In this document: positions 1 to 64,000 of the stretch, one piece after another
Layout of the letters: every line of letters begins with the position of its first letter
Numbering within the stretch: the stretch's first letter is position 1
Assembly: GCF_048403405.1 (NCBI RefSeq)
Contig: NZ_CP183131.1
Direction: 5' to 3' (one strand)
Source: Escherichia coli
Lineage (GTDB): Bacteria; Pseudomonadota; Gammaproteobacteria; Enterobacterales; Enterobacteriaceae
Length of the DNA: 64,000 bases
Program-made: the position numbers and the translations under genes
Notes under the pieces: model-generated
Databases searched by the model: none
Seen by the model: only the letters and a program-made list of their open reading frames with translations
What the model was told of the DNA's origin: nothing

Positions 1-1655
1 TCGCTTCGTTCACAGAGGTCAATCACTGAGCGACATGCCGGGGCGCTTTGAGGCTGCCCGTCAGTCACTACGATCAACATTTTTCGCTCTTCACGGGTCT
101 TGGTGAGTTCAAAAGCTGCATACCACATAGCTTCCGCCATAGGCGTACCGCCAGTTGCTTTGAACCCAAACCGACCGGCCCGATTCTGAACCGTATCTCC
201 ATGCTTCACGACACTGAACACTGGCTGGTTCCGGTTGCCACCAAAAAAGGTGACTGCCGGGTTTACGCCGGGTATTGCTTCCAGAGCCATCGAAATAGCC
301 AAGGACGCTTCCCGCGCAATGTCTTGACGCTCCTTTCCATTGGCGGCCTTGTAGGCCATCGAGGAGCTCATATCAACCAGGATGTGAACCGCCGTATTAG
401 GGCGTTTCTTGGCTTCCGGCTTGAGGAATACGCGGGTATCACCCGTCACTACACGATGTAGTTTCCGAGCATCCACACGCTTCCCTGATCGTTGGTTACG
501 GTGAGCAACTCGCTGGCTGGCCTGGACCAATCCGTAGAGCTGCGTTCTTATCTTTGAAGTGGTGCTCTTCACATCCCCTACCAGGCTTTTGCCAACAGCA
601 GGGTTGTCCTGGGTGTTCACAGCAGAGCGAACAGTCATATAGCTACTGTCCCCCTTATCTTGAGCCACCCGGTTGAGCTCGGCTTTAAGTGCATCATGCG
701 CGTCACCACGCAAATCACCGGCACCGGCATTCAGAACCTGCTGGAGCATTTTGGCCGCGTCTTGTTTCGCCGCGTCAGAATTGCCACCAGCCTGGCTTTG
801 TCCTGCCTTGCTGCCACCATCAGTATCCGACTTGCCTTGGTCGCCCTGTCCTTTCGGATCAGATTTCCCGTTAGCATCGTCTTGCTTCTGGTCTTTACCT
901 TGCTGATCACCACCATTGGCATCAGGCCCTTGGTTTTGATCGTTACCACTTCCGCCCTGACTGTTCTGAGGTTGGTTGCCACCAGCATTCTGCTGGTTGT
1001 TACCATCCTGACCATTCAGGGGCTTTTGCTCTTCTTTCTCCTTTTCCTCCTCGATCATCTTGATGATTTGGTCGGCCAAGGATGTCACCTCTGCGGTTGA
1101 CTTAGTGTTCACAGCCTTACGCAGTAAAGCGTTCAGCCGAACAACAACACCCTGAGGGAACACGCGCTCGAATACGGGGGTAGCCGAATCGAGATAGGGT
1201 TGAAGGACGGATTGCCCTACAGCCTTGGTTTGCAACCAGTACAAACAAAACCCTGTCAGAATGGAGGCAGGGGCCTCTTTGTCTGTGACGTGCTCGTAAT
1301 GACCAGCTTGAGCCATATAGCGAGCAACCTCATTCAGGGTCTGCGACGTACCGGGGAAGAGTTCCATCATGGCCCGTTCTATGCGGCAGTCCTCCAAAAC
1401 GTTGGACAACTCAGCATGAAGACCTCTGCGGCGCTCAACACCAAAGTCCGTAAACCGGACATGGGCTGCTTCATGGGCCAAATACCCCCAGACAGCATCC
1501 ATGTGAGGATAGTCGTCGGGGATATTCGGAACCACGATGGTCTTACCATCGGTGTATGCGTCATCGTTACCGATGGCGACTTTGACACCGAGTTTTTCAC
1601 CATAGGCTGCGGCCACGATTGGTAGAGCGCTGTAAATGGTGCGTTTTTTGGACAT
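1..1655 (-). CDS. vWA-domain protein (CobT-like partner of the CobS-like ATPase); 3' end runs off the window start
   Basis: Open minus-strand frame from ATG ~1655 (AGGAG 7 nt upstream) to position 1; absent from ORF track because no stop lies in the window. Hand translation of several stretches gives a Q/G/N/D-rich linker, then MIDAS-like VHILVDMSSS and VVTDGQPD. Confidence 0.7.
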   Translation of the reverse strand, partial: MSKKRTIYSALPIVAAAYGEKLGVKVAIGNDDAYTDGKTIVVPNIPDDYPHMDAVWGYLAHEAAHVRFTDFGVERRRGLHAELSNVLEDCRIERAMMELFPGTSQTLNEVARYMAQAGHYEHVTDKEAPASILTGFCLYWLQTKAVGQSVLQPYLDSATPVFERVFPQGVVVRLNALLRKAVNTKSTAEVTSLADQIIKMIEEEKEKEEQKPLNGQDGNNQQNAGGNQPQNSQGGSGNDQNQGPDANGGDQQGKDQKQDDANGKSDPKGQGDQGKSDTDGGSKAGQSQAGGNSDAAKQDAAKMLQQVLNAGAGDLRGDAHDALKAELNRVAQDKGDSSYMTVRSAVNTQDNPAVGKSLVGDVKSTTSKIRTQLYGLVQASQRVAHRNQRSGKRVDARKLHRVVTGDTRVFLKPEAKKRPNTAVHILVDMSSSMAYKAANGKERQDIAREASLAISMALEAIPGVNPAVTFFGGNRNQPVFSVVKHGDTVQNRAGRFGFKATGGTPMAEAMWYAAFELTKTREERKMLIVVTDGQPQSAPACRSVIDLCERS

Positions 1656-1739
1656 ATCTTTTCTCCTGGTAGGGAAGGAGATAGTCCACCCCTGGAGGGA
1701 ATGGCTATCCCCTCCGGGTCGGTTTAGTTGAAGTGACTA

Positions 1740-3017
1740 TTAGAAGAAATAGTCGCCATCGTCGTCAGTTTTAGGCAGCTCCTGGTTGAGAGGCTCCTCT
1801 GTCGGCTCCTCTTGGACAGGCTCTTGCTCTACCGGAGTTTCCTCAGGCAAAACCGGCTCATCCTCAACATCAACGCGCTCTTCTCGAACCACATCACCGG
1901 CATTGGATTCATCTTCCGATTCACCCTCGCCTCGTTCTGCAAAACTCTTGAAGAAGTTGTCGATGTCTTCATCCAGGTCAACAGCGTTACCACCGCTGTT
2001 AGTCTGTTCTGATTGAACAGATTCAGTACCACCTACCTGTTGCTGCTTGGTTTCGCCACCCTCTGTTGCAGGGATAAGCTCACCGGCTTTATCGCTTTTC
2101 TGTTCGGCCTTTTCATCTTTAGAACGGTCCCCCATCTGGGCTCCCGAACCGCCAATGTCATTAGCCATGCCCTCTACAGTAATCGAGCCATTGGCATACT
2201 GCTCGATGCGGTCCCTCTCGCTCATGATCAGCACTGCGGCCACGACCTGATAAAAGAAAGGCGCAACGATGTTTCGGCCATCGGCATGTTGCTCGTATCC
2301 CCGGAGGGTTTGGTCGAGCAGCTTGACCAGAGGGTTAAAAGCGCTGTTCAGGAAGCTAAGCCCATCCACCTTGTCGCGGATGTTACGGAGTGTCTGCCGA
2401 GTAGTGACCGCACATTGGTCTCGACCGGCCAAACGTTCCATATAGAACTTATTCGCTTCCTGAACCACTTCGGAGATGAGATCGTCACCCAAGCGCTCAA
2501 CCTTGCGGTTAAGGCGTTTGGCGTTGGCCTCATCTTCGTTCACAGGCTGGATCATGAACACCTGGTACTCAAAGCCAATCCGCTCCTCGACCGTTTCCTT
2601 TGGAAGGGCTCCGGCACGGATAGCTCGTTCATACTCAGGGTTCTCCTGACACCATTCATCCACGGCTTTGTTGTAACCTTTGATGAAATCCTGTTTCAGT
2701 TGGTTAAACTGAAAGTTTATGTCATTCAGCTTGTTACAGATTTCATCGGTCTTGCTGACGGGTACGGCAAATCCGTTCATGAACGGCATACCGAATTTCA
2801 GCAGGAGGCGACGAGTTTCTGTTTTCAGGCGATGAAAGCCTTTCAGCTTAGCCGGATCACAGATCTTCTTACTTCCCAGTTGAGCTACTTTCTCAGGTGG
2901 AATTTCACCACCCTCGCCCAGCTTGAGATCAGATGCAGACAAACGGGTTTGTCCACTCCAGATGTCAAAGTCTACGTGGATAACACAGAGGCTTTGTAGA
3001 TGGTTCACTTTAGTCAT
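1740..3017 (-). CDS. hypothetical protein with acidic C-terminal region ending DDDGDYFF
   Basis: ORF-track frame 1740..3029 uses a TTG; first ATG at ~3017 has GGAG 7-8 nt upstream. No recognisable catalytic motif. Confidence 0.6.
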   Translation of the reverse strand: MTKVNHLQSLCVIHVDFDIWSGQTRLSASDLKLGEGGEIPPEKVAQLGSKKICDPAKLKGFHRLKTETRRLLLKFGMPFMNGFAVPVSKTDEICNKLNDINFQFNQLKQDFIKGYNKAVDEWCQENPEYERAIRAGALPKETVEERIGFEYQVFMIQPVNEDEANAKRLNRKVERLGDDLISEVVQEANKFYMERLAGRDQCAVTTRQTLRNIRDKVDGLSFLNSAFNPLVKLLDQTLRGYEQHADGRNIVAPFFYQVVAAVLIMSERDRIEQYANGSITVEGMANDIGGSGAQMGDRSKDEKAEQKSDKAGELIPATEGGETKQQQVGGTESVQSEQTNSGGNAVDLDEDIDNFFKSFAERGEGESEDESNAGDVVREERVDVEDEPVLPEETPVEQEPVQEEPTEEPLNQELPKTDDDGDYFF

Positions 3018-3039
3018 GATGCACTCCAAAAAGTTGGGG

Positions 3040-3159
3040 GCGCACCACGTCCCGAACCGGGCGGATGCGCCCGGTTGGGCTAGTAAATTAACGTTAATTT
3101 GCTGTTTGTTTTTGGCGACCAGCTATCGCACTTTTCGCTCTCCGAAGAGAACAAAATCT
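3040..3159. repeat. 120-bp direct repeat copy A (hairpin AACCGGGCG-N4-CGCCCGGTT plus palindrome AATTAACGTTAATT), ~25-35 nt upstream of the 1740..3017 gene start
   Basis: Matches 7875..7994 over the full 120 bp by eye. Confidence 0.85.
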
Positions 3160-3216
3160 TGCTTTCCGTTGGAGACTCCCAGAATCCCCAAGGGAAAGCG
3201 GGGGAAAATCCCCCAC

Positions 3217-4227
3217 TCACCAGTAGAACGTCTCTACTTCTTCCGGCAAATCATCAAGAGGAGCAAGCACGTCCTCATCAACAATGTACCGTGGCTTCAC
3301 AGAGCCAGTAACCGTTACACGGCACCGCTCTGATGACTTCTCTCTGTACTGGTCAACATCCTCAGGCTTCACGCCTGACGCCTTATCAGCCAACAGCTTT
3401 TTGTAGTCTACCCGGCCAGCCGCTTTGTATCTCGTTACCATCACACCGCAGTAGTCGGCATGGAAGTATTCCCCCATGAGGGACTTCATGGTGTCGAGAT
3501 GAGGCTTTTGCCTTTCTTGAAGCTCAGACAGTCGCTGTTTCAGCTCCTGAATCTCAGCATCATAGAGGCGGTATTCCTCAGCAGCAGCAATCCAACGGTT
3601 GACCTCTTCACCTTGCGGTATGTACAGGTCTCTCTCTGGATCTTTGTCGGGCTCCTTCTTGTCTACTACCTGTTGCCAGAACTTTTTAGCCTCGGCCAAG
3701 ATTTCTTGAATCATGGCTTCGTCTCGGAGTATTGGAAACTCCTGAATCTGACCTTCAAAGTAGAAGACTAACCAGCCTTGCTTGGCCCCCGTTACCAGGA
3801 GCTGGTGTTGCACCTGCGGGTAATAAAGCTGGTATGCCTTGCTGTTTGCTTTCTCAGCACAAACATCTTCCCAGACAGTCGCACTCGGGCTTTTCAGCTC
3901 GACGGGCTCCCCGTTATCTCTCAGGCCATCCAGGGAGGCCCTCATGAGCGGGTATTGAACCGATTCGACACAGGCGGGGAGCAGCATGTCATCATACTTC
4001 TCCTCGAAAGCGCGTCTTGCAGCATCTTCGTTTTCTATCCCCCGGCGAACCAGCGGATTAAGACTCAGATCGACTTCACGCGCATACCCAGTCTTCTCGG
4101 CCCACAGTCTCCATCGTGTTTTGTACGGAGACCGATTGAGCAGGATAGCGGCGTCAGTGGCTGTTACACCTTGACGCCGCCAATCAAGCCAATCTTCCTC
4201 TCGTTGCGATAGGTTGACTATTTTCAT
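3217..4227 (-). CDS. exo: lambda Exo / YqaJ-like 5'-3' exonuclease
   Basis: 336-aa product resembles lambda exonuclease family; GGAGAGAGG before ATG; sits directly downstream of bet. Confidence 0.8.
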   Translation of the reverse strand: MKIVNLSQREEDWLDWRRQGVTATDAAILLNRSPYKTRWRLWAEKTGYAREVDLSLNPLVRRGIENEDAARRAFEEKYDDMLLPACVESVQYPLMRASLDGLRDNGEPVELKSPSATVWEDVCAEKANSKAYQLYYPQVQHQLLVTGAKQGWLVFYFEGQIQEFPILRDEAMIQEILAEAKKFWQQVVDKKEPDKDPERDLYIPQGEEVNRWIAAAEEYRLYDAEIQELKQRLSELQERQKPHLDTMKSLMGEYFHADYCGVMVTRYKAAGRVDYKKLLADKASGVKPEDVDQYREKSSERCRVTVTGSVKPRYIVDEDVLAPLDDLPEEVETFYW

Positions 4228-4289
4228 GGACCTCTCTCCAATGGTTAGGAGGGAGATCTCCCCCAGCGGGGGAGTCCCCCCCGTTGGGG

Positions 4290-5279
4290 TTAGTAGTAAC
4301 TGCCTTCCGCGCCCTCCTCTTCTGTAACAGGGATCATGTCCTCGTCACTCAAAGGCGGCATTTCTTCGGCACCAGGTTCAGCATTTGCAGAACCACCAGC
4401 GGCGGACTCTTGCTCGTGCGCTTCCTGGTAGTCAGGTTTCGGAGGCTCCATTTGATCCATCTCCTTGTCACGAAGGAATTGAGTCGCATATTGCAGTTCC
4501 GAACCTTCATACCGTCCCTTCACATACTCATGCGCCGCAGACCATGCGTTTTCAGCAATGGCGCGATTTGCGAGTTTGGTTAGGATCGGGTCAAGCTCTT
4601 TGTGCTCAATAGCCAAAGGCTCTTGGCTTTGAACTTGAGATGGTGAAGGGAGATTGGCAATAGCCGGGTTAATGGCCGATGCCTGCTCCATTTCACGGAT
4701 GCGTTCAGCTTCATCCTGGTCATAAATACCAGAGAAACCAAATGCGACACGAGAACACTGGATCAGCGACTTGTGCCGGAGTTGACGCTTGGTGTGCGTT
4801 TGCCAGGGGCCATCAACAGTGTAAGCACCATTGCGACCTTGACCCTGAAACGGTTCACGGTACACCTCATCAATGAACTCCTTGATGCGGATAGGGCGAG
4901 ATCTGTCCTTACGGTAAATCACGCATTCAATCCACTCAGGGCAGTCAACTTTCGCCCCCTGCATTCTGACCATCTTGTCCGAATACACGAACTCGACGCC
5001 ATCATACTGGGGATGCTCGTTGATGATGCGGCTCCAACCATCAACACCTACTACCGGAATGATCCCATTTTGCTTGTCAGGAAACGCATAGATTTCCCGA
5101 GTGAAAGGGTTCAAACCGTACTGTTCAGCCACGATCAGGAGCGTCATCATCTGCTCATCGGTCGGGGCACTTCCATCTCGCTGCTTGAATGCGGTCGCCT
5201 TCAAAGTTTCATAGAACTTTCGGGTGTCCACGCCAAACCGGCTTGCGATACGGGTTACAAGAGATTTGTTATCAGACAT
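4290..5279 (-). CDS. bet: Bet / RecT-family single-strand annealing protein
   Basis: Strong similarity to lambda Bet (LIVAEQYGLNP, EIYAFPDKQNGIIPVVGVDGWSRIINE, RQLRHKSLIQCSRVAFGF). Start moved to internal ATG with GGAG RBS. Confidence 0.9.
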   Translation of the reverse strand: MSDNKSLVTRIASRFGVDTRKFYETLKATAFKQRDGSAPTDEQMMTLLIVAEQYGLNPFTREIYAFPDKQNGIIPVVGVDGWSRIINEHPQYDGVEFVYSDKMVRMQGAKVDCPEWIECVIYRKDRSRPIRIKEFIDEVYREPFQGQGRNGAYTVDGPWQTHTKRQLRHKSLIQCSRVAFGFSGIYDQDEAERIREMEQASAINPAIANLPSPSQVQSQEPLAIEHKELDPILTKLANRAIAENAWSAAHEYVKGRYEGSELQYATQFLRDKEMDQMEPPKPDYQEAHEQESAAGGSANAEPGAEEMPPLSDEDMIPVTEEEGAEGSYY

Positions 5280-5373
5280 GGTGTTTCTCCAATTCACGAA
5301 TGAACGGTTTGAGGACACCATGACCCCCTCGGGGCATGAGTGCCCCCGTGGGGTTTAGTAAGAGTTGGCGGTG

Positions 5374-5901
5374 TTACCCGCCAGCCAAGTGGTGCAGCCG
5401 CATGAACGGGATGTCATCATCCCAGCCATCAGGAGCGGGACCATAGCCTCCGCCCATACCACCTTGCGGTGCTGATTGCTGCACAGGAGCAGATTGCGTA
5501 CCGGCTCCTGTACGTTGCCCTTTTTGGGGCGCTGCACGTTGAGAGTTGTCCTGAGGTGCATTTCCACGACCACCAAGCATCTGCATTTCAACGCAGTGTA
5601 CTTCGGTGGTGTAGCGCTCGATTTGTTGGCTGTCAGTCCACTTCCGGGTGCGGTTGCTCCCTTCGAGATAGACTTGGGAGCCCTTTTTCAGGTACTCACC
5701 AGCGACTTCTGCCAAACGACCTTTAAGCACAATACGGTGCCACTCAGTATGCTCTCTTTGCTCGCCAGACTGCTTATCGCGCCACGTATCCGTTGTTGCA
5801 ACGTTGAAGTTGGCAACGGCAGTTCCGCTTGGCATGTAGCGAATTTCCGGGTCAGAACCGAGATTACCGACCAGAATTACTTTGTTGACGCCTTTAGACA
5901 T
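5374..5901 (-). CDS. ssb: single-stranded DNA-binding protein
   Basis: OB-fold N-terminus ([22 protein letters not shown]), glycine-rich linker, canonical C-terminal tip DDDIPF. Confidence 0.9.
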
Positions 5902-5964
5902 CATGACCTCCAAGTTATTTGGAGAGGGCCAACGCCCCTTTCGGGGAGCAAGCCCCCGTAAGGG

Positions 5965-6873
5965 TTAAAAAAAGTGATCCTCTTGTTCGGCGTCGATCTC
6001 TGCCAGGCGAATCAGCTCAGATACAAGGCCAAGCCTTTCTGCATCTGCTCTTACTTCGTCGTAGCTGAAACCAAACCGTTCAATGAGGGGTTTTAGTGAA
6101 TCAAAACGCTCGTAGTCGAAGGTATCACCCTGTTCATCACAGAATGCCACCAGCGGCTTCTCTACGTTTGAAAAGTCATCCGCGAAACGCTGTTGCAGGT
6201 AAACCAACATCAGCAGGGGTTTGTGACCATGTTCCGGGCGGAGTTCACCAGCGCCTTCCAGCGTAGCTGGATGGATAGTGTTTTCGCCTAGTCCAGTGCT
6301 AACCCCAAGCTCATAACCGCTGTCAGTACGCATCAGCACACTGGGTAGCAAGTCATTTGAGCCTTCGCTCCGAGCAACCTCAAAGCCGATTAAACCGGCT
6401 CCTTTGGCAAAAACCCCAGCAACAAAACCTTTGAAGAGGTTTATGTCACCTGGAGGTAACTCAGAGGGCGGAGATAACAGCCAGTTGAGAGATCCCAAGC
6501 TGGCTGTTTGTCCGGCTGAAACATTCCCCCCTTCCAGCACCGTCTGTGTCTCTGCGTTTACCAGCACCTCATCCAGAAAGGTGTACCCCTGGCTGAGAAA
6601 CTGTGACACATACTGGCTTTCTTTGTCCTTGTAGGACATTGGGATCGTGTCTGGGCCGTTAGCTTCAAAAGGTCCTTCGAGCTTTGTCTCAGACCAATTT
6701 TCAGCTTTCCCATCAGTGACGGTTCGGCGTAGCTCGACCATCGTGAATTGGCCTGGCTCCGAGGAGCTGGGCTCCCGGAGCAACTTGTAGCCAATGAAGA
6801 CTTCTATTGTGGTTTCGTCATTGCCCCACTCTTTAGCAGTGTAACGACGGCACAAACAGTCATTTTTCTTCAT
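5965..6873 (-). CDS. hypothetical protein, C-terminus EQEDHFF
   Basis: 302-aa ORF packed between cobS-like gene and ssb on the same strand. Confidence 0.55.
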   Translation of the reverse strand: MKKNDCLCRRYTAKEWGNDETTIEVFIGYKLLREPSSSEPGQFTMVELRRTVTDGKAENWSETKLEGPFEANGPDTIPMSYKDKESQYVSQFLSQGYTFLDEVLVNAETQTVLEGGNVSAGQTASLGSLNWLLSPPSELPPGDINLFKGFVAGVFAKGAGLIGFEVARSEGSNDLLPSVLMRTDSGYELGVSTGLGENTIHPATLEGAGELRPEHGHKPLLMLVYLQQRFADDFSNVEKPLVAFCDEQGDTFDYERFDSLKPLIERFGFSYDEVRADAERLGLVSELIRLAEIDAEQEDHFF

Positions 6874-6883
6874 GCGTCACCCC

Positions 6884-7852
6884 TTAGCGCCATTGGTCCC
6901 CGAACACATCCTTCGCAACACGCAGGATGGCTTCACGCTCCTCTTTGGCCGCACGGATAAGCAGAGCTTGATCCAGGGCGTATTCAAGAGCATTTGGGGC
7001 ACCACGGAACGCTAGAGACAGTTTCGCCCAACGCACCAACGTCCGAGTGGACATGGTGACGCTGATCTGACCATCTTCACCGTTTTCGCCAAGAAACAGT
7101 TTGCGGACCTGATTAGCAATCCGAACCATTCCCTTCCGCACATTTTCCGGAAGTTTCGGAGTAACACGGCCAAGAATGCTGAGTTCAGCTTCCTCATCCG
7201 CATACCCTACTTTGGTGAAACGATAGCGATCCATAGCTGCGAGGTTCTGCATCATCACCCCCTGGTACAAACCAGAAGCATCACCGGACCCCGTAGAGTT
7301 ACCAGTAACGACCACACGAAACATCGGGTGCGGCTTGATGATTTCCCCGCCATTCTGAGCGATCACAAGGGGACGCCCTTCAAGGACATCGTTGAGACCA
7401 GCCAGCTCGGCAGGGTCGGCCAAATCCACCTCGTTGATGAGGAGCAGATGACCTTCACGCATAGCGACTGCCAGAGGTCCATACATGAACTTCATGACAG
7501 GTGGTTGACCAGGCTTTTCCGCGACCAGAGCGTGATGTCCAATCAGATCTGTCAGCTCCATCCGCCCGTGGGCAGTGATTTGCTGAACAGGCCAGTTGAG
7601 ACGACCAGCGATCTCGGTGATACCTGAGGTTTTGCCAGACCCGGTAGGGCCGGTTACGAACAATGCGTCACCGCCAGGCTCTTTGAGATAGGCCAAGACC
7701 TCTCGCAGAAACTCTTTGCGGAAAACGTAGTTGGTATCAGTGGCAGGGATGAAAGGGTTTGAACCGTCAGCGTAGCCGATGGCCGTTACCTTCTCCGGAA
7801 TGCTGGGCATACCGAAAACCTTGCTTACTGAGAATTGAGAGTATTGAGACAT
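6884..7852 (-). CDS. CobS-like / MoxR-type AAA+ ATPase
   Basis: Walker A GPTGSGKTS; Walker B-like LLLINEVD; AGGAG 7 nt before ATG. Confidence 0.8.
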   Translation of the reverse strand: MSQYSQFSVSKVFGMPSIPEKVTAIGYADGSNPFIPATDTNYVFRKEFLREVLAYLKEPGGDALFVTGPTGSGKTSGITEIAGRLNWPVQQITAHGRMELTDLIGHHALVAEKPGQPPVMKFMYGPLAVAMREGHLLLINEVDLADPAELAGLNDVLEGRPLVIAQNGGEIIKPHPMFRVVVTGNSTGSGDASGLYQGVMMQNLAAMDRYRFTKVGYADEEAELSILGRVTPKLPENVRKGMVRIANQVRKLFLGENGEDGQISVTMSTRTLVRWAKLSLAFRGAPNALEYALDQALLIRAAKEEREAILRVAKDVFGDQWR

Positions 7853-7874
7853 AGGTGCGCTCCTATTGTGACAG

Positions 7875-7994
7875 GCGCACCACGTCCCGAACCGGGCGGA
7901 TGCGCCCGGTTGGGCTAGTAAATTAACGTTAATTTGCTGTTTGTTTTTGGCGACCAGCTATCGCACTTTTCGCTCTCCGAAGAGAACAAAATCT
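7875..7994. repeat. 120-bp direct repeat copy B, immediately upstream of the cobS-like gene start
   Basis: Identical by eye to 3040..3159. Confidence 0.85.
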
Positions 7995-8071
7995 GCTTAC
8001 TGATGGTATTCACCATGAGTAAGAAGACTTTTAAGGAGCGAGGAGAGTAGCCTCTCCTGGAGGCCACTCCC

Positions 8072-8323
8072 TCAATGGACGAACATCACCACATCGTCGT
8101 TTTGACCAATGACCCCGGTTTCTTTGGCCCACTTCACTGCTTCACTGTGCGCCTGGTAGGAGCTGGAATACAGTTTCGGATCAAATTTCACCTCGCGTCC
8201 ATCAGCCAGATAGATGATGCCTGCGTGATCGTCGTAAACATGAAGATTCTGTTGCATTCGACATTCCCCCTGTAGCTTGTCGTCAAAGCCAACTGACACC
8301 AGAAGACTTTGAGGACAAGCCAC
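8072..8323 (-). CDS. hypothetical small protein (83 aa)
   Basis: ORF only; position between repeat copy B and upstream small genes. Confidence 0.4.
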   Translation of the reverse strand: MACPQSLLVSVGFDDKLQGECRMQQNLHVYDDHAGIIYLADGREVKFDPKLYSSSYQAHSEAVKWAKETGVIGQNDDVVMFVH

Positions 8324-8370
8324 AGAGGCTTGACCAGAAAGAGAGGGGTTGCCCCCTCCCTTTGCGTTGA

Positions 8371-8466
8371 CTATCAGCAGTAACCGAACGATTCAGCGAT
8401 TCTCACGAAAGGACGAGAGATTGCCCAACCAGTAGGGATACACAAAGCGATGATAGCGATTTCCAT
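8371..8466 (-). CDS. possible small hydrophobic peptide (31 aa, MEIAIIALCIPTGW...)
   Basis: ATG preceded by AGGAGCAACATC, nearly identical to the initiation region of the 8561..8881 gene, and placed right after a terminator hairpin; below ORF-track size cutoff. Confidence 0.3.
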
Positions 8467-8487
8467 GATGTTGCTCCTAAGCAAAAA

Positions 8488-8520
8488 GGGGCAACATCCC
8501 CGTCGGGGTATGGTTGCCCC
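8488..8520 (-). terminator. rho-independent terminator-like hairpin (GGGGCAAC...GTTGCCCC + U-run on minus strand)
   Basis: Inverted repeat followed by T-run on the coding (minus) strand, just downstream of the 8561 stop. Confidence 0.5.
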
Positions 8521-8560
8521 GATGGGTTTGAAAGTGTCGAAGATTACTCAGCGACAGTTA

Positions 8561-8881
8561 TTACCAAACAAGTTCCTTGCCCTTACGAAGGTAAGTCGGG
8601 ATTTCGAGATAATCCCAGTCAGGTTCTTGTTTAGCGACTTCTTGAACTTGAGTTACCTCAGGTTCAACGACTGCTTTGGCTTGTTCAGCCTTGGCAGCAC
8701 GTTCTTTGATGACGGCCTGTACAGACCGCATTGCAGGAACTGCGAATTTGTTCCAAAGGAACAAACCGATACGCTGGAACACTTTAGCGAGAACGATGAA
8801 GGAAAAAGCAAATGCCTTCGCGCCTACGTACAGTGCGCCCAGAGATGCAAGCAGAACTACAATGAAAGTGATGATGTGCAT
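8561..8881 (-). CDS. small membrane protein whose C-terminus (EPDWDYLEIPTYLRKGKELVW) mimics the conserved FtsZ C-terminal peptide
   Basis: N-terminal hydrophobic segment IITFIVVLLASLGALYVGAKAFAFSFIVLA; AGGAG 7 nt before ATG; tail matches E. coli FtsZ ...EPDYLDIPAFLRKQAD. Confidence 0.65.
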   Translation of the reverse strand: MHIITFIVVLLASLGALYVGAKAFAFSFIVLAKVFQRIGLFLWNKFAVPAMRSVQAVIKERAAKAEQAKAVVEPEVTQVQEVAKQEPDWDYLEIPTYLRKGKELVW

Positions 8882-9078
8882 GGTGTTGCTCCTATGTAAA
8901 AAAACAGGGGCAACACCCGAAAACCGGGAGAAGCCCCCGGCTTGGGGTTAAGTAATGCCATACGGCATAAGACTAGATGCTGTTTGTTTTCGGAGACCAG
9001 CTATCTCACCTATAGCCGCAGAGCGACTAAGATGATTCAAATATAGCTCACCTTTGCTAAACAGAAAACGCTGTAACT

Positions 9079-9093
9079 GTCCATTTTGGGCAC
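9079..9093. promoter_or_regulatory. GCCCAWTTTGGRCA-type box (candidate AcaCD/SetCD-like activator site)
   Basis: GTCCATTTTGGGCAC preceded by CTGT; one of five similar boxes. Confidence 0.45.
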
Positions 9094-9174
9094 TTCGAGA
9101 GGTCAGGTTACAGATTGACCGCATTTATCCTTTCCAGTGCGTTTATCTGTACCTCAAATTTAGGAGTATCTCTA

Positions 9175-9816
9175 ATGGCAGAAGCACAAGTAGCACTGGA
9201 CACAAACAACGACCGCAGCAACCACTACTCTCGCCCTGTTTTCAAGCAAGTTCTGAAAGTAAACAGCCTCCAAGCTCAGCGCGTCATGGAACGCAGCTTT
9301 GAGCGAGTTTCCAACTCCCTGTTCTCCATCGACGTGATCCTTCGCATCATCGGTGAGCAGGACGAAATCGACCAGGTTGAAACCGTCATCCTGGAACACA
9401 TTTCCAAGGTCTCCGAAGACCTGGACAAAGCTACCGCCCAGCTCAACAAGCTGATGGAAGACAACGGCATCGACATGATGCCCGGCTACACCAACCCGAA
9501 TGAATACACCATCGAGATCAACTCTCCTCAGGTTGCTCAGTTTGCACACCTGATCCGCAAACTGGATACCCTGATGGGGATCGTTGACACTCTCTGGCTG
9601 AACACCGTACTGACCAGCAAGCAGCGCACCGACGCCACTTACCAATGGCAGCAACGCCTCATCAAGCTGGCCGGTCGAATCATCGGCATCGAGAAACGGG
9701 CTCGCATTTCCGCCCACAGCAAAGGCAAAGAAGGTGAAGTGGCCGAAGCCGCTCCGGAATCTGCAACCGGCGACAAGGAAATCGCAGACGAAGCCGAGAA
9801 AACAAAAGCAGCATAA
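9175..9816 (+). CDS. hypothetical protein (213 aa)
   Basis: AGGAG 8 nt before ATG at 9175 (ORF-track frame 9115..9816); followed by a terminator. Confidence 0.6.
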   Translation: MAEAQVALDTNNDRSNHYSRPVFKQVLKVNSLQAQRVMERSFERVSNSLFSIDVILRIIGEQDEIDQVETVILEHISKVSEDLDKATAQLNKLMEDNGIDMMPGYTNPNEYTIEINSPQVAQFAHLIRKLDTLMGIVDTLWLNTVLTSKQRTDATYQWQQRLIKLAGRIIGIEKRARISAHSKGKEGEVAEAAPESATGDKEIADEAEKTKAA

Positions 9817-9832
9817 CCCAGCCCAAACCTTT

Positions 9833-9858
9833 GCCCCTCGCCCGAGGGGCTTTTTTTT
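9833..9858 (+). terminator. rho-independent terminator (GCCCCTCG/CGAGGGGC + T8)
   Basis: GC hairpin followed by TTTTTTTT. Confidence 0.75.
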
Positions 9859-9938
9859 GTCTTTTATGGTTGCATTTTTTGATGCTGTGATATTATCGAA
9901 GTAAATCAGATTCAACTCAGGTAAGAACGGAGAACAAC

Positions 9939-10799
9939 ATGAAAAAGGCTTTAATCACCACCGTGGCTCTGGCTGTAGCAGCTCTATCTGGCTGTGCATC
10001 CACCAGCAGTTACGAACCCACAGCGTACAAAACCAATCACAGTCGCGCTTACAACATCGCGGAGGCCGGTGGCCTGGTAACAGGCATCCAAGACGCTTCT
10101 GTTCCGCGTGACAAGCTGGAGCGTCTGACCGACACCAAAACGTTTGGGGCAGCCTACGTGCTGTCTGGCTACATGTCCCCTCAGCTCGGAATGACCGACT
10201 GGCAAGGTGGCTTGGTCAACCTTGCGAACTGGGCTATCGGCCCCAAACAGCATGGCGCTCGCAATAGCTTGATCGCTTGGATGCCTGCTAACGAAGCAGT
10301 TTCACCGGCAGACGCTCAGGCCAAATTTCTTTCACATGTGAAAGTTTCCATTGAGTCAGCGCTGACTGATTTGGGTGCCAATTTCACGCTTCTGTATGAC
10401 AAAGATGGTCGCCTAACCTATCAGTTCTACAAGAATGAATGGGGTTGCCCGACGTGGGTGAACGGACAAAGTAAGGTAGCTGACATGTGTTCCGTTAAGG
10501 TGAAAATCGTGGAGCCTCGCCTAGGGTCAGCTCCTAATTTTGTCTCTGGCGTTCAAGGTACAGCGTATGCCTTCACATCAGGCCATGAGACCGCATACAA
10601 CTTTGTGAATGTCGGTAATGGGGCAGCAAGCCATGCTCCTCAGCAAGCGATCTACGCAGCTATTAGCAAACAGCTACCAGCTTGGGCCTACCTCTACCTT
10701 GCTCCAAAATCGGTTGAGCTGGATAATGGCGAAAAAGTTGCTTTCCCTTACCTTCTTGATCAGGGAAAAGCAGAGTTATTTGTTTACCCAGAAGCGTAA
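9939..10799 (+). CDS. lipoprotein (lipobox LSGC), function unknown
   Basis: MKKALITTVALAVAALSGCAS signal peptide. Confidence 0.65.
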   Translation: MKKALITTVALAVAALSGCASTSSYEPTAYKTNHSRAYNIAEAGGLVTGIQDASVPRDKLERLTDTKTFGAAYVLSGYMSPQLGMTDWQGGLVNLANWAIGPKQHGARNSLIAWMPANEAVSPADAQAKFLSHVKVSIESALTDLGANFTLLYDKDGRLTYQFYKNEWGCPTWVNGQSKVADMCSVKVKIVEPRLGSAPNFVSGVQGTAYAFTSGHETAYNFVNVGNGAASHAPQQAIYAAISKQLPAWAYLYLAPKSVELDNGEKVAFPYLLDQGKAELFVYPEA

Positions 10800-10811
10800 T
10801 CAATCTACATG

Positions 10812-10838
10812 AGAAAGGGGCCGAAAGGCCCCTTTTTT
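10812..10838. terminator. bidirectional terminator hairpin (GGGGCCGAAAGGCCCC) between lipoprotein gene and traN
   Basis: A-run / hairpin / T-run shared by convergent genes. Confidence 0.7.
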
Positions 10839-13648
10839 TATCCACCACCACCAGTTGGCGCGCCTGTTTGAGGGTCTATGCTGTTTGTCGCCTCTTTTCG
10901 CTTCGCGTCAATATCAATCCCTTCCAACCGCTCCAACGCCCTTTCCTGAGCATTCTTCCGCGTCCCGTCAATATTGAAGTCATTCCCTGCTCCAGTCAGC
11001 GAGTCGAGATTTATTGAGGCCGGATCAGGGAATTTACCGTTCTGCTGTAATATCCCAAGCCACTCATCCAAATTAATTTTGCTCCAATCAATTTCGGCAA
11101 TTTTATCTAGTGGAATCCCTTCACACTGAGGATTTTTGGGGTCTCCAAAGTTCTGCCCCAATTGAGGGCGAACCTGTTCTTGTATAATACGAGAGAGCGG
11201 AGAATTGAAGCAGCAATACGCTTCTCTTTTTTCAATACAAGCGCCCAACACCTTAGATTTACAATAAGAGCCTACATAGGTGCAATTCTTGAGCGCTCTT
11301 TTGGCGTTCATAGTGAACTCTTCTTCCTCGCACTTATAAATCATCTGGATCATCACCATCGCAACGACATAGACGGTATATATCGTCATGGCAGTGCTAA
11401 GCCATGTTGTCGCAGTCTCCATCATTGCTTCGGCAGCTTGTTCAGATGCTGCGGCAGCCGCCTGCTCTGTTGCTGCATCTTGGCCTGCTGATTTCATGAC
11501 ATCCATCATCACTTCTTTGACTTGCTCTTTGAGCTGGTCAATGAGTTGATCAACAAACTGCTCTACAGGCTGGAAGAACGAATCAACAGCACCTGAAACG
11601 TTCTCTATATAACTTGTGAACGGTTTTGTGACTTCTGTCCACCCTTGAAGGGCAGGTTCCCTAAGTACCTGATAAGCACCTTTAAGCGCATTACCATCAG
11701 TCAGCCCCATCACTGCGCCATCGAGCTTTGGAACGGCCATTATTAGGTTCAGATAATCGGCAAGAGATATATTGGTTGGCTTTTCACAGCAATCAGAAAC
11801 TCCCCCAACAGCTATCTTGCATTCGCCAGCTTCCCCTGCAAAAGCAGAGCAAATAACGTTTTCATCCCCGGTAGGATTGTCATCCCCATCTTGGCCTGTG
11901 CAGCTCATATCCTGCGTCATGAATTGGGCTGCATTGAGCAACGCAGTAGCGCGAGCAAAATCAGTGCTTTGTGTTTTGGTCAAATCAAGGCAGTCATCTC
12001 CCATGCAGCGTATAGGCCCACCGCACTGGTACTCAGTTTCCTTTTCCAAGGTCGGAACAGAAACATCTGTACCACAGTCATAAGTATCCTCGTGGACGTA
12101 GCACGTACCAGAACTTCCCTGAGCACCATCAACACATTTGGAACTGATGAAGCCGCACTGAGGGTTTTCTTCATATTTCTGACAGCTATCGAGATTCCCG
12201 CCCGTGTTTACCGGACAGTGCGTTTCACCTTGAGGGTCTGTCCAGCAGTCCATTTGCCCCTTATAAAAGTCATAGTCAGCTTTAACTCGAACCTTTTTGC
12301 ATAGTTTTGGAATACCAGGCAAAGGTGACGGCTTGAGTTGAGATTCGCAAACTTTGATCCCATTGATGACTGTGCAGCCCGTAGCATCAGTCGGGTCATC
12401 TATACATGTGATCTCGCCTTCCGCAAAACCATCTACAACCCCTTTGGCTGAATCCATGCAGCTCTGTGGAGCCCACTCATCCTTGGTAATGGCTTTTGAT
12501 GGGTCATAGCGTAGCTTTATGCGGCCAAAACCCTCACCTGCGCCAGTTACTGAAACGCGGATCTTAAACGTAACAACATCACCATCTTTCACATTCTTGA
12601 AATAGGGAGTGACATCAATATTAGGGTTTCGCTCCCAACTTGTTGACAATTCACATCGGCCAGCCGTTTCTGGAGGGAAATTGCCGTCAGGGCCGGACCA
12701 TACTTTAGTTTCCTGACCTGATTTACCAACCCAAACTTGCATGTAGTCATCCCACTTGGCGTACTCAAGAGTTGCAGACACTATGGCGTCTGGATTACTG
12801 ACTTGGACCCGCGTGTATTCCTCATAAATCGAACAGTTGCCACTCCAGTAGTCGTTACCAACTCGGCCAATCCACAACTCAGTACAGCCTTCTCCACAAG
12901 ATTTGAGGTTATATGGACCATCATAGTGCTTCACCACAGAGGCATCGTAGTCATGGACAACCTCACAGTCCGCGCTTTGATCTACAACACGCTGACACCG
13001 TTCATACTCTGGAATGTGGGCGTTGATAGTATTCTGATTGATGGTTGTTTCGGCAGAACAATCCCCAAAGCCACCTGCGATGAGGTCCATATCCTCATAG
13101 GTCTTTTTGCTTAGATTTAGTACAGGGTCATTACTGAAATCAGGGCGTGATCGATTAGAGGCATCGAGAAGAACCTTGTATGCCGCACCAGAGATTGATG
13201 GATTAGCACTATTGGCATCACTCCACAGCGACCCTTTTGCATTATTCCCCACGCTGTCCATGTCATCGCCAGAGTCGTAAATGCCTTGCAGACCGCCCAC
13301 ATCAGGTTTATTGGCATCAGGGAAGTAATAACTATCAGGTTTATTGTTGGTCCCGCTCGTTCCGGGGAATAGATCATTGACATTAATCTGACTCCCCCCG
13401 TTCATTTGGAATTGACCGTCTTTCAACGTCGGCATAGAGATTGTGCCATCTTGCACAGTCCCCGAGCTCGACTTGAATGAGTTTGAGAGGTTTTGTCCGA
13501 AAGCCTGGGCCTCTTTACCCACCGCTGTGATGTCCTGGTCTTGGCTACCGTTAGCGTAGGAATGTATCGGCAGCGCAGACATGGTTACTGTCAACAGCGA
13601 GGCCACAGCTTTCATAAAGTAATTATGACTTCGCATTGTGTTCTCCAT
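10838..13648 (-). CDS. traN: TraN-like mating-pair stabilisation outer-membrane protein
   Basis: 936 aa, signal peptide, very cysteine-rich C-terminal half; order traW-traU-traN. Confidence 0.8.
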   Translation of the reverse strand: MENTMRSHNYFMKAVASLLTVTMSALPIHSYANGSQDQDITAVGKEAQAFGQNLSNSFKSSSGTVQDGTISMPTLKDGQFQMNGGSQINVNDLFPGTSGTNNKPDSYYFPDANKPDVGGLQGIYDSGDDMDSVGNNAKGSLWSDANSANPSISGAAYKVLLDASNRSRPDFSNDPVLNLSKKTYEDMDLIAGGFGDCSAETTINQNTINAHIPEYERCQRVVDQSADCEVVHDYDASVVKHYDGPYNLKSCGEGCTELWIGRVGNDYWSGNCSIYEEYTRVQVSNPDAIVSATLEYAKWDDYMQVWVGKSGQETKVWSGPDGNFPPETAGRCELSTSWERNPNIDVTPYFKNVKDGDVVTFKIRVSVTGAGEGFGRIKLRYDPSKAITKDEWAPQSCMDSAKGVVDGFAEGEITCIDDPTDATGCTVINGIKVCESQLKPSPLPGIPKLCKKVRVKADYDFYKGQMDCWTDPQGETHCPVNTGGNLDSCQKYEENPQCGFISSKCVDGAQGSSGTCYVHEDTYDCGTDVSVPTLEKETEYQCGGPIRCMGDDCLDLTKTQSTDFARATALLNAAQFMTQDMSCTGQDGDDNPTGDENVICSAFAGEAGECKIAVGGVSDCCEKPTNISLADYLNLIMAVPKLDGAVMGLTDGNALKGAYQVLREPALQGWTEVTKPFTSYIENVSGAVDSFFQPVEQFVDQLIDQLKEQVKEVMMDVMKSAGQDAATEQAAAAASEQAAEAMMETATTWLSTAMTIYTVYVVAMVMIQMIYKCEEEEFTMNAKRALKNCTYVGSYCKSKVLGACIEKREAYCCFNSPLSRIIQEQVRPQLGQNFGDPKNPQCEGIPLDKIAEIDWSKINLDEWLGILQQNGKFPDPASINLDSLTGAGNDFNIDGTRKNAQERALERLEGIDIDAKRKEATNSIDPQTGAPTGGGG

Positions 13649-13751
13649 TTCAACCTTCCCATGCTATCTGAGAAGACAAGGGCCACCTGTACGTGTAGTG
13701 GCCCTTTTGGGGCATAATCTAAAATGCCCGTGCAAATTCGTTAGGGTCTGC

Positions 13752-14759
13752 TCAATTGTTACAGCAATCATTCCATCGCCAGATGGTGTAAATAGGGTCT
13801 TGCCCAATTGCCGGTATAGTTCGCGCCAGACCCCACGTAAGAGTGGATTCGCCAATTACGTGAGATGAGTTTGTCTCTGGAACCGGATGCAATAGCGTGA
13901 ATTTGTACTGCGTTTTGGGTAGTGTTGGGCTAATAACACCTCTACACATAGCCTCAGAACCCATTGTCTTCCACGCTAACCCCCGGCGATGCAAAGCAGC
14001 CAGAACCCTTGTGCTAAGAAGACTGCTATCGCGGATAACACCTTTTCCACCATTCTGGTTGCCACTAAATGGATACAGGGTGCCCCATGAACCAGCACAC
14101 CAGAAAAGCTGTTTTAAAGGTTTTCCAGCGGTTGATGAGACAGCATCAGCAGTACACGCAGCCGCCGCAATTGGGTTTGCTACTGCCGCCGCCTCTGGAT
14201 TGGTAAAAAAAGCGAGCTCATCATTGTTCCAGGTCGGGTCGAGCTCCGACATGTACATGATGTCGAGATCCATATACCCATCAGCATTACAGGTCTGCTT
14301 AATAAATAAATCGAGCATCACCAACAGAGGAAACGCATAGTAGTGATAGTGCATAAAAGAACCATCACCACCATCCATGTCTCCCATGCCATGATGCCCT
14401 TGGTTAGTCCTATCAAACGGGAACCTGACACCATTCAAGACAGATGAGCAGCCAGGCACTCTCTGAAATTCAACAAGCCGTGCTGGCTCCCACATAGAAG
14501 TGGTGACTCCAGGCCGAGGGACCCCTAGATTATCCTCGCACATACACAGAGGGTTGCTTACGGCTTCACTCGGGAATGATCCGCCTCCACCACTTATAGG
14601 AACCCCTGCTACTTTGATGGGAAAAATACAGCTCCAGCAGATGTCAGTAATCAGTTTTCCGCCGATTACTTCCGCATTCTGGCACCCAGGGTCAGCCGAT
14701 ACCGAACGAACCCAAAAGACCGCGCTAACGGCAATGACCCGTAGAATTTTTTGCATCAT
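13752..14759 (-). CDS. traU: TraU-like T4SS pilus assembly protein
   Basis: Start set at ATG overlapping the upstream TGA (ATGA); signal peptide MMQKILRVIAVSAVFWVRSVSA; order in tra operon. Confidence 0.8.
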   Translation of the reverse strand: MMQKILRVIAVSAVFWVRSVSADPGCQNAEVIGGKLITDICWSCIFPIKVAGVPISGGGGSFPSEAVSNPLCMCEDNLGVPRPGVTTSMWEPARLVEFQRVPGCSSVLNGVRFPFDRTNQGHHGMGDMDGGDGSFMHYHYYAFPLLVMLDLFIKQTCNADGYMDLDIMYMSELDPTWNNDELAFFTNPEAAAVANPIAAAACTADAVSSTAGKPLKQLFWCAGSWGTLYPFSGNQNGGKGVIRDSSLLSTRVLAALHRRGLAWKTMGSEAMCRGVISPTLPKTQYKFTLLHPVPETNSSHVIGESTLTWGLARTIPAIGQDPIYTIWRWNDCCNN

Positions 14760-15427
14760 GGTAAGGCCTTTACGTAATTCAAGTGTTTCTCCATGACAGC
14801 AGGCTTCCCGTGATAGAAACCTTGTTGCCATGACAGTCCAAGTAATTTGGCGCTCTCCCCCAATGGGAAGCTCTCCACCTGCTCAGCAATGAGCTGTATG
14901 CCTTTTCGGCGGCAGTGGAGGATGGCCGAGTAGTCTTCAAGCGACCGCAGTCTTCTCGCGTCAAACTTGCAATAGTGCCAGTCATAACGACTCAGGCGCT
15001 CCAGCGAAGAGTTTTTGTCTCCATAGTCATCCAGCGCCAGCTCAACCCCTATTTCGGTAAGAGCCTCCCATCTCAATGCGAGAGAGGCATCCTGAATGCC
15101 CTCGGTAATCTCGATGACAAGCCGTGATGAGTGATTCTTAGCAATGTCGCGGACAACCCTCCACCACGCTTTGAAAATGACGTCTGATTGCAAAGTATGT
15201 TCAGAGACATTCAGAAAAAGAGCTGGGTACAGATCCAAGCAATAATGAAGGTTGTCCTGAATGAACCGTGCCATCTCCATATCCACCAGCCCCCAATAAG
15301 GAGGTGATGACAGAGAGGATGGTGTAAGAACCCGGCCTTCGTCGTACCAACGAGCCAGTACCTCAGCAGCGACAAACGAACCTGTGCCGACGTCTTTAAT
15401 TGGTTGGAAAGCCGGGGCAAAAATCAT
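14756..15427 (-). CDS. stand-alone EAL-domain protein (putative c-di-GMP phosphodiesterase or binder)
   Basis: EAL-type motifs AAEVLARW, LVIEITE, LALDDYG, HYCKFD, QQGFYHGKP; start overlaps traW stop and stop overlaps traU start. Confidence 0.75.
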   Translation of the reverse strand: MIFAPAFQPIKDVGTGSFVAAEVLARWYDEGRVLTPSSLSSPPYWGLVDMEMARFIQDNLHYCLDLYPALFLNVSEHTLQSDVIFKAWWRVVRDIAKNHSSRLVIEITEGIQDASLALRWEALTEIGVELALDDYGDKNSSLERLSRYDWHYCKFDARRLRSLEDYSAILHCRRKGIQLIAEQVESFPLGESAKLLGLSWQQGFYHGKPAVMEKHLNYVKALP

Positions 15428-16689
15428 TCACCGCCCTCCTCAGCAAGTTCGCGGACAACAAACTTCTTGCCTCTGGCAGTAATGACGCTCGGTGTGTGCT
15501 CCAGCTCGAACCGGGTAATCAGATCTGGCGTCAGCAGATATACCGGCGCGTCAAAGTTGTCGGTGACACTCTTGTAGGAATCCCAGCCTTTGTCTTTGTC
15601 GAACTCTGTGGCGATATAGGTAATCCGTTGTACGCCAGGTTCCTGCTTAATTTCAGGCAGCTTCTTGGCGAGCAGCTCCATTTGCTTTTTGTCCAGCGGG
15701 TCGAAAACTACGACCGCTTGGGTAAATGGCCGCGTTCCAGGCTTGCAAACTTCCTTCGGATCGCACAATGGGTTGATCACGTCACCCGCGTGAGCGAACA
15801 CAGTGCCATCCGGAGTGCTGATGTCACTGGTGATCATGACGCTAGGGTCAATTTCTCGTGTTCGAGATTTTGGCGCTCTGGGCAGCTCATTGAAATTCTG
15901 CTTGGTCCAGAAGCGCTCTATAGCCTGTTTCTTCTTCTCTTCCCAGTCGATATTGGCAAGGCGTTTCTTGGCAACATCAATAAGGTCTGGCTCACTGATT
16001 TTCTCCACCGGCCCCTTAACGCCGAGATCGCCTTTTTCTCCGTTATCCACTTCCCGAGCCAACCATACCGGGTCGGACAACCCGGAGACCTGGGCGACGA
16101 CGTTTGGTTGTTCGCCAGGCAGCGGCTCATCCTCCAGCATCACAATCGTGGGAACGGCTGTGATGTTGTACGTTTTGAACAACGTAGGGTTGATGATGAT
16201 GTTCGGCACTGGGTCTTTTTTGGCCGCGAGCGCCTGAATAGCTTTAACTCCCTGCCCCAAGTTCATTCCTTCCGGGATGCCACGGAACACAATTACAGAA
16301 TCAGGCTGGCCTGACACCGCCGTTAGGACGTCATCTAACCCCTGTTCGCCAAGAGACAACGAGGCGAAAACCAGTATCCGATGGTCAGAGTAGATACCCT
16401 TTTCAGCCTGTTTCCGGTGCATCTCCTTGAGCGTTGGGTTAGTAGTTTGGAGCTGCTTGAAAAATGCCTTGGCTTCGGCCTGAGCCTCGTCCATGTGTTG
16501 GTTTTGCAACAGAGATGGCATTTCCATCTTCTGGGCCTTTTGGGCAATTTGCTTTCCTTTCTCAATAAGCGCCTTATCCTGCTCTGTGAGCGGAGACTCT
16601 TGAGCGTATGCCCCGCCAGCCACAGAGAATATCAACGCCACCAGAACGCTCTTAGAACAGGGGATATGCGCGGCCAATGATCTGATCAT
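15424..16689 (-). CDS. traW: TraW-like T4SS protein (421 aa, signal peptide)
   Basis: Position between trhF and traU; N-terminal signal peptide; assignment by synteny. Confidence 0.65.
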   Translation of the reverse strand: MIRSLAAHIPCSKSVLVALIFSVAGGAYAQESPLTEQDKALIEKGKQIAQKAQKMEMPSLLQNQHMDEAQAEAKAFFKQLQTTNPTLKEMHRKQAEKGIYSDHRILVFASLSLGEQGLDDVLTAVSGQPDSVIVFRGIPEGMNLGQGVKAIQALAAKKDPVPNIIINPTLFKTYNITAVPTIVMLEDEPLPGEQPNVVAQVSGLSDPVWLAREVDNGEKGDLGVKGPVEKISEPDLIDVAKKRLANIDWEEKKKQAIERFWTKQNFNELPRAPKSRTREIDPSVMITSDISTPDGTVFAHAGDVINPLCDPKEVCKPGTRPFTQAVVVFDPLDKKQMELLAKKLPEIKQEPGVQRITYIATEFDKDKGWDSYKSVTDNFDAPVYLLTPDLITRFELEHTPSVITARGKKFVVRELAEEGGE

Positions 16690-17182
16690 TTTTCACAGTC
16701 CCCCAGTAACGTGAGTCGAAGCTGAATGGGCTTTTGCCCATAAACCAGTAGTTATTCTCTTTCAGCGTGGTCTTGCCGTAAAAGTGGCTCTCTGGCAGAT
16801 GTAGTTTCCCTGCGAGCTGGAGCCCCTCTCCGACGACATCACCATTGACGGTGATCTTCCACTTATCGTTGATCTCGACTTTATCCCCCGGCATACCGGT
16901 GAGGATTTTGACCATGCGAGTCCCGTCCTTGTAGAAAGGCTGCATGTTCTTGGCTTGGAAGGCGTAAACAGCTCCCCTCTCCAGAGTTTGGTCGTTCAGA
17001 TCAATGAGGAAGAAGGTGTAACCCGGCAGGCACTTCTCCTGTTGTGGATCAATGCCAATACGGTAGCGGCTGGCAAAGGCCGCACCAGCAGCCCAAAGAA
17101 CCAGTAGTGTCACACCGGCCTTAACCCCGAAGCGCTTCCAGGATTCCTTTTTGACGAAATACTTCTTGAGTGGAAAATTCAT
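16652..17182 (-). CDS. trhF: TraF/TrhF signal-peptidase-like (S26 family) T4SS protein
   Basis: 176 aa with N-terminal membrane anchor; synteny downstream of traC. Confidence 0.65.
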   Translation of the reverse strand: MNFPLKKYFVKKESWKRFGVKAGVTLLVLWAAGAAFASRYRIGIDPQQEKCLPGYTFFLIDLNDQTLERGAVYAFQAKNMQPFYKDGTRMVKILTGMPGDKVEINDKWKITVNGDVVGEGLQLAGKLHLPESHFYGKTTLKENNYWFMGKSPFSFDSRYWGTVKNDQIIGRAYPLF

Positions 17183-17496
17183 TTCAGCACCTCATCAGGG
17201 AGGTACACGTCACTTGGAGCACCGACGACAGCACTTGCGTCAAGGACCAAATAACCTGCGTCTTTCAACTTCAAAATTGCGTCATTGGTCTTGACCATCA
17301 GTCTTTCAACTTCCTCCTGAGAGGCACCAGCGGGATACGCCGACGCCACTTTAGCGAAGTCAACCACGACCACTGGCGGGGTTTGATTCAAACGCTGATG
17401 GATGCTTGCCGTTTGTTCGCTCATCACGTAGTAGCTACCGCCGAAGCCACCAGCGGCACCGAGAATGGCGGCGATTGCGATTGATTTAATGTCCAT
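17179..17496 (-). CDS. hypothetical exported protein (105 aa)
   Basis: AGGGAG RBS; hydrophobic N-terminus; ATGA overlap with trhF start. Confidence 0.55.
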   Translation of the reverse strand: MDIKSIAIAAILGAAGGFGGSYYVMSEQTASIHQRLNQTPPVVVVDFAKVASAYPAGASQEEVERLMVKTNDAILKLKDAGYLVLDASAVVGAPSDVYLPDEVLK

Positions 17497-17510
17497 TACT
17501 GTCTCCCTGG

Positions 17511-19958
17511 TTATGCAGCCTGCTGACGGCTTCGCATCACGGCCTTGATTGCCTCAGGAATGCTCATGCCTTGTTTCACAAACTGGTCGATGGCGTTAAC
17601 GTCCACCGGATCGGTCGAATAAAGCAGCTTCTGGAAGTCGCCCACTATCAAGCGTCCGACGCCCATGCCGCTCTTCGATTTGATAAAGATTTCTGAGTAC
17701 ACGCCCTGGATGGTGTGTACCGTCTTGAGGGTGTGGAACCCGCCCTCTGAAAGGGTCAGACGACCGCTACGTTTAACAGATTCCACGGTTTCTTCGGTTT
17801 GGCCGAGCAAGTACATGCTGGCCGAGTTCTCCGCGATGGCGCGGCCCACTGCGTTCTCATAGAGGTCGTTGATGGACTGCGTTGCAATGACAACGGAGCC
17901 ACCGTACTTACGGAATTTGCGGTAGGCATGTTCCATGAAGACCGAGACCTCGCCCTCTTTGAGCAGGTCCCAGGCCTCATCCACGATGACGACTTTCTTG
18001 CGGTTACGTTCACCCAGGAATACTTCTTGCTGGATCTGGTAAATAAGCTGGAGCAGTACAACCTGACGCAAGTGCTTACGCCCTTGCAGTTCATCGAGCT
18101 CCAGTACAGTGAACTGGTTCTGGAAGCTGACGTTGTTCTTGCGAGAGAAGTATTTCCCGTAGCTACCTTTCGACGTAAAGGCGTAGAGCTGCTGACCAAT
18201 ATCCTTGAGGCGCTGGTCGTTTTCTTCTTCCAGACAGCGCTCAGCGATGTCGTCAACCTTCATCTCTTTACCTTTCTCTTCCCACAGGCGAGAAAGGACC
18301 TGTTTCAGCGCAGAGATTTGCCATTCATCCAGCAAGCCTTTGGCCGACGCCATTGCACAAACGAGGCTGACAATCGCGTCTTCTTCGTCCTCGTAGTTCT
18401 GTATGAGCTCGAACGGGTTGAGGCAGACGTGCGTTCCTTCTTCAAAGTGAACGAAGTCGCCATTGAGCATTTCCGACAGCTTCTGGTAGGACTTACCGGC
18501 ATCAATAACCCAGACCTGAGCACCCTCGGACAAGTAGGAAAAAATCAGTTCGTTGGTAAGGAACGATTTACCCGAGCCGGATTCGGCTGCGATCACCAGG
18601 TTTTTGTTGGTATTACTGTCGTGAAGAGACAGACTCATGAGCTGGCCGTTGCGGGAAATCAGCGCTGCATGATAGGTCCCGGTCCCCTTCCATTCCCCAA
18701 ACACCGGCAGGACCACAGCCGCCTGCTCGGTTGTCATGGTCTTGTAGCGGAATAGGTCTCGCACTGCATCCCGGTCTGTACAGAATGGCAGGCAGTTGAG
18801 GAACATCGGCAGAGCAACGAACTTATCCTCCATCAGCTCGAACCGAGATTCACGCCAGATGTTTCGTGCGGCCATCGCCGCCGCTTCAACACGTTCTTTG
18901 GTTGGAGCAAATAAAACCACCGAGTAGGTGATCTTGACTGGCTTAGCCCCCTCTTTCATGGACTCATAGAGAGTGTCGAAGCTCTCCTTTTTGTCCGCCA
19001 GCACCGGCACGAATTTGAGCATCGGCCCGTAGGCTTGGTTTACAGTGAACTGGCGTTTGCGCTCCAGAGTGTTTTTCGTGCTTTCTGCCTCAGGGAAAAA
19101 CACATTGGTCACAACCATGTAGTTTTCTTTGATGCTGGAGTTGCCGCCGCTGAGATCCCCGGCATAGGTCAACGCATCACCAAAGTAGAAAACGTCAGGC
19201 AGCTTTTTCGCTGACATGACTTTCGCGTGGTAGTCCCCCAGCCTGATGCCGTTCTTGCTGACTTCCACATCAGTGCCGTAATCGAAGATTTGCTCGCAGA
19301 TGGGCTTATCCATCTCCCAATCCACAGAGTCATGTCGCCATGAAGCATCCGGCCCCCAATTCAGGATGGTGCTCATGATCCGGATGTAGTTCACCGCCGT
19401 CATTGTGCGGGGACGCAGACCAACGGTTTGAAGCGATGATTCGACCTTCGTGCGAAGCTGTGCGAGCTGCTGGAGTTCGCTTTCAGTCGGGTTATTGTTC
19501 TTGATGGGGACTTTGCACGTAACGAACAGCTTGAGGTCTTGGATCAAGCCATTGTCGTAGATACCTTTGTTGGTCTTGGCAAATATGCGTTCTGTCGTGT
19601 GGTGCTGGAGGAAGTTAATCCGTTCCTTGATGACAGATGTCAGCAGCTCGTGACGGAAGCCATCACGCAACCCCATCATCCGGTACATCTCCTGATTGAT
19701 GTCCGGGGAGCGGAACAGAACAAACTGGAGCGTAGTCTTCGACGGGAACTCCTGATTCAGGAAACCGTTCATTCGCTCCTGAACTTTTTCATCGGCACCA
19801 CACAGGGGCTCACACATGAAACCAAAGCCTGCACTGTGGTCATCCATAAGGAAGACATGATCGTCTTCGTCATAGGCCAGGACAGGAATAATCCCGGCAG
19901 CTCGCAAGTGCTCCGGGATCAACGTTTCTTCGAGTTTCTTTTTGATGGTTACGATCAT
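17511..19958 (-). CDS. traC: TraC/VirB4-family T4SS ATPase
   Basis: 815 aa, Walker A AAESGSGKSF, Walker B-like VVIVDEAWD. Confidence 0.9.
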   Translation of the reverse strand: MIVTIKKKLEETLIPEHLRAAGIIPVLAYDEDDHVFLMDDHSAGFGFMCEPLCGADEKVQERMNGFLNQEFPSKTTLQFVLFRSPDINQEMYRMMGLRDGFRHELLTSVIKERINFLQHHTTERIFAKTNKGIYDNGLIQDLKLFVTCKVPIKNNNPTESELQQLAQLRTKVESSLQTVGLRPRTMTAVNYIRIMSTILNWGPDASWRHDSVDWEMDKPICEQIFDYGTDVEVSKNGIRLGDYHAKVMSAKKLPDVFYFGDALTYAGDLSGGNSSIKENYMVVTNVFFPEAESTKNTLERKRQFTVNQAYGPMLKFVPVLADKKESFDTLYESMKEGAKPVKITYSVVLFAPTKERVEAAAMAARNIWRESRFELMEDKFVALPMFLNCLPFCTDRDAVRDLFRYKTMTTEQAAVVLPVFGEWKGTGTYHAALISRNGQLMSLSLHDSNTNKNLVIAAESGSGKSFLTNELIFSYLSEGAQVWVIDAGKSYQKLSEMLNGDFVHFEEGTHVCLNPFELIQNYEDEEDAIVSLVCAMASAKGLLDEWQISALKQVLSRLWEEKGKEMKVDDIAERCLEEENDQRLKDIGQQLYAFTSKGSYGKYFSRKNNVSFQNQFTVLELDELQGRKHLRQVVLLQLIYQIQQEVFLGERNRKKVVIVDEAWDLLKEGEVSVFMEHAYRKFRKYGGSVVIATQSINDLYENAVGRAIAENSASMYLLGQTEETVESVKRSGRLTLSEGGFHTLKTVHTIQGVYSEIFIKSKSGMGVGRLIVGDFQKLLYSTDPVDVNAIDQFVKQGMSIPEAIKAVMRSRQQAA

Positions 19959-20662
19959 TCAACACTCTCCAACCATGATTTCAGGTTCTTCGGACGTCCT
20001 TTGCTGACACGACCATCCGGAGCAACCACGAACGGAACGCCCTCAATCCCAATGAAATGAGCTGTCAGCAGCGTTTGATCGTATTGGCCGGGGTCGCAGG
20101 TTTCTTTTGAAGGAAGGGAACCCAAGGTGTTGTTCATCAGCGCATCGAGCGCGTGGGTTTTGTCTTTCGCGCAGTACAAGTTCTTTGCCAAGCGGTTGGA
20201 CTCAGCACCCAGAGCAGGAATCACGATAAATTTAAAGGTGTAATCATCCACCAGCGATTTGGCATCACCCATGAGCTGATGGCAAACCGCGCATCTAGGA
20301 TCGACAAAGACCACCACCTCTTTGTCACCACGCCCCATCGAAACGGTGTTCAGCGTGTCCACATCCATGCCCATGCTCTTGAAGTGGATACGCTCCGCTA
20401 CATCCCTCATTTGGGACATCGTGTTGAGGGGCTTCTTGCTCCACAGGTCGTAGATTTGTCCTGAAATAACAAATCGCCCGTTTTCAGAGAGGAACATGAT
20501 CTGCCCATCACTTTGGACGGCTCGAACCCCTTTGATGGGTAGCTCTACGATGTCCTCTATCTTCGCCGCTCTGGGATCGGTGATTTCCAATTTCGATGAC
20601 GCATGAGCCGTGCCGGTAATAATCCCGAACACCATCAGCGCCCCGAGTAATTTTGTCCGCAT
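19955..20662 (-). CDS. dsbC: DsbC-like thiol:disulfide interchange protein
   Basis: Signal peptide; thioredoxin CxxC (DPRCAVCHQL); stop overlaps traC start. Confidence 0.8.
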   Translation of the reverse strand: MRTKLLGALMVFGIITGTAHASSKLEITDPRAAKIEDIVELPIKGVRAVQSDGQIMFLSENGRFVISGQIYDLWSKKPLNTMSQMRDVAERIHFKSMGMDVDTLNTVSMGRGDKEVVVFVDPRCAVCHQLMGDAKSLVDDYTFKFIVIPALGAESNRLAKNLYCAKDKTHALDALMNNTLGSLPSKETCDPGQYDQTLLTAHFIGIEGVPFVVAPDGRVSKGRPKNLKSWLESVE

Positions 20663-20738
20663 GTCTATCCCCTAAGATTGGATTACTGGATGCTGGGCAG
20701 TGTATCCGGGGGAGGGAAATAGACTCGCCTCTGTAATA

Positions 20739-20754
20739 GCCCAATTTGGACAAT
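20739..20754. promoter_or_regulatory. GCCCAWTTTGGRCA-type box ~77 bp upstream of dsbC start
   Basis: GCCCAATTTGGACAA preceded by CTGT. Confidence 0.45.
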
Positions 20755-20766
20755 TCCAGCGCGATA

Positions 20767-20796
20767 CAAAAAAAAGCCCGGTCTGAACCGGGCTTT
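20767..20796 (-). terminator. rho-independent terminator after the giant gene
   Basis: AAAGCCCGG...CCGGGCTTTTTTTT on minus strand. Confidence 0.7.
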
Positions 20797-20810
20797 GAGA
20801 GGAATGAACC

Positions 20811-23800
20811 TTAGTTCATGGTAACAGCTTCGGATTTGCCACCAGAGTCATCGACCCCAACCAGAGAGATGGTCGGCATCGTTTCATAGGTGCCCTTGCT
20901 GATAGTCACTCGATCAGAGCTGATGCTCTGCAACTCACCGGCAATGGTCCATTCGTAGGACTTCATGCGGCCATCGGTATCTTCGCAGTTCGCATAAACG
21001 ATCCACGACCCAACGGTCTCTCGTGAGCTCAGGCTACATGCAGGCAACTTGTTCTCTGCCACATTGATGTTCACCTCGCCCTCAGCTTCATGCCCCATTT
21101 CTGAGGTTATTTTCAGCTTGATGCTGTGCTCACCAGCGCCCAGAGTTGCTCTGCCGTAGTAACCGCTGCTTTCCAACGGCGTACCATCTACCGAGTAGAC
21201 GCGAGTCGAAATACGGTCGCGTGGGTGGCCGCCAGAAATGTACGGTCGCAACAGCACATCCAGAGGCTCACGCTCGTATTTGTTCGAGCCAGAGTATTGC
21301 AGGTCGATAGCATAGGGCTCTGCCTGGCCGATCTTGAGCGGTTGCTCGATCACGGTTTCATGGCCGCGAGCATCACGGACAGTCACCTTGATGTTGTAAT
21401 CGCCCGGCTCATTGATCACAAAGGACCGGACAATATCCTGCCGCTGATCCTGAATCACTGCGTCTTCCGGCAACTCCCACTCGTAGGTCGGTTCTTCCAG
21501 CTTGCCGTTGAAGGCAATTGGCCGCACTGACGCGGTGATCGTCGCAGGAGCCACGTCAGCGTTCTTCCTGACCTGCATTCCGAAGCTCGGCCATACATAC
21601 TGCCACACGCGGGAGCGTAGGCTATGCGAGGCTTCTGCACCCTGATCTCGGTATCCTTCGATCCAGGTGGTGTACTTCGTTTCTACAGTAGCCTGGTTGA
21701 GGTCAGTGTCCGAAGGCACGTACTCAGCAGTATCACCCTGCACAATTGAGCCATCAGGCAGCGTGAAGAACCCGTTCAGCTTCACGTCCATCCCACGGTA
21801 AGGCAGGCTGGTTTCGGCTTTGAACACATACTTCTTACCGGTCTCAATGACTCGCGGCCCTGTCACGTAAGGACGGGGGGCCTTCACTGCTCGGAAGTCA
21901 ACTGCCGTTTTCGCAACTTCATAGGCATAGCCGTCATCAGCCGGTGCAGTGGCAGAGCGCACACGAGCCCACAGGCGGTATCGGGTTTCTTCATCGCTCG
22001 AAAGCGTGATGCTATCCCCTGTCTGCGCGTAGGTTTTGCCACCGTCAGTAGACCACTCAACAATGGCATTGCCACCGGAGATTGGCTCATCGTTCAACGT
22101 CAGGTTCGCTGTGTACTTGCCTTCACTTCCGACAAACAACGTGGTCGGGCCGATAACAGCAATATCAGGTTTGTCGTAAGCGACAACACTGACCGCTTCG
22201 GTGTACTTTTCCGCACCTGAGTTGACGTTCACCACCTTGGCCCGAACCTGGTACTCCCCCTTGTCGAAGGTCTTCACAAGCTGATACTTGTATCGATCTT
22301 CTGGGATGAACTGCTCCCAGGTTTTACCGTCGTCCTTACTGGTTTCCCACACAACCTGGCCGGTAGCCCGGAGATCCTGACGGTCGTCCAAAGATAGCTT
22401 GAACACAGCAGTGAACGGAGCTTCACCAGACAACTTGCGAGCCTCCACGCCAGCACCGATGGCACCACCACGAAGCACTGTCAAGAAGGCAGGTCTGATA
22501 GACAACTCTGTGCGGTTGTAACCCTCAACAGGGCTTTCCAGAACAGCCTCAGCAGCGATACGGACGGAGGAAGTATCCACACCAGACAGGTCTACTGAGA
22601 ACTGAGCTTCACCGTTCGATGCTTCCGCATAATCAGTGAGCGCAACCGTCTCGTTGTAGGCCTTTTGCTGGATCAGGCGTACTTTCCACACCCCCATCGT
22701 GTTAGCGTCATAGTCACCATCAGGTTTGTACTGATCACGGATGAGAACCCTAACCGGCAATGCCTGGGTGTCAATCGCGGTATCACCTTTAACTTCAACG
22801 ATAGGACGGATACTGTCAGAAGGTGCAGAGATAGCCCGGTAGACAACCTCAGTCTTCACATCAGGCACCTTGTTGTAGGCCGCGTTCACCTTGTAGGTGG
22901 TCTCCTCCCACAACGCTCGCTCATCGGTATTGATGCGGCGATACACCTTATTGGTGGCACCCCATCCCGGAGTGAAGGTCTCAGACTCAAGAACATCAGA
23001 GTTGCGCGATATGGCAATATCCAGATCAGCTCGTTCAGAGTTGATAATGGCATCACCCAGGTAGTTACCTGTCATCGGCACCAAGTAGATGTTGTCTTTG
23101 AAGTTGTAGTCGGAGGCTAGTTCAACGGTCGGAGCTGGTGGGTCAACCGCTTCGACATTGAAAGTCTCGTCGTTCAACGTCACCCGAGTGCCGTTACGGG
23201 TGAAAATACTTACCCGCCACCCCAGAGGGTGATCACCGTTCTCGGCCAGGGAACCTGACAACGAAGGAGATTCCGATAACGGGTCTTGGACCAGTCCATC
23301 GGGGATCTGCTGCCACTCGAACAGACAGGTGCGGCTTGCACTGCCAACAGCTTTGTTCGCGGCCTCGTTTTTCGCACGGTCAGCACTGAGAGTGATTGAA
23401 CAATCAGGACCTTTGCTCTGCTTGAAGTTCACATCAAAGTCTTCAATGACGCGATTCACCTGAGCAATGTCATCAATCGGGGTGTAACCAACAGAGCCAT
23501 AGGCAGTAGTTACCGTCAGGTTCTGAGAGCCAGACCCAACTTTTACCTTGGAACCGTCACCACTGAACAGGTACAGGCTGTATTCGACAGGTTGTTCACC
23601 AATGCTCACAGCCTGCCCCACCAGCCCGGCAACTTTCATCCCGTTGTTGTCCTGCGTAGTTTGTTCAGCCTCATCCGGAGTTCTGTCCCATTGGAGCAAA
23701 CACACCGGGTCACGAATTGGGTCTGCGGCCATAGCCACATCCTCTTTCGTGGTGAACCGGCAAGGCACACCCGACTCTGGCAGGGCATAGATTTTCACCG

Positions 23801-26342
23801 GGTCAATAACCTGGCGAATTGTCCATGATTCAGCCGAGAGCTTGGCCGTCCCTTTCCAGGTATTGATGTCCACAACCAAGATGGGTGAGTTCGGCGCGGA
23901 GGTCATGACAAGAAGACTGGAAGAGCCGACCACATCAGGAACAGCCGGTTTAACCGGAATGCTCAAACGACCACCTGACGCACCGAAATCATGTTGGCTC
24001 ATGATCCCCATTGTCTGGCCCGGCTCGATACGCACCCCATTCACCACCAGCGGCACTTTCGCATCAGAACGGAGGGTCGCAAACACGTCGTATGAACCTG
24101 TCACGACAGCACCATCACTGAGCGTCAGCGGCTTGGTCTCGATGATCCGCTTGCCATCTGCATGAACAAATTCATGAGTGACAGCGGGGACCATAACCTT
24201 GCCATCCATCCCATCCGCCAGCATCACCTGACGCGGTTTGTACTCGAAGCCAACCGCCTTTTGAACCGCGTTGCCTTGTGCGTCCTCACCGGAAACAGTC
24301 AGCGTGTAAGATTCCCCTTCCTTCAAAGACGGGAACATTACCGGGTACTCAAGGCGGAATCGACCTTTCGACTCCTCACGCCAAGACAACTGCACCTTGT
24401 CATCGGCTGGGCCTCCGACGAGGGCAATAGAGGTCAGCTTAGGACTCGGGTCGGCAGTATCAGTCAAGGTGATTACAACATCATCCAAAGACTGGATTGG
24501 TGCTCCATCACTGATCGATACGGTTAGTGTCGGCGCTGAATTATCTATGCTCATAGCATATTGGGAGCCAGTGAATACCTGCTTAACCTCATTACCGAAA
24601 GCATCTTTAGCTACGAGAGATATGCCGGTATATGTGCCCTCTGACAGATTCTCAGCAGAAAATGTGAAAAACCAATCATTTGTGCTACTACGAAGAACTT
24701 CAGTACGAGACAACGGACGTTCTTCGCCAGTCGAGGTTATCGCAGACGCACTTGAGTTGTTAGAAATAACCCACTGGTTAACACCCCAACCGTCAAATGA
24801 ATCAGGCTCACGGAAATGAGCTTTAAAAATCCGCCCATTTCGTTCTAACCCAGCAATTTCAGGAGGGTTAAGGTCATAGCAGAACGTTGCCCCAATCCGA
24901 TCAGACGGAAGTTCAGGCTTCCCTTCCGGTCGAGACCAATATCCAGGCCATGAACATGAGCGCCCACTGAACGATATATCCGTATCCACTTCTGCATAAG
25001 AAGCATTTGCCGGAATTTTAGTAGTAGGCAACCAAGATCCCCATAACTCCTGAGCGTAAGGTCTCGGCTCAACATGAAATCTCAGTTTTTTATAATGGTT
25101 AACTGAGCTCATATTAATGGTTTCACCGCGGACCCACTGACCATCATCCCTAAGATATTCAACATACTTACCGATGGGAGCCAAGCTAACCGATGGATCA
25201 GCTTTCACACTGACGGATGTATTACCAAGAGAGTTCATAACCCAGTCGTAAATAATAAACGACTTAGTTTTTGTCCCATGTTGCTGGAATACATCAGCTT
25301 GCGTCTGCCGATAATCATATGTACCGTCTTCGGCAATGATATTGCCTTCAATACAGTTTTTATAATCACACCAGTTACCGCTTTGAGCACCGTAAGGTGA
25401 AGAAGGATAGGAGTTTGTTTTGGGTATCCGGTAGAGCACCCTGTAGGTATCGGAATAAATGGTCATTCCGTTCTGATAAGGCGCAAAACCTGATAGGGCC
25501 TGACCATTAACCTTAAAAGTTGAGGCCTGCGGGTTCTTAGGGTCATACACTGCTACTGGCTCAGGATTCTCTCCAGACTTTGCACCTACTGAATCCCAAG
25601 CAATAGGATAGGCTATTGACCCTTTGTTCCCTGCTTTATCCAGGGCCTCGAAATGAAGCGTATATAGATCCTCCCCATTAGGGAACACAGTGCTCCAGTT
25701 CAACAACTGGCCTTGGCCGTTGGCGTAATTAACCGAGACAACAGGACTCCTCTTGCCTTTGCTATCTACAGCATACGCCTGTATAGAGGAAACCGAAGAA
25801 CCGGCATCAGATGCAGACACATCTATACCTGAAAATCGGTTAGGACCTCGCAGTAGCGTTCCATCAGAAAGCGCCCGGTTCCATTCCCCTTTTACTGTCA
25901 CGTTTGCCAAACTTGGCGCTGTCGTATCGACTTGAAGCGGGTATTCATCAGTCTGAACGGAACTTCCGTCTGACGCCAGTATTTCGGCCCTTAGTTTGTA
26001 GACTCCCTCGGAAGGAGCCGGTAGTTGAAGTTCCGCACCATAGTAGGATTTTCCACCCACTGTGATGCGATCAGTAGCCCCAAGAAGGTGGCTGGTCGCT
26101 GTCGAAACCACTGTTCCATCCGACCGAATCACCGAAATCTTTACCTTTCGGTCGATACCGGCACTCAAGGCAAACGAGATATTGCCCGTTGGGTTGGCAT
26201 AGTTGGCATTCGGAGTCAGAGACCGTTGCGTACCATCTGGAGCCTTAAAGGTGTATTCCAGCAGCTCTGCATGAGCAGCACCAGCGGTAAGAACCGCCAG
26301 AGCCCCAAGCATCGCCGGAATTTTAGGCTTGAAATTGATCAT
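20811..26342 (-). CDS. giant secreted protein (~1,840 aa), probably built of repeated beta-rich / Ig-like modules; putative surface adhesin
   Basis: Single uninterrupted ORF; start set at ATG with GGAGA RBS giving signal peptide MINFKPKIPAMLGALAVLTAGAAHA; T/S/G/V/D-rich repetitive composition; own terminators on both sides. Confidence 0.7.
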   Translation of the reverse strand: MINFKPKIPAMLGALAVLTAGAAHAELLEYTFKAPDGTQRSLTPNANYANPTGNISFALSAGIDRKVKISVIRSDGTVVSTATSHLLGATDRITVGGKSYYGAELQLPAPSEGVYKLRAEILASDGSSVQTDEYPLQVDTTAPSLANVTVKGEWNRALSDGTLLRGPNRFSGIDVSASDAGSSVSSIQAYAVDSKGKRSPVVSVNYANGQGQLLNWSTVFPNGEDLYTLHFEALDKAGNKGSIAYPIAWDSVGAKSGENPEPVAVYDPKNPQASTFKVNGQALSGFAPYQNGMTIYSDTYRVLYRIPKTNSYPSSPYGAQSGNWCDYKNCIEGNIIAEDGTYDYRQTQADVFQQHGTKTKSFIIYDWVMNSLGNTSVSVKADPSVSLAPIGKYVEYLRDDGQWVRGETINMSSVNHYKKLRFHVEPRPYAQELWGSWLPTTKIPANASYAEVDTDISFSGRSCSWPGYWSRPEGKPELPSDRIGATFCYDLNPPEIAGLERNGRIFKAHFREPDSFDGWGVNQWVISNNSSASAITSTGEERPLSRTEVLRSSTNDWFFTFSAENLSEGTYTGISLVAKDAFGNEVKQVFTGSQYAMSIDNSAPTLTVSISDGAPIQSLDDVVITLTDTADPSPKLTSIALVGGPADDKVQLSWREESKGRFRLEYPVMFPSLKEGESYTLTVSGEDAQGNAVQKAVGFEYKPRQVMLADGMDGKVMVPAVTHEFVHADGKRIIETKPLTLSDGAVVTGSYDVFATLRSDAKVPLVVNGVRIEPGQTMGIMSQHDFGASGGRLSIPVKPAVPDVVGSSSLLVMTSAPNSPILVVDINTWKGTAKLSAESWTIRQVIDPVKIYALPESGVPCRFTTKEDVAMAADPIRDPVCLLQWDRTPDEAEQTTQDNNGMKVAGLVGQAVSIGEQPVEYSLYLFSGDGSKVKVGSGSQNLTVTTAYGSVGYTPIDDIAQVNRVIEDFDVNFKQSKGPDCSITLSADRAKNEAANKAVGSASRTCLFEWQQIPDGLVQDPLSESPSLSGSLAENGDHPLGWRVSIFTRNGTRVTLNDETFNVEAVDPPAPTVELASDYNFKDNIYLVPMTGNYLGDAIINSERADLDIAISRNSDVLESETFTPGWGATNKVYRRINTDERALWEETTYKVNAAYNKVPDVKTEVVYRAISAPSDSIRPIVEVKGDTAIDTQALPVRVLIRDQYKPDGDYDANTMGVWKVRLIQQKAYNETVALTDYAEASNGEAQFSVDLSGVDTSSVRIAAEAVLESPVEGYNRTELSIRPAFLTVLRGGAIGAGVEARKLSGEAPFTAVFKLSLDDRQDLRATGQVVWETSKDDGKTWEQFIPEDRYKYQLVKTFDKGEYQVRAKVVNVNSGAEKYTEAVSVVAYDKPDIAVIGPTTLFVGSEGKYTANLTLNDEPISGGNAIVEWSTDGGKTYAQTGDSITLSSDEETRYRLWARVRSATAPADDGYAYEVAKTAVDFRAVKAPRPYVTGPRVIETGKKYVFKAETSLPYRGMDVKLNGFFTLPDGSIVQGDTAEYVPSDTDLNQATVETKYTTWIEGYRDQGAEASHSLRSRVWQYVWPSFGMQVRKNADVAPATITASVRPIAFNGKLEEPTYEWELPEDAVIQDQRQDIVRSFVINEPGDYNIKVTVRDARGHETVIEQPLKIGQAEPYAIDLQYSGSNKYEREPLDVLLRPYISGGHPRDRISTRVYSVDGTPLESSGYYGRATLGAGEHSIKLKITSEMGHEAEGEVNINVAENKLPACSLSSRETVGSWIVYANCEDTDGRMKSYEWTIAGELQSISSDRVTISKGTYETMPTISLVGVDDSGGKSEAVTMN

Positions 26343-26481
26343 CGCATTCTCCATTCGTTTTGAGTTACAAGAACCCAATGCTGGAGGTTACGGGAGGGAG
26401 TGCATAAACATGGGCTGTGGAAGTGCCCTTTTTGAGCAAATAAGGAAATAGTTGGAATTTGTTATGACTGGACTTTTTGCC

Positions 26482-26510
26482 AAAAAATAAGGGCAGCTTT
26501 TAGGCTGCCC
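26482..26510 (-). terminator. rho-independent terminator after traA
   Basis: GGGCAGCC...GGCTGCCC hairpin + T-run on minus strand. Confidence 0.7.
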
Positions 26511-26542
26511 CTATCACCCGTTGATTAACGGCAAGGTGTCTT

Positions 26543-26926
26543 TTACACCCCCAGGCCATTGCTGAGTTGCACAACAGCCGGGATGACCTTCTCTGCATGT
26601 TCCAGAGTAGCAGACATGATGGATTCCACTACGGTCGGGGAGTTGTACAGGCCCATACCGCCACCGATACCCATAGCGAAAGCCATGAGGCTCTGGCGAG
26701 CGATACCACCAACAACACCGACCAGGATCATCGCACCCGCAACGATTCGACCCAAAGTACCTTGGGTCCAATCCTTGAGAGTTACCCATACGTCGTCAAA
26801 CGCTGTACCACCAGTACCAGCGTGGGCCTGATCCGGCACGAGCAGGAAGGCTACCACCATCAACCCCAGGAAGAGGAAGAGTGCGTTGTTTTTACTTGAG
26901 GCATTCGCCAACTGATTTGCGTTCAT
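26543..26926 (-). CDS. traA: TraA-like pilin precursor
   Basis: Small, very hydrophobic, glycine-rich; last gene of traLEKBVA block; start set at ATG with AGGAG 9 nt upstream. Confidence 0.7.
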   Translation of the reverse strand: MNANQLANASSKNNALFLFLGLMVVAFLLVPDQAHAGTGGTAFDDVWVTLKDWTQGTLGRIVAGAMILVGVVGGIARQSLMAFAMGIGGGMGLYNSPTVVESIMSATLEHAEKVIPAVVQLSNGLGV

Positions 26927-26938
26927 CAAGAACATCTC

Positions 26939-27517
26939 CTATTTGGTTGTTTCAGACTTCGGTTCGTGTTGTACCGTTTGCAGCGGTCTCAAAACTGGCT
27001 CACTTTGCGGTGTGCCATCCCCAATCACCCACCTGCGCGGTTCGATTTCGGTATAGACATACCCTGTCACGATGAGATCACCATTGGTGTCCTCCCAGGG
27101 AGCTACCCAAATCCGCATAACCTGTGCTGGTGTACGAATTGGAATCGGGCGATCCGGAAGACGCGGTGCGACATAGTTGTCAATCACCGGGTCTCCGGAG
27201 CTAGATGAGTTCGCTGAAACGTTTGAGGAACCTTCGCCATCCGCTTCCGCTTTGGCCTCGACTTCCTCTGGTTTCATTGGGCGCGGGACATTTCCGTCAT
27301 TGGTTGCGGCGTAAACGTCTCGCGCTGACATACACTGAACACCATTCGGCATTCCCGGACAGCTATACTCATCCTTGCCGATGTTGAACGTCGAACAGCC
27401 CGACAAAATAAGTAGCGCTGCACCCACCCCCAACATCTTTGCGGATCTTACTGCCTGTTCCTTTTGAGCCTCGCCTCTGGAACTGCCCTTTCTGGTCAAA
27501 ATGTTCAAATTTTTCAT
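26939..27517 (-). CDS. traV: TraV-like T4SS lipoprotein
   Basis: Lipobox LILSGCS; conserved cysteines; true start may be an internal ATG. Confidence 0.7.
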   Translation of the reverse strand: MKNLNILTRKGSSRGEAQKEQAVRSAKMLGVGAALLILSGCSTFNIGKDEYSCPGMPNGVQCMSARDVYAATNDGNVPRPMKPEEVEAKAEADGEGSSNVSANSSSSGDPVIDNYVAPRLPDRPIPIRTPAQVMRIWVAPWEDTNGDLIVTGYVYTEIEPRRWVIGDGTPQSEPVLRPLQTVQHEPKSETTK

Positions 27518-28830
27518 TTCTTGGTTCCCCCGGTGGAACGAATTTGTAGCTTGGTTCCTTTGGTCACGATGATGTCTACCTGACGGCCAGCATCGACCTC
27601 GATAACGGGGAAGATGCCTTCGGCCATGTCGATATAGAACTGAGCGATGCGATCTAGCGCCTTACTGGCCCCCTTCACTGCTGCTCCCTGCAACATCTGG
27701 TCGGAGAACACAGACTGGTACTGGGTATTTGAGCCAGGGTTAGTGCTGACGACCGGCACAGGATTGACGTCAAAGGCTTCGGAAACGCCACCAAGGAAGC
27801 CTGCCATCAAGCTCTTGGCGATGATTTGCCCCTGCTTCGATACGACGCGACCACGGACACCGGCCTTACCGTCTTCACCCACTGCATAGGAATCCAGCTT
27901 CGCTTCTATGACCCCCCCATCATCCCGAACGCACGAGAAGGTCTCGCCACGCAGGTACGCTCGCTCTGAACTGAGATCTCCATAGCCTGAAACAATCAGG
28001 AAGCACTCACGAACATCCGCACGGAAGCGGTTAGGCAAAATAGCCTCTTTCTGAATCCTGAGGGTCGAAGGGAACGGATCTCGACGAGCACCTTGAGATG
28101 TTGGTGCGTCCATACCGTTGATGAGCACCCCTGTCAGGATGGAGCCAGAAGGTAGGTAGATAGACTCATCATCCTTGTTGTCCTTCTCTTCAACTTCTGG
28201 CGCTTTCTGCGAGTAGCTCACTATTTGGATGCCTGGTTTAGTTGCATCACGACCGTCTCCCTTGCCAGTTGCAGGAGCCCCACCCTTCGAGTCAGGAAGC
28301 GGTGCGTCCCGAAAAAAGGATGCTGGATCTTTGTAGTCGAGCTTTTTCTCCATGAACTGACCATCACCACCAGATGCACCATTAACATCGGCTCTGGCAT
28401 CCTCTGATGAAGAGGATGTTTTTCCACCAGCAGCGCCGGTTTCGACTTTCTTAGCCAATTCCATGTTCTTCTGGGTCAGGCGGTCCAAATCTTGACGAAG
28501 GCGGGTCATCTCACGGCCAACATCACTGGATTTCCCGGCAGTGGTTTTGGTTTCCTCCAGCTCTTTCTTGACTCGTTCCAGCTCCTTTTTCAGGTCGGAG
28601 TTTTCACGAGACACCATCTTCACATCGGCAGACAACGAATCTATCCCGATCTCACGGGTGTTTTTGTCTGTGAGAACGTGCTTGATGGTTTCTTGGCGAC
28701 CGCGCTTCTCTTCTTTCTTGGGTTCACCAGAGAACATTGTCACGACCGCAAAAAGAACGAAGACGCCGCCAGCGATAGACACCCAACGCTTCTTGTTGGG
28801 GTCTAACTGTGTCCAAAATCGCTTAATCAT
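27514..28830 (-). CDS. traB: TraB-like T4SS inner-membrane protein
   Basis: 438 aa, N-terminal TM helix, coiled-coil, synteny. Confidence 0.7.
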   Translation of the reverse strand: MIKRFWTQLDPNKKRWVSIAGGVFVLFAVVTMFSGEPKKEEKRGRQETIKHVLTDKNTREIGIDSLSADVKMVSRENSDLKKELERVKKELEETKTTAGKSSDVGREMTRLRQDLDRLTQKNMELAKKVETGAAGGKTSSSSEDARADVNGASGGDGQFMEKKLDYKDPASFFRDAPLPDSKGGAPATGKGDGRDATKPGIQIVSYSQKAPEVEEKDNKDDESIYLPSGSILTGVLINGMDAPTSQGARRDPFPSTLRIQKEAILPNRFRADVRECFLIVSGYGDLSSERAYLRGETFSCVRDDGGVIEAKLDSYAVGEDGKAGVRGRVVSKQGQIIAKSLMAGFLGGVSEAFDVNPVPVVSTNPGSNTQYQSVFSDQMLQGAAVKGASKALDRIAQFYIDMAEGIFPVIEVDAGRQVDIIVTKGTKLQIRSTGGTKK

Positions 28831-29744
28831 TGGGCACCTCCCAGCAGCGATGGACGCTTAGACGTTGGTGCGAGACCACGCTTCTGCTTCTTCGCCACAT
28901 AGATCTCCGTCTTCTGGCCGGGCTCAAGCACGTTAAGCGGCCACGTAGTCACCGCAGCCACATCCCAGCTCCCACACAACGCCTCTTTGAACTCAATAGG
29001 CTGATCAGAGACGTTCAGGGCGACACCGATGAACACGTTAAGGTGGTGGCCCATCATGTATTGCCCCTTGCTAAAATCCACCTTTACCCCAGGATGAGCG
29101 CAGCTCGGCACCGCAGCACCAGCAGGGATGCGGTTCAACGTGTAACCTTGAGGGACTTCACCAAGAGCAATCTTTCGGAATACTGACCGGATGGTTTCGA
29201 CATAAGGCTGGCTCTGTTCCCAGGTCTCAGCCTTGGTATTGGCAAAAGCACCAGTGATACCTACACCACCATCGAGCTTGAGAAAGACTTCTCTGGGCGG
29301 AATACGACGGGGAACCATCGTCAGGCTGAGAGCTTGGGCTTCCGAGCCTTTTTCAGTAATGAACATAGTCACCGGATACTGCTTATCCGTGGCGACATAG
29401 ACCACATTCTCTTTGATGCAGACCTCACCACACTGGCCGTTATCCGTCGCCCCGGTCAGAGATGTTGAAACGATCTCAGGATTGCTGAAAGGCGTGACGA
29501 TTCGGTTCGGATGACCAACGGCTATCGGGATGATCTGGTTAACCCCCGGCTTCATCGTCAGTAAGGGGTTTTCATTCATGCTGCCCACAACCTCATGGGA
29601 GCTTTGTCCTGACGTCACAGGGGCAGGAACATCCTTTTTCATAACACTGGCCGGGACAACAGGAATGTCATCCGAGGCATAGGCCATTGAAGTTCCAAGC
29701 GCCAAGGACAGCGCCAGGAGCGAAAGTTTAGCGTTGTTCTTCAT
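28827..29744 (-). CDS. traK: TraK-like T4SS secretin-like protein
   Basis: Signal peptide; synteny traE-traK-traB; overlapping stops and starts. Confidence 0.65.
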   Translation of the reverse strand: MKNNAKLSLLALSLALGTSMAYASDDIPVVPASVMKKDVPAPVTSGQSSHEVVGSMNENPLLTMKPGVNQIIPIAVGHPNRIVTPFSNPEIVSTSLTGATDNGQCGEVCIKENVVYVATDKQYPVTMFITEKGSEAQALSLTMVPRRIPPREVFLKLDGGVGITGAFANTKAETWEQSQPYVETIRSVFRKIALGEVPQGYTLNRIPAGAAVPSCAHPGVKVDFSKGQYMMGHHLNVFIGVALNVSDQPIEFKEALCGSWDVAAVTTWPLNVLEPGQKTEIYVAKKQKRGLAPTSKRPSLLGGAQ

Positions 29745-30354
29745 GCTTTCTCCGGTTTTCTTCTTTGCGCTGGAGTTGCTCCAAAACAGTTTTGGTGCGT
29801 GGCTTTCCTACATAGGTGTCGATGTAGTCCAGCACGGGCGCGTAGTTTGAAATCTTGATGGCGAACTCGTAGGAGCGTTCGCTACGCTCTTCGTTAGAAG
29901 AAGCCCCTTTGACGTAGGAATATCCGTAGACAAACACCTTGTCGCTCTTGGGCTCGTACTCAACAAAACGCGGCTCAAACCGCATGGTTACGCGGTCGTT
30001 CTTGATCTGTTGAGCTTGAATTTCGATGGCATCAATCACGTCCTGATAGATGCTCGGGGAGAGAAGCGGGGTGATCCGTTCTTTCACAAAGTCAACGGTT
30101 CCTGGCGTCACATTGCCAAGGAGCTGAGCAAAAGCGAAACCCCAAGCCTCTTTATAGGACTGAGAGGCGTTATTTTTCGTCACCCAGGCTTCTTCCGTGA
30201 GCGTGAAAGGCTGGATAGTGACGATGGTTTCCTTGCTGAATACTTGGACCACCAGCAGGAAAACGATAGCAATAAGACCACCCTGGAAGATTCGTCCCCA
30301 CTTATTTTCTGTTTGGGTCCCTTCCCAGGTCTTGAGATACTTTTTCAGGTTCAA
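29728..30354 (-). CDS. traE: TraE-like T4SS protein
   Basis: N-terminal TM helix; synteny. Confidence 0.65.
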   Translation of the reverse strand: MNLKKYLKTWEGTQTENKWGRIFQGGLIAIVFLLVVQVFSKETIVTIQPFTLTEEAWVTKNNASQSYKEAWGFAFAQLLGNVTPGTVDFVKERITPLLSPSIYQDVIDAIEIQAQQIKNDRVTMRFEPRFVEYEPKSDKVFVYGYSYVKGASSNEERSERSYEFAIKISNYAPVLDYIDTYVGKPRTKTVLEQLQRKEENRRKHEEQR

Positions 30355-30632
30355 GGCAAATACCTCCGGACAAACGGATTCTTGAGAGATTTGGCCTTGG
30401 TCATGATGAACCCGGCCCAGTAGATCATGTGGAGCAGGTATCCATCCGGATGGTTATCCCTGAATCGGCGATAAAGGTTGGTTACAAGTAACCCCCCCAG
30501 AAAGCAGATCAGGGCCTTACCGATGATGACCCCTATCGTTAGCCCCAAAAGCATCGGGGCCAACTCATCTGCGCTCCACAACAGCAGATGCGGGGGCTCA
30601 TCGACCCGGCGCGGTATCTTTACAGGCTTCAT
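30351..30632 (-). CDS. traL: TraL-like T4SS protein
   Basis: 93-aa membrane protein at head of traLEKBVA block. Confidence 0.65.
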   Translation of the reverse strand: MKPVKIPRRVDEPPHLLLWSADELAPMLLGLTIGVIIGKALICFLGGLLVTNLYRRFRDNHPDGYLLHMIYWAGFIMTKAKSLKNPFVRRYLP

Positions 30633-30776
30633 AGCAACCCTCTTCTTTTCCTAGTGGCCTGTATTCTCATTCAGGGTCACTGATTTTCTGCCACGGCTTC
30701 GCGCCCTTTTCGGGCACTTCCAGCGACAAATAAAAAAAGGCGGCCTAAGCCGCCTTTTTTGCGTTTACTGGATCGG

Positions 30777-31142
30777 TTATTGATTTTGAGGAACCGCTTC
30801 CGAATGTTTTTCCGAAGCCGCAACGCTAACTTCATTGGCTGGTCGGGCCACCCCCAGAGTTTTCACTTCCTTGTTAGCATTGGCTTTAAACTTGAACATC
30901 AGACTGTACGCCGCCAGCAGGAAGAAGCTGAGAATGCCCCAGTAGGTCTGAACCGTGCCCAGAGCCTTGGCCGGGTCACTTGCAGCTCTGTTGGCCGTAT
31001 CAGCAGCCAACTTAACCCACTGACTCCAGTCAAAACCTGCCGCAAAAGCAGACAGCCAAAACGCGACGGCCACTGGAACGATGAAGATGCACATCAGCAC
31101 CGCGTTCATCAAAAACCAGAAAAATTGTTTATTAAGGTTCAC
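30777..31142 (-). CDS. hypothetical membrane protein
   Basis: Two predicted TM helices; probable GTG start after GGAGGA; first sizeable gene downstream of the 31371 box. Confidence 0.5.
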   Translation of the reverse strand: MNLNKQFFWFLMNAVLMCIFIVPVAVAFWLSAFAAGFDWSQWVKLAADTANRAASDPAKALGTVQTYWGILSFFLLAAYSLMFKFKANANKEVKTLGVARPANEVSVAASEKHSEAVPQNQ

Positions 31143-31150
31143 ACTTCCTC

Positions 31151-31297
31151 CCATTAACCTAGAAAATTGAATGCGTGTTCCAGGTTCATCCCTGCAACAA
31201 CACCTATAACGAACATCACCTGCCAGACAAGGAACTGCCAGGAGATGAATGAACCAGATGAGCTTTCGCTTTCTCTGACGTGAGCTTGTGCGGACAT
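31151..31297 (-). CDS. possible small membrane protein (48 aa)
   Basis: ATG preceded by GGAGGG; hydrophobic segment FLVWQVMFVIGVVAG; below ORF-track cutoff. Confidence 0.3.
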
Positions 31298-31370
31298 AGA
31301 CCCTCCAAATAACTTGTCGTCATCACGGAGTAATCGTCTCTTAATTGATCAATCTAGGAACAGTGCTGTT

Positions 31371-31385
31371 ACGGCCCATTTTGGG
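31371..31385. promoter_or_regulatory. GCCCAWTTTGGRCA-type box ~74 bp upstream of the small-ORF/traL operon start
   Basis: GCCCATTTTGGGCAC preceded by CTGT. Confidence 0.5.
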
Positions 31386-31433
31386 CACTTTATGGAGGTT
31401 TATTCGAGGAGATGATAAGAGCGGGAGGCGAAA

Positions 31434-31453
31434 AACTTTCACATGTGAAAGTT
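31434..31453. promoter_or_regulatory. perfect 20-bp palindrome AACTTTCACATGTGAAAGTT (parS-like)
   Basis: Same 16-bp core as at ~49316 and ~52721. Confidence 0.6.
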
Positions 31454-31477
31454 CAAAGCGGCCAATGGCCGCTTGTT

Positions 31478-32140
31478 TCACACTGTTCTATTGTAACGGA
31501 GTTCTCGATAAGCATCCCATGCTTGCTCTGATGAGACACCTCGACAACCAACATCTGTGGCGCACTCAAGGTCCATCTTGTACTGCTTAACCTTCTGGTC
31601 TGCTGTATCGCCCCAGCTCATGGCTGATGGGTACTTGGAAACACTAAACACATTTTCAAGTTCAGCCTGATAGTCGTCGTTTTGTAACAGAGGTTCGGTT
31701 TCACCATCATCCCAGCGAATGTAAGCCTTACCCTGGAGAGCCTTCAAATGCAAAGGCACCAGTAAGGTGGAAATCACTTCGTCAGCCCTGATGTCTTTGT
31801 AAGCACACCAGTGAGGTTTAACGGTGATCACACCATTTACCAAAACGATGTCACACGCCAGTGTCGCTTCAACATTATCGTTAACATCCTGCCGAGCGTA
31901 GATCTCCACGAAACCAACCTGCTCTGGAACAACCTTGTCGATGAAGCTCCAAAAGCTGGGGTACGACGTTCCATCGCTGAGCGTCAACTGACCGTCATGC
32001 TCTTTCAGCATACGGTTCAGTTGTGCAGTGAAGAACTCTGCCGACACTTTTCTTGCCAATGGTTCCATATCACTCAGTCGTAGAGTGGCTCCTGCACCCC
32101 CCTCATACACCTCTCCAAAAAAGAAATCTCTCTTACGCAT
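31478..32140 (-). CDS. hypothetical protein (220 aa)
   Basis: ORF in the traD-to-traL interval; terminator-like hairpin downstream. Confidence 0.55.
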   Translation of the reverse strand: MRKRDFFFGEVYEGGAGATLRLSDMEPLARKVSAEFFTAQLNRMLKEHDGQLTLSDGTSYPSFWSFIDKVVPEQVGFVEIYARQDVNDNVEATLACDIVLVNGVITVKPHWCAYKDIRADEVISTLLVPLHLKALQGKAYIRWDDGETEPLLQNDDYQAELENVFSVSKYPSAMSWGDTADQKVKQYKMDLECATDVGCRGVSSEQAWDAYRELRYNRTV

Positions 32141-32517
32141 TAGACTTTGCCTCCTTTAATCGCTTGCTGGGTCAGCTTGATCCAGTTCAACGGGTTTTCA
32201 CAGTCAACATGGTTGCCAGCGGCACCAACTACCGTTTTGTATGCCTCCGAGCCTGCCGCTGTGTGTACTGCCAGCATAAACGAAAACATAGGGTCATTTT
32301 GCATGGTGCCAATCATCATTGCACTGGAAGTGTCTTTGAGCTGGCAGTTTTCAACCCGCAGATTGAGTACATCTTTTGCCACCATCTTACAGTCGGGACA
32401 CACCTTCTCAAGGTTCTTGAGCTTTGCGTCGTCATTGAGCACATCAGGAGCCGCGATGGCAGTACCGGCCATACACAGCCCCAGTGCCAGCAGTTTGAGT
32501 TTATTGGTTACTTTCAT
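32140..32517 (-). CDS. exported protein with CPDC motif (possible thiol-disulfide oxidoreductase-like)
   Basis: Signal peptide MKVTNKLKLLALGLCMAGTAIA; CxxC motif. Confidence 0.5.
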   Translation of the reverse strand: MKVTNKLKLLALGLCMAGTAIAAPDVLNDDAKLKNLEKVCPDCKMVAKDVLNLRVENCQLKDTSSAMMIGTMQNDPMFSFMLAVHTAAGSEAYKTVVGAAGNHVDCENPLNWIKLTQQAIKGGKV

Positions 32518-32526
32518 GGTTCCTCT

Positions 32527-32973
32527 CTATATCGTTCCAATTTCGTTTCGGTAAAAGAACAGTGGCCCAGTGACTGTTCTGAGTTCCGGCGTTACTTGCT
32601 TTACTCTTGAGCAAATATGCTGCTTGAAAAAGTTGTGGTATCCGTACAAAGCTGGGCGTGTAAAAACGGAATAGATAATGAGGGTGATGGCCGCACCAGC
32701 GGCCCACCCGATCACGTCCGGAGAGATAAGTCCTGGCACGTCTGAGATACGTTCTGGTTCAACCAAGCGGCACACCACCAGCACCCAGAACCACATTACC
32801 GGCATCACAAAGATCATCTTTCCGACGCAAGCAATGAGCACCTTCACCAAATTCAAGCTCTGCGCCCAGTAAAGCCACAACGCAGACAAGGATTGGCGAC
32901 GTATCACCTGGTAGACGTTCAATGGGATGTCGCACAGATGCACCCCATCTTGATTTATAACGGAGTAGCTCAT
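32527..32973 (-). CDS. hypothetical inner-membrane protein
   Basis: Multiple hydrophobic segments. Confidence 0.5.
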   Translation of the reverse strand: MSYSVINQDGVHLCDIPLNVYQVIRRQSLSALWLYWAQSLNLVKVLIACVGKMIFVMPVMWFWVLVVCRLVEPERISDVPGLISPDVIGWAAGAAITLIIYSVFTRPALYGYHNFFKQHICSRVKQVTPELRTVTGPLFFYRNEIGTI

Positions 32974-32982
32974 CCTCCCTCC

Positions 32983-33612
32983 CTATACCCGTTTCTGGAG
33001 GTTGCCGAACGTCAGGCCAACCAGGACACAGCACGTCATCATTGTCATCGGGATGACAACCGGATCGAGCGCTATGGGGATGAAGAACGCGATGAACAAT
33101 CCGGCCATCAGGTACATCGTTCCGCGAACGCTATAACGATGGAGAACCGGACTCGCATAATCGAAGTTGGTCCGCTTAATTCGCCATGTCATCATCCCGT
33201 CATATACCGCAGGTACGAACAGGATCAGCATATAGGGAGCCCACGCGGCTAACAGCGCCAACCGTGTGTAGAACTGGTAAATGACGTTGACAAAGGCTTC
33301 CATGCGGCCTTTGACCCACACAAACCAGCCCTTGCCCATATCCTGCATCCCCTTGGACTTCTGGCGCTCCTCTTCTGATGGGATCAGCGTTTGGTACATC
33401 CCCTCATAGAAGCCTGAATCAATAACGCTCGACCTGAACCAGGTAGATGCTTTGTTCTGTATCCAGTCTCTTGCTTCGACACCAAGACTCTGTTCCACCA
33501 GCACGGATTCCCTTTTGATGGCTCTGTCTGTCCAGTCGCCAGGGATCAGCAGCAATATTGCCAGCAACTCAATAACCAGCAGCCATGCGACCAGCAACCA
33601 CGGCTTCTTCAT
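32983..33612 (-). CDS. hypothetical inner-membrane protein
   Basis: N- and C-terminal TM helices; located downstream of traD. Confidence 0.5.
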   Translation of the reverse strand: MKKPWLLVAWLLVIELLAILLLIPGDWTDRAIKRESVLVEQSLGVEARDWIQNKASTWFRSSVIDSGFYEGMYQTLIPSEEERQKSKGMQDMGKGWFVWVKGRMEAFVNVIYQFYTRLALLAAWAPYMLILFVPAVYDGMMTWRIKRTNFDYASPVLHRYSVRGTMYLMAGLFIAFFIPIALDPVVIPMTMMTCCVLVGLTFGNLQKRV

Positions 33613-34153
33613 AGTCGGTTCTCCTTAAAACAGTTTTCACGCTCTCACAGGTGATGAGCTCATACAGCAAGCCACGCAAAGAGGTCTCATCCTCATGGGG
33701 CTGCGGGTTAATGGATAGTTCTCCTGGATGGGAAGAAAGCCACAGTGAGAACGACTCTCCTGAATCGACAGACCATGAATCACCGCCACTATCGACAATT
33801 TGCACTTCCAACGCCCGGCAGGTTTCGGTGATCAGGGTTTCCAGAAATGCCCCAATTCTGGCCGGGTCTTCATATTTCTCTCTCTGCTCATGAAACACGA
33901 GCTGGCTGTAGCGATGCAGAGCTTCTTCAATGATCGGGTAAATCACAGGCTCCTGATTAGCCTTAATCCCGTCTGTGATGTAGCAGCTCAGCTTCTCGAT
34001 GATGGCCTCCGATGCAGGCCAGTCGAATTGGAGGATGCTCAGGATGTGAGCGTTCTTGCGGCCACGACTTTTCAATTCATTCATAACCCTGTCGAAAGGG
34101 TTCACATCGACCATGATGGCTACCTCGTAATCTCTATACTTCTTGTCACACAT
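33569..34153 (-). CDS. hypothetical protein (194 aa)
   Basis: ORF immediately downstream of traD; start uncertain. Confidence 0.5.
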   Translation of the reverse strand: MCDKKYRDYEVAIMVDVNPFDRVMNELKSRGRKNAHILSILQFDWPASEAIIEKLSCYITDGIKANQEPVIYPIIEEALHRYSQLVFHEQREKYEDPARIGAFLETLITETCRALEVQIVDSGGDSWSVDSGESFSLWLSSHPGELSINPQPHEDETSLRGLLYELITCESVKTVLRRTDYEEAVVAGRMAAGY

Positions 34154-34163
34154 AGCTCTGCTC

Positions 34164-36029
34164 TTACTGGGTCAATATGGGCAGACGGCCTTTTACGATT
34201 GTTCCGCCTGAAATTTTGGCTATGTATTCCAGGTTCGGAAGCATTCCCAATAACTGGGCTGGGAACAGATCAGCTTCCTCCTCCATCAAACGCTCGCCTT
34301 GGTTGCCTCCGTGCATAATGGGCTCCTTGCCATCCGAGTTCTGGCCTTGAGTCCGCATGACGTACTTGAGCCGGGTCTTCGGCAGGTTATCCGCGATATA
34401 CTCCTGGGTTTCACCATCGACGATACGCAGAGCAAACGTGTTGTTGATGTTCCCCAACACCTGGAGCGCTTTGTCTTTGCTACCCAGTCGAGCTGCGAAG
34501 TCAGCAAAAGTCTGAGTTGCAACGAAAAGACGAAGTTTCGCACCGCGACCTTTGTTCAGGAGCTGGATGAACGGGTCGTTGATCACCTCGGCAGCCTCAT
34601 CAACAAAGATATTTACGGGTCTGTTGTTGACGCCGTAGTTGTATCTGTCACCGGCAACCGCTGTCAGGTCTGACAGGAAGATGGACCCCATAGCACTACC
34701 AACCATGTTGTCGGTCAGGGAGTCGAGCCCCAGATAAGCAACTTGAGCGTTGTTGATGATTTTTGCGGAATCGGTGATCTGGCGTTCGTCGCTCAGATCA
34801 GATGAGTCTGGAGACAGCAGAGGGCCTAGCTCCCCGGACGTCAGCATATTCATGATCGGCAGGAGGTTCGCCACCATCTTGGAGAAGTGGGTTTGGTCGT
34901 GCTGGAACATCGACAGCAAGCCTTCCAGGTCAGAGTTCGGGTGCTCAGGTTGGATGATGTCGTAGTAGAACTTCATCAACGCGAAAGCGATCTTCTCACG
35001 CGAACCGTTTTTGGCTTTTTCCAAGTAAGCCGCTGCTTCTGCCTCCCAGTCGGGCATAACTCGCTCTGAGTAAGCCTGAACGGCCTTGATGACCAAGCCA
35101 GCAGCGCCACCTTCAAGGAATCGGCGGAGCTTTGTCAGGTTGGGACGATCATGAGTGATGACCAAGCCCTGAGCGATGTTGTTCAGTGCCTGCCATCCAA
35201 ATGATTTGAACGGGTCGGCCCCTGCTTCGGACGGGATCAACGCTGCCAAACGACTTGCGATTTCAGTCACGCGGGTGAAGTTACGCAGAGGGTCGATACG
35301 CACCGACTCTTCCGGGAATGCTGGATGAAATGAGACGAATCTTTCCGGCTGCCCCATAGCTTCACAGGCACGTCGGGCATTGTCCCGCATCTCCTTATCC
35401 CCTTTCGGGTCTATGATGATCACGGCTTCCCCACGCAGAATGGCCTGTGAAATCAGGATGTCGAACATACGGGTCTTGCCCGAGCCGGTGGTCCCAACGA
35501 TCAGCGAATGCCCCTCAGTGTGCTTGAGTGGCTGCATCAGCTTCTCTTCTTTGGGCTCTACCCCGTGAATCCAGGGCTGGCCGATTGGCAGCTCCTTTTT
35601 CTTACCCTGTATCTTCCGGACAACCTTTTTGACCGTGGACTCTCTCCCTACGATGGAAGTCCAGTCGCGTTTCAGGATCTCAAACACGCGCTGGGCATGG
35701 CGGTTTTCCCACAGGAACCCACTACCAAGCCACATATCGTCCGGCGTGTCCTTGATGTACTTTTGGAGCTCCGCAATGGAAATAAACTCCAGATCACGCC
35801 CCTTCAAATGCTTTTGGAGCAGGTGAAGTTTGATAGCCTTGGGCAAACGAGCCATCGCCATCACGCCACAGATCCCCGTCATCCAATAGAATGGCTCCGG
35901 CGGCATCGTGCTGACTTGCTCTACGGCCAAAGCCGCGCCGGAGGCGGCAAGCCAGCCTGCTACAGCATTTTTTTCATAGTTGGGCCGCCACGGCATCTCG
36001 TAGGCGAGCGGGTCATAACTCATTGTCAT
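34164..36029 (-). CDS. traD: TraD/VirD4-family type IV coupling protein
   Basis: Walker A VGTTGSGKT; N-terminal TM helices; overlaps traI stop. Confidence 0.9.
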   Translation of the reverse strand: MTMSYDPLAYEMPWRPNYEKNAVAGWLAASGAALAVEQVSTMPPEPFYWMTGICGVMAMARLPKAIKLHLLQKHLKGRDLEFISIAELQKYIKDTPDDMWLGSGFLWENRHAQRVFEILKRDWTSIVGRESTVKKVVRKIQGKKKELPIGQPWIHGVEPKEEKLMQPLKHTEGHSLIVGTTGSGKTRMFDILISQAILRGEAVIIIDPKGDKEMRDNARRACEAMGQPERFVSFHPAFPEESVRIDPLRNFTRVTEIASRLAALIPSEAGADPFKSFGWQALNNIAQGLVITHDRPNLTKLRRFLEGGAAGLVIKAVQAYSERVMPDWEAEAAAYLEKAKNGSREKIAFALMKFYYDIIQPEHPNSDLEGLLSMFQHDQTHFSKMVANLLPIMNMLTSGELGPLLSPDSSDLSDERQITDSAKIINNAQVAYLGLDSLTDNMVGSAMGSIFLSDLTAVAGDRYNYGVNNRPVNIFVDEAAEVINDPFIQLLNKGRGAKLRLFVATQTFADFAARLGSKDKALQVLGNINNTFALRIVDGETQEYIADNLPKTRLKYVMRTQGQNSDGKEPIMHGGNQGERLMEEEADLFPAQLLGMLPNLEYIAKISGGTIVKGRLPILTQ

Positions 36030-39004
36030 GTTTCATTTACCTCTAAATACAATTTTCCCTGACGTTTCTTGAGCAAAGGGCGTCTCTGTGCCCGGCTCAG
36101 CATCCCGCAGAGGATGTGTTTGCTGATGCCGATGTTTTCACCGGCAATCATGTCGAAGGCTTTGTCACTGGTTACTAAGCAGCCATCCTCTTCCAGGACA
36201 GGTGTCACGAGCCATCGGCCCGAGCGTTTTTGGATCATGTCCTTGAGCATCTGGAGTGCTTTCTGAGGCGTAACACCAGACGGCAAGAAATCTTCCGCGT
36301 TGATGTCTTTCGGGTTTGTTTTCGCCTTAGGCGGCTCAAACTCCCTAACCTCTGGATCTTCCCTTTCTCGCACCTCGACGTGTCCCAATTCCTTCTCACG
36401 CTCAACTTTGGGCTCAGGAGCCACCGGTTGAGCCTCCCGCTTAGGAAGGCGAGCCACGTTCTGTTTTTCTTGGACCGGCTTGCGCTGTTGCTCTTCAACC
36501 GGAGAAGTAACATCGACCTTCTTCTCCTTCGGCTGTGGCTGGGAGTCCTTACCTTTCGCCTTTTGTTCAGGCGAGGCTTTACCGGCATTAACCTCAGGCT
36601 TCTGCTGCTGCGCCTTTTTTCGGCTTTGTTGTTTCGGTGCAGACTTATTTTTGCTTGCATCCAAGCCAGGGGGAGAGACGAGCTCAAAGGCATCCTGGTA
36701 TCCACCCATTGACGCCTCGGCATCCTTAATGGCCGCCACGACTGCATCTGAAAGCTGCTCCGCCAGTACAATTGCCTTCACTCCGCTGAAATCACGAACT
36801 TTGCGACCTGGCATAATCGGGTCCGGAACAATCGCGTTGGCGTGGGACAGCTTCGAGAGAACCTCTGACGGCGCACCCAGCGACCGAGCGCCATCCGGGT
36901 ACAAAATGACGGCTTGCCCCTTCATCAGGCATAGGACTTCGCCCAGCGTCGTTTTACCTTCCAAAACAGGCATGATCGCTTGTTCAAGCAACGCCGATGC
37001 TTCCCCGTATCCAGACAACATCTCAACGAGCAAGGTCTTTGCGTCCTTCTCATGCTGATTAACGTTGTCCGTATGCGGCATTTCTGGCGTGTGCGTTGGT
37101 TGTTCTGGTGCGTCAGTCAGCATAGGGAGCGGCTCAATCGCCCATGATGGCGGTTCATCAGAACCACCGAACATTGGAAAGTCATCGCCCTGCAGGGAGT
37201 TTTGTTCTTGTGGAACGAAGTCCTGTTTTGGCTGCTCCTCTTGCTTTCCGGGCATTGCCACATCTGGGATTTCTGAGTTTGTTGCGTCAGTGCTGGTTGT
37301 CTCTGCCGATGCGTTGAATGCGTCAAACGGGAAGTCGATGTCCCCCAGTCCACCCCCAACATCCTTGAGTGCTTGTAACGGATTGTCGTTTGCCAAAGGT
37401 GGTGCGTTTTTGGCAATGTCCTGAGGGGACAGATCCTCTTTTGCCTCTGGTTTATGGGGTTGTTTCTCCGTATCACTCTTCGGTTTTGCTTTGCCCGGTT
37501 TGCTCTGCGGCTTACCCTTCTTGCCAGCGTCAGGCTTAGATGATTCCGTTGGTCCCGCATCTTTTTGCTCTGGCTTCTCCTCGACAGCATCGGAGGTGCT
37601 TTTCAGCATCTCCATCGCATCACCAAAGCCAAGGCCAGCTAGAGCTTTCTCTGCTTCCTGCTCTGCGGCCAACATGTCATCGTTCAGAGCTGCTTCACCT
37701 TCCTCTTGGTCGTCACCGTCATCGGCTTCCTCAGGATCAACGAACTCAATCTCAGCGTCCTCAACATCACCAACAACTTCCGCAGCAACAGCCGCAGGAG
37801 GCTCAGTCGTAAACACCAGGTCGTTTGATTCGAGTCGGAGCATCAAGATCTTCACCGAACCCGCCGCCTCCTGGAGCATCTCAGGCAAAACTTCCCAGTA
37901 GCGGTAGTACGCACGTTCACCCTTCTCCTGCACCGTGTTTGGTACAGCAAAACCACGTTCGATGAGAATGTCGGCCAGTGTGTCAGGGTCTCGTGGGATA
38001 CCGGGGATCTTGTCGTGGCTGATCAAGTCATAAAGGTCCCCAAGCTGTTTCCAGGCAATGAATACACCTTGGTTGAGGTGCCAGACTTTCGCGCCTGGCT
38101 CATTGACCTTCCATTTTCCGGTTTTAACCAGGCGGCGGATGGCATCGAACACGTAACGCTCGACGGGCACACCATAGGAGAACTCGTCCACATCGAGACG
38201 ACTCTGGCGAAGGTCCCGTGAGACGCTCTCTTGGTCAGCGCGAAGCATCAGCTTGGTCACAGGCTGATTGACGCTGGTTCCTGAGATAGCTTCCAGCATC
38301 GCTTCCATGATGGACGGGCCAGACTTGGACAGAAACTCCCGAGTCTCAGCCGGAATAATTCGATCCACCGCCAGCAGCGAGAATTGCTCATGTCTTTTGT
38401 GTCGCTTGTCGCGCCACCGGATAAAGTAACGGTCGATTTCGTGACGGTGTGCCCAGTCATGAAGTGACTCCGAATACGGGTTCCATGTGATTGACCCGTC
38501 TTTGTCCGTAATGGACACATCCGAGAGCGGTTTACCCACATCATGCAGCAGCCCAGAGAAACAGCTCGCCAGTCTCCAACGCGGCTCATTGTCACGGCGT
38601 TCCCGAGGCGTCCCCTCGATGGAAAAGATAACTGACTCAGATGCCTGAGCTGCCCAGAAGGCCACTTCAAGCCCATGTCGGAACAGACCACCAGCGCCAC
38701 GGTGGTGGTGTGATTCGGAAGCTGGCAACAGGTGAACAAACGCGGCATACCGCTGGATCACCGGCAAAACAAGCCGGTTGAAGTCGTCCACAGTGAAACC
38801 GAGAGAGTTCCGCACTTTCTCAATCAGTTCAGCTTGGGTTGCCAGTATCTTGTCTAGTGGGGCCACTGGCAGGCCCTTGGCAAAAGGTGGGTATCGAGGG
38901 ATTTCTTCATCTTCCACGTCTTTAAGCGGCAACACTCTGGCGCTCGGCGCGGTCTCGATCACTCCACTTCGCCCACCAAATAACTTGTTAAGGGCTTTCA
39001 GCAT
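36026..39004 (-). CDS. traI: MOBH-family relaxase TraI (HD-domain)
   Basis: 992 aa; HD motifs HHHRGAGGLFRHGLEV and GLLHDVGKP; low-complexity K/P/E/Q-rich C-terminal region; followed by traD. Confidence 0.85.
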   Translation of the reverse strand: MLKALNKLFGGRSGVIETAPSARVLPLKDVEDEEIPRYPPFAKGLPVAPLDKILATQAELIEKVRNSLGFTVDDFNRLVLPVIQRYAAFVHLLPASESHHHRGAGGLFRHGLEVAFWAAQASESVIFSIEGTPRERRDNEPRWRLASCFSGLLHDVGKPLSDVSITDKDGSITWNPYSESLHDWAHRHEIDRYFIRWRDKRHKRHEQFSLLAVDRIIPAETREFLSKSGPSIMEAMLEAISGTSVNQPVTKLMLRADQESVSRDLRQSRLDVDEFSYGVPVERYVFDAIRRLVKTGKWKVNEPGAKVWHLNQGVFIAWKQLGDLYDLISHDKIPGIPRDPDTLADILIERGFAVPNTVQEKGERAYYRYWEVLPEMLQEAAGSVKILMLRLESNDLVFTTEPPAAVAAEVVGDVEDAEIEFVDPEEADDGDDQEEGEAALNDDMLAAEQEAEKALAGLGFGDAMEMLKSTSDAVEEKPEQKDAGPTESSKPDAGKKGKPQSKPGKAKPKSDTEKQPHKPEAKEDLSPQDIAKNAPPLANDNPLQALKDVGGGLGDIDFPFDAFNASAETTSTDATNSEIPDVAMPGKQEEQPKQDFVPQEQNSLQGDDFPMFGGSDEPPSWAIEPLPMLTDAPEQPTHTPEMPHTDNVNQHEKDAKTLLVEMLSGYGEASALLEQAIMPVLEGKTTLGEVLCLMKGQAVILYPDGARSLGAPSEVLSKLSHANAIVPDPIMPGRKVRDFSGVKAIVLAEQLSDAVVAAIKDAEASMGGYQDAFELVSPPGLDASKNKSAPKQQSRKKAQQQKPEVNAGKASPEQKAKGKDSQPQPKEKKVDVTSPVEEQQRKPVQEKQNVARLPKREAQPVAPEPKVEREKELGHVEVREREDPEVREFEPPKAKTNPKDINAEDFLPSGVTPQKALQMLKDMIQKRSGRWLVTPVLEEDGCLVTSDKAFDMIAGENIGISKHILCGMLSRAQRRPLLKKRQGKLYLEVNET

Positions 39005-39084
39005 GTAGGTTGACCATATTCCTATCGTATTTCTCGTCGCTACATGCTCTCAAAACACCTTTAGATCGCACACACGCCTATCTG

Positions 39085-39099
39085 TCCAATTTGGGCAGT
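39085..39099. promoter_or_regulatory. GCCCAWTTTGGRCA-type box ~81 bp upstream of traI, in divergent intergenic region
   Basis: GTCCAATTTGGGCAG preceded by CTGT. Confidence 0.5.
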
Positions 39100-39171
39100 T
39101 TGAGAAACCAGCTTTCCATCCCCCCCCTTTTAGAATGGGCTCATCGACAATTTTTGATGAGGAACGACACG

Positions 39172-39789
39172 ATGAGACAACTGATAGCAATTCTGGGAGT
39201 GGCAATTCTGGCCGGGTGTGCCTCTAACGCCCCCGAGCAAAAGCCTCAGCCCCAGACTGCCCCTGCCGAAAATGACAAACCTGCCCGAGTTAGCCGGGAA
39301 CTGTCGATGGCATGGGACAACATGGGGCGCGGTGGTGCTGCATTACGTCAACCTGGTTATATCCATGTGCTGGGCGACGGTAATGTCAGCGCAACGATGA
39401 ACAAGGTCAAAGATGACTCCGCTGGTTCAGATAAAACTCCAGCAGGGATCAAGCAGCACGGGGATGTGAACGAAGCCATCAATACCTTCAAGTCCATGAA
39501 TAAAGGCAAAGGCTACTCGCTGTACGAGTTGTCACGCTGGGAACGCTATTGCGATGGCGGCAAAGGTATGGACGAGCACGATTGGCGCTTTGTGGAAGCC
39601 GAGGGGACTACAAACATCCCCAAGGATGTTGTAACCGGCTGCATACCACCTACCCACACCTATCAAGATTATCTGAATGCCTGGACGCACTTTTGCACCA
39701 GCCAGGCTGTAACTGACGCAGATCGCCGCATTGTGCGCGAGTCCGTGCGTCCCTATTCAGTGGTGAACCCATGCAAAGCTCTGAAATAA
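39172..39789 (+). CDS. lipoprotein (lipobox LAGCAS), function unknown
   Basis: ATG at ~39172 gives MRQLIAILGVAILAGCASN; ORF-track frame extends upstream. Confidence 0.65.
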   Translation: MRQLIAILGVAILAGCASNAPEQKPQPQTAPAENDKPARVSRELSMAWDNMGRGGAALRQPGYIHVLGDGNVSATMNKVKDDSAGSDKTPAGIKQHGDVNEAINTFKSMNKGKGYSLYELSRWERYCDGGKGMDEHDWRFVEAEGTTNIPKDVVTGCIPPTHTYQDYLNAWTHFCTSQAVTDADRRIVRESVRPYSVVNPCKALK

Positions 39790-40004
39790 GAAACCAGACA
39801 GAGCCAAGCCGTAAGGCTGAGCTCTTCGACGCTTTATCAATCATGCTCCAGGAGGCCGGTTCGAGGGGTAATTCCCGCGAAGCGGCCTATGTCATTTCTG
39901 GAGTCCTCGAAAACCTCTCCAGAGACTACCCCGAAGTCAAAGGTCTGGCCCAAAGCTGGGCTGAGCTGGCGAATCTGGAATCAAAGATGAGAGGAGCTGC
40001 TTAA
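39771..40004 (+). CDS. hypothetical small protein (77 aa), stop overlaps topB start
   Basis: TAATG junction with topB. Confidence 0.45.
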   Translation: MQSSEIRNQTEPSRKAELFDALSIMLQEAGSRGNSREAAYVISGVLENLSRDYPEVKGLAQSWAELANLESKMRGAA

Positions 40005-42196
40005 TGGACCTTTATATCTGCGAGAAGCCTTCTCAGGCCAAAGATTTGGCTGGCGTAATGAAGGCCTCCCAACGAGGTGATGGATTTCTCCATGATGGAG
40101 GAAACCGCGTTATTACGTGGGCGTTCGGCCACCTGCTGGAATTGTATATGCCAGACGATTATGACGAACGCTACAAGTCATGGTCACTGGAGACCCTCCC
40201 TATTGCACCAGAGTCATGGCGGTACAACGTTCGCAAGAGTGCGTTCAAACAGTACAAAATTGTTGAGGGACTGGTCAAAAAGGCGAGCACCATCTACATC
40301 TCAACGGACTACGACCGAGAAGGTGAGGCTATCGCCCGTTCGCTTCTGGATCGATTCCGCTACTCTGGCCCTATTCGCCGGGTTTGTTTGACGGCTCTCG
40401 ATGAGTCAAGCATCAAGAAAGCGCTGAACAACGTAAAGGATGGCAAGGATACGGTCTCACTCTACTACGCCGCATTGGCACGGCAACGCGCTGACTGGTT
40501 GGTAGGCATGAACGTGAGCCGCCTCTACACAGTGCTGGCCCGAGATGTCGGCTTCAACCACACTCTTCACGTTGGCAGGGTTATCACCCCAACCGTCGCT
40601 CTTGTTTGTCAACGGGACCGAGAGATCGCCGGTTTCACCCCCTCACCATACTGGACTCTGGGTGTGAACGTGTCCGTACAGAATGGACAGTTTGCCGCCC
40701 AATGGATACCACCAGAAGAGTGCAGTGACGAGCAAGGCCGGTGCGTCAATAAGGCCTATGCCGAGCAGGTAGCCTCCCAGGTCAATGGTGCCAATGCTGT
40801 TATCAGCAAAGCAGAAACCAAACCAGGTAAAGAGTCAGCCCCCCTCCCCTTCGATCTAACGTCGCTGCAACAATACGCAAGCAAACGATGGGGATACACC
40901 GCTCAGCAGGTACTGGATGCAGCTCAAGCTCTGTACGAGACGCACAAAGCGACCACCTACCCTCGTACTGATAGTCGTTATCTACCCGAGAGCCAAAAGG
41001 AAGACATTCCGGACATTCTCCAGGCGCTCATTTTGTCCGATCAGAACGTCTCTGGGCTGGTGGCTGGCGCAGATCCTCATCGCAAGGCCAGGGTATTCAA
41101 TGACGCCAAAGTGACCGCGCACCACGCGATCATTCCAACACCGGCCAGAACAGACATCAGTGCCATGTCTGAGATCGAGTTCAATCTTTACGACGCCATC
41201 CGTCGTTTCTACATCGCGCAGTTCTACAGCGAGTTCGAGTTCACCAAAACCTCCATCGAGGTGCAGTGTGGGCGTCACCTCTTTGCGGCCTCTGGTAAGA
41301 CACCTGCCAAACAAGGCTGGAAGGTTTTGTTTGCTTCTGATAGTGAAAGCAGTCCCAAGGACGAGGGGGAAGACACCGACGCGCCGGTTGAACAAGAGAA
41401 GCTCCCCAGGGTTAGCCAGGGCGAACCCGCTTTGCTTAATGGTGCCGAGCTGGCAAACAAAATGACGCGGCCAGCACCGCACTTCACCGAAGCCACATTG
41501 CTTGCCGCGATGGAGAACATTGCCCGGTTCGTGACTGAGGAGAAGTTCAAGCAAATTCTCAAAGACACAGCCGGTTTAGGCACTCCAGCAACACGCGCAA
41601 GCATCATCCAGGGCGCTGTTGATAAAGGCTACTTCAAACGTCAGAAAAAGGTACTGCTTGCAACTGATAAGGCTCATGCGCTTATCGCAGTGCTTCCACC
41701 AGCCATCAAATCACCCGGCATGACTGCGGCTTGGGAGCAGGAGCTTGAGAAAGTCGCCTCCGGCTCCGGGAATATGTCTGTCTTCATGAAGCAGATTTCC
41801 ACCTGGATCTGCCAAATGGTTGAGCAGCTCAAAGTGCCCGCACCGGTTCTGACCAAAGAAGGTGGCGCGATGGCTAAAGCCTTCGAGGGCGCTAAGCCGC
41901 CTTCACACGAATGCTTCAACTGCGGTGGAGAGATGCACCGGATCAAAGGGAAGAACGGATTTTTCTGGGGCTGCCAGAACGAGGCTTGCAAGAAGACGTT
42001 CCCAGACAACCGAGGGAAACCCGAGAAGCGTATCGCGGCTGAGGATTGTCCAGACTGCCCAGATTGCGGTAGCCCGATGCGTCTCAGGAAAGGAAAAGCG
42101 CCCGGCAAGAAGCGAGCTTCTAAGTTCTGGGGCTGCACCGCCTATCCCGATTGCAAAGGCACTATGCCCTTCAAAAAGTCGGACTTTATGGATTGA
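40004..42196 (+). CDS. topB: DNA topoisomerase III (type IA) with C-terminal zinc ribbons
   Basis: TOPRIM N-terminus MDLYICEKPSQAKDLAGV; C-terminal CxxC...CxxC ribbons. Confidence 0.9.
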   Translation: MDLYICEKPSQAKDLAGVMKASQRGDGFLHDGGNRVITWAFGHLLELYMPDDYDERYKSWSLETLPIAPESWRYNVRKSAFKQYKIVEGLVKKASTIYISTDYDREGEAIARSLLDRFRYSGPIRRVCLTALDESSIKKALNNVKDGKDTVSLYYAALARQRADWLVGMNVSRLYTVLARDVGFNHTLHVGRVITPTVALVCQRDREIAGFTPSPYWTLGVNVSVQNGQFAAQWIPPEECSDEQGRCVNKAYAEQVASQVNGANAVISKAETKPGKESAPLPFDLTSLQQYASKRWGYTAQQVLDAAQALYETHKATTYPRTDSRYLPESQKEDIPDILQALILSDQNVSGLVAGADPHRKARVFNDAKVTAHHAIIPTPARTDISAMSEIEFNLYDAIRRFYIAQFYSEFEFTKTSIEVQCGRHLFAASGKTPAKQGWKVLFASDSESSPKDEGEDTDAPVEQEKLPRVSQGEPALLNGAELANKMTRPAPHFTEATLLAAMENIARFVTEEKFKQILKDTAGLGTPATRASIIQGAVDKGYFKRQKKVLLATDKAHALIAVLPPAIKSPGMTAAWEQELEKVASGSGNMSVFMKQISTWICQMVEQLKVPAPVLTKEGGAMAKAFEGAKPPSHECFNCGGEMHRIKGKNGFFWGCQNEACKKTFPDNRGKPEKRIAAEDCPDCPDCGSPMRLRKGKAPGKKRASKFWGCTAYPDCKGTMPFKKSDFMD

Positions 42197-42210
42197 TAGA
42201 GGAATTAAGT

Positions 42211-42699
42211 ATGTTTGGAACAATCATTTTAACTGCGATGCTCACCACCAGCTCAGCCACTGCCGAAGATGCAGGGAAGAACATCGCCTCAGGCTTGGCG
42301 GCGGCATCCGCCAGCCAAATGGGGCAGGCCGTAATGCCAACTTTAGCTACCAGCTCGGCCATTGCAAAAAGCGCAGGTAAAGGCATGGTGTCAGGTTTGG
42401 CTGCGGCGACTGCCAGCTACATTCCCCAAGACGAGCTGAGCTTTACTCGAAGCTATAAGAACTCTGAGGCTGTGGATATGGCAAAGGGCCTGGGGACATT
42501 GAAAGAAGCGCCTGAGTTTCTCTACGTTGTTACAGACGTAAATGCCAACATGGCGGTCAAATGCAAGCGCGTCTGGGAGCCTCAATCTCTGGCTTTAAGT
42601 CCAGTGATTGTTGAGCTGGTGGAACTACGTAAGACGAACAACAAAGACAGCTACGAACAAGCACTATCCCACCTCGATTGTTCAATGTTCACAGACTAA
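42211..42699 (+). CDS. hypothetical secreted protein with Ala/Ser-rich repeats
   Basis: GAGGAA RBS; signal peptide MFGTIILTAMLTTSSATA. Confidence 0.55.
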   Translation: MFGTIILTAMLTTSSATAEDAGKNIASGLAAASASQMGQAVMPTLATSSAIAKSAGKGMVSGLAAATASYIPQDELSFTRSYKNSEAVDMAKGLGTLKEAPEFLYVVTDVNANMAVKCKRVWEPQSLALSPVIVELVELRKTNNKDSYEQALSHLDCSMFTD

Positions 42700-42708
42700 A
42701 ACAATTAA

Positions 42709-42730
42709 GGGGCCGATGGCCCCTAATTTT
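42709..42730. terminator. terminator hairpin (GGGGCCGATGGCCCC + T-run) between convergent operons
   Basis: GC hairpin followed by TAATTTTT. Confidence 0.7.
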
Positions 42731-42790
42731 TAATAACCCAATTTCTTTTGATACCTGATTTTCCTACCAAGCACAGTTGTCATACACCAT

Positions 42791-43069
42791 TCAATTCACA
42801 TGGATAGCGAATACTTCAACCGGACAATCTCCAAAGTGCGGGTGCGTTATAACACTCCTTGAGAAGCCACGCCAAGGGCGAATCTCTATCCTGGACATAT
42901 CTCCAGCCTTTGGGTAGCCACACTTAACATGGACTTCATCATACTCGCGCCCCTCTAGTCTTTTTATCCAGTAGTCTGTAACGAGGCGATATTCATCTGG
43001 TTTTTCTCCAGATTTGATCTGATCGAAGTAAATCTTTTTTACGGGCAGATGAAGTATTCTCTTTTTCAT
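42791..43069 (-). CDS. ASCH-like (PUA-fold) domain protein
   Basis: GxKxxExR-type motif IKSGEKPDEYR; ~92 aa. Confidence 0.5.
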   Translation of the reverse strand: MKKRILHLPVKKIYFDQIKSGEKPDEYRLVTDYWIKRLEGREYDEVHVKCGYPKAGDMSRIEIRPWRGFSRSVITHPHFGDCPVEVFAIHVN

Positions 43070-43094
43070 AATCACCACCTGATAGCCCATCAGA

Positions 43095-43301
43095 CTATCT
43101 AACTATTCGACAAAACATCCCTTTTTCAATTTCTGTCTCTCTCGCCTCATGGGCCAATACAATATCCGCGATAACACGAATATTCCCTTCATAGTTGCGA
43201 ATGGCCGCATCCCTCATCGTGTCTAAAGTGTCCTGACACTTCGCTCGCCTGAATTTAACGAGCCAACTTTGCCGATCTATCTTGTCCACACCAAATCCCA
43301 T
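43095..43301 (-). CDS. hypothetical small protein (68 aa)
   Basis: ORF contiguous with neighbours. Confidence 0.45.
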   Translation of the reverse strand: MGFGVDKIDRQSWLVKFRRAKCQDTLDTMRDAAIRNYEGNIRVIADIVLAHEARETEIEKGMFCRIVR

Positions 43302-43919
43302 TTAGCGAACCATGTATCCAGCTTTTTTGGCCGCAGCATCAAGCTCGGAGGAGAAGTTAACGTCGGACTTTTCTGCCGCGTTATAGAGGGCTCCACACTT
43401 GGGCCATGAGCGTCCTACCAGTTTCATCGCCAACGCATCCGCCAGCATTTCTCGGATCTGTGTTTCAGCCTCACCAAAATCGGCCAGAGTTTCGTCTATG
43501 CCCGACTCTTCCATCAGCTCGATGAGCTGTGGTTGTTTGAGCCAGACGCCTGTTTGCATTTCCAACTGATCTCTTGCATCGGCCACCAATTGGCGTTCAA
43601 GGGTTACGCCATTCACGGTCTTAACAAATTGCTTTGGCTGACGCTTTACCTTTTTTGGCCTGGACACATCAGAGATAACCGTCACCGGCTTCCCACGCAG
43701 TTCACGCGGCAACGGTCCACTTAGCCCCAGAACTAAGCGACGAGCGTACTCATGCTCGTATGGTTTCAACCCTCGACCTTCACGGTACATTTCAGTATCC
43801 ACCAGCAGATCACCGCGCAGCCTCGCATTTTTCCGCACTTGTTCGGACAAGACCGATTTACCCTTCCCGCTGGCTCCCATTACGAGCGAGTGAGATTCTA
43901 CTTTGTTATCAAAAAACAT
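43302..43919 (-). CDS. P-loop NTPase, dNMP-kinase-like
   Basis: Walker A LVMGASGKGKSV near N-terminus; 205 aa. Confidence 0.55.
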   Translation of the reverse strand: MFFDNKVESHSLVMGASGKGKSVLSEQVRKNARLRGDLLVDTEMYREGRGLKPYEHEYARRLVLGLSGPLPRELRGKPVTVISDVSRPKKVKRQPKQFVKTVNGVTLERQLVADARDQLEMQTGVWLKQPQLIELMEESGIDETLADFGEAETQIREMLADALAMKLVGRSWPKCGALYNAAEKSDVNFSSELDAAAKKAGYMVR

Positions 43920-44012
43920 AATTCCGCCCCCAAGGAGGTGTTGCTATAAAACATGGTTTGAACATCCGTATTTTCACGGCAATAACCGCCGGATAATGCA
44001 AGACTCCCAAAC

Positions 44013-44231
44013 CTAAATAGGTCTCCAGGTGATGACATCGAAGTCATAGCTGACTTCCGAGTTGTCGTCCGCCGTTCGCCACGAACAATCATCTTCCTGA
44101 ACATGGATCAAGTCGTACTCAACAATTTTGCCCGACCAACATCCTTTAAGCTGGCAATGAACAGGCACACCGACGACCGGCATCTTGTCGTTGACGCTGA
44201 TCCACGGTTCTTGCTTTTGATCCAGATCCAC
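44013..44231 (-). CDS. DUF551-like small protein
   Basis: WISVNDKMP motif typical of phage DUF551 proteins (recalled). Confidence 0.45.
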   Translation of the reverse strand: MDLDQKQEPWISVNDKMPVVGVPVHCQLKGCWSGKIVEYDLIHVQEDDCSWRTADDNSEVSYDFDVITWRPI

Positions 44232-44234
44232 CGG

Positions 44235-44516
44235 TTAGTCCTCTATGAACGATTTAATGGATCGCCCATCAAAAAACAGTTTCCCAGTTCCTGATACCGA
44301 ATGTACTTCTGGAGCTGCCTTCCCTTTCAGGAGTTTCTGATAGCGCACCGCGTCTTTGAGCTCAGAGATCCTGACGCCAATGAGTGTGGCCGTCTCCTCA
44401 ACTGTTAAAATACGGTCCCAAAAGCTGGTGGCGCTGTTATTGCGCCCACCGATACTCTGGGCAACGCACTCTGTTCTGGCCGCTTTTCCCTTTGCCATTG
44501 GCAATGTCCTCTTCAT
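44235..44516 (-). CDS. hypothetical protein, possible HTH
   Basis: ORF; start uncertain because of overlap with upstream gene. Confidence 0.4.
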   Translation of the reverse strand: MKRTLPMAKGKAARTECVAQSIGGRNNSATSFWDRILTVEETATLIGVRISELKDAVRYQKLLKGKAAPEVHSVSGTGKLFFDGRSIKSFIED

Positions 44517-45093
44517 TCTTCTCAGCCCCCAGCTTACTCAGTATTTCAGCTTTTGTAGCGCGATGGCCGCGCATTAAAAGAGCATTCAGCAGGTATCCAG
44601 TGAACACCTCTGTACTCGGCATACGGTCAAGCAACTCAACATACTGCTCATCCGTCAAATCATGGATCTCACAATATTTTTCCACCGCCTTTTCGTAGGC
44701 TTCTGCGTAGCCATGAGTGGAAATCCTGAAAGCAATATCCCCATTGCCGTAGCCTGGCTTTGTGACGAGAAAACAAGGCGCGAAGTAGGTTCTCTTCACC
44801 CCCATCCGGCTCCGGTTCTCAATGCTGATATAAGCCCTCAGCCCCTCAGCAATGATGTTTGGCCCGGAGTTGCGTCGCCGCTTACAAGTCTTATTCTGAC
44901 GCTTCACCTCTTCTGCCTCAGCTTCCCACTTTCGGTCCAAGCTGTAGGCCAGCCGGTGAGCTGTTGCGTAGGAATACTCTCTCAAGGAGAAGTATTCCTG
45001 CCGGTAATCATCCGCCACCCCAACTGTTCGTGCGACACGGAACCCGACGAAACCGGCGTCATGGGTTCCCTCGCCGTAGTAAATGACTGCCAT
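44437..45093 (-). CDS. hypothetical protein (218 aa)
   Basis: ORF directly downstream of Dcm-like gene; stop-start junction. Confidence 0.5.
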   Translation of the reverse strand: MAVIYYGEGTHDAGFVGFRVARTVGVADDYRQEYFSLREYSYATAHRLAYSLDRKWEAEAEEVKRQNKTCKRRRNSGPNIIAEGLRAYISIENRSRMGVKRTYFAPCFLVTKPGYGNGDIAFRISTHGYAEAYEKAVEKYCEIHDLTDEQYVELLDRMPSTEVFTGYLLNALLMRGHRATKAEILSKLGAEKNEEDIANGKGKSGQNRVRCPEYRWAQ

Positions 45094-46520
45094 TATCTAC
45101 CTTCCTTACTTCTGATACCGTGCTGCACCACGGTATGGCGACCGCAATTCACATTCAGGTGATCCCGAACTGCGGCCATGACCGCTGAATGCAATCTGTA
45201 ATCCACACTCTGCCCAAGCGTTTCTGTCGCTTGTTCTTTTGCCATCCACGAAACATCAAAGCTATCAGGTATCGACATCAACTCCTGAACCAGATCGACC
45301 GATGGCTTGTAAATGCGGCCACCGTCTTGGATGTACACTGCATCCTTTACCCCACGATCCTGAGACTTGAGGATGGTCGGGCAACTGGTGCTTTCTCTCG
45401 TCAAGAACGCAGGCATCCTGCGAGAAGTTGACTCTCTGGCCTGAATTGACTTCAACACTGTGACGTCAGCACAATCCCCGAGGTGCTTCTCGATCACCGG
45501 CCACAATCGTCCACCAGCTCTCTGCTCAGGTTTCGGTGGAACGAACCCAGGGAAGACCGACGCCACCATGTAATAGCGTTCTCGCCCCTGGTAAGCGCCG
45601 AAATCCAGACCGTTCAAGACCATCTCAGTGAGGAAGTACCCCATCCGCCGCAGTGTCGTTCCCATCATCGCCCCGGCTCCGGATGCTTTGAAGTTCGGGA
45701 CGTTTTCCACCAGCACGACGGCAGGGTTCACGACCTCGATCTGTTTTAGTGCCGGGTAAACCATGTCGAGCATGGTGGAGAGATCCTCAAGAGAACGCTC
45801 TTTGTCCCTTGGACTTTTGGCGTTTGAGTGGTCATCACACCCCAACGAGTAATGGGCCAAACCAATTGGTGGGCACTCCGCCAGCAAGGCTCCAAGGCGA
45901 TCCAGCTCCAGGTGATGAATGTCTTCATTCAGCAGGATACGCGGGGAGCTGTTCACCAGCGTATTGAGCGCATGTACTTCACTCAGGTTCCGCCCGGATG
46001 CTCTGTCTCTGGCTTCAACTGGACGATGCTCCAAAACAATCTCAGCCTTCCAGCCAAGCGCTTCCATAACATGAATGTCTACCCCGCCAGTCAATGCCAC
46101 AAAGGCACGGAAAGGGCTGGTTTTTCTGAACCGATCCGCAATGGCAAAGGCTCTGTTTGCGACAGGAGTGAAGACTACTCGGCCTTTTCGCATTTCGACG
46201 TGGAAACGCTCTGTATAGCGAGGGAAGCACTTATCTATGAGCCCTTGTCCAGAAAACTCAATAACGGTTTCCAGCGGGTTGTTGGAGCGACTCTTTGGTT
46301 GATACCGGCGCTGATAAACCTGGTGTGTCTGTAGTTCATCGGTCGCTGGGATCACCGAAAAACCGCCCATCCCCTCCCCTGGCTCAACGGCGATGCCCAT
46401 ACCTGGCTTGAACCCCATAACATCCAAAAAGTTGGACGAAACCCTAACCTTGCGTTTATCGCCTACTCGATTGAACGCAAGTTGTTTGGTTACTACGGAG
46501 GGGGAGACGATCGGTAACAT
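45093..46520 (-). CDS. C5-cytosine DNA methyltransferase (Dcm-like), no adjacent endonuclease recognised
   Basis: ENVPNF motif and QGRERYYMVA (QxRxR) motif; 475 aa. Confidence 0.7.
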   Translation of the reverse strand: MLPIVSPSVVTKQLAFNRVGDKRKVRVSSNFLDVMGFKPGMGIAVEPGEGMGGFSVIPATDELQTHQVYQRRYQPKSRSNNPLETVIEFSGQGLIDKCFPRYTERFHVEMRKGRVVFTPVANRAFAIADRFRKTSPFRAFVALTGGVDIHVMEALGWKAEIVLEHRPVEARDRASGRNLSEVHALNTLVNSSPRILLNEDIHHLELDRLGALLAECPPIGLAHYSLGCDDHSNAKSPRDKERSLEDLSTMLDMVYPALKQIEVVNPAVVLVENVPNFKASGAGAMMGTTLRRMGYFLTEMVLNGLDFGAYQGRERYYMVASVFPGFVPPKPEQRAGGRLWPVIEKHLGDCADVTVLKSIQARESTSRRMPAFLTRESTSCPTILKSQDRGVKDAVYIQDGGRIYKPSVDLVQELMSIPDSFDVSWMAKEQATETLGQSVDYRLHSAVMAAVRDHLNVNCGRHTVVQHGIRSKEGR

Positions 46521-46523
46521 TGG

Positions 46524-47024
46524 TCAACCTCTTTTCTTCTTGTTTTGCTCGCGCTTCACCATTGCTCCAGCAGCTTTCAGAAGTCTCTGGTTCTCCGCCA
46601 GCTCCTCTTGGAGTTCCTGAGTATCCTCTTCTGTCTGAGGCTTTTTCAGCTCGGCCTCGCAATATTGGACCTCTTCCTGCAAGCTGACTTTCGCAAACTT
46701 GAGAGCGGCCAGTCGCGTCGTATAAACGCCAAAAGGCAATTCGCCACCTTCCCGGAACTGCTTCAAACACCAGCTCGGTATAGATGGCAACCAACCAAAG
46801 TCCCCATTCTTCCGTGACCTTTTCCCCCACGTAATCCCATCTAACTTTTGGGCAAGATTGACATAGCGTTGATCGCTGGTTGAGTTGCGTCGTTTCTGAA
46901 TAGAGCGAACTATCCACTCTGTAACCTCGACCTTTGCTTTATCATCATCAGAGATGTAATAAAGGGCTGCGTACAACACAGCGCCTTTACGAATGACTGA
47001 TGGTGGGTATGCCTGGGCTTTCAT
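46524..47024 (-). CDS. hypothetical protein (166 aa)
   Basis: ORF in operon. Confidence 0.5.
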   Translation of the reverse strand: MKAQAYPPSVIRKGAVLYAALYYISDDDKAKVEVTEWIVRSIQKRRNSTSDQRYVNLAQKLDGITWGKRSRKNGDFGWLPSIPSWCLKQFREGGELPFGVYTTRLAALKFAKVSLQEEVQYCEAELKKPQTEEDTQELQEELAENQRLLKAAGAMVKREQNKKKRG

Positions 47025-47032
47025 CTATCCCC

Positions 47033-47365
47033 CTATCGCTTTTTCTGTCCGACAAGACGGAGATGATCGGCGGCCAAGTCATACTGCTCGTTTTTGTCGC
47101 GGCGGCGGAATCTGTCAAAAAACTTCCCTCGTGGCAGGGTTTCTTCCATAGCGATCAGGCGGTTCAGCCACACTTCTTGAGGTAGCATCCCTGCTGGAGT
47201 CGGCCCGAGCTTACGTCCTTCCTTGACGTGCTCCATTGTTTGCGTGGCAGTAAAAATCGCACCACCAAACTTTCTCCACTTGAATTGCAGGGGCATATCT
47301 GGAGACTCATCCAGCATCAATTTCTTATTGGTTTGTTCTGTCACGACAATTACTCCACCATCCAT
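47033..47365 (-). CDS. hypothetical protein (110 aa)
   Basis: ORF in operon. Confidence 0.45.
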   Translation of the reverse strand: MDGGVIVVTEQTNKKLMLDESPDMPLQFKWRKFGGAIFTATQTMEHVKEGRKLGPTPAGMLPQEVWLNRLIAMEETLPRGKFFDRFRRRDKNEQYDLAADHLRLVGQKKR

Positions 47366-47874
47366 TCTTCACTAAGCAGGAACGCCCAGCGCTCTTCTGC
47401 TTTTTCTGGGTTGTCTTTGGCCTGTTTGATCATGATCTCGGCGGCGTTAAAGCCTACCTCTCCACTGAACCGGCCCCATGAATGGCTATGCCACTCGCGC
47501 ATCACACTTCGGCCAAGCGATGCAAGTTCTGGACTTACACCCTCATGGAGGGCATAGAGCTCCCAAGCATCCCACCCGTATCGTAATAGGTTGTGCCCTG
47601 GGGCGTTAAAGGCCTGAGCAGCCTTGAACCGCTCTCCAGGCTCCTTCCCTCTAACATCCACACCCTGGAGCACCAACCCCATTACCACTTCAATGACCGG
47701 CTCGCGTTGCTTCTTTGCCAGCTCGATGGCAGCCACCAGCATTGCTTTGGCGTCAGCAAATTTCCCATGCCCTTGGCACATACCGCAGGTTTCTTTGGAA
47801 GGGGAAAAGTCATAAACACCGGAACCAGCACAGAGGCGGCATGTCATGTCAATCATGGGCTCTTCTCTCCTCAT
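47350..47874 (-). CDS. protein with DnaJ-type zinc-finger repeats (CRLCAGSG, CGMCQGHG)
   Basis: Two CxxCxGxG motifs near N-terminus. Confidence 0.55.
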   Translation of the reverse strand: MRREEPMIDMTCRLCAGSGVYDFSPSKETCGMCQGHGKFADAKAMLVAAIELAKKQREPVIEVVMGLVLQGVDVRGKEPGERFKAAQAFNAPGHNLLRYGWDAWELYALHEGVSPELASLGRSVMREWHSHSWGRFSGEVGFNAAEIMIKQAKDNPEKAEERWAFLLSEEWMVE

Positions 47875-48556
47875 ACTCTTCGATGCGCTCTTTCAGACGC
47901 TGAACCACTGGTGCGAGCTCAGGGATAGCTTCCGCTTCCTCAAGCGTGTATCGCTTGTCTTCCTGGTAATCGACTATTTGAGGAGGCCTTGGCTGTTTAG
48001 GGAACTCAGCAAAGTCATTCAGCGACATCGAGGTAGGAAGTCCTCCTTCAATCTCACCTTTTTCGTTGAGTGACTGGGTGACGATAAGCTGTGTTCCGCC
48101 CACCTCGGTATCAAAGCGGTCATCAAAGCGCTCACCGATAGTCCAGCCGCCACGGCCAAGAACACAGGTCGTACTCATACGTAGGCGATTGAATGCTTTA
48201 GCGTCATCCCAGTTCAAAGGATTTTCATCCATGAGGAAAAAAGGCGCTTCGTCCCGAACGAACACCTTGGACTTGGCGTTATCGAAGATCGGCCCAAACA
48301 CCCCCTGCTGGAGGTATGGTTCGACCTTCTCTGCAAGATCCTGGTGCCCTTGAGAACGCAGCGCCTCATAGAGCTGGGTGATTGTTTGTTTGCCGGTGCC
48401 CGGAAGGCAGGACAATACTGTCTGCTTTTCCTCGTCACTCAGGCTTACCATTCTGGACAAAAAGCTGACTACCAGCTCGTTGTGCCCATCGACCGTTTCA
48501 ATGTTGAGCTTGTTCTCGTCCATCTTCTTCCTCAGTAATCGGTTCGATAAATTCAA
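47849..48556 (-). CDS. hypothetical protein (235 aa)
   Basis: ORF in operon. Confidence 0.5.
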   Translation of the reverse strand: MNLSNRLLRKKMDENKLNIETVDGHNELVVSFLSRMVSLSDEEKQTVLSCLPGTGKQTITQLYEALRSQGHQDLAEKVEPYLQQGVFGPIFDNAKSKVFVRDEAPFFLMDENPLNWDDAKAFNRLRMSTTCVLGRGGWTIGERFDDRFDTEVGGTQLIVTQSLNEKGEIEGGLPTSMSLNDFAEFPKQPRPPQIVDYQEDKRYTLEEAEAIPELAPVVQRLKERIEEYEERRAHD

Positions 48557-48866
48557 TGGAGTCCATGCTTACATGACTGATAATGGCTTTCAGGCCGCAG
48601 CAGTCGCATGGTTCAAAGGTCAGTTCTGATCCCTTGGGAGACTGATGCGTGACCGTTGCCACAGCCCCTAGAGGGATCACCCCCCAGCCGTTTTTTAGTA
48701 CCCGAGTAGTTCTGACCAGCCGACCTTTGTACTCTCGTTTCAGTTTCGGATGCGGCACTACCGCATATCGCTTACTCATTTCGGTCCCCTTGTACCAAAG
48801 GCTCGACAACCAGCTCTTGAGCTTCGTCCCAGTCGGACACCTTTGCATCACCAAACGCAAAGGCAA
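48498..48866 (-). CDS. hypothetical protein (start probably internal ATG ~48779)
   Basis: ORF; overlap with upstream gene suggests later start. Confidence 0.4.
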   Translation of the reverse strand: MPLRLVMQRCPTGTKLKSWLSSLWYKGTEMSKRYAVVPHPKLKREYKGRLVRTTRVLKNGWGVIPLGAVATVTHQSPKGSELTFEPCDCCGLKAIISHVSMDSIEFIEPITEEEDGREQAQH

Positions 48867-49158
48867 TTCGCATAGCCACTGTCGGCCTGCCTATTTTCAT
48901 CAAGTAAGCCGCAGCACCGGCACACATCGACTCTTGTCCCGAAGGTGCATAGTTACCCTCTTCATCCCATTCACCACCTGACTTTGAATGCACGGTCTTG
49001 TGGCAATGAAACGTCGTCATGTCGTTTTCAACGATGTCGTTGATGATGCCTTCTAATCGCCCAGGGACCAGCTCGATAGCGCCCTCCTTCCGGAATGGAC
49101 AGTTGGCGCAAGGTTTCTTCAAACGGAGATGATTTGCTTGCTTTGGCATACATATCAC
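48772..49158 (-). CDS. cysteine-rich small protein (CANCPFR...HCHKTV), first gene of the operon
   Basis: ORF ~89 bp downstream of a box. Confidence 0.5.
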   Translation of the reverse strand: MICMPKQANHLRLKKPCANCPFRKEGAIELVPGRLEGIINDIVENDMTTFHCHKTVHSKSGGEWDEEGNYAPSGQESMCAGAAAYLMKIGRPTVAMRIAFAFGDAKVSDWDEAQELVVEPLVQGDRNE

Positions 49159-49246
49159 TTTTACAGTATCATTTTATGATTCTATGATATAGCCATATTC
49201 CGTGTAGTCAATATCTCACTAACAATTACTTTCTATCGGACGCTTA

Positions 49247-49261
49247 CGCGCCCATTTTGGG
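49247..49261. promoter_or_regulatory. GCCCAWTTTGGRCA-type box ~89 bp upstream of the 49158 operon start
   Basis: GCCCATTTTGGGCAG. Confidence 0.5.
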
Positions 49262-49314
49262 CAGATAGACAAGTTATTTGGGCGTTTGGAGTGTGCGAGG
49301 TGGACAGCGGGGAG

Positions 49315-49332
49315 ACTTTCACATGTGAAAGT
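49315..49332. promoter_or_regulatory. perfect palindrome ACTTTCACATGTGAAAGT (parS-like)
   Basis: Same core as 31436 and 52721. Confidence 0.6.
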
Positions 49333-49467
49333 TTTGTTTCTTGGTATCGTTTTATTGTCCCTTGATATTATTTTATGATGCTGTAATAATCATAAATAAG
49401 GGCCGCATCGCTCTTCGACCTTCGTTGCAGCCCTTACAACACAATCAAGCAATTAAGGAGCTTTGTT

Positions 49468-49611
49468 ATGCTGCAAGGCAATACTAACACGAATAAGCGC
49501 ATCCCGCTCGCGGCGTTCATGAAATGGCCGCTGGCGAAACGTCAGGACTTCATCGACCGGGAAATGTCCGGTTGCCCCGACTTTATCAAGACGTCTTTGC
49601 TTCGGCATTAA
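49468..49611 (+). CDS. possible small protein (47 aa)
   Basis: AAGGAG 8 nt before ATG; followed by hairpin; below ORF-track cutoff. Confidence 0.35.
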   Translation: MLQGNTNTNKRIPLAAFMKWPLAKRQDFIDREMSGCPDFIKTSLLRH

Positions 49612-49702
49612 GGCGATCAGGCAGGAAAGCAAAGAACCTCGCTTCGGCGGGGTTCTTCGTTTCTACCTCTTGAATGTTTCGTCAGAACAAACTGGAGCGC
49701 TT

Positions 49703-50338
49703 ATGTCACCAGAAACACAGCAACTTACATCCAAGGCTTTATCTCTCATCGAGCAGTCCCGATACAGAATGGGCACATCTCGGTTTGTTGAGGCCTTTAT
49801 TGACCAGTGGGCATACTTGCAGACTGGCCTATACCCAGCCAAGGAGGAGATCCCGGAAGAACTTCAGCCGGTCGCCTTCGAGCTCTCTCACGTCCTGTCT
49901 GCCGCCATTAAGCGCGACCCCACCAGCGATGTTTTGGGTTACGTCCTAAGCATGTCTGGCTTCCACAAGAAGGGCACCAATTACTTCCCCACTCCTCCAG
50001 AGATTGGCCGCTTGATGTCACTCATTGTTGGCTCACAGTCTTCGGCAGACTTTTATGAGCCCTGCTGTGGTTCTGGCATCAACGCCATTCACTGGATGGA
50101 AAACCTGATCGAGAACCACGGTCCCGAAGCATTGAGAGAAGCCTCAATCTACCTGGAAGACATCGATCCGTTGATGGTGAAGTGCTGCATGATCCAGCTA
50201 TTCCATTATTTCGAGTCCCGCAATACCACTCCCAAAACGCTGAGTATCGTCGGCATAGACACCCTTAGCAGACGAACCAAGAACATCGCCTACTACGCCG
50301 AAAAACCTCCAGCAACCGCCGCTACCGTGGCAGCATAA
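49703..50338 (+). CDS. N6-adenine methyltransferase-like SAM-binding domain protein, apparently lacking catalytic (D/N)PP(Y/F) motif
   Basis: FPTPPEIGRLM and FYEPCCGSG motifs; GGAG RBS; only 211 aa. Confidence 0.5.
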   Translation: MSPETQQLTSKALSLIEQSRYRMGTSRFVEAFIDQWAYLQTGLYPAKEEIPEELQPVAFELSHVLSAAIKRDPTSDVLGYVLSMSGFHKKGTNYFPTPPEIGRLMSLIVGSQSSADFYEPCCGSGINAIHWMENLIENHGPEALREASIYLEDIDPLMVKCCMIQLFHYFESRNTTPKTLSIVGIDTLSRRTKNIAYYAEKPPATAATVAA

Positions 50339-50364
50339 AAAAACCCGCCGATTGGCGGGTTTTG
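50337..50364. terminator. bidirectional terminator (CCCGCCGATTGGCGGG hairpin)
   Basis: A-run / hairpin / T-run. Confidence 0.7.
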
Positions 50365-50390
50365 CATTCAATGCGCTGCTCTATGGCACC

Positions 50391-50669
50391 TTACAGTTTT
50401 CCGTACCGGTTCAAGAACGAAGACCTGTCTAAGATCCCCCAGTCTGTCAGCATGTAGTAGCCGGTGGCACCTCGTTCGCCGGTAGACTCCCTGACGAACA
50501 AGATATTCATTCCGAACTCATCACGCAGGGCAGACAACTGTCTCTTGATCGTTGATTCAGGAATATTTGTTGCCTTGTGAAGGTCTTGGAGACTTGGCTT
50601 CTCCGTTTTAGACAGGGCATTCACCAAAGCAAATTTTCTTTTCATGTCCTGTGAGATCTTCATATTCAC
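50391..50669 (-). CDS. small HTH-type protein downstream of parB
   Basis: 92 aa; helix-turn-helix-like segment ESTIKRQLSALRDEFG. Confidence 0.5.
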   Translation of the reverse strand: MNMKISQDMKRKFALVNALSKTEKPSLQDLHKATNIPESTIKRQLSALRDEFGMNILFVRESTGERGATGYYMLTDWGILDRSSFLNRYGKL

Positions 50670-50711
50670 CTGTTCTTGACAGGCCCAACCTCTCTGGCTG
50701 GGCCTCCTTTA

Positions 50712-51893
50712 TTAGCCTTCGACACTCAGGAGTTCAATGTCTGACACAGGCACATGAACATGCTTTTCCTTGCCTTCGCCATCGAGCGTTTTAACCCAGA
50801 CAGTAGACGGAACCAGAGCAACACGGTCGGTCATGATGACTCCACGTTTGGTCTCGCCATCCAGGTTAACGTTGACAGCAAAAATCAAACTGTCAGCCCG
50901 GACGTTCTTCCATTCCTTGTCCTTCGGCAGAGGAGGAAGAGCATCACCGCCTTCTTCATCTTTGTCCTTGCCGCTGTTATCTGGCTGCTTGACAGGATCT
51001 TTGTGCTCACCCTCTTCATCACGCAAAGGGTCTTCGTCATCATCGTCCTGACCATTGGAATTTTTACCCCCTTCCAGTTCCTCCTGGGCAAGGTTCAGGT
51101 CGTCATTCCCGGTTTGTTCCGACGTACCATCCCCACCCGAGTTGAGGGATTGCTCGTCGGTGTTGCCAGCGCCAAGCTCATCATTCTGGTGGGAGCCAGT
51201 CAGTGGGCCTTTTTCCATTTCGTCTTTGATACGTTTGGCATCATTCAGCAGCTCACGGCTTTGTTTACGAGTAATCCCGTCAGACATAGCCACCGCGCAG
51301 ACGGCGCGACATCTTTCTTCATTCAGATCGAACAAGAGACGAAGGTTATTCAAGGTCTCTGTATCAGAACATACTTCATTATCGTATAACTCACGCACAC
51401 AGTCAGGTAGCTTGAGCAACGACAGATGCGTAGATACGAAAGTGATATTCTTACCGAGCCGATCAGCAATATCCTTTTGCTTCCAACCTTCTTCAATAAA
51501 CAGGTTTAACGCCTCGGCAATCTCTACCGGAGTCAAGTCATCCCGCTGGATGTTTTCGATCAGCTCACCAGCAGTCTCGTCCAAGTTGTTCTGGACCTTA
51601 TCATTCACCACCAAGTCAATGGTCTCGATACCAGCGTGTTTACACGCTCTCCAACGCCGCTCCCCTTTTTGGATGACGAACTTGCCTTCTTCGTTCTTCG
51701 GGAACACGATGATCGGAGACTGCTGCCCTTCGGTCAGCAAGGTTGCCGCCAGCTCTTCAATGTTACGGAAGCGCTTACGAACCTGGACCTTGGATACAAC
51801 GTCGTCAACAGGTACGGTAAGAACCTCTTTGCCTTTCTTGCCTTTGGCGGCTTTAGCAAGTTCGGACAGGCCTTTTAAATTGTTCAATGCCAT
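50712..51893 (-). CDS. parB: ParB-family partition / DNA-binding protein with acidic low-complexity linker
   Basis: ParB box GERRWRA; 393 aa; downstream of parA. Confidence 0.85.
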   Translation of the reverse strand: MALNNLKGLSELAKAAKGKKGKEVLTVPVDDVVSKVQVRKRFRNIEELAATLLTEGQQSPIIVFPKNEEGKFVIQKGERRWRACKHAGIETIDLVVNDKVQNNLDETAGELIENIQRDDLTPVEIAEALNLFIEEGWKQKDIADRLGKNITFVSTHLSLLKLPDCVRELYDNEVCSDTETLNNLRLLFDLNEERCRAVCAVAMSDGITRKQSRELLNDAKRIKDEMEKGPLTGSHQNDELGAGNTDEQSLNSGGDGTSEQTGNDDLNLAQEELEGGKNSNGQDDDDEDPLRDEEGEHKDPVKQPDNSGKDKDEEGGDALPPLPKDKEWKNVRADSLIFAVNVNLDGETKRGVIMTDRVALVPSTVWVKTLDGEGKEKHVHVPVSDIELLSVEG

Positions 51894-51896
51894 CGC

Positions 51897-52688
51897 TTAG
51901 CCCACCTTCTCTAATAGTTCTTCCAACACCGCCTCAACTTCTTTGGCCGCGACATGTCCATAGCGAAGCTCCCAGACAGGGATGCCATCAGTCGTCGCCG
52001 TATCGAGCGGAGGCCGGTGCATAATTTTGTTCTCAAACAACAGATCCGGAACTGTGTTCTCCAGCGACTTGAGGGCTTTGTCGTGATTGACAGAGCGGTC
52101 CATGTCGTTGATCACGATGCCCAGGATCTCCAAATCTTGGTTGTACGCCTCGCGCACACCAATAATCGTGTTCAGGAGACCTTCTACGCCGTCCACAGCG
52201 AAGCCAGAGAGCTTTACTGGACATGCCACATGGGTAGACATCACCAACGCTGCCACCAGCTTTCTGCCGAGGCTAGGCGGACAATCAATCAGCACGTAGT
52301 CGTAGTTCTCAAACAGCTCAGCCAAATGGCGAGCCGGATTCATGGCCTGGTCAAGAGGCACAGCCTCCATCTCAAACAGATCCGGGTCGTTTTTCGGCGT
52401 ATGAATGAGGTCTGCACCGCAAGGGCAGTGCATGACCTCAATGCCGTCCAGCTCGTAAGCGAACAGCTCTGCGGTTTTGGTTCCTGTGAGGATGGGCTCG
52501 TAGTCACCATCCTCAAGCTCTCGTCTGGGGGCCAGTCGAGAGGACGTGTTCCCCTGACCATCCATATCCAAGACCAGCACTTTCTTTTTCTTCTGTAACG
52601 CCAGATAAAAGGCCTGCTGGATACAGAGGGTACTCTTACCCACTCCGCCTTTCTGGTTGGCGAAGCTGATTACTTTTGCCATACCCAC
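51897..52688 (-). CDS. parA: ParA-family partition ATPase
   Basis: Deviant Walker A KGGVGKST. Confidence 0.9.
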   Translation of the reverse strand: MGMAKVISFANQKGGVGKSTLCIQQAFYLALQKKKKVLVLDMDGQGNTSSRLAPRRELEDGDYEPILTGTKTAELFAYELDGIEVMHCPCGADLIHTPKNDPDLFEMEAVPLDQAMNPARHLAELFENYDYVLIDCPPSLGRKLVAALVMSTHVACPVKLSGFAVDGVEGLLNTIIGVREAYNQDLEILGIVINDMDRSVNHDKALKSLENTVPDLLFENKIMHRPPLDTATTDGIPVWELRYGHVAAKEVEAVLEELLEKVG

Positions 52689-52718
52689 CTCTATTTTGGT
52701 TTCTCGCAGGTGATCAAG

Positions 52719-52736
52719 ACCACCCCCAAACTTTCA
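52719..52736. promoter_or_regulatory. parS-like palindrome CTTTCACATGTGAAAG ~33 bp upstream of parA start (candidate centromere/operator)
   Basis: Third copy of the palindrome; ATCATAAAATGAT motif 12 bp away. Confidence 0.6.
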
Positions 52737-52855
52737 CATGTGAAAGATTGTAGCGATCATAAAATGATACTGCAATATCTAATTATGGTTCTGTTAAAAC
52801 AAACTTTAAACAAAAAAACGGCCATGAAGGCCGCTTATTGACAAGGTTTGTGCTG

Positions 52856-53167
52856 TCAGCGCAATTGATTTGCTGCTCCAAGCCCATTCGCCAATAACTG
52901 CATCGCATCGTTGAACAGCGCGGAGCCCCGTTCCGGTGTGAGCAATTCCGGCATATCTTCTCGCGGCCAAGTACCGGCTACTTGAATGAGCAAACTGGCA
53001 GCCCAGTGGATCTGCTTTTCTTCACTTTCATCGGCCAGAGTGCATACGACGGGGAAACCGTACTTACGCCCCCAGCGACTCACCTCTTTGAACGATACCA
53101 GCTCAGGCTTTTGCAAATCCCGGCTGTAGGCCTCAGCTATCATGTGGTTCAGTTCTTTAGCGTCCAT
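52856..53167 (-). CDS. hypothetical protein (103 aa)
   Basis: ORF with downstream terminator hairpin; last backbone gene before resistance island. Confidence 0.5.
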   Translation of the reverse strand: MDAKELNHMIAEAYSRDLQKPELVSFKEVSRWGRKYGFPVVCTLADESEEKQIHWAASLLIQVAGTWPREDMPELLTPERGSALFNDAMQLLANGLGAANQLR

Positions 53168-53473
53168 TTATCCCACTCTATTGTAAACAAGACATTTTTA
53201 TCTTTTATATTCAATGGCTTATTTTCCTGCTAATTGGTAATACCATGAAAAATACCATGCTCAGAAAAGGCTTAACAATATTTTGAAAAATTGCCTACTG
53301 AGCGCTGCCGCACAGCTCCATAGGCCGCTTTCCTGGCTTTGCTTCCAGATGTATGCTATTCTGCTCCTGCAGCTAATGGATCACCGCAAACAGGTTACTC
53401 GCCTGGGGATTCCCTTTCGACCCGAGCATCCGTATGAGACTCATGCTCGATTATTATTATTATAGAAGCCCCC

Positions 53474-54289
53474 ATGAATAAATCGCTCATCATTTTCGGC
53501 ATCGTCAACATAACCTCGGACAGTTTCTCCGATGGAGGCCGGTATCTGGCGCCAGACGCAGCCATTGCGCAGGCGCGTAAGCTGATGGCCGAGGGGGCAG
53601 ATGTGATCGACCTCGGTCCGGCATCCAGCAATCCCGACGCCGCGCCTGTTTCGTCCGACACAGAAATCGCGCGTATCGCGCCGGTGCTGGACGCGCTCAA
53701 GGCAGATGGCATTCCCGTCTCGCTCGACAGTTATCAACCCGCGACGCAAGCCTATGCCTTGTCGCGTGGTGTGGCCTATCTCAATGATATTCGCGGTTTT
53801 CCAGACGCTGCGTTCTATCCGCAATTGGCGAAATCATCTGCCAAACTCGTCGTTATGCATTCGGTGCAAGACGGGCAGGCAGATCGGCGCGAGGCACCCG
53901 CTGGCGACATCATGGATCACATTGCGGCGTTCTTTGACGCGCGCATCGCGGCGCTGACGGGTGCCGGTATCAAACGCAACCGCCTTGTCCTTGATCCCGG
54001 CATGGGGTTTTTTCTGGGGGCTGCTCCCGAAACCTCGCTCTCGGTGCTGGCGCGGTTCGATGAATTGCGGCTGCGCTTCGATTTGCCGGTGCTTCTGTCT
54101 GTTTCGCGCAAATCCTTTCTGCGCGCGCTCACAGGCCGTGGTCCGGGGGATGTCGGGGCCGCGACACTCGCTGCAGAGCTTGCCGCCGCCGCAGGTGGAG
54201 CTGACTTCATCCGCACACACGAGCCGCGCCCCTTGCGCGACGGGCTGGCGGTATTGGCGGCGCTGAAAGAAACCGCAAGAATTCGTTAA
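53474..54289 (+). CDS. sul2: sulfonamide-resistant dihydropteroate synthase Sul2
   Basis: Protein matches Sul2 along its length (MNKSLIIFGIVNITSDSFSDGGRYLAPDAAIAQARKLMAEGADVIDLGPASSNPDAAPV...). Confidence 0.95.
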   Translation: MNKSLIIFGIVNITSDSFSDGGRYLAPDAAIAQARKLMAEGADVIDLGPASSNPDAAPVSSDTEIARIAPVLDALKADGIPVSLDSYQPATQAYALSRGVAYLNDIRGFPDAAFYPQLAKSSAKLVVMHSVQDGQADRREAPAGDIMDHIAAFFDARIAALTGAGIKRNRLVLDPGMGFFLGAAPETSLSVLARFDELRLRFDLPVLLSVSRKSFLRALTGRGPGDVGAATLAAELAAAAGGADFIRTHEPRPLRDGLAVLAALKETARIR

Positions 54290-54349
54290 CTGCACATTCG
54301 GGATATTTCTCTATATTCGCGCTTCATCAGAAAACTGAAGGAACCTCCA

Positions 54350-55153
54350 TTGAATCGAACTAATATTTTTTTTGGTGAATCGCATTCTGACTGGTTGCCT
54401 GTCAGAGGCGGAGAATCTGGTGATTTTGTTTTTCGACGTGGTGACGGGCATGCCTTCGCGAAAATCGCACCTGCTTCCCGCCGCGGTGAGCTCGCTGGAG
54501 AGCGTGACCGCCTCATTTGGCTCAAAGGTCGAGGTGTGGCTTGCCCCGAGGTCATCAACTGGCAGGAGGAACAGGAGGGTGCATGCTTGGTGATAACGGC
54601 AATTCCGGGAGTACCGGCGGCTGATCTGTCTGGAGCGGATTTGCTCAAAGCGTGGCCGTCAATGGGGCAGCAACTTGGCGCTGTTCACAGCCTATCGGTT
54701 GATCAATGTCCGTTTGAGCGCAGGCTGTCGCGAATGTTCGGACGCGCCGTTGATGTGGTGTCCCGCAATGCCGTCAATCCCGACTTCTTACCGGACGAGG
54801 ACAAGAGTACGCCGCAGCTCGATCTTTTGGCTCGTGTCGAACGAGAGCTACCGGTGCGGCTCGACCAAGAGCGCACCGATATGGTTGTTTGCCATGGTGA
54901 TCCCTGCATGCCGAACTTCATGGTGGACCCTAAAACTCTTCAATGCACGGGTCTGATCGACCTTGGGCGGCTCGGAACAGCAGATCGCTATGCCGATTTG
55001 GCACTCATGATTGCTAACGCCGAAGAGAACTGGGCAGCGCCAGATGAAGCAGAGCGCGCCTTCGCTGTCCTATTCAATGTATTGGGGATCGAAGCCCCCG
55101 ACCGCGAACGCCTTGCCTTCTATCTGCGATTGGACCCTCTGACTTGGGGTTGA
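54350..55153 (+). CDS. aph(3'')-Ib: aminoglycoside 3''-phosphotransferase APH(3'')-Ib (StrA)
   Basis: Protein recognised as StrA (MNRTNIFFGESHSDWLPVRGGESGDFVFRRGDGHAFAKIAP...). Confidence 0.95.
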   Translation: MNRTNIFFGESHSDWLPVRGGESGDFVFRRGDGHAFAKIAPASRRGELAGERDRLIWLKGRGVACPEVINWQEEQEGACLVITAIPGVPAADLSGADLLKAWPSMGQQLGAVHSLSVDQCPFERRLSRMFGRAVDVVSRNAVNPDFLPDEDKSTPQLDLLARVERELPVRLDQERTDMVVCHGDPCMPNFMVDPKTLQCTGLIDLGRLGTADRYADLALMIANAEENWAAPDEAERAFAVLFNVLGIEAPDRERLAFYLRLDPLTWG

Positions 55154-55989
55154 TGTTCATGCCGCCTGTTTTTCCTGCTCATTGGCACGTTTCGCAACCT
55201 GTTCTCATTGCGGACACCTTTTCCAGCCTCGTTTGGAAAGTTTCATTGCCAGACGGGACTCCTGCAATCGTCAAGGGATTGAAACCTATAGAAGACATTG
55301 CTGATGAACTGCGCGGGGCCGACTATCTGGTATGGCGCAATGGGAGGGGAGCAGTCCGGTTGCTCGGTCGTGAGAACAATCTGATGTTGCTCGAATATGC
55401 CGGGGAGCGAATGCTCTCTCACATCGTTGCCGAGCACGGCGACTACCAGGCGACCGAAATTGCAGCGGAACTAATGGCGAAGCTGTATGCCGCATCTGAG
55501 GAACCCCTGCCTTCTGCCCTTCTCCCGATCCGGGATCGCTTTGCAGCTTTGTTTCAGCGGGCGCGCGATGATCAAAACGCAGGTTGTCAAACTGACTACG
55601 TCCACGCGGCGATTATAGCCGATCAAATGATGAGCAATGCCTCGGAACTGCGTGGGCTACATGGCGATCTGCATCATGAAAACATCATGTTCTCCAGTCG
55701 CGGCTGGCTGGTGATAGATCCCGTCGGTCTGGTCGGTGAAGTGGGCTTTGGCGCCGCCAATATGTTCTACGATCCGGCTGACAGAGACGACCTTTGTCTC
55801 GATCCTAGACGCATTGCACAGATGGCGGACGCATTCTCTCGTGCGCTGGACGTCGATCCGCGTCGCCTGCTCGACCAGGCGTACGCTTATGGGTGCCTTT
55901 CCGCAGCTTGGAACGCGGATGGAGAAGAGGAGCAACGCGATCTAGCTATCGCGGCCGCGATCAAGCAGGTGCGACAGACGTCATACTAG
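55153..55989 (+). CDS. aph(6)-Id: aminoglycoside 6-phosphotransferase APH(6)-Id (StrB)
   Basis: Protein recognised as StrB starting MFMPPVFPAHWHVSQ; start overlaps strA stop. Confidence 0.95.
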   Translation: MFMPPVFPAHWHVSQPVLIADTFSSLVWKVSLPDGTPAIVKGLKPIEDIADELRGADYLVWRNGRGAVRLLGRENNLMLLEYAGERMLSHIVAEHGDYQATEIAAELMAKLYAASEEPLPSALLPIRDRFAALFQRARDDQNAGCQTDYVHAAIIADQMMSNASELRGLHGDLHHENIMFSSRGWLVIDPVGLVGEVGFGAANMFYDPADRDDLCLDPRRIAQMADAFSRALDVDPRRLLDQAYAYGCLSAAWNADGEEEQRDLAIAAAIKQVRQTSY

Positions 55990-56255
55990 ATATCAAGCGA
56001 CTTCTCCTATCCCCTGGGAACACATCAATCTCACCGGAGAATATCGCTGGCCAAAGCCTTAGCGTAGGATTCCGCCCCTTCCCGCAAACGACCCCAAACA
56101 GGAAACGCAGCTGAAACGGGAAGCTCAACACCCACTGACGCATGGGTTGTTCAGGCAGTACTTCATCAACCAGCAAGGCGGCACTTTCGGCCATCCGCCG
56201 CGCCCCACAGCTCGGGCAGAAACCGCGACGCTTACAGCTGAAAGCGACCAGGTGC

Positions 56256-57453
<1,198 letters not shown>

Positions 57454-57919
57454 GCCTGTGGGAGGAAAATAAAGTGTCATCCTAACTACAGGACCCTGCA
57501 ACGTAGCAATTCCTGCAAAAATCCATTTAAAACAATGACTTATTTCAATTCTGCCATCTGCAAGCGTTTTGTGGGGATGGAGGCCGGAATCATTAAAGTA
57601 TCATCCTAATTTTCGCTCAACCTTGGAAAATGCTGAGAATCGTAAAAATAAAGTTTCATCCTTTCCGCTACTAGTTCAAGGCTTTCTTCCGGCCGCCGGC
57701 AACAACGCTGCTTGGCTGAGGCGATCCACTTGCGCTACCGCTCACTGATCAGATCGAACTTGAACTCGACGAGCAGCCAACCATCAGGCCGAGCGTGATC
57801 GCCAAAAAAAACGGATCATGCGAAATCCTTCGTTGAGTTTGGCGCGGGTTTTAGCAAATCAGCTGGCCCGCGATCCGGTTGAGAGTGATCCGAAGCGGTC
57901 CTTGACGACCGGCACAAAT

Positions 57920-59536
57920 CGGCCGATTCTGTTGAAAAAGTAGCTTTAGCGGCAGCCTGCCGATCAGGTGTGCCTGCTGTCGAAGTGGCTGCAAGCCACT
58001 TCAAGTTGCCTTCCGGCGTTTCACTGAGCGTCCTTGCTCAGGTTTAAGGGTTAATTTGAGGGTTTCTGCTCGTAGCAGGCATACCTATCCCGTCAGCGGT
58101 GGCCCTTGAGGCAAAAGCTTGGCCATGCGGCGCAGGTTCTGCACCATCGCAGCCAAGGTGAATTCGTCAGTGGCACCCGTTAGGCCACGCAGTCGTAAAC
58201 GGTCGAGTTTCATGATCCGTTTGAGGTGGGCGAAAAGCATCTCCACCTTCTTTCGTTCGCAGCGAGAGACGAGGTACTCCGGTGTCTTGGCGATGCGTCG
58301 AGCCACGTCGCGGGCAGCCTCATGGATGCTGCGGACGATCTTCCGATTCGGCGTGTTGGGGCAGCATTTCGCTTTCAACGGGCAGGTGGCGCAGTCGGTT
58401 TGGCTGGAGCGGTAAATGACGGTTTTGGCCTTAGTTACCCGCGACCTTTGCTGGGTGAAGGCGCGCCATTCACTGCGTAGCGGTTTGCCGGCTGGGCAGC
58501 GATATTCATTGGCGTCCTGACTCCAGTGAAAGTCGTTACTGGAGAGGCTGTCGTCCTTGCGCTCGGTCTTGTCCCACACCGGCACATGCGGTTCGATGTC
58601 CTTTTCTTCGACCATCCAGGCCAGCATCGGGGCGGTGCCATAAGCGGTATCGCCGATAAGGCGTTCCGGTGTGAGATCGAACTGCGCCTCGACACGCTCG
58701 ACCATCGTCCTAGTCGAATCGACTTCGGCGGTACGGTGCGCCGGGGTAGCTTCCACGTCCATGATCACACCGTGCTCAGTGTCGATCAGGTAATTCGTGG
58801 AGTAGGCAAAAAAGGCCGGGCCACCTGGCGCTGCTGTCCAACGGGACTGAGGATCAGTGAGCGAAATTTTCTTGGGAAGAGCCTCAGCCAGCGCCTCTTC
58901 ATCAAGGGCTTCGAGGTACTCGCGCACTGCGCGGCTGCTGAGCTTTGGATCGTTCCAATCGACCTCATCTCCCGCCACCCCACGTTGCCGGCTGGCATCC
59001 GCCTTAATGATGCTGGCGTCGACGGCGAAACCTTCACCCTTGACTAGGCCGGCTGCCATGCAGCGCCGCAGCACCTCATTGAATAACCAGCGGAATAGAT
59101 CGCTGTCACGAAAACGCCCATGGCGATTCTTCGAGAAGGTCGAGTGATTGGGGACTTCGTCTTCCAGACCCAACCGGCAGAACCAGCGATAGGCCAGGTT
59201 CAGGTGCACCTCTTCGCACAATCGCCGCTCGGAACGAATGCCATAGCAGTAGCCGACGACCAGCATGCGCACCATCAACTCCGGGTCAATCGAGGGACGC
59301 CCGATGGGGCTATAGAAATCTGCCAGGTAGGCACGTAGATCACTGAGATCCAAGCACTGGTCGATGCTGCGCAGGAGATGTTGGGCCGGGACGTGATCTT
59401 CCAGATTGAACGAGTAGAACAGGCGCTGCTGTCCTCCCGGTAACTGTCCCATCATGCTGTTCGCCCCCACGCTCGCTGACAAAGCAATTTTGCCAACGGC
59501 ATGGGGAGGCCGCTACTTTTTCAACAGAATCGGCCG
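57920..59536 (-). mobile_element. insertion sequence with 25-bp perfect terminal inverted repeats (IS1182/IS5-superfamily-like; possibly ISCfr1-related, name from memory)
   Basis: CGGCCGATTCTGTTGAAAAAGTAGC at ~57920 and its reverse complement at ~59512; single transposase ORF. Confidence 0.7.
58085..59482 (-). CDS. tnpA: IS transposase (DDE type)
   Basis: 465-aa ORF filling the TIR-bounded element. Confidence 0.7.
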   Translation of the reverse strand: MSASVGANSMMGQLPGGQQRLFYSFNLEDHVPAQHLLRSIDQCLDLSDLRAYLADFYSPIGRPSIDPELMVRMLVVGYCYGIRSERRLCEEVHLNLAYRWFCRLGLEDEVPNHSTFSKNRHGRFRDSDLFRWLFNEVLRRCMAAGLVKGEGFAVDASIIKADASRQRGVAGDEVDWNDPKLSSRAVREYLEALDEEALAEALPKKISLTDPQSRWTAAPGGPAFFAYSTNYLIDTEHGVIMDVEATPAHRTAEVDSTRTMVERVEAQFDLTPERLIGDTAYGTAPMLAWMVEEKDIEPHVPVWDKTERKDDSLSSNDFHWSQDANEYRCPAGKPLRSEWRAFTQQRSRVTKAKTVIYRSSQTDCATCPLKAKCCPNTPNRKIVRSIHEAARDVARRIAKTPEYLVSRCERKKVEMLFAHLKRIMKLDRLRLRGLTGATDEFTLAAMVQNLRRMAKLLPQGPPLTG

Positions 59537-59569
59537 CACACAGCCATTCGGCTCAACAGAACCCTGCCT

Positions 59570-60727
59570 TTACCCCACCAAACTCCGGAAACTCGCCCGG
59601 TAGTCCGTCGGCTTGAGATGCACATGTTGGCTGAGGTCGCCGGGTAGCGTGAACAGGCGCGGACCGTCCCGAAACTGGAACACGCGATACAGATGGAATT
59701 GATCGCCCGCCTCCTTGGAGAATTCGAGTTCGTTGTGGCTGACCAAGAAAGACGAGCCTACCCCGCCATTGGTGGTTTTCACCTCGATGAAGCGCTCATG
59801 GGCGTCCTCTTCGAACGACAGGATGTCGAACCCCGCACCGTCTCCCTGGGTGTCGGACACCCAATCCAGCCGCTGAAAAAGCTCTGGGTGGCCGAGCTCG
59901 GTCAGGCGTTGCTGTTCGTAGCCAATCACCCACTGCTCCCCTGCCCGGCCCAGCTTGCGGTTGGCTTCATCGCGAGCGGCATAATCGAACTTTCGCGGTA
60001 GGCGTTGCCGTAGAGATGCCGGGGTACGCACAAGCACTTCACGGGCGGGTGGTTCTACCAAAGCCGCTCGGTAGGTTTTGTCACCCGGAAGTTTTACCTC
60101 CTCCAGGGCATCGACAAGAGCGCCGACCGTCTGCTGATGTTCCAGAACGTAGGCGTGTACGGATTTACGCAGCAGCAGTTGGCTGTTGCCGCGTGGCTTG
60201 TAGCCGTTGATATAGGGCAGGCCCAGGGCATCGAGTACGGCGCTAATGTTCTGGTGCTTGAGCTCGACTGAAGACTTGCTGCGACCGTTCAGCAGTTGGC
60301 GCAGTGCCTGGTTGTGCTCGGACTTGTGGTACGGCTCCCCAGCCGCCTCGGCACGCAGCATGTCGAAATAGTCTTCGACCGTGGCCAGGACCTCTTCTTC
60401 GGACCAGTCTTCGCCGATGCGAATGATGCGAAACCCGAGCCGCGTCAGCGCCGGAACGACGGTCGTCTCGCCACCGGAGAAGCTGTCAGCAGTGAGCGGG
60501 CCCTGCTCGGGAAATTGCTTGCCGAAGGCCACACCGGCGATGGCCTTGGAATCGCAATCGGTGCCGGTCTTCGGATCACGTACCAGGAAGTCGCGGGACT
60601 TGCCGTAGCCGTGGCGCGCCAGGAATTTCGTGCGGCCCAGTTGCACGAACTCATCGATGGCAGCCTGCACGGCGGCGGGGCTTCGAAGCTGGGAGAGTTG
60701 AGACACAGGGTCCTTCCTTACTGTCAT
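59570..60727 (-). CDS. DUF3883-like (NOV C-terminal, restriction-endonuclease-fold) domain protein
   Basis: C-terminal region WVIGYEQQRL...GFDILSFEEDAHERFIEVKTT...FHLYRVFQF resembles DUF3883 (recalled); start set at ATG giving MTVRKDP; GC-rich. Confidence 0.5.
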   Translation of the reverse strand: MTVRKDPVSQLSQLRSPAAVQAAIDEFVQLGRTKFLARHGYGKSRDFLVRDPKTGTDCDSKAIAGVAFGKQFPEQGPLTADSFSGGETTVVPALTRLGFRIIRIGEDWSEEEVLATVEDYFDMLRAEAAGEPYHKSEHNQALRQLLNGRSKSSVELKHQNISAVLDALGLPYINGYKPRGNSQLLLRKSVHAYVLEHQQTVGALVDALEEVKLPGDKTYRAALVEPPAREVLVRTPASLRQRLPRKFDYAARDEANRKLGRAGEQWVIGYEQQRLTELGHPELFQRLDWVSDTQGDGAGFDILSFEEDAHERFIEVKTTNGGVGSSFLVSHNELEFSKEAGDQFHLYRVFQFRDGPRLFTLPGDLSQHVHLKPTDYRASFRSLVG

Positions 60728-61288
60728 GGTGTGCCGGGAACCGCCGAGCCACGAGATTATGAGTAGCCCCTGAACAGAAACGTCACGATAAAAGCCGTGA
60801 ACGCCACCAGGCCCATTAAATCCCTTGCGTATTTGCAGCCCGTGCTGTCCAAACCTGTACCAGGTCCGATCAACACGCTCCAACCATTGAGGTACGAAAA
60901 CACCGCCTGACCGAACAAAAAATGCGTGATAGCCGCCGCAGCCATGACGCCGGAATCGTCAGACAGGCTGTAGCTGTTGACCATTGCCCTGTACGCCTGC
61001 ATCTGAAATGGCTATTGCCCTGATGGGAGCCGGCTTTTCAGCCACCGACACCAGCGATGCCGTCAATATTCTTTACCCGATAACCATGACCGTACAAGCT
61101 AACAAGGCCTGGCAAGCCAGCGGACTTAAAAAGTCTTTTTTTCTACCATCCCACAAAAAAGTTCGTGGTGGAGAAAAGATAAGCTATGCAAGGCTTTAGG
61201 AGACGTGGTTTTTCAGGATGACGAAGAACGATTCGGCGCTAGGTGCAACATAGGTGCATCGCACGAGCGCTAGGAACGGCGAAAAAAG

Positions 61289-61587
61289 GCGGACGTGGCG
61301 AAATCGGTAGACGCAGCAGACTTTAAAATTGGAGTGCCCGCGGGGAAATCCGCGGAGTAGAACCGCTCAAAGTCGGGGAACGCTAACGGGCAATACCCTA
61401 AGCCAATCCCGAGCCAAGCCCCTTCGGGGGAAGGTGTAGAGACTGGACGGGCGGCGCCTAAAGCCTTCGGGCAATGGCGAAGGGACAGTCCAGACCACGA
61501 ACGTCATCAGACGGCGGCGAAAGTCGAGGTGGTACGAAAATCTGCTTCTCTGTGAGAGTACGGGTTCGAGTCCCGTCGTCCGCACCA
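61289..61587 (+). tRNA. tRNA-Leu(UAA) gene interrupted in the anticodon loop by a ~213-nt group I intron
   Basis: 5' exon GCGGACGTGGCGAAATCGGTAGACGCAGCAGACTT; 3' exon AAAATCTGC + long variable arm + T-arm ACGGGTTCGAGTCCCGT + CGTCCGCACCA; intron ends in G and carries group I core-like GTGTAGAGACTGGACGG / ACAGTCCAGACC. Confidence 0.7.
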
Positions 61588-61680
61588 CAAAGCCAAACAT
61601 CCCTGCGATGATCGACCTCTGGGCGTTTGGTCGTGAGCCCGCCACCCTCGCGCTACGCTTTGCGCAGGCGTCGAAGGCGA

Positions 61681-62223
61681 TCAGGTGCGCCCATCGATTC
61701 CGTCGAGCACCATCGCTGCGAGTTCATCGCTGGTGTGTGCACCACTATCGAGAACACGGGTTGTGCATGGAAGCCGTTCCCTTGCGGCCAAGCATCGGGC
61801 GACATTCGCTAATCGCCACTCTCGAATCTCCGCATTTCGATTCGGGTCAGGATGCATGGTCTGGTTCGCGATCCGGTGACGCAATAGGTCCTCGTTGAGC
61901 GTCAGAAAGATGTGCAGCAGCTGATCGTCGATCCGCCTTACCCCGTCGAGTATCTCAGTCAGATAGTCCGGGTGCACGAGCGTCATTGGGATGATGATGT
62001 CCTGCGAGTAATTCCTTCGAATCTCCCTGACCGCCGCGATCGTAAGTCCCCTCCACAAGGGGAGATCCTGATAGTCTCCGCTCGCTGGCATGGGGACCGT
62101 TTCTTTCACCACGAACCCGATTTCCTCGGGGTCAAAGATCAGCGATTTGGAACGCCGATCGCGCAGCCGCTTAGCGAGCGTCGTCTTTCCGGCGCCGAAA
62201 GGTCCGTTGATCCAGATTATCAT
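61681..62223 (-). CDS. tmrB: TmrB-like P-loop ATPase (tunicamycin resistance protein family)
   Basis: N-terminus MIIWINGPFGAGKTTLAKRL; adjacent to aac(3)-II. Confidence 0.8.
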   Translation of the reverse strand: MIIWINGPFGAGKTTLAKRLRDRRSKSLIFDPEEIGFVVKETVPMPASGDYQDLPLWRGLTIAAVREIRRNYSQDIIIPMTLVHPDYLTEILDGVRRIDDQLLHIFLTLNEDLLRHRIANQTMHPDPNRNAEIREWRLANVARCLAARERLPCTTRVLDSGAHTSDELAAMVLDGIDGRT

Positions 62224-62235
62224 TGTCGACGGCCT

Positions 62236-63096
62236 CTAACCTGAAGGCTCGCAAGAGCGCTCGACGGCCTCGTGCGGAGGCACGATCGGAGTGGTTCCGA
62301 AATGCTTCTCAAGATAGGTGACGCCGAACGTCACGATGTCCTGCGCGTCGAACAGGTAGCACTGAGCAAAGCCCACGACACCTTCTCGATGGCGACCGAG
62401 CTTCACGTAAGCATTTGCTATAGTTTCAACCGCATCCGGCTTTCCTTCGATAGCAAAGCAATCGAGAATGCCGTTTGAATCGTAATCCGATGCCGTTTTC
62501 CAGGCGACTTCACCGTCTCTTCCAAGCATCGGCATCTCATACGTCACCCACCGTTTGTTGGGGATATCGGCAACCGCCTCGGCGTAGTGCAATGCGGTAA
62601 CGGAGTTTAGCGGCGCACCCAACAGCAGGGCCTTCCCGCCAAGGCGAACGAACCGCTCGACGGGCGATCCTTCCCCCAAGGCGTGACCGAGTTCGTGAGG
62701 CTCCGTCAGCGTTTCAGCCAGCGGACCAACCGCGACCATCGATGCATCGGGGTGCGCGCTGCGCCGCGCGCCGGGGGCTTGAACCAGAAATTGATTCAGC
62801 AGGCCGAACCCACGGTAAGTCCCGGCTGTTGCGGGATCGAACGGCAGCCAGGTACGGCGGGCTTCGTCATCCAGCCGAGCGCCATTCAGAGTCTCCTCGT
62901 AGGGTGATCGGTCCCACGACGCGTATCCCATCACAGTGCCAGTCGGCCCAACCGCGGAGCGTAACGCGGCAACGACCGTCTCCGCTCCTCCTTCGACCGG
63001 ACCAATCGCTTTAAGTGAGGCATGCACCATCAAGAGGTCACCGGTTTGGACTCCGAGTTTTTGAAGCGCCTCCGTTATTGCCTTCCGCGTATGCAT
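62236..63096 (-). CDS. aac(3)-IId: aminoglycoside 3-N-acetyltransferase AAC(3)-II (IIa/IId/IIe group)
   Basis: Protein recognised from MHTRKAITEALQKLGVQTGDLLMVHASLKAIGPVEGGAETVV...; start set at MHTRK. Confidence 0.9.
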   Translation of the reverse strand: MHTRKAITEALQKLGVQTGDLLMVHASLKAIGPVEGGAETVVAALRSAVGPTGTVMGYASWDRSPYEETLNGARLDDEARRTWLPFDPATAGTYRGFGLLNQFLVQAPGARRSAHPDASMVAVGPLAETLTEPHELGHALGEGSPVERFVRLGGKALLLGAPLNSVTALHYAEAVADIPNKRWVTYEMPMLGRDGEVAWKTASDYDSNGILDCFAIEGKPDAVETIANAYVKLGRHREGVVGFAQCYLFDAQDIVTFGVTYLEKHFGTTPIVPPHEAVERSCEPSG

Positions 63097-63120
63097 CGCG
63101 ATATCTCCTCTAAACTGCAA

Positions 63121-63262
63121 AACACTATACGGGGTCTGACGCTCAGTGGAACGAAAACTCACGTTAAGGGATTTTGGTCATGAGATTATCAAAAAGGATC
63201 TTCACCTAGATCCTTTTAAATTAAAAATGAAGTTTTAAATCAATCTAAAGTATATATGAGTA
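63121..63262 (-). mobile_element. second Tn2/Tn3 end fragment (IRR + ~100 bp), direct repeat of 56256..56396, cut by IS26
   Basis: Same IR and adjacent sequence as downstream of blaTEM; diverges into IS26 IRL. Confidence 0.8.
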
Positions 63263-63265
63263 AAC

Positions 63266-64000
63266 GGCACTGTTGCAAATAGTCGGTGGTGATAAACTTA
63301 TCATCCCCTTTTGCTGATGGAGCTGCACATGAACCCATTCAAAGGCCGGCATTTTCAGCGTGACATCATTCTGTGGGCCGTACGCTGGTACTGCAAATAC
63401 GGCATCAGTTACCGTGAGCTGCAGGAGATGCTGGCTGAACGCGGAGTGAATGTCGATCACTCCACGATTTACCGCTGGGTTCAGCGTTATGCGCCTGAAA
63501 TGGAAAAACGGCTGCGCTGGTACTGGCGTAACCCTTCCGATCTTTGCCCGTGGCACATGGATGAAACCTACGTGAAGGTCAATGGCCGCTGGGCGTATCT
63601 GTACCGGGCCGTCGACAGCCGGGGCCGCACTGTCGATTTTTATCTCTCCTCCCGTCGTAACAGCAAAGCTGCATACCGGTTTCTGGGTAAAATCCTCAAC
63701 AACGTGAAGAAGTGGCAGATCCCGCGATTCATCAACACGGATAAAGCGCCCGCCTATGGTCGCGCGCTTGCTCTGCTCAAACGCGAAGGCCGGTGCCCGT
63801 CTGACGTTGAACACCGACAGATTAAGTACCGGAACAACGTGATTGAATGCGATCATGGCAAACTGAAACGGATAATCGGCGCCACGCTGGGATTTAAATC
63901 CATGAAGACGGCTTACGCCACCATCAAAGGTATTGAGGTGATGCGTGCACTACGCAAAGGCCAGGCCTCAGCATTTTATTATGGTGATCCCCTGGGCGAA
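63266..64000 (+). mobile_element. IS26 (left end, continues beyond window)
   Basis: GGCACTGTTGCAAA terminal repeat followed by tnp26 ORF. Confidence 0.9.
63319..64000 (+). CDS. tnpA: IS26 transposase Tnp26 (3' end beyond window)
   Basis: Translation MNPFKGRHFQRDIILWAVRWYCKYGISYRELQEM... matches Tnp26; no stop within window. Confidence 0.9.

Follow-up and report, generated by a model that had tools for sequence, protein, structure and literature searches.

Among described systems, the C-terminal tip of SSB (...DFDDDIPF), which docks in hydrophobic/basic pockets of many partners, comes close to the protein ends that concern us here: an acidic flexible leader, an aromatic free C-terminus and, as we will argue, the character of a portable docking peptide. 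Some of the tails that we found on DUF3150 proteins (MPDFEDD...FF), and an internal DDDIDxFF motif in the same family, look very similar to it, but our tails sit on four proteins other than SSB, end in two aromatics, in FCL or in phi-phi-F, and vary in concert by lineage, whereas the SSB tip is nearly invariant. In phage T7, the acidic, Phe-ended tails of gp2.5 (SSB) and gp4 (helicase) bind one and the same set of basic patches on the T7 DNA polymerase, so that there, too, one mobile element encodes several proteins with a tail in common, acidic and aromatic-ended, by which they dock, or hand over, at a single partner. The T7 case differs in that it belongs to replication, involves other proteins and comes with no described concerted switching across lineages (interactions of the gp2.5 tail are cited in PMC4124056).

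In the lambda Red SynExo, the C-terminal domain of Red-beta, which has a hydrophobic pocket beside a lysine, binds Exo as well as the SSB tip (PMC6393309). The nuclease of our locus has the lambda-Exo fold, the annealing protein includes a C-terminal domain that is small and helical, and nuclease-annealing coupling, proposed by analogy by Roy et al., is the logic one would expect here as well. However, lambda Exo, at 226 aa, lacks any extension or tail at its C-terminus and meets Red-beta through an internal helix and Phe94, whereas the Exo described here has an extra domain of ~110 aa and a flexible tail, and the same tail recurs on two proteins outside recombination. A plasmid precedent for a tail and its groove is the F system, in which the acidic tail of TraD, with its conserved aromatics, docks weakly and via avidity in a groove of the TraM tetramerisation domain, with allele-specific co-variation between plasmid lineages (PMC3159463); that arrangement, unlike ours with its three or four tail carriers, pairs one tail protein with one receptor in the conjugation machinery. 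Finally, the AAA_5/MIDAS remodellers (Rea1/Mdn1, CbbQ-CbbO and the chelatase-type MoxR/VWA pairs such as CobS-CobT) resemble our module in that it encodes both an ATPase of the AAA_5/CbbQ_C kind and a CobT-like VWA protein, the MIDAS of which is intact, although distant AAA/VWA/DUF3150 sets are without tails. In the literature that we searched, we found no mention of these acidic-aromatic tails.

Four acidic-aromatic tails around the hde operon

The window, by which we mean the whole stretch of 64,000 nucleotides of Escherichia coli DNA that was analysed (NZ_CP183131.1), is an IncC plasmid backbone, and the region discussed is 100% identical to IncC plasmids. It comprises the hde (“host defence evasion”) operon vcrx089-093, published in PMC7498323, together with vcrx094 (DUF3150) and a gene for a CobT-like VWA protein, in the order AAA, Vcrx090, ssb, bet, exo, DUF3150, VWA; every feature of this region, including all four tail-bearing genes, lies on the minus strand. 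Exo and DUF3150 occur together on plasmids (1131 and 1102 records), with an identical genus distribution.

The original prediction had read four acidic-aromatic ends from this region, and the motif exists on each of the four proteins as it was written: DDDGDYFF (1743..1766) on the 425-aa DUF3150 protein, a vcrx094 homologue (1740..3017, alternative 3029); EEVETFYW (3220..3243) on Exo (vcrx093, 3217..4227); EEGAEGSYY (4293..4319) on the single-strand annealing protein Bet (vcrx092, 4290..5279, alternative 5321); and EQEDHFF (5968..5988) on the 302-aa Vcrx090 (5965..6873), each read from the translation and compared with homologues. The four had been called consecutive members of a recombination module; they do share one operon, but SSB stands between Vcrx090 and Bet, and although Exo (Pfam YqaJ) and Bet (Pfam RecT, PHROG Bet-like, RefSeq CDS) fit the description, Vcrx090 and DUF3150 are not known recombination proteins. 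The “recombination complex” that was envisaged is therefore too narrow a label, because it leaves out two of the four tail carriers. Vcrx090, which has no known domain (no match in Pfam, PHROG or PDB), works together with its partner, the anti-restriction ATPase Vcrx089, against type I restriction (PMC7498323, PMC11602122). Vcrx089 itself, a MoxR-type AAA+ ATPase (6884..7852; Pfam AAA_5 + CbbQ_C), never has the aromatic tail, its orthologues all ending in ...FG[DE]QW[RK] or similar, nor does the tail occur in any of the orthologues compared of the CobT-like VWA protein (598 aa; 1..1655, its last 47 residues outside the window; Pfam VWA + CobT; RefSeq CDS on L001).

The tips are exposed and flexible. 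Exo is a lambda-Exo-fold nuclease (~residues 1-200; Foldseek against lambda Exo, E 3e-11) continued by a long helix, a beta domain and the flexible tail, and its AlphaFold model has a mean pLDDT of 94 and an average of 61 over the last six residues. DUF3150 consists of a folded helical N-domain (residues 5-289) and ~135 mostly disordered, acidic residues, a long linker behind which the tail has a pLDDT of 40-52, and Bet has a conserved helical C-terminal domain of ~50 aa, then a disordered acidic stretch, then the tail. DUF3150 also carries a second, internal copy of the motif, DLDEDIDNFFKSF (residues 347-359, 1941..1979), which forms a column block across 22 diverse homologues with the family consensus [DE]x[DE][ILM]DxFF and is predicted to lie in a helix (347-362, pLDDT ~78) within disordered surroundings; one DUF3150 subclade ends in ...MPDFEDDAEDAFF, near the ...PMDFDDDIPF of E. 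coli SSB.

SSB (vcrx091, 5374..5904; Pfam SSB, RefSeq CDS) had itself been said to end in DDDIPF, which turned out to be internal (5404..5421): the canonical tip is not terminal, because nine residues, MRLHHLAGG (5377..5403), trail it, bringing the whole end to 5377..5421, and RefSeq annotates the same end. This extension is conserved as MRLHPLEGG in an SSB of 56% identity (L005/L006), and other extensions follow IPF in L020, L021 and L029.

Conservation and concerted change of the tips

Are the tails more than chance? In a set of 63 non-overlapping gene proxies from the window, two terminal aromatics are found on these four only, and each tail has three or four acidic residues at positions -10 to -3; from amino-acid composition, we estimate that two terminal aromatics with at least three acidic residues would be expected in ~4 per 10,000 proteins. 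A comparison of homologues, the check named in the original prediction, bore out three of the families. The two-aromatic end is present in 92 of 109 full-length Exo homologues (consensus E-x-V-E-[ST]-x-[YFW]-[FW]), in 87 of 117 DUF3150 homologues (with Ar-x-Ar in 7 more) and in 16 of 17 Vcrx090 homologues, 15 of them with FF, usually preceded by ED, and Vcrx090 orthologues in 12 further loci likewise end in two aromatics. Over the 117 DUF3150 proteins, an aromatic stands at -1 in 91% and at -2 in 79%, positions -4 to -8 hold an acidic residue in 50-57%, and from -1 to -9 there is practically no basic residue. By contrast, the tip is on only 5 of 149 representatives of the Bet family at large, which served as a control, so that the Bet tail is clade-specific, confined to the IncC-like clade. 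Bet tips within that clade are HYY, NYF, AFY and GYF, with 5-8 residues after FF in two lineages; since some Bet and DUF3150 proteins have 2-8 residues beyond the FF motif, a free carboxylate is not always required.

Homologues of as little as ~40% identity still have the tips at their very C-terminus, although the linkers before the tips are hypervariable and cannot be aligned. In the DNA that encodes the tails, flanks and stop codons differ and synonymous differences are present, so that selection evidently acts on the protein, rather than on a DNA repeat.

As read from the sequences, the tips of non-homologous proteins of one element change in concert. IncC-like elements have the xYF/xFF class (YFF / FYW / HFF / SYY); L008 has YF on all four proteins; L015 and L038 have M[FY]F on three; two Pseudomonas plasmids have FC[LIF] three times over (AFCL / DFCL / DFCL in L020, AFCI / EFCF / DFCL in L032); NZ_CP027167 has an identical FGTFWF on Exo and DUF3150, the genes of which are ~14 kb apart; and IncT-like plasmids have IMMF/LLLF-type tips (VTLF / IFLF, LLLF / IMMF, YVVF / IMVF). 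Even where the motif is displaced inward, in L034, it is so on Exo and DUF3150 alike. IncC-like and IncT-like elements differ in tip class in the same enterobacterial hosts. In a permutation test of this concerted change, the observed value was 8.4 against 4.4 ± 0.6 (p ≤ 2e-4, a value that only ~4-5 independent switches underlie, the lineages being phylogenetically non-independent). Exceptions are a Comamonas lineage (L033), with dissimilar tips, and L017, with degenerate ones. Across lineages, the SSB encoded by the element still ends in an IPF-type or an unrelated sequence, while the other tails turn to FCL, FGTFWF or MMF, and no co-variation of SSB tips with the other tails was seen across the lineages compared. 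Of the suggestion that all of these ends use the same docking pocket, one common site for the tails is thus favoured by the concerted change, and the SSB-tip pocket is not supported, given that the SSB ends do not follow it and that DDDIPF is internal in this plasmid. Together, these comparisons support regarding the tails as a genuine selected feature, which behaves as if it served one common binding site.

A proposed shared docking site and its rivals

Because the tips are conserved, change in concert and are flexible in AlphaFold models, we argue that the acidic-aromatic ends are probably a short linear motif that docks on one partner co-evolving with the element, there to be tethered or to take turns. 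We infer that the tails are binding peptides and that their receptor is encoded by the element, rather than being a host protein. The motif would consist of a flexible negative leader and, at the free C-terminus or close beside it, two to three residues that are hydrophobic or aromatic. Almost every element of the family would have it on Exo, DUF3150 and Vcrx090, those of the IncC-like clade on Bet too, and all of these tails would go to the same site. Observations that run against such shared docking are the dissimilar tips of L033, the degenerate tips of L017 and a Halomonas-type clade (L018) in which Exo is tailless despite the presence of a Bet, one with two C-terminal domains.

In other words, what is it that the tails might hold on to? 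Our tentative lead is the C-terminal domain, ~50 residues long, of the annealing protein Bet/RecT (residues 227-276 of Bet, 4452..4601), a choice that we make because in lambda it is the Red-beta C-terminal domain that holds the SSB tip and Exo. An HMM of the Bet domain, in which one Arg is nearly invariant and aromatics are conserved, matches the C-termini of RecT-type annealing proteins on two further plasmids (E 2e-7 and 8e-6 among 4732 ORFs), although their annealing cores are not alignable with that of Bet; that the same domain, with its Arg and aromatics, sits on two non-alignable cores speaks for such a receptor. The IncT-like RecT proteins were not detected by this HMM. Also on the side of Bet/RecT are two AAA/DUF3150/VWA sets (L029, L030) in which DUF3150 is tailless and no Exo or annealing protein lies within the ~9 kb flank examined. 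What makes Bet awkward as a receptor is that it bears a tail itself in the IncC clade, which would need self-inhibition or action between subunits.

A close second candidate, possible but on the doubtful side, is the MoxR AAA+ / VWA-MIDAS pair, Vcrx089 and the CobT-like protein, so that the tails would be a client tag for the element's own AAA+/VWA machine, shared docking as before but on another receptor: the MIDAS site of the VWA protein or, alternatively, the AAA+ ring. Metal coordination would be completed by either an acidic side chain or the carboxylate of the C-terminus, and the aromatics would fill an adjoining pocket, after which the ATPase could remodel, load or recycle Exo, Vcrx090, DUF3150 and Bet. 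MIDAS domains do bind acidic ligand residues, and the AAA_5-MIDAS motor Rea1/Mdn1 reads one shared docking element on several clients. The AAA_5 + CbbQ_C ATPase and the CobT-like VWA protein are in every tail-bearing element examined, themselves tailless; the MIDAS motif (DxSxS...GT...TDG) shows no variation among 13 orthologues; the Vcrx090 and DUF3150 genes directly adjoin the ATPase gene in most architectures; in L022, which has no VWA gene, DUF3150 is tailless; and Vcrx089 and Vcrx090 act together genetically (PMC7498323). Yet L029 and L030 retain a VWA protein with intact MIDAS (L029 also the AAA) while their DUF3150, like the protein after the AAA gene, lacks the aromatic tail, and in L017 both proteins are kept while the tips are degenerate. 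We know of no MoxR/VWA system that reads C-terminal acidic-aromatic tails.

It is unlikely that the tails mimic the SSB tip and occupy the pockets of SSB partners (host proteins such as ExoI, RecQ, PriA and RecO, or Bet), where they would compete with or substitute for SSB. Their composition is akin to that of the SSB tip, most visibly in the DUF3150 subclade end and internal motif described above, the terminal Phe of the SSB tip mediates its binding by Red-beta (PMC6393309) and the capped tip of the IncC element's SSB could free a pocket for other tails. But the FCL, FGTFWF and IMMF classes are lineage-specific and far from IPF, the penultimate proline is absent from the tails, element SSB ends do not co-vary with them and the tip class differs between IncC-like and IncT-like elements in shared enterobacterial hosts. 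Because host SSB tips are invariant, a mimic of host SSB-binding pockets should not drift by lineage.

We give still less weight to degradation tags for a host AAA+ protease or adaptor, by which the potentially harmful Exo, Bet and anti-defence proteins would be short-lived after establishment. Bacterial C-degrons generally take the form of exposed hydrophobic C-terminal ends on flexible linkers, and several other proteins of the module end in -AA, resembling the ssrA/ClpX type; hde function, moreover, is needed only transiently, on entry (PMC7498323). Lineage-specific concerted switching within shared hosts, the conserved internal motif copy in DUF3150 and the Bet variants with residues beyond FF all speak against degrons. 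To our knowledge, no bacterial protease is known for acidic-aromatic ends.

That the tails bind the host sliding clamp (beta) and bring these proteins to replication forks seems improbable. Bet-type annealing acts at the lagging strand, and the IncT-like ends GIFLF, ALLLF, QYVVF and GVTLF are loosely like the clamp-binding pentapeptide QL[SD]LF placed at a C-terminus, but QLxLF is matched neither by DYFF, TFYW, GSYY and DHFF of IncC nor by the FCL and FGTFWF classes, and with a pocket so highly conserved across these hosts, lineage-specific switching would be unexpected.

More improbable again is a role as type IV secretion signals, by which the proteins would travel with the DNA from the donor into the recipient. 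T4SS substrates usually carry their signal at the C-terminus, glutamate-rich C-terminal signals are known from Dot/Icm systems and every element studied is of MOBH/MPF_F type, but the tails have no basic residues, and the 992-aa ORF that we take from its position to be the relaxase (36026..39004) ends in ...KLYLEVNET, without the motif. The proteins do act in the recipient on entry, but the deletion was complemented by vcrx089-090 expressed in the recipient and not by their expression in the donor (PMC7498323).

Coincidence, the caveat of the original prediction, or a purely structural role of each tail within its own fold, is already disfavoured and very remote, for although ~10 residues between the last predicted or conserved structured element and the tip make back-packing conceivable in Exo and Vcrx090, this reading has against it the four carriers among 63 window proteins, all in one operon, the conservation across hundreds of homologues, the concerted switching, the low tip pLDDT and the 50-135 disordered residues before the DUF3150 and Bet tails.

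Docking on a single partner, itself co-evolving with the element, is the reading that we favour. Upon plasmid entry into a new cell, an end-resection nuclease, an anti-restriction adaptor and DUF3150 (with Bet) would be tethered in one assembly or, alternatively, would take turns on one hub, and the tails would most likely be the common docking handle that joins plasmid DNA-repair and anti-restriction proteins to one partner.

The hde operon and its four tailed proteins

The 6.5 kb around the tails match many conjugative IncC (IncA/C2) plasmids at 100% identity, and 732 plasmid records do so at an identity of at least 99%. Seven genes concern us, all on the minus strand: those for a MoxR-type AAA+ ATPase (Vcrx089, 6884-7852; AAA_5 and CbbQ_C in Pfam), for Vcrx090, a 302-aa protein without a known domain (5965-6873), for SSB (5374-5904), for the RecT-family protein Bet (4290-5279), for Exo, of the YqaJ/lambda type (3217-4227), for a DUF3150 protein (1740-3017), and for a CobT-like VWA protein that runs past the start of the window. 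Judged by its IncC backbone identity and by the order of the ATPase, the domainless protein, SSB, Bet, and Exo, the region is the "host defence evasion" (hde) operon of pVCR94, vcrx089-vcrx093 (Roy et al. 2020). Published work assigns to vcrx089-090 (the ATPase and the 302-aa protein) the countering of type I restriction, and to ssb-bet-exo (vcrx091-093) the repair of CRISPR- and restriction-induced breaks by single-strand annealing, with the hde genes co-transcribed as far as vcrx094, the DUF3150 gene (PMC7498323, PMC11602122). EcoBI restriction goes up ~425-fold when vcrx089-90 is deleted, and likewise when exo is deleted (PMC11602122), in mutants where polar effects are possible (PMC7498323); these deletion genetics are compatible with one shared pathway.

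The operon has other features of its own. A perfect 121-nt direct repeat (3039-3159 and 7874-7994) flanks the block from the ATPase gene to exo, one copy preceding the ATPase gene and the other the DUF3150 gene, and both contain the palindrome AGTAAATTAACGTTAATTTGCT; the spacing of 4835 bp fits the 4936-bp rptIVa-rptIVb deletion that Roy et al. describe as a Bet/Exo repair scar. Within a few bases downstream of the stop codon, all four tail-bearing genes have a G+C-rich hairpin without a T-run (1710-1739, 3187-3216, 4260-4289, and 5935-5964, minus strand; examples are GGGGGATTTTCCCCC and CGGGGGCTTGCTCCCCG), and similar hairpins follow the orthologous genes in other plasmids. A consensus scan for Rho-independent terminators between genes gave a count no higher than expected by chance and reported none of the four hairpin positions.

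The four tails read exactly as the original prediction gave them: DDDGDYFF (DUF3150 protein), EEVETFYW (Exo), EEGAEGSYY (Bet), and EQEDHFF (Vcrx090), each with three to four acidic residues just upstream of the aromatic pair. Could this be coincidence? No other of the 63 non-overlapping gene proxies in the 64-kb window has two aromatics at its end, and the pattern is beyond chance; we also considered that the tails might have an intramolecular structural role. The description of all four as recombination-module proteins fits two of them; the other two are not recombination proteins.

A comparison of homologues had been called for, and it bore the tails out in three families and, for Bet, in the IncC-like clade only. 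We read C-termini from collected homologues of each tail-bearing protein, some of which, being metagenome-derived, may be truncated: two terminal aromatics were present in 87 of 117 DUF3150 sequences (collected to 40% identity), with a further 7 of the form Ar-x-Ar (e.g., DDWAW), in 92 of 109 full-length Exo sequences (consensus E-x-V-E-[ST]-x-[YFW]-[FW]), and in 16 of 17 Vcrx090 sequences (usually ...EDxFF). The Bet family, with 5 of 149 representatives at 50% identity, serves also as a background control. Across the 117 DUF3150 homologues, the last residue is aromatic in 91%, positions -4 to -8 are 50-57% acidic, and basic residues are almost absent; the linker from domain to tip is not alignable, and a second, internal copy of the motif is conserved (DLDEDIDNFFKSF; family pattern [DE]x[DE][ILM]DxFF). 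An alignment scan of IMG/VR viral contigs gave no phage relatives of the DUF3150 protein, and a tblastn search of phage genomes with Exo yielded nothing but remote matches (<33% identity, mainly Gram-positive phages), which are uninformative on the tail. In the searchable literature we found no description of C-terminal tails on hde proteins; the tails are absent from the text of PMC7498323 and PMC11602122, and the word "tail" appears nowhere in the former.

Exo and Bet form a lambda-Red-type (SynExo) gene pair, a nuclease of the PD-(D/E)XK/lambda-Exo fold adjoining a RecT/Red-beta-family annealing protein (Pfam YqaJ and RecT; PHROG Bet-like, E 4e-75). In its AlphaFold model (mean pLDDT 94, with 61 for the last six residues), Exo has the lambda-Exo fold over residues ~1-200 (Foldseek E 3e-11 to 3sm4/1avq/6m9k), then a long helix and a beta domain to about residue 325. 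Bet carries, after its annealing core, a helical domain of ~50 residues (227-276) in which one Arg hardly varies and aromatics are conserved. Run over 4732 ORFs, an HMM built from it picks out the C-terminal ends of two RecT-type proteins, each from a further plasmid (E 2e-7 and 8e-6), whose annealing cores are not BLAST-alignable with that of Bet, so one adaptor domain rides on two different cores.

Some relatives depart, or may depart, from this arrangement. In the Halomonas plasmid (L018 in our numbering of compared loci), Bet (7445-8659) has the ~50-aa domain twice, at residues 259-307 and 354-399, and the Exo of that element has lost its aromatic tail. A Vibrio alginolyticus plasmid (AP026557; ~120 kb surveyed) has a DUF3150 protein with an FFF tail, two RecT-like genes, and no Exo seen there. 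In a chromosomal element (L035), a 94-aa ORF (9105-9389) resembles an internal fragment of Bet (IYALPDKRGGVIPV...), which suggests that the recombination genes there are decaying; the genes for AAA, DUF3150, and VWA proteins are followed by two Antirestrict (ArdA-like) genes, and the DUF3150 protein retains a hydrophobic end (...QYCLF).

Tips that change in concert

We surveyed genomes, plasmids, and metagenome contigs with the same gene set, leaving out the SXT/R391 prototypes, and found the tips of tail-bearing proteins to be closer to one another within one element than to their own orthologues elsewhere, while the AAA and VWA proteins carried a tail in none of the loci examined. Where IncC has HFF, SYY, FYW, and YFF, a Vibrio element (L008) has SYF, NYF, AYF, and CYF; L015 has KMFF, AMFF, and SVFF; and L038 has AMFF, SMYF, and GMFF. 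In Pseudomonas the ends are different again: pF061_2 of P. aeruginosa (L020) has ...EAFCL on Exo, ...SDFCL on the protein after the AAA gene, and ...EDFCL on the DUF3150 protein, and another Pseudomonas plasmid (L032) has AFCI, EFCF, and DFCL. IncT-like plasmids pair GVTLF with GIFLF, ALLLF with GIMMF, and QYVVF with TIMVF (Exo and DUF3150 protein, respectively), and in a TARA contig (L034) the motif is shifted inward in both proteins (Exo ...AYIG, DUF3150 ...AFFNNVV). In P. paraeruginosa NZ_CP027167 the trio of AAA, DUF3150, and VWA genes lies ~14 kb from ssb-recT-exo, across traN, and despite this separation Exo (...SQFFGTFWF) and the DUF3150 protein (...DMPFGTFWF) share an identical final hexapeptide. 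This IncP-type sequence had been taken as a control with ssb-recT-exo and without the trio, a use that we gave up when the trio was found ~14 kb away.

With tips shuffled among elements within each family, and the last three residues scored by BLOSUM62, the similarity within elements was 8.4 against an expected 4.4 +/- 0.6 (p <= 2e-4), a figure that reflects only ~4-5 independent switches in lineages that are few and related. Could identical tips be the work of a DNA repeat or gene conversion alone? We rejected that explanation on its own, since the genes agree over the codons of the tip only, save for one synonymous change, and have different stop codons and flanking sequences with no relationship to each other. 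As read from these sequences, what has been selected, or converted, is a functional peptide and not a long DNA repeat. A terminal peptide that is flexible, conserved, and switches in step on non-homologous proteins is just what a short linear motif for one common, co-evolving site would look like.

What the tails resemble

The nearest familiar object is the tip of SSB. The original prediction likened the tails to it and proposed a docking pocket held in common; the idea of one pocket common to the tail-bearing proteins gains from the concerted tips, and the idea that this is the SSB pocket loses because the ends of the element SSBs do not co-vary, falling outside the concerted pattern in the loci compared. 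Nor does the module's own SSB end in DDDIPF, as had been claimed: the motif is internal, since the ORF continues for nine residues beyond it, and RefSeq annotates the same end. The IncC extension is MRLHHLAGG (5377-5421 with DDDIPF, minus strand), and a 56%-identical SSB (L005/L006) has MRLHPLEGG. In other MOBH elements the SSB ends vary: DIPF in L019, YIPF followed by LD in L020, DDDIPF followed by 11 residues (APISRLLLNII) in L021, DDIPF followed by 21 residues in L029, and an unrelated ...Y[AS]x[IMV]RG(D) in IncT-like plasmids; in a 97%-identical IncC-like copy from Shewanella profunda (L002, 7055-7663), the SSB frame shifts directly after DDD, so that there is no DDDIPF end.

Mimicry of the SSB tip toward host proteins would ask for more likeness than we find. 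In the SSB-Ct, a disordered linker leads from the OB fold of an SSB to the very last residues, D-[DE]-D-I-P-F, where Pro stands second from the end and Phe supplies the terminal carboxylate. The four tail-bearers are not SSBs by Pfam, and their tips read x-[FYW]-[FW], FCL, FGTFWF, or phi-phi-F, with next to no Pro at -2. The canonical SSB-tip pockets need the terminal Phe carboxylate, so the capped SSB tip of the module should not fit them.

Other C-terminal signals fare no better. The beta-clamp motif is a pentapeptide, QL[SD]LF, or a hexapeptide, QLxLxL; a loose resemblance is seen in the IncT-like tips only, and the IncC tips GDYFF, ETFYW, EGSYY, and EDHFF do not match. Degrons for host proteases of the ssrA-like ClpX type end in L-A-A or x-A-A with a free carboxylate, whereas all four tails end in aromatics. 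Translocation signals of VirB/D4-type T4SSs, which occupy the C-terminal ~20-50 residues, are net positive (Arg-rich), and are required for export from the donor, do not match, for the tails are strongly acidic with basic residues almost absent and, as the strongest single counter-argument, a vcrx089-090 deletion is complemented from the recipient and not from the donor (PMC7498323).

Ends in -AA reminiscent of ssrA/ClpX-type degrons do occur around these operons, on many VWA proteins, on RecT proteins of non-IncC clades, on a toprim protein, and on small hypothetical proteins (...TAFAA, ...STAKAA, ...DLLAA, ...GLAA, and ...RKAA, for example; loci L001, L005, L007, L014, L015, L017, L019, L020, L023-L030, L032, L038, and L039).

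Candidate receptors for the tails

What, then, might read them? A receptor encoded by the element seems more likely than a conserved host pocket, since IncC-like and IncT-like elements have the same enterobacterial hosts and different tip classes, and since the tips drift far from what host SSB-binding or clamp pockets suit. Our first candidate, put forward tentatively, is the C-terminal domain of the annealing protein. In lambda, the corresponding domain of Red-beta holds Exo and binds the SSB tip by a hydrophobic pocket beside Lys253 (PMC6393309). The conserved Arg and aromatics of Bet 227-276 would suit such a role, as would the presence of one such domain on two unrelated cores, and in two distant sets of AAA, DUF3150, and VWA genes (L029 and L030) without an Exo or annealing gene within the ~9 kb flanks examined, the DUF3150 protein has no aromatic tail. 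Against this stand the Halomonas-type clade (L018), where Exo has no tail although Bet is present, and the IncC clade, where Bet itself is tailed. For a putative complex between the nuclease and this domain the support is indirect, and the published stimulation of SXT-Exo was non-specific.

The second serious candidate, scarcely less probable, is the MoxR AAA+/VWA pair, CobS/CobT-like in its domains (AAA_5 and CbbQ_C; VWA and CobT in Pfam) and with an intact MIDAS, DxSxS...T...D. Both proteins occur in every tail-bearing element examined and are never tailed, their genes adjoin those for Vcrx090 and the DUF3150 protein, and the MIDAS, whose chemistry suits acidic ligands, is invariant in 13 orthologues; L029, L030, and L017 are counter-examples. 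The tail-bearing proteins would, by synteny and co-occurrence, be putative clients of the pair. The rest of the probability we split between another element protein and host targets.

An HExxH motif also occurs in the VWA protein (L001 1360-3156; in the window, up to 1655), whose residues 61-65 read HEAAH. The motif is found in 12 of 13 orthologues (L001 and L019-L035), the other reading HEGAGH, and a conserved N..ED.[RWA]IE follows ~25-50 residues downstream, a zincin-like signature beside the invariant MIDAS that hints at coupling between a metallopeptidase-like domain and the MoxR ATPase. One might go further and imagine, improbable as we hold it to be, that the tails are tags directing their proteins to a remodelling or processing machine of the plasmid's own, made of Vcrx089 and the CobT-like protein with its MIDAS and zincin-like HExxH...E, that would read a private, co-evolving C-terminal code and load, recycle, or destroy the nuclease, the annealing protein, the anti-restriction adaptor, and the DUF3150 protein in the first minutes after host entry.

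As a class, the mechanism is known: acidic tails with terminal aromatics dock partners in the SSB-Ct, in T7 gp2.5 and gp4, whose tails share a polymerase site, and between F TraD and TraM. The F TraD tail shows lineage-specific co-variation with TraM (PMC3159463). New here is that one peptide recurs on three or four proteins, none homologous to another, from a plasmid operon for anti-defence and recombination, that it evolves in concert across them, and that it would link Exo, Vcrx090, and the DUF3150 protein, which had no earlier known connection. More broadly, several unrelated bacterial proteins here seem, to judge by sequence, to carry one short linear motif that has changed in step on all of them, and the case is a clear one.

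Among the main vehicles of multidrug resistance are IncC, IncA, and IncT plasmids with their relatives, whose hde operon enables them to withstand restriction and CRISPR cleavage upon arrival in a new host (PMC7498323, PMC11602122). A putative private docking code, common to Exo, Vcrx090, and the DUF3150 protein and co-evolving in all three, is, to our knowledge, the first sequence-level evidence of a physical connection among them. If the receptor is identified, the pair of tail and pocket would account for partner-specific Bet/Exo pairs and would be a narrow target against plasmid establishment.

Follow-up and report, generated by a model that had tools for sequence, protein, structure and literature searches.

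The window analysed here, a stretch of 64,000 nucleotides from Escherichia coli (GCF_048403405.1 NZ_CP183131.1), is IncC plasmid backbone. It carries, on the minus strand, an AAA-ATPase gene and a DUF3150 gene, each preceded by an intergenic region that holds a copy of the same repeat. The published ‘hde’ operon corresponds to the vcrx089 homologue, the stretch 5965–6873, ssb, bet and exo (PMC7498323). The features referred to in the following are:

1740–3017, minus strand: DUF3150 gene (vcrx094 homologue), the first gene past copy A
3015–3046, minus strand: hairpin P4 of copy A, which in folds sequesters the Shine-Dalgarno sequence and abuts the ATG at 3017–3015 (copy B, 7850–7881)
3039–3159, minus strand: repeat copy A (c3), in the exo-to-DUF3150 (vcrx093–vcrx094) intergenic region; covariance-model match at 3096–3157, 83.9 bits
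3051–3079, minus strand: GC-rich hairpin P3, CCCAACCGGGCG-CAUC-CGCCCGGUUCGGG (copy B, 7886–7914)
3085–3100, minus strand: perfect 16-bp palindrome AAATTAACGTTAATTT (copy B, 7920–7935)
3101–3113, minus strand: A-rich linker CAAAAACAAA and CAGC (3101–3104), which is proposed to pair with the loop bases GCUG as the 3' strand of an H-type pseudoknot (copy B, 7936–7948)
3114–3130, minus strand: copy A hairpin P2, whose loop UAGCUGG (3119–3125) is invariant (copy B, 7949–7965)
3133–3156, minus strand: hairpin P1 of copy A, UUUUGUUCUC-UUCG-GAGAGCGAAA (copy B, 7968–7991)
3161–3214, minus strand: upstream module of the copy A intergenic region, a terminator-like hairpin GGGGG-AUUUU-CCCCC (3200–3214) followed by the predicted helix P0
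6884–7852, minus strand: AAA-ATPase gene (vcrx089 homologue), the first gene past copy B
7874–7994, minus strand: repeat copy B (c2), in the vcrx088-to-AAA-ATPase (vcrx089) intergenic region; covariance-model match at 7931–7992
8974–9033, minus strand: diverged copy c1, at the 5' extremity of the AcaCD-dependent Pvcrx087 transcript; covariance-model match, 49 bits

In a repeat search of the window, positions 3039–3159 and 7874–7994 are 100% identical over 121 nt, at a spacing of 4835. The first-pass annotation had described an exact repeat of 120 bp, which stands as regards identity and falls one base short in length. Its reading direction has to be reversed: with the genes on the minus strand, the element is to be read as the reverse complement. 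Each copy then ends 21 nt before an ATG (3017 and 7852), rather than the 25–35 nt given earlier. Only the 5' arm of P4 (3039–3046) falls inside the repeat in copy A, and the likeness of copy B to a third plasmid copy (c8) runs upstream to about 8030, for a span of ~157 nt (7874–8030). The GC hairpin and the palindrome noted in the first reading are both present: the hairpin arms lie within 3051–3079 and 7886–7914, and AAATTAACGTTAATTT occurs in both copies and at no other site in the window, where ~0.16 chance matches are expected even with three mismatches allowed. Likewise, the partial copy suspected at ~8972–9010 was recovered, as a 39-nt match of 85% at 8978–9016, where the covariance model places a copy at 8974–9033. 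The pair and this partial copy do not, however, make up the full set. A complete IncC plasmid has eight copies, all on the same strand and confined to 24 kb between the vcrx087 5' UTR and the toprim gene; in a covariance-model search, its tra operons contained no copy. Since no sequence complementary to the element occurs elsewhere on the plasmid, we rejected a trans-acting antisense sRNA. A phage origin was also discarded: the first match from a phage collection is a Salmonella genomic island with an IncC backbone, and a scan of viral contigs gave single matches only, with the stem absent.

The element is most likely rptI, a mapping that rests on position, length and deletion sizes. Roy et al. 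(2020, NAR 48:8815; PMC7498323) describe rptI as a set of repeats lying between genes of pVCR94, from vcrx087 to toprim; the longest copy is 155 bp and the others are partial, and they are conserved in the IncC backbone around the hde operon. They also demonstrate Bet/Exo-dependent deletions between rptI copies, so that the loss of the intervening segment foreseen in the first reading is already published for this repeat family. The spacings that we predict for pVCR94 between c2–c8, c2–c6, c2–c4 and c1–c4 (23,724; 14,092; 9,271; 10,315) agree with four deletion sizes given in that paper (23,702; 14,076; 9,268; 10,310; PMC7498323), with the a/b labels of two rows not fitting the mapping. Among sequenced plasmids, 4 of 862 records contain a natural c2–c3 deletion junction exactly as predicted; two further candidate variants, H40 and H113, proved to be lone c8 copies. 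As for the origin of the identity, the gene conversion envisaged earlier is borne out by comparison of lineages. The two IncC copies share 121 exact nucleotides and the two IncA copies 122, each pair with its own lineage-specific differences, whereas three related plasmids have just 23–30 exact nucleotides in common at the same two positions and still keep the structure. Gene conversion, specific to the IncA/IncC lineage, accounts for the exact identity. The palindrome is kept in the copies of IncA, a Vibrio owensii plasmid and Photorhabdus, and has decayed in others. It is not the IncC parS centromere, whose core TTTCACATGTGAAA (PMC10954446) with AAAC/GTTT flanks differs from AAATTAACGTTAATTT.

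The same annotation had placed the repeats at the head of two sub-operons and proposed a shared promoter; published transcription data contradict both. By RT-PCR, cDNA primed in vcrx094 contains vcrx087, vcrx089 and bet, which puts these genes on one mRNA (PMC7498323). Furthermore, all genes in the stretch vcrx088–vcrx096 are AcaCD-dependent, and AcaCD ChIP-exo peaks are found at vcrx086/087 and vcrx098 only, not at the repeats (PMC4207636). A consensus scan of both strands for sigma-70 -35/-10 hexamers at 16–18 nt spacing found none in either repeat. The AcaCD box GCCCNDWWWGGGC, located at -64 to -37 relative to the TSS, is absent from both 121-bp repeats, and an AcaCD-activated promoter inside the repeat was rejected on the basis of the missing box and ChIP-exo peak. 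Copy c1 lies downstream of the vcrx087 AcaCD box. The TSS of Pvcrx087, at 65081–65083 in pVCR94 (PMC4207636), maps via gene offsets to window positions 9032–9034; c1 begins there, and P1 folds from nucleotide 1. Both repeats are part of one polycistronic mRNA from the AcaCD promoter Pvcrx087. No consensus intrinsic terminator was found in the repeats or in the two intergenic regions that hold them. P3 is followed by ACGUGG, not by a T-run, and the terminator-like hairpins lie upstream of the internal copies, outside the 121 bp.

What did stand from the first reading is a structured 5' leader. Folding of the two intergenic RNAs gives z = -6.7 and -7.9, and that of a third intergenic RNA z = -5.2; two helices covary strongly. 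Across the alignment, 89.7% of cells are paired against 59% in shuffles (0 of 500 as high; slid controls, 39–50%), with 462 double-change cells. All 10 pairs of P1 change on both sides (115 distinct sequences, 90% of cells paired), and the inner four pairs of P2 are paired in at least 99% of cells, with 30, 65, 9 and 43 double changes. The loop reads UAGCUGG in 131 of 134 matches and the tail AAAYAAACAGC is invariant in the family, an invariance that is partly built in because the pattern used to retrieve the non-plasmid loci fixed both loop and tail; alignment A3 was likewise fitted to the structure of the model. In an unbiased check on 164 distinct exact-pattern matches, 107 have at least four stem pairs and 42 have none. 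An H-type pseudoknot between the loop bases GCUG and the tail CAGC is probable from the sequences: its strands are paired in 99.8% of cells (one compensatory change, six G.U-compatible changes, one mismatch), figures that lend weak support because both strands are nearly invariant. The sense strand is rich in G.U pairs, with G.T exceeding A.C. While sense-strand folding alone cannot tell an RNA from sense-strand ssDNA, an ssDNA promoter or priming site is disfavoured by the +1 starts, the fixed start-codon distance, the confinement to a single stretch of 24 kb and the G.U pairs of the sense strand. Compensatory changes, fixed orientation and a recurrent 5' leader position are together the marks of a cis-regulatory structured RNA in the generic sense.

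Homologs of the element are present in conjugative elements of alpha-, beta- and gammaproteobacteria. Promoter-proximal copies directly follow FlhDC-type activator boxes and a -10 element and begin at +1 to +3. Internal copies are instead preceded by a terminator-like GC hairpin, followed by UUUCC or UUUUCC, and then by helix P0, in which, in copy A, GCUUUCC (3193–3199) is predicted to pair with GGAAAGC (3161–3167); the P0 arms are found in 40 of the 54 internal copies that carry GGAAAG, and their extensions covary. Past the tail, 59 of 113 family members have an ‘ACCC...GGG’ hairpin. A Shine-Dalgarno-sequestering hairpin recurs across the family in the folds examined, the tail being a median of 74 nt from the start codon; an RNA structure hiding the vcrx089 ribosome-binding site was also remarked by Roy et al. 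(PMC7498323). SSB and single-strand-annealing recombinases are encoded on the IncC plasmid and at the carrier loci that we examined in beta- and alphaproteobacteria, and the family also adjoins unrelated RecE/RecT-type modules. A search of the whole window against Rfam 15 gave no match at the gathering threshold, and positions 2900–3300 gave chance-level matches only (E > 1), with PreQ1 and JUMPstart absent; the regions of IncC, IncA and pAhD4 gave nothing relevant, and neither did the loci from beta- and alphaproteobacteria. The Rfam families compared include PreQ1, radC, JUMPstart and STAXI, and known ribozymes and riboswitches were discarded for want of a match. The loop region resembles the GGTAGC of the RfaH ops/JUMPstart element, an identity that we rejected: the base preceding TAGC is a covarying stem position, and Rfam JUMPstart does not match. 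Small proteins encoded nearby match no family, and none of these ORFs was retained as a partner. From sequence comparison, the family appears to be a widespread structured RNA without an Rfam entry. The DNA repeats are already published, whereas the set of eight same-strand copies in IncC, the covarying RNA family with its invariant loop, probable pseudoknot and Shine-Dalgarno-sequestering hairpin, its spread over three classes and its starts at the TSS appear to be new.

On balance, we consider it probable that the repeat is a transcribed, modular leader, present in two copies that were homogenised recently, which controls gene groups post-transcriptionally and in cis. Judged from its anatomy, control of translation or stability is the most likely function, with antitermination as the main rival. 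The leader precedes gene groups inside the long AcaCD-activated auxiliary-gene region and would act there as a post-transcriptional module. P1 would give each message a protected, structured 5' end, which in internal copies would arise when the message is cut within the single-stranded AAG/AUUUU stretch immediately before the element. The P2 pseudoknot and the A-rich linker could serve as a docking site for a conserved host factor, the leading candidate being the 30S subunit/S1 (as a standby site), and docking would set the use of the sequestered ribosome-binding site downstream. In folds, the invariant parts showed no alternative pairing with the Shine-Dalgarno hairpin, which leaves unexplained the route by which the module would open this site. 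Moreover, this explanation does not account for the conserved palindrome, and the terminator-like hairpins before the internal copies fit antitermination at least as well. More tentatively, we suggest that the family is an as yet uncatalogued class of cis-acting RNA specific to proteobacterial conjugative plasmids and ICEs, which recruits RNA polymerase or the 30S subunit. Here, the 5'-terminal hairpin-plus-pseudoknot with its invariant UAGCUGG loop would stand before every ‘establishment/anti-defence’ cassette.

By analogy with HK022 put, B. subtilis EAR and Tn916 canT, the leader could instead be a processive antitermination RNA that binds the RNA polymerase by which it was transcribed, an explanation to which we assign a minor but appreciable chance. 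It would make polymerase terminator-resistant, the internal copies would reload polymerase along the 25-kb unit, and polymerases from stray promoters would be stopped. The start of promoter-proximal copies at +1 to +3, the GC hairpin and UUUCC/UUUUCC before internal copies, and published transcript levels in the same range (about 900–11,000 units) across both intergenic regions all agree with it. So does the invariance of loop and tail across distant hosts, which suggests a universal target such as RNA polymerase, and RNA antiterminators are known in Gram-positive conjugative elements (PMC11658703; PMC8955417). Yet the element is missing from the tra operons, long units that AcaCD drives as well; the U-tracts are short, and no terminator is called by the consensus scan in either repeat-bearing intergenic region. 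Nor would antitermination need a constant ~74 nt to a sequestered ribosome-binding site, and 8–12 copies per element are unlike any known antiterminator RNA.

We consider it unlikely that the element is a protein- or ligand-sensing operator, in which the P2 pseudoknot would be a small-molecule aptamer or would bind a protein that the element itself encodes, for instance the plasmid SSB, comparable to the T4 gene 32 mRNA pseudoknot, and would co-regulate all DNA-metabolism and anti-defence cassettes. The compact H-type pseudoknot with its A-rich linker, a layout familiar from preQ1-I and luteoviruses, the structured expression platform downstream and the SSB and recombinase genes of the examined loci would suit such an operator. 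However, the junction loop is a single G and offers no evident pocket for a ligand, the hairpins downstream showed no alternative pairing with it, and neither an Rfam riboswitch nor a family for the small neighbouring proteins was matched.

Less likely still is a function at the DNA level, with the repeats as homology tracts for Bet/Exo double-strand-break repair by single-strand annealing, a repair role proposed by Roy et al., perhaps with the palindrome as a Chi-like pause site and the RNA structure incidental. The demonstrated Bet/Exo-dependent rptI deletions (PMC7498323), the four fitting spacings and the natural deletion variants favour it, but homology tracts need no compensatory changes, fixed strand, +1 start or constant start-codon distance; the copies of relatives, which share 23–30 exact nucleotides, retain the structure, and the family also stands beside unrelated RecE/RecT-type modules. 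Finally, an internal promoter and operator, with an unrecognised sigma factor or activator, the palindrome as a plasmid repressor operator and two sub-operons, is very improbable: Rockhopper operon splits fall exactly at the repeats and a perfect 16-bp palindrome conserved in several relatives is typical of dimeric DNA-binding proteins, but RT-PCR joins genes across both repeats, expression is near zero without AcaCD, which has no peak there, no sigma-70 consensus is present, the palindrome differs from the parS core, and such splits may be an artefact of reads mapping to two identical places.

IncC plasmids are major carriers of multidrug resistance, and the genes behind the leaders (vcrx089–090, ssb, bet, exo) help the plasmid to survive restriction and CRISPR in new hosts (PMC7498323). 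If the leader controls these genes, it would be one conserved RNA target common to many conjugative elements of three proteobacterial classes, and a new RNA family with a testable mechanism in a largely unannotated part of plasmid biology. On the more tentative reading, it would decide which genes of an incoming plasmid are expressed, either through antitermination of the put/canT type, here in Gram-negatives, or as a device of a new kind for loading ribosomes. The identical copies also give rise to the precise loss of the whole anti-defence/recombination operon, which has already occurred in sequenced Salmonella plasmids, and probably cause read-mapping artefacts in operon calls.

Among known systems, rptI is the closest, with copies in the corresponding region (eight here), the longest of ~157 nt here against 155 bp there, and deletions of matching size. 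In the available text, Roy et al. present it as a DNA recombination substrate confined to IncC (‘not SXT/R391’), an account that includes neither the covarying RNA motif nor its alpha- and betaproteobacterial reach and TSS starts. The RNase III intercistronic processing sites of phage T7 and other intercistronic stabiliser hairpins are likewise conserved structures between the cistrons of a long polycistronic transcript in a mobile genome, and by analogy the element could leave hairpin-protected ends on processed messages; it has, however, no long perfect duplex of the kind typical of RNase III sites, and such a role would leave its invariant loop and tail unaccounted for. The preQ1-I riboswitch and the luteovirus frameshift pseudoknots are compact H-type pseudoknots with A-rich linkers. 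The likeness to them is one of architecture only: a stem of 4–5 bp, a first loop of 2 nt, a second stem of 4 bp, a junction of 1 nt and a third loop, rich in A and C, that could sit in the minor groove. In contrast to preQ1-I, the element has no Rfam PreQ1 match and no ligand-binding junction loop, and in contrast to the frameshift pseudoknots, it does not lie in a coding frame. The tisB standby pseudoknot exemplifies standby-site, pseudoknot-assisted translation. Such standby-site and attenuator systems share with the element a structured leader in which an unpaired, A-rich stretch and a pseudoknot precede a Shine-Dalgarno sequence that is tightly sequestered. The translational attenuator reported in the homologous SXT operon (PMC4542580) lies upstream of bet, and not in the intergenic regions considered here. 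Lastly, HK022 put, B. subtilis EAR and Tn916 canT (PMC11658703) are, like the element, structured RNAs just past a mobile-element promoter, which would function in the sense orientation only and are followed by long operons with hairpin or terminator-like elements. Unlike them, the element, which resembles none of them in sequence or in Rfam, occurs in 8–12 copies per mobile element rather than one, does not occur in the tra operons and stands in tight coupling with a hairpin at the ribosome-binding site.

Self-comparison of the window showed that positions 3039-3159 (copy A) and 7874-7994 (copy B), whose starts lie 4835 apart, agree at all 121 nt. The first-pass annotation, which had described an exact 120-bp repeat heading genes, was correct in this respect apart from the length. 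Its placement of the repeat upstream of start codons also holds, although not at the proposed ~25-35 nt: ORFs 1740-3017 and 6884-7852 begin 21 nt past the downstream end of the repeat. The degenerate partial copy that it mentioned is a 39-nt match of 85% at 8978-9016. The palindrome AAATTAACGTTAATTT is restricted to the two 121-nt copies in the window, where ~0.16 chance matches are expected. The coding strand at the repeats is the minus strand, with the following order (vcrx, pVCR94 gene names):

Order of genes and repeat copies
minus strand, before copy B: traN, vcrx086, vcrx087, vcrx088
7874-7994, minus strand: copy B
minus strand, after copy B: AAA-ATPase (vcrx089), vcrx090, ssb, bet, exo
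3039-3159, minus strand: copy A
minus strand, after copy A: DUF3150 protein (vcrx094), VWA protein (vcrx095)

At 99.6-100% identity, this region corresponds to conserved backbone DNA of the IncC (A/C2) group of conjugative plasmids; of the 838 plasmid records with a match, 733 reach an identity of at least 99%. A second exact direct repeat in the window (135 nt; 56257-56391 and 63131-63265) is presumably a Tn2/Tn3 (pBR322-type) stretch adjoining blaTEM; there is an ORF of 286 aa at 56404-57264, and the copy at 63131-63265 borders on IS26-like sequence. This second repeat appears to be debris of a resistance island, without relation to the family described here.

On the complete IncC plasmid pAR060302, local BLAST and a covariance model located eight copies (c1-c8) of what we refer to as the leader element, all on the coding strand and inside one 24-kb stretch; with the same methods, the tra operons and the remainder of the plasmid yielded none. 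Three copies lie in the window (c1, a diverged copy at 8974-9033; c2, which is copy B; and c3, which is copy A) and five past its left end. Copy B has a mosaic make-up: it shares 112 exact nt with c8 in the upstream part and 121 exact nt with copy A in the downstream part. The longest exact c2-c3 match is 121 nt in IncC and 122 nt, with the same boundaries, in IncA, where both copies carry identical lineage-specific differences (a changed apex of the P1 hairpin and two 1-nt indels), compared with 23-30 nt in pAhD4-1 and the Edwardsiella and V. owensii plasmids. This bears out the gene conversion that had been suspected, by which the element is homogenised. Of the copies in these three relatives, the sequence at c3 is most like the IncA/IncC pair. 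The c2/c3 identity reflects concerted evolution: in the IncA/IncC ancestor, c2 was overwritten by a c3-type copy, and conversion went on past the lineage split. A small ORF (MNKFQDFKLVYRQGGRRLERVF...) right after c8 (pAR060302 ~106,795-106,940) is absent from the PLSDB gene table, which is known to be incomplete; its conserved counterpart follows a leader copy on a contig (L044, ORF 5514-5717) of a Rhodospirillaceae MAG.

On the coding strand, 5' to 3', the family is laid out as a long hairpin (P1), separated by 2-3 nt from a second hairpin (P2) of 4-5 bp with the loop UAGCUGG, then an A-rich linker (CAAAAACAAA) and a CAGC(A) tail. In the covariance-model alignment (134 hits, 115 distinct sequences), 89.7% of the cells were paired, compared with 59% in shuffles and 39-50% in slid controls; all 15 pairs showed changes on both sides, with 462 double-change cells, and none of 500 shuffles reached the observed value. 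A MAFFT-only check of P2 agreed with these counts. The frequent G.U pairs on the coding strand assign the fold to the sense strand, i.e. to RNA. The leader element is a conserved, covarying, sense-strand structure. Whole intergenic RNAs folded much more stably than shuffled controls (z = -6.7, -7.9 and -5.2); the first two values and the double changes uphold the structured 5' leader that had been proposed. The loop's GCUG is able to pair with the tail's CAGC in an H-type pseudoknot, with one compensatory change, six wobble-compatible changes and one mismatch; given the minimal variation of loop and tail, we consider this pseudoknot probable, not demonstrated.

In 59 of 113 distinct copies, an ACCC motif follows within ~40 nt of the tail. 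In the folds examined, this motif forms the beginning of P3, a GC-rich ACCC...GGG hairpin; next comes P4, a hairpin that reaches as far as the start codon and holds the Shine-Dalgarno sequence in paired form. Between tail and start codon, the median distance is 74 nt. The element is thus located at 5' ends and, in these folds, ahead of sequestered ribosome-binding sites. Roy et al. 2020 (PMC7498323) describe the vcrx089 ribosome-binding site as hidden by predicted RNA structure. Three related GC-rich UAACCC...GGGG hairpins on the minus strand (4267-4292, 5942-5967 and 8925-8950), found between bet and exo, between vcrx090 and ssb and in the vcrx087 leader, resemble P3; they may be related to the SXT translational attenuator upstream of bet, although the ssb-bet gap contains none of them.

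The motif occurs 5-12 times per plasmid in the IncA plasmid, pAhD4-1 and the Edwardsiella and Vibrio owensii plasmids. A pattern scan (TAGCTGG-N7-AAAYAAACAG, one genome per species) found multi-copy contigs in Betaproteobacteria (Rhodocyclaceae, Sulfuritalea, Azonexaceae, Sterolibacteriaceae, Lautropia), Alphaproteobacteria (Rhodospirillaceae, Pseudovibrio) and Gammaproteobacteria (Vibrio, Photorhabdus, Providencia, Paraglaciecola, Chromatiales), and only chance-like matches in viral contigs. Among 164 distinct matches, 107 have at least 4 consecutive pairs and 42 lack a flanking stem, the latter in keeping with the ~70 calculated to occur by chance. At one betaproteobacterial locus, the motif adjoins ssb, a RecE-like exonuclease, recT and a PRTRC cassette; there, it goes with the type of genes and not with IncC sequences as such. 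No family in Rfam 15 matches the leader in the window, the IncC/IncA/pAhD4 regions or the beta- and alphaproteobacterial loci, and a literature search with motif sequence strings returned no match. What is new is the recognition of the repeat as a member of a widespread, uncatalogued family of structured leaders.

Carraro et al. 2014 mapped transcription start sites and ChIP-exo peaks of the IncC activator AcaCD on pVCR94 (PMC4207636). Promoter-proximal copies begin at most a few nt from the start site, copy c1 at the published one of vcrx087, and a weak IncC copy (pAR060302 103,547) lies 16-18 nt past the inferred vcrx114 start site. In other elements, the motif comes either after a -10 element and activator boxes of the FlhDC type (resembling GCCCAAAAAGGGC or GCACAAAAGTGCAC), or after a promoter of the form TTGACA-17-TATCGT. 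Internal copies, including both 121-bp repeats, are preceded by a GC hairpin and then (G)CUUUCC, a run that pairs with GGAAAG just 5' of P1 (helix P0) in 40 of 54 cases. The IncC parS core TTTCACATGTGAAA lies within a variable insert of P0 in the c5 intergenic region (pAR060302 ~96,590-96,610) and in that of Edwardsiella copy c3 (L008 ~19,960-19,990), which embeds a ParB-binding site in the transcribed leader. The AcaCD box of Pvcrx098 is directly upstream of a terminator-like hairpin, P0 and c4 (pAR060302 92,083-92,335, upstream of the vcrx098 homologue), so that transcripts would start at this hairpin; Pvcrx098 gave no clear 5'-RACE signal despite very strong AcaCD-dependent expression (PMC4207636).

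With AcaCD, every gene from vcrx088 to vcrx096 rises from ~0-23 to ~900-11,000 expression units; the peaks map to vcrx098 and to the divergent promoter of vcrx086/087, and the two intergenic regions with the repeats have none (PMC4207636). RT-PCR detected vcrx087, vcrx089 and bet on vcrx094-primed cDNA (PMC7498323), so they sit on one common mRNA, which includes the leader element. The Rockhopper operon boundaries of Carraro et al. (vcrx089-exo; vcrx094-095) coincide with the identical repeats (window 7853-8071 and 3018-3216), probably because short reads map to two places, not because transcription stops.

From its structure and position, we infer that the leader family serves post-transcriptional control as a cis-acting module. 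P1 would protect the 5' end, the pseudoknot and A-rich linker may dock a conserved host factor (the 30S subunit/S1 being favoured), and together they would determine how well the next cistron is translated and how stable it is. The main rival is processive antitermination of the put/canT type, which would account for the terminator-like hairpins upstream of internal copies and the promoter-proximal placement, but sits poorly with tra operons that do without the element and with the tight coupling to ribosome-binding sites.

A role at the DNA level is real as a consequence. According to Roy et al. (PMC7498323), deletions of 9-24 kb have as their substrate the rptI family of intergenic repeats, whose longest member measures 155 bp and whose other copies are partial, ssb-bet-exo repair CRISPR cuts via annealing of short direct repeats, and vcrx089-090 counter type I restriction. 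Our copies appear to map onto rptI, in that four predicted spacings match deletion sizes given there; the a/b labels of Roy et al. for two rows disagree with this mapping.

Predicted pVCR94 spacing of copies and reported deletion size (PMC7498323)
c2-c8: 23,724; 23,702
c2-c6: 14,092; 14,076
c2-c4: 9,271; 9,268
c1-c4: 10,315; 10,310

The repeat and its capacity for deletion, having been published there, are not new. The predicted loss of the segment between copies A and B does occur: of 862 plasmid records, four, each a Salmonella IncC plasmid, contain a contiguous match of 99.8% identity to a synthetic junction (vcrx088 end, one repeat, DUF3150 start), and the annotation of one precisely lacks the AAA-ATPase, vcrx090, ssb, bet and exo. 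The element is recombinogenic, yet acting as an annealing substrate, or through a Chi-like pause at its palindrome, roles that Roy et al. suggest, leaves covariation, strand bias and positioning unexplained. Two 29-nt stretches, one inside exo (3840-3868) and one in c1 (8978-9006), form a weak direct repeat whose spacing is exactly 5138 bp, the reported rptIIa-rptIIb deletion size (PMC7498323); it may be that pair, or a coincidence.

A promoter or operator role is least supported, and the two sub-operons with a shared promoter, the exception among the mostly sound secondary ideas of the first-pass annotation, give way to the single mRNA and the absence of AcaCD peaks at the repeats (PMC7498323; PMC4207636).

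The proposed post-transcriptional module fits the translational attenuation reported in the homologous SXT operon (PMC4542580). In SGI1, 32 bp of rptIb are 100% identical (Roy et al., PMC7498323); 32 nt is also the exact length of the P2-plus-tail core. Finally, the SGI1 S022/sgm-sRNA primary transcript gives rise to an abundant 70-80-nt 5' fragment ending at a GC-rich inverted repeat, 66 nt from the start site (PMC9299015), a layout like that of the leader described here, to which it may be linked.

Follow-up and report, generated by a model that had tools for sequence, protein, structure and literature searches.

Units A and B and the leaders of a cobS-like and a DUF3150 gene are probably copies of one modular bistable mRNA leader, which in structural models gates translation initiation. 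All four lie in the window analysed here, that is, the whole stretch of 64 kb, which is IncC plasmid backbone, and the genes of the units are all on the minus strand. The earlier note had described repeated terminator-then-RBS units with near-identical initiation regions. Both units are real: a hairpin is followed by U7 in unit A and by U5 in unit B, and each leads into an initiation region. AGGAGCAACAYC-ATG is found twice in the window, and AGGAGCAACAYCATG gives two matches in 64 kb with at most one mismatch, against 0.01 expected, a number reached in none of 100 shuffles. Leaders A, B and C fold well beyond shuffled sequences (z = -5.2, -4.2 and -8.1, respectively). The paralogous leader architecture proposed in that note is right and in fact understated, because pVCR94 carries seven full modules plus unit B, and hundreds of copies occur elsewhere.

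The genes around units A and B depend on AcaCD, and the locus is organised as follows.

9074..9102, plus strand: divergent AcaCD box for acaB, overlapping the vcrx087 box
9069..9097, minus strand: AcaCD activator box of the vcrx087 promoter (pVCR94 motif 65019-65047, Carraro 2014 Table S3, mapped onto the window)
9033..9035 (~9034), minus strand: transcription start of the vcrx087 mRNA (5'-RACE start 65081-65083 in pVCR94, mapped to the window)
8561..8881, minus strand: vcrx087, an ORF of 106 aa with a TM helix and a C-terminal FtsZ-tail-like peptide, annotated in IncC records
6884..7852, minus strand: vcrx089, cobS-like AAA ATPase (Pfam AAA_5 and CbbQ_C)

The AcaCD box of vcrx087 contains GCCCAAAATGGAC, in agreement with the published motif GCCCNDWWWGGGC, and the C-terminal peptide of vcrx087 resembles the tail of E. 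coli FtsZ in sequence comparison. Published RNA-seq has shown that vcrx087 rises from 5 to 3445 upon AcaCD induction and that the cobS-like vcrx089, which has no AcaCD box of its own, rises from 3 to 3463. With AcaCD, vcrx088, which has hairpins on both flanks, reaches the highest RNA level (11025). The genes vcrx087-096 are all AcaCD-dependent, with about zero RNA without AcaCD, and a single AcaCD box serves the whole 10 kb; ChIP-exo has detected zero peaks between pVCR94 65047 and 75267. Rockhopper has called vcrx087 a separate transcription unit and has placed operon breaks before vcrx089, vcrx094 and vcrx098. vcrx087 is silent when acaCD is deleted from the plasmid, even though its promoter fusion has been described as 'constitutive'. 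Because transcription starts at about 9034, the 153-nt 5'UTR of vcrx087 holds the entire unit A, which excludes for this unit the classical translational coupling that had been suggested. Coupling is also unlikely at the other units because their intergenic gaps are 95-220 nt long; the distance from the stop codon to the SD is ~83 nt at unit B and ~210 nt at leader C.

The elements of unit A, the leader of vcrx087, are given from 5' to 3'.

9007..9034, minus strand: H1-A, first hairpin of leader A, core UAGUCGC-UCU-GCGGCUA (MFE fold)
8978..9007, minus strand: conserved block D1-A, stem GAGA/UCUC, loop UAGCUGG, tail CGAAAACAAACAGCA; one of three copies in the window and seven on pVCR94
8955..8968, minus strand: H2-A, small hairpin AUGCC-GUAU-GGCAU (MFE fold), conserved in orthologues
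8921..8943, minus strand: H3-A, which holds the decoy (seg1, the SD-like 5' arm) in the SD-closed state (folding)
8898..8939, minus strand: SD-open conformer, a terminator-like hairpin CGGGGGC...GCCCCUG (8939..8905) plus U7 (8904..8898)
8882..8917, minus strand: H4-A, SD-sequestering hairpin in which the anti-SD GGUGUUGCCCCUG pairs with UAGGAGCAACACC (inverted repeat, folds, arm-swap test)
8893..8879, minus strand: initiation region AGGAGCAACACC-ATG upstream of vcrx087, SD at 8893..8889

Those of unit B and the small gene behind it are the following.

8479..8525, minus strand: upstream part of unit B, with the closed-state hairpin H3-B at 8525..8500 (folding)
8520..8479, minus strand: open or terminator hairpin GGGGCAAC...GUUGCCCC (8520..8488), then UUUUUGCUU (8487..8479) (nascent-RNA fold)
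8467..8498, minus strand: H4-B, SD-sequestering hairpin in which GAUGUUGCCCCU pairs with UAGGAGCAACAUC, SD at 8478..8474 (inverted repeat, folds)
8478..8464, minus strand: initiation region AGGAGCAACATC-ATG upstream of the hydrophobic ORF
8374..8466, minus strand: unannotated hydrophobic ORF MEIAIIALCIPTGWAISRPFVRIAESFGYC

E. anguillarum (GCGACUA) and Aeromonas retain the stem of H1-A in altered form. The segment from the SD to the ATG forms an inverted repeat with the 3' arm of the preceding hairpin; the earlier note made no mention of this complementarity. The near-identity of the A and B initiation regions follows from a shared constraint, pairing with the 3' arm of the upstream hairpin, and a C-to-U change in unit B relative to unit A is offset by a G-to-A change in the partner arm. 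The terminator-shaped hairpin and the RBS had been thought to be structurally linked, and indeed they share an arm. The hydrophobic ORF is present at unit B, but its product is 30 aa long rather than 31, the 31 codons including the stop. Its frame and stop are preserved in five lineages, with an in-frame 9-nt insertion in IncA, and codon position 3 takes 12 of the 22 nucleotide differences from Aeromonas. The conserved upstream block is missing from unit B.

The same architecture precedes the cobS-like and DUF3150 genes.

7935..7991, minus strand: upstream part of leader C, with H1-C at 7991..7967 and block D1-C at 7964..7935 (stem GCGA/UCGC)
7845..7934, minus strand: downstream part of leader C, with the palindrome H2-C at 7934..7921, H3-C with the decoy GGGCGCA at 7911..7890, and H4-C (folds)
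7864..7850, minus strand: initiation region AGGAGCGCACCT-ATG of the cobS-like gene, as the earlier note had read it
3015..3159, minus strand: leader C' before the DUF3150 gene, including D1-C' at 3129..3100

In the folds, H4-C buries both the SD (7864..7860) and the AUG (7852..7850) of the cobS-like gene. Leader C', with its related segment at 3159..3017, is a fourth related leader in the window that the earlier note did not list; the gene 3' of it was assigned to DUF3150 by Pfam. Its segment 3159..3039 is 100% identical to leader C 7994..7874, and its own SD/AUG arm makes three G:U pairs with the shared anti-SD. Downstream of the modules lie vcrx087, the cobS-like gene, the DUF3150 gene and four more. 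An ORF of 49 aa follows module G.

Each module runs from seg1, a decoy resembling the SD region, through seg1' and the anti-SD (seg2) to seg3, which extends from the SD to the AUG. In silico folding predicts a closed state, in which seg1 pairs with seg1' (H3) and seg2 with seg3 (H4) so that the SD is buried, and an open state, in which one long hairpin between seg1 and seg2 leaves the SD free. SD/anti-SD complementarity is found in 23 of 23 distinct leaders (-16 to -23 kcal/mol), and the 3' arm in seg3 always stops 0-4 nt short of the AUG. The arms differ between the pVCR94 modules yet co-vary: arm sequences of paralogues are unrelated but always complementary, and none of 1854 derangements is as good as the native combination. 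Pairing between decoy and anti-SD co-varies as well (native -80.0; mean of the derangements -54.4, none of the 265 reaching the native value). In distant genomes, the SD is buried in 69 of 96 copies, start calls being heuristic, and its unpaired probability is 0.21 compared with 0.35 in controls (p = 2e-7). There, too, the anti-SD arm prefers its own decoy over foreign ones (median rank 0.19, Wilcoxon p = 1.5e-4). Thus, the models combine covarying SD pairing with a covarying, mutually exclusive alternative, the two properties of an SD-sequestering translational RNA switch.

The predicted energetics depend on how far transcription has proceeded. Before the SD is transcribed, the open hairpin is the MFE structure in all eight modules, and after it the closed state is favoured by 3-12.5 kcal/mol: by 9-10 kcal/mol in units A and B and by 12.5 kcal/mol in leader C. 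Modules E and F on IncC are weakly bistable. Barriers, given as findpath upper bounds, are 14-18 kcal/mol from open to closed, 21-29 kcal/mol from closed to open and 9-21 kcal/mol from H3 to open.

The earlier note had proposed attenuation by terminator read-through. If the hairpin/U-run units of A and B were working intrinsic terminators or attenuators, regulated read-through would set transcription of the downstream operon. The nascent-RNA MFE structure up to the U-run is indeed a GC-rich stem, abutting U7 in unit A (-23.3 kcal/mol) and U5, then GCUU, in unit B (-22.4 kcal/mol), the open and closed folds exclude each other in an attenuator-like manner, and the Rockhopper call of vcrx087 as a separate unit fits termination. 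A simple terminator scan listed neither hairpin because internal structure breaks its loop rule. However, the SD arm is transcribed only after the U-run, too late to serve as an antiterminator at the moment of decision. H3 forms ahead of the terminator hairpin and is predicted to exclude it, so that H3 itself could serve as an antiterminator; the barrier from H3 to the open state is 20.7 kcal/mol in unit B. A U-run follows the hairpin only in units A and B; modules C, C', D, E, F and G have none, and in five of the seven full modules the same switch occurs without it. In unit A the U-run is lost in IncA (CUUUAACUAU) and Aeromonas (UAAUACCUUUC), both of which retain the SD hairpin. Published RNA-seq under AcaCD reads 3445, 11025 and 3463 across A and B, with no drop or polarity. 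Termination as the main function is therefore unlikely. Unit B is a special case: IncA, V. rumoiensis, E. ictaluri and Aeromonas retain both its hairpin and its U-run, the latter kept in all five lineages that have unit B, so that its open hairpin may act partly as a terminator. Because the U-run is confined to A and B and lost from A in relatives, and because RNA levels lack polarity, SD gating rather than attenuation is, on these models, quite likely the conserved function. The resemblance to an intrinsic terminator arises because the open hairpin of A and B is followed by the U-rich loop of H4.

The products of vcrx087 and of the ORF behind unit B are both small and hydrophobic (106 aa, including a TM helix, and 30 aa), and SD occlusion with metastable folds is typical of hok and tisB mRNAs. 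This would suit a control like that of type I toxin-antitoxin systems, in which small hydrophobic membrane peptides are held back by an occluded SD, processing activation and antisense RNA. However, the same leader family gates large cytoplasmic enzymes, including the cobS-like ATPase, the DUF3150 protein and a PDDEXK nuclease, and the genes belong to a long operon induced by AcaCD. A simple scan of the opposite strand of 8371-8560 gave no promoter-like site. Such toxin-antitoxin control is hardly credible here.

Every full module opens with a near-invariant block composed of a 4-bp co-varying stem, a UAGCUGG loop and a AAACAAACAGCA tail. More than 120 contig stretches of Gamma-, Beta- and Alphaproteobacteria carry the block, with hundreds of copies outside pVCR94, and in 100 of 124 unique copies it stands 72-182 nt, mostly ~100 nt, upstream of an SD and start codon. 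The stem shows compensatory change at all four pairs, with 99.1% of cells paired and a covariation of 0.316 against 0.110 (0 of 500 shuffles), whereas the loop and the tail are invariant. Its wobbles comprise seven G:U and one C:A, an excess that points to the sense strand. The loop GCUG is complementary to the tail CAGC after an A-rich linker, a candidate pseudoknot judged from sequence, the pairs of which never vary. AcaB homologues are the commonest neighbour of the block (37 loci), which is explained by conservation of the divergent acaB/vcrx087 pair.

Rfam 15 gave zero matches at the seven IncC modules (E<=1) and in window positions 6500-11000 (E<=10), and literature searches by sequence string and by concept found nothing relevant to the block or the switch; the translational switch thus appears to be undescribed. 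Several known elements were considered for the block and its surroundings and rejected. It is not the AcaCD box, since the real box lies upstream at 9097..9069 (published box position -64..-37) and other copies have no ChIP-exo peak, nor is it an AcaB site, since the known AcaB target Pacr1 has no such hairpin. A Chi-like site (GCTGGTCG versus GCTGGTGG) was dismissed by eye because the Chi-making nucleotides co-vary with the stem instead, and a sigma-54 promoter was likewise judged by eye and dismissed. An internal sigma-70 promoter in leader C was also rejected: the promoter scan lists none nearby, and the near-zero expression of the gene without AcaCD argues against a constitutive internal promoter. 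Hegyi's 'recombination hot spot' is a different site. A search for a conserved leader peptide found no frame kept across the family; GUG-NNN-UAG occurs only in IncC copies, and its frame is not kept in the wider family.

Module copies stand before ssb, bet, exo and methylase-type 'establishment' genes, and they are multiple, co-oriented and hairpin-rich. The invariant loop contains CTG, primase genes lie near 13 loci, and Frpo and ssi sites are precedents, so that the hairpins could act in the transferred single strand as priming (ssi) sites or as ssDNA promoters for early expression in the recipient. However, there are only short hairpins of 4-14 bp and no long hairpin that rebuilds -35 and -10 elements as in Frpo; an Frpo-like promoter was rejected because of this wrong architecture. 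The wobbles are G:T on the sense strand, which cannot template these genes (including the three G:U pairs of C'), the fixed distance of ~100 nt to start codons and the SD/AUG pairing make no sense for a priming site, and unit A is demonstrably transcribed as a 5'UTR. A role in ssDNA is accordingly very improbable.

The modules stand exactly at the Rockhopper operon breaks (vcrx089, vcrx094 and vcrx098), and hairpin-flanked vcrx088 has the top RNA level. These facts would fit mRNA processing or stability punctuation, in which RNase E or RNase III cuts near the block, hairpins protect the ends and SD pairing is a side effect or a mild damper. The tail often ends CAGC-AUU, which we take to resemble the RNase E preference RN↓WUU, but the AUU after the tail is unconserved in IncC copies. 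Processing also leaves unexplained the covariation of the SD-complementary arm and of the second, decoy arm, as well as the 0-4 nt spacing of the 3' arm to the AUG. We consider it improbable as the function of the modules.

The block shares several features with JUMPStart/ops, the leader of operons that depend on RfaH (waaQ, rfb, hly and F tra). The first hairpin of JUMPStart has a variable 4-bp stem ending in GG and a loop beginning with UAGCUG and stands in an operon leader (waaQ, CAGG-UAGCUGUUGAG-CCUG; rfb, CUGG-UAGCUGUAAAG-CCAG; the stems differ by compensatory change). The block of the present family reads N2GR-UAGCUGG-YN2, with a loop of 7 nt instead of 11. Both JUMPStart/ops and the block are read on the non-template strand in 5' leaders of long, horizontally acquired proteobacterial operons, and the GGUAGC core of the block equals ops positions 4-9. 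However, the canonical 12-nt ops GGCGGTAGCGTG is absent here: the family consensus GCGGTAGCTGG agrees with ops at positions 2-9 only, and the IncC copies read GCGATAGC or GAGATAGC, with ops positions 10-11 different and canonical 10-12 absent. Where ops would stand there is the invariant A-rich tail, which has no JUMPStart counterpart. The base equivalent to ops G5, which RfaH contacts, is A in five of the seven IncC copies and in 26% of all copies. The equivalent of ops C3 is C in only 61 of 120 copies, and covariation backs a different, mutually exclusive stem (N4:N4'), which makes the C3:G8 mini-hairpin of ops incompatible with about half of the copies. There are seven copies per element here compared with one JUMPStart per operon, and the SD is strong but occluded, whereas RfaH targets classically lack one. 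The F tra operon, which needs host RfaH, is a precedent. No element-encoded NusG/RfaH paralogue was found on pVCR94 or in the examined flanks (annotation, phmmer --max), and the literature search found no paper linking rfaH with IncC.

Other regulatory RNAs resemble parts of the leader. In ermC/cat-type translational attenuation leaders and SD-sequestering riboswitch platforms, mutually exclusive helices also set the pairing of the SD, and riboswitches likewise combine a conserved sensor with a variable platform of co-varying arms. However, the alternative pairing joins the first segment with the third here and the second with the third in those systems; in addition, a conserved leader peptide was looked for and not found here, and the putative sensor lies 30-60 nt upstream of the platform. 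The mRNAs of the MS2 maturation gene and hok similarly hide the SD in the equilibrium fold, while the nascent chain folds otherwise and high barriers separate the two states, but in the present leaders the first local hairpin to form is H3, which favours the closed path. The block recalls the H-type pseudoknots of preQ1-I and SAM-II (a short stem, loop GCUG facing a 3' CAGC after an A-rich linker, ~30 nt in total), yet no Rfam model matches, the candidate pairs are invariant and the block does not overlap the SD. A stem-loop with a single-stranded A/C-rich stretch ~100 nt upstream of a structured RBS is also seen in the standby site of tisB; however, standby sites are not conserved in sequence, whereas the block is near-invariant in three proteobacterial classes, and the SD hairpins here are much more stable (-15 to -20 kcal/mol). 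Long conjugation or establishment operons with structured leaders and terminators to overcome are also found in conAn/zipper attenuation of pLS20. The sequences are unrelated, the leader is one per operon there but per gene here, and pLS20 encodes its own antiterminator, a gene for which was not found on pVCR94 or in the examined flanks.

During transcription, the local hairpins H3 and H4 would form first. Such early folding together with the high barriers would leave transcripts silent by default, and an input that prevents H3 would be needed. Because H3 is the earliest local hairpin and favours the closed path, the nascent-open window is not automatic, and a factor seemingly is required. A host factor would bind the near-invariant upstream block, for which the chance of being the input site is about even. 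The favoured candidate would be a factor of the RfaH/NusG type, loaded as at JUMPStart leaders, which would promote read-through and deliver ribosomes before H4 closes; that an RfaH-type factor specifically is the input acting at the block is doubtful. Expression and function of the genes in vivo are clear, so that the closed state cannot be absolute.

It is possible, though short of an even chance, that the block and the three-way SD switch constitute an undescribed class of riboregulator, which Alpha-, Beta- and Gammaproteobacteria carry in many copies on their conjugative plasmids and ICEs and in which a host factor or ligand on the block would control, while the RNA is being made, the translation of each establishment or recombination gene. 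One candidate for the factor is RfaH, which would bring ribosomes to genes with an occluded SD by way of a hairpin derived from JUMPStart. If true, the riboregulator would be a per-gene, post-initiation layer beneath master activators of the AcaCD/SetCD/BisDC type. For RNA biology, it offers a short motif of 30 nt, nearly invariant and present in hundreds of natural copies, each joined to an expression platform, with covariation built in. If the likeness to JUMPStart reflects common descent, RfaH-type control would extend to many mobile elements, and the unexplained first half of JUMPStart would gain a function. IncC and IncA plasmids, with their relatives, rank among the main carriers of multidrug resistance, and their regulation has so far been described at the promoter level only (AcaCD, AcaB, Acr1/2). 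A leader switch before the ssb-bet-exo, cobS-like/vWA, DUF3150, nuclease and small membrane protein genes would add a translational layer, which could explain the discrepancy between the 'constitutive' vcrx087 promoter fusion and the silence of the gene in the delta-acaCD plasmid, and would offer a handle on the timing of establishment functions.

The window belongs to the backbone of an IncC (A/C2) conjugative plasmid, with matches to 849 PLSDB records, most at 99% identity or above, and 98.1% identity to pVCR94deltaX. The genes concerned are on the minus strand throughout, except for the divergent sfx and acaB. The gene order, together with the copies of a near-invariant upstream element (the block), is as follows:

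traN, minus strand, first in gene order
sfx and acaB, plus strand, divergent, after traN
8561-8881, minus strand, vcrx087, 106 aa, TM helix and FtsZ-tail-like C-terminus
8374-8466, minus strand, unannotated 30-aa ORF between vcrx087 and vcrx088
ATG at 8257, minus strand, vcrx088, between the 30-aa ORF and the cobS-like gene
downstream of vcrx088, minus strand, cobS-like AAA ATPase gene
downstream of the cobS-like gene, minus strand, 302-aa gene, then ssb, bet and exo
after exo, minus strand, DUF3150 gene
9007..8978, 7964..7935 and 3129..3100, minus strand, block copies

The initiation region AGGAGCAACAYC-ATG occurs at 8893..8879 and 8478..8464, two matches against 0.01 expected in the window, and a GC-rich hairpin with a U-run lies upstream of both, before vcrx087 (unit A) and before the 30-aa ORF (unit B). 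The earlier note had described these near-identical regions, and also correctly read the start of the cobS-like gene as AGGAGCGCACCT-ATG. In units A and B, the 3' arm of the upstream hairpin is complementary to the segment from the Shine-Dalgarno sequence (SD) to AUG (inverted repeats I7 and I10), and where they differ, by a single C/U, the partner arm carries the compensating G/A. Thus, the initiation regions are near-identical because each pairs with this 3' arm. The cobS leader keeps the SD pairing with other bases, GGUGCGCC against GGAGCGCACC. The leader before the DUF3150 gene, the fourth, is identical to the cobS leader over 121 nt and has an SD/AUG arm of its own, which pairs with the same anti-SD via three G:U pairs. 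The leaders fold far better than shuffled sequence (z = -4.2 to -8.1). When the RNA of units A and B ends at the U-run, the best fold is a terminator-shaped hairpin (-23.3 and -22.4 kcal/mol); when the SD is included, the arm changes its partner and the SD is buried.

The 121-nt perfect direct repeat (3039-3159 and 7874-7994, minus strand) brackets about 4.8 kb from the cobS-like gene to exo; its perfect identity suggests gene conversion, and the recombination module could potentially be lost by deletion between the two copies. Before vcrx088, a long imperfect hairpin, I1 (8267-8328, minus strand; 29-nt arms, 79% complementary), holds the GGGGG SD of this gene in its 3' arm, a further SD-occluding structure without the conserved block.

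The AcaCD box and the 5'-RACE transcription start site (TSS) of vcrx087 have been mapped [Carraro et al. 2014]; AcaCD is the IncC master activator. Transferred to the window, they lie at 9097..9069 and ~9034, respectively. Because the TSS is at ~9034, unit A is inside a 153-nt 5'UTR. The next AcaCD site is found only at pVCR94 position 75267, and vcrx087 to vcrx096 are all AcaCD-dependent, with expression of 0-23 without AcaCD and 904-11025 with it; vcrx087 itself is induced from 5 to 3445. The published RNA levels across units A and B with AcaCD are 3445, 11025 and 3463. This lack of a drop speaks against the attenuation proposed earlier, of which only terminator activity of unit B is still plausible. 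The repeated 28-nt block is not an AcaCD box, since the published motif is GCCCNDWWWGGGC and the block is transcribed leader. A vcrx087 promoter-lacZ fusion has been reported both as constitutive and as AcaCD-activated, whereas vcrx087 RNA is only about 5 in a delta-acaCD plasmid (9040-9097, minus strand); silencing encoded by the plasmid, or some feature of the leader itself, could account for this discrepancy. Directly past the stop of the small ORF, GAGGGGTTGCCCCCTC (8342-8358) resembles a terminator on either strand, its U-tracts being weak. GCCCCTCGCCCGAGGGGC followed by T8 past acaB (9833-9850, plus strand) is a strong terminator, in agreement with the one predicted in the literature between acaB and sfx.

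pVCR94 carries seven block copies, all on the transcribed strand and 96-124 nt upstream of a start codon. The full module consists, in order, of a first hairpin (H1), the block, an optional small hairpin, a GC hairpin (H3) and an SD-burying hairpin (H4), whose 3' end is 0-4 nt upstream of AUG. The block itself comprises an invariant UAGCUGG loop on a small stem, with a CAAAAACAAACAGCA tail after it. Unit B has no block; it resembles an incomplete copy of unit A's 3' half. IncA, Edwardsiella, pAQU-type Vibrio and Aeromonas plasmids retain the module, with vcrx087 proteins just 45-53% identical.

Covariation supports both hairpins. For the SD hairpin of seven paralogues, the native arm combinations are better than all 1,854 derangements. 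Among 56 distinct block copies, compensatory changes occur at all four stem pairs, 99.1% of cells are paired, and the covariation is 0.316 vs 0.110 (0 of 500 shuffles); sliding the partner column makes the signal collapse. Stem arms that are free to vary around an invariant loop imply that the block acts as a hairpin in single-stranded nucleic acid rather than as a duplex operator, and its wobbles (seven G:T vs one C:A) favour the sense strand. A loop-tail pseudoknot, GCUG:CAGC, is possible, but its positions never vary.

When the SD pairing is forbidden in folding, the anti-SD arm of every leader pairs instead with the 5' arm of H3, giving a single long hairpin. The H3 arm is an SD-like decoy (e.g. 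GGGCGCA against GGAGCGCA), and its pairing also co-varies, none of 265 derangements being as good. Units A and B are the two copies with a U-rich H4 loop after the SD-open hairpin, long enough for it to look like a terminator. In computed folds, the closed state, in which the anti-SD arm pairs with the SD, is favoured by 3-12.5 kcal/mol. Path estimates put the barriers at 14-18 kcal/mol from open to closed, 21-29 from closed to open and, on the nascent chain, 9-21 from H3 to open. These barriers imply that the default co-transcriptional route would be SD-closed. The open state would require H3 to be prevented from forming, so the leader would be switch-like, awaiting an input.

An exact-pattern scan of species-representative genomes places the block in more than 120 stretches, a lower bound, from Gamma-, Beta- and Alphaproteobacteria. 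Among the matches listed, the consensus is GCGGTAGCTGGCCGC...AAACAAACAGCA, contigs carry up to seven co-oriented copies, and an SD with an open start lies 72-182 nt downstream in 100 of 124 unique copies. In the same matches, these SDs are more buried than those of control genes on the same contigs (0.21 vs 0.35, p = 2e-7), and in distant copies the decoy pairing is seen as a trend. Downstream genes among them encode a DUF3799 PDDEXK nuclease, cobS-like ATPases, DUF3150, small uncharacterized proteins and vcrx087-like proteins, and the neighbours include AcaB homologues, SSB, RecT/Bet, exonuclease, RadC and primase.

The block has no Rfam match, and literature searches found no description of it. 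AcaB is rejected as its binder, the known AcaB target being without such a hairpin. The closest verified counterpart of the block is the first hairpin of JUMPStart, which in the genuine E. coli K-12 leaders is CAGG-UAGCUGUUGAG-CCUG (waaQ) and CUGG-UAGCUGUAAAG-CCAG (rfb), each directly before ops. As in the block, the stem has 4 bp that co-vary, with GG at its end, and the loop starts with UAGCUG. Positions 4-9 of ops equal the GGUAGC core of the block. However, the block does not fit the definition of ops and is classed as resembling the first JUMPStart hairpin, not as an ops site: it departs from ops at positions 10-12, most IncC copies have A in place of ops-G5, and the ops mini-hairpin is incompatible with the supported stem. 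There is no NusG/RfaH-like gene on the plasmid or in the flanks of the block copies searched, and an RfaH-type factor is a rather unlikely input. Between waaQ and rfb, the first-half hairpin of JUMPStart (stem and UAGCUG... loop) shows covariation, and the annotation of the waaQ region (2167-2239 of an E. coli K-12 record, L133) is the small RNA RirA. To our knowledge, this hairpin has no assigned function.

The vcrx087 protein has no Pfam match. Its C-terminus, ...EPDWDYLEIPTYLRKGKELVW, matches the conserved C-terminal peptide of E. coli FtsZ, ...EPDYLDIPAFLRKQAD, at 9 of 11 positions and follows an N-terminal TM helix. Homologues down to 45% identity retain the motif, which also recurs in unrelated-looking TM proteins adjoining the block in Marinomonas (...YDTPTFVRKGILFW) and Rhodocyclales (...KYDVPAFIRRG). 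The vcrx087 product may be a membrane-anchored FtsZ-tail mimic affecting division in transfer-competent cells. The 30-aa hydrophobic peptide, annotated in none of the records inspected, is conserved in IncC, IncA, V. rumoiensis, E. ictaluri and Aeromonas plasmids, with differences falling preferentially at third codon positions and an in-frame 9-nt insertion in IncA; it is missing from E. anguillarum and pAQU-type Vibrio plasmids. A 49-aa ORF, MNKFQDFKLVYRQGGRRLERVF..., following a further leader (module G; L011 ~13963, pVCR94 ~89963, outside the window), has no RefSeq annotation and is conserved as MNNKFQDFKLVYRQGGRRLERLF... downstream of a block copy in a marine Rhodospirillaceae MAG (L024).

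The conserved function of these leaders is most likely the gating of the SD by a bistable RNA structure rather than attenuation.
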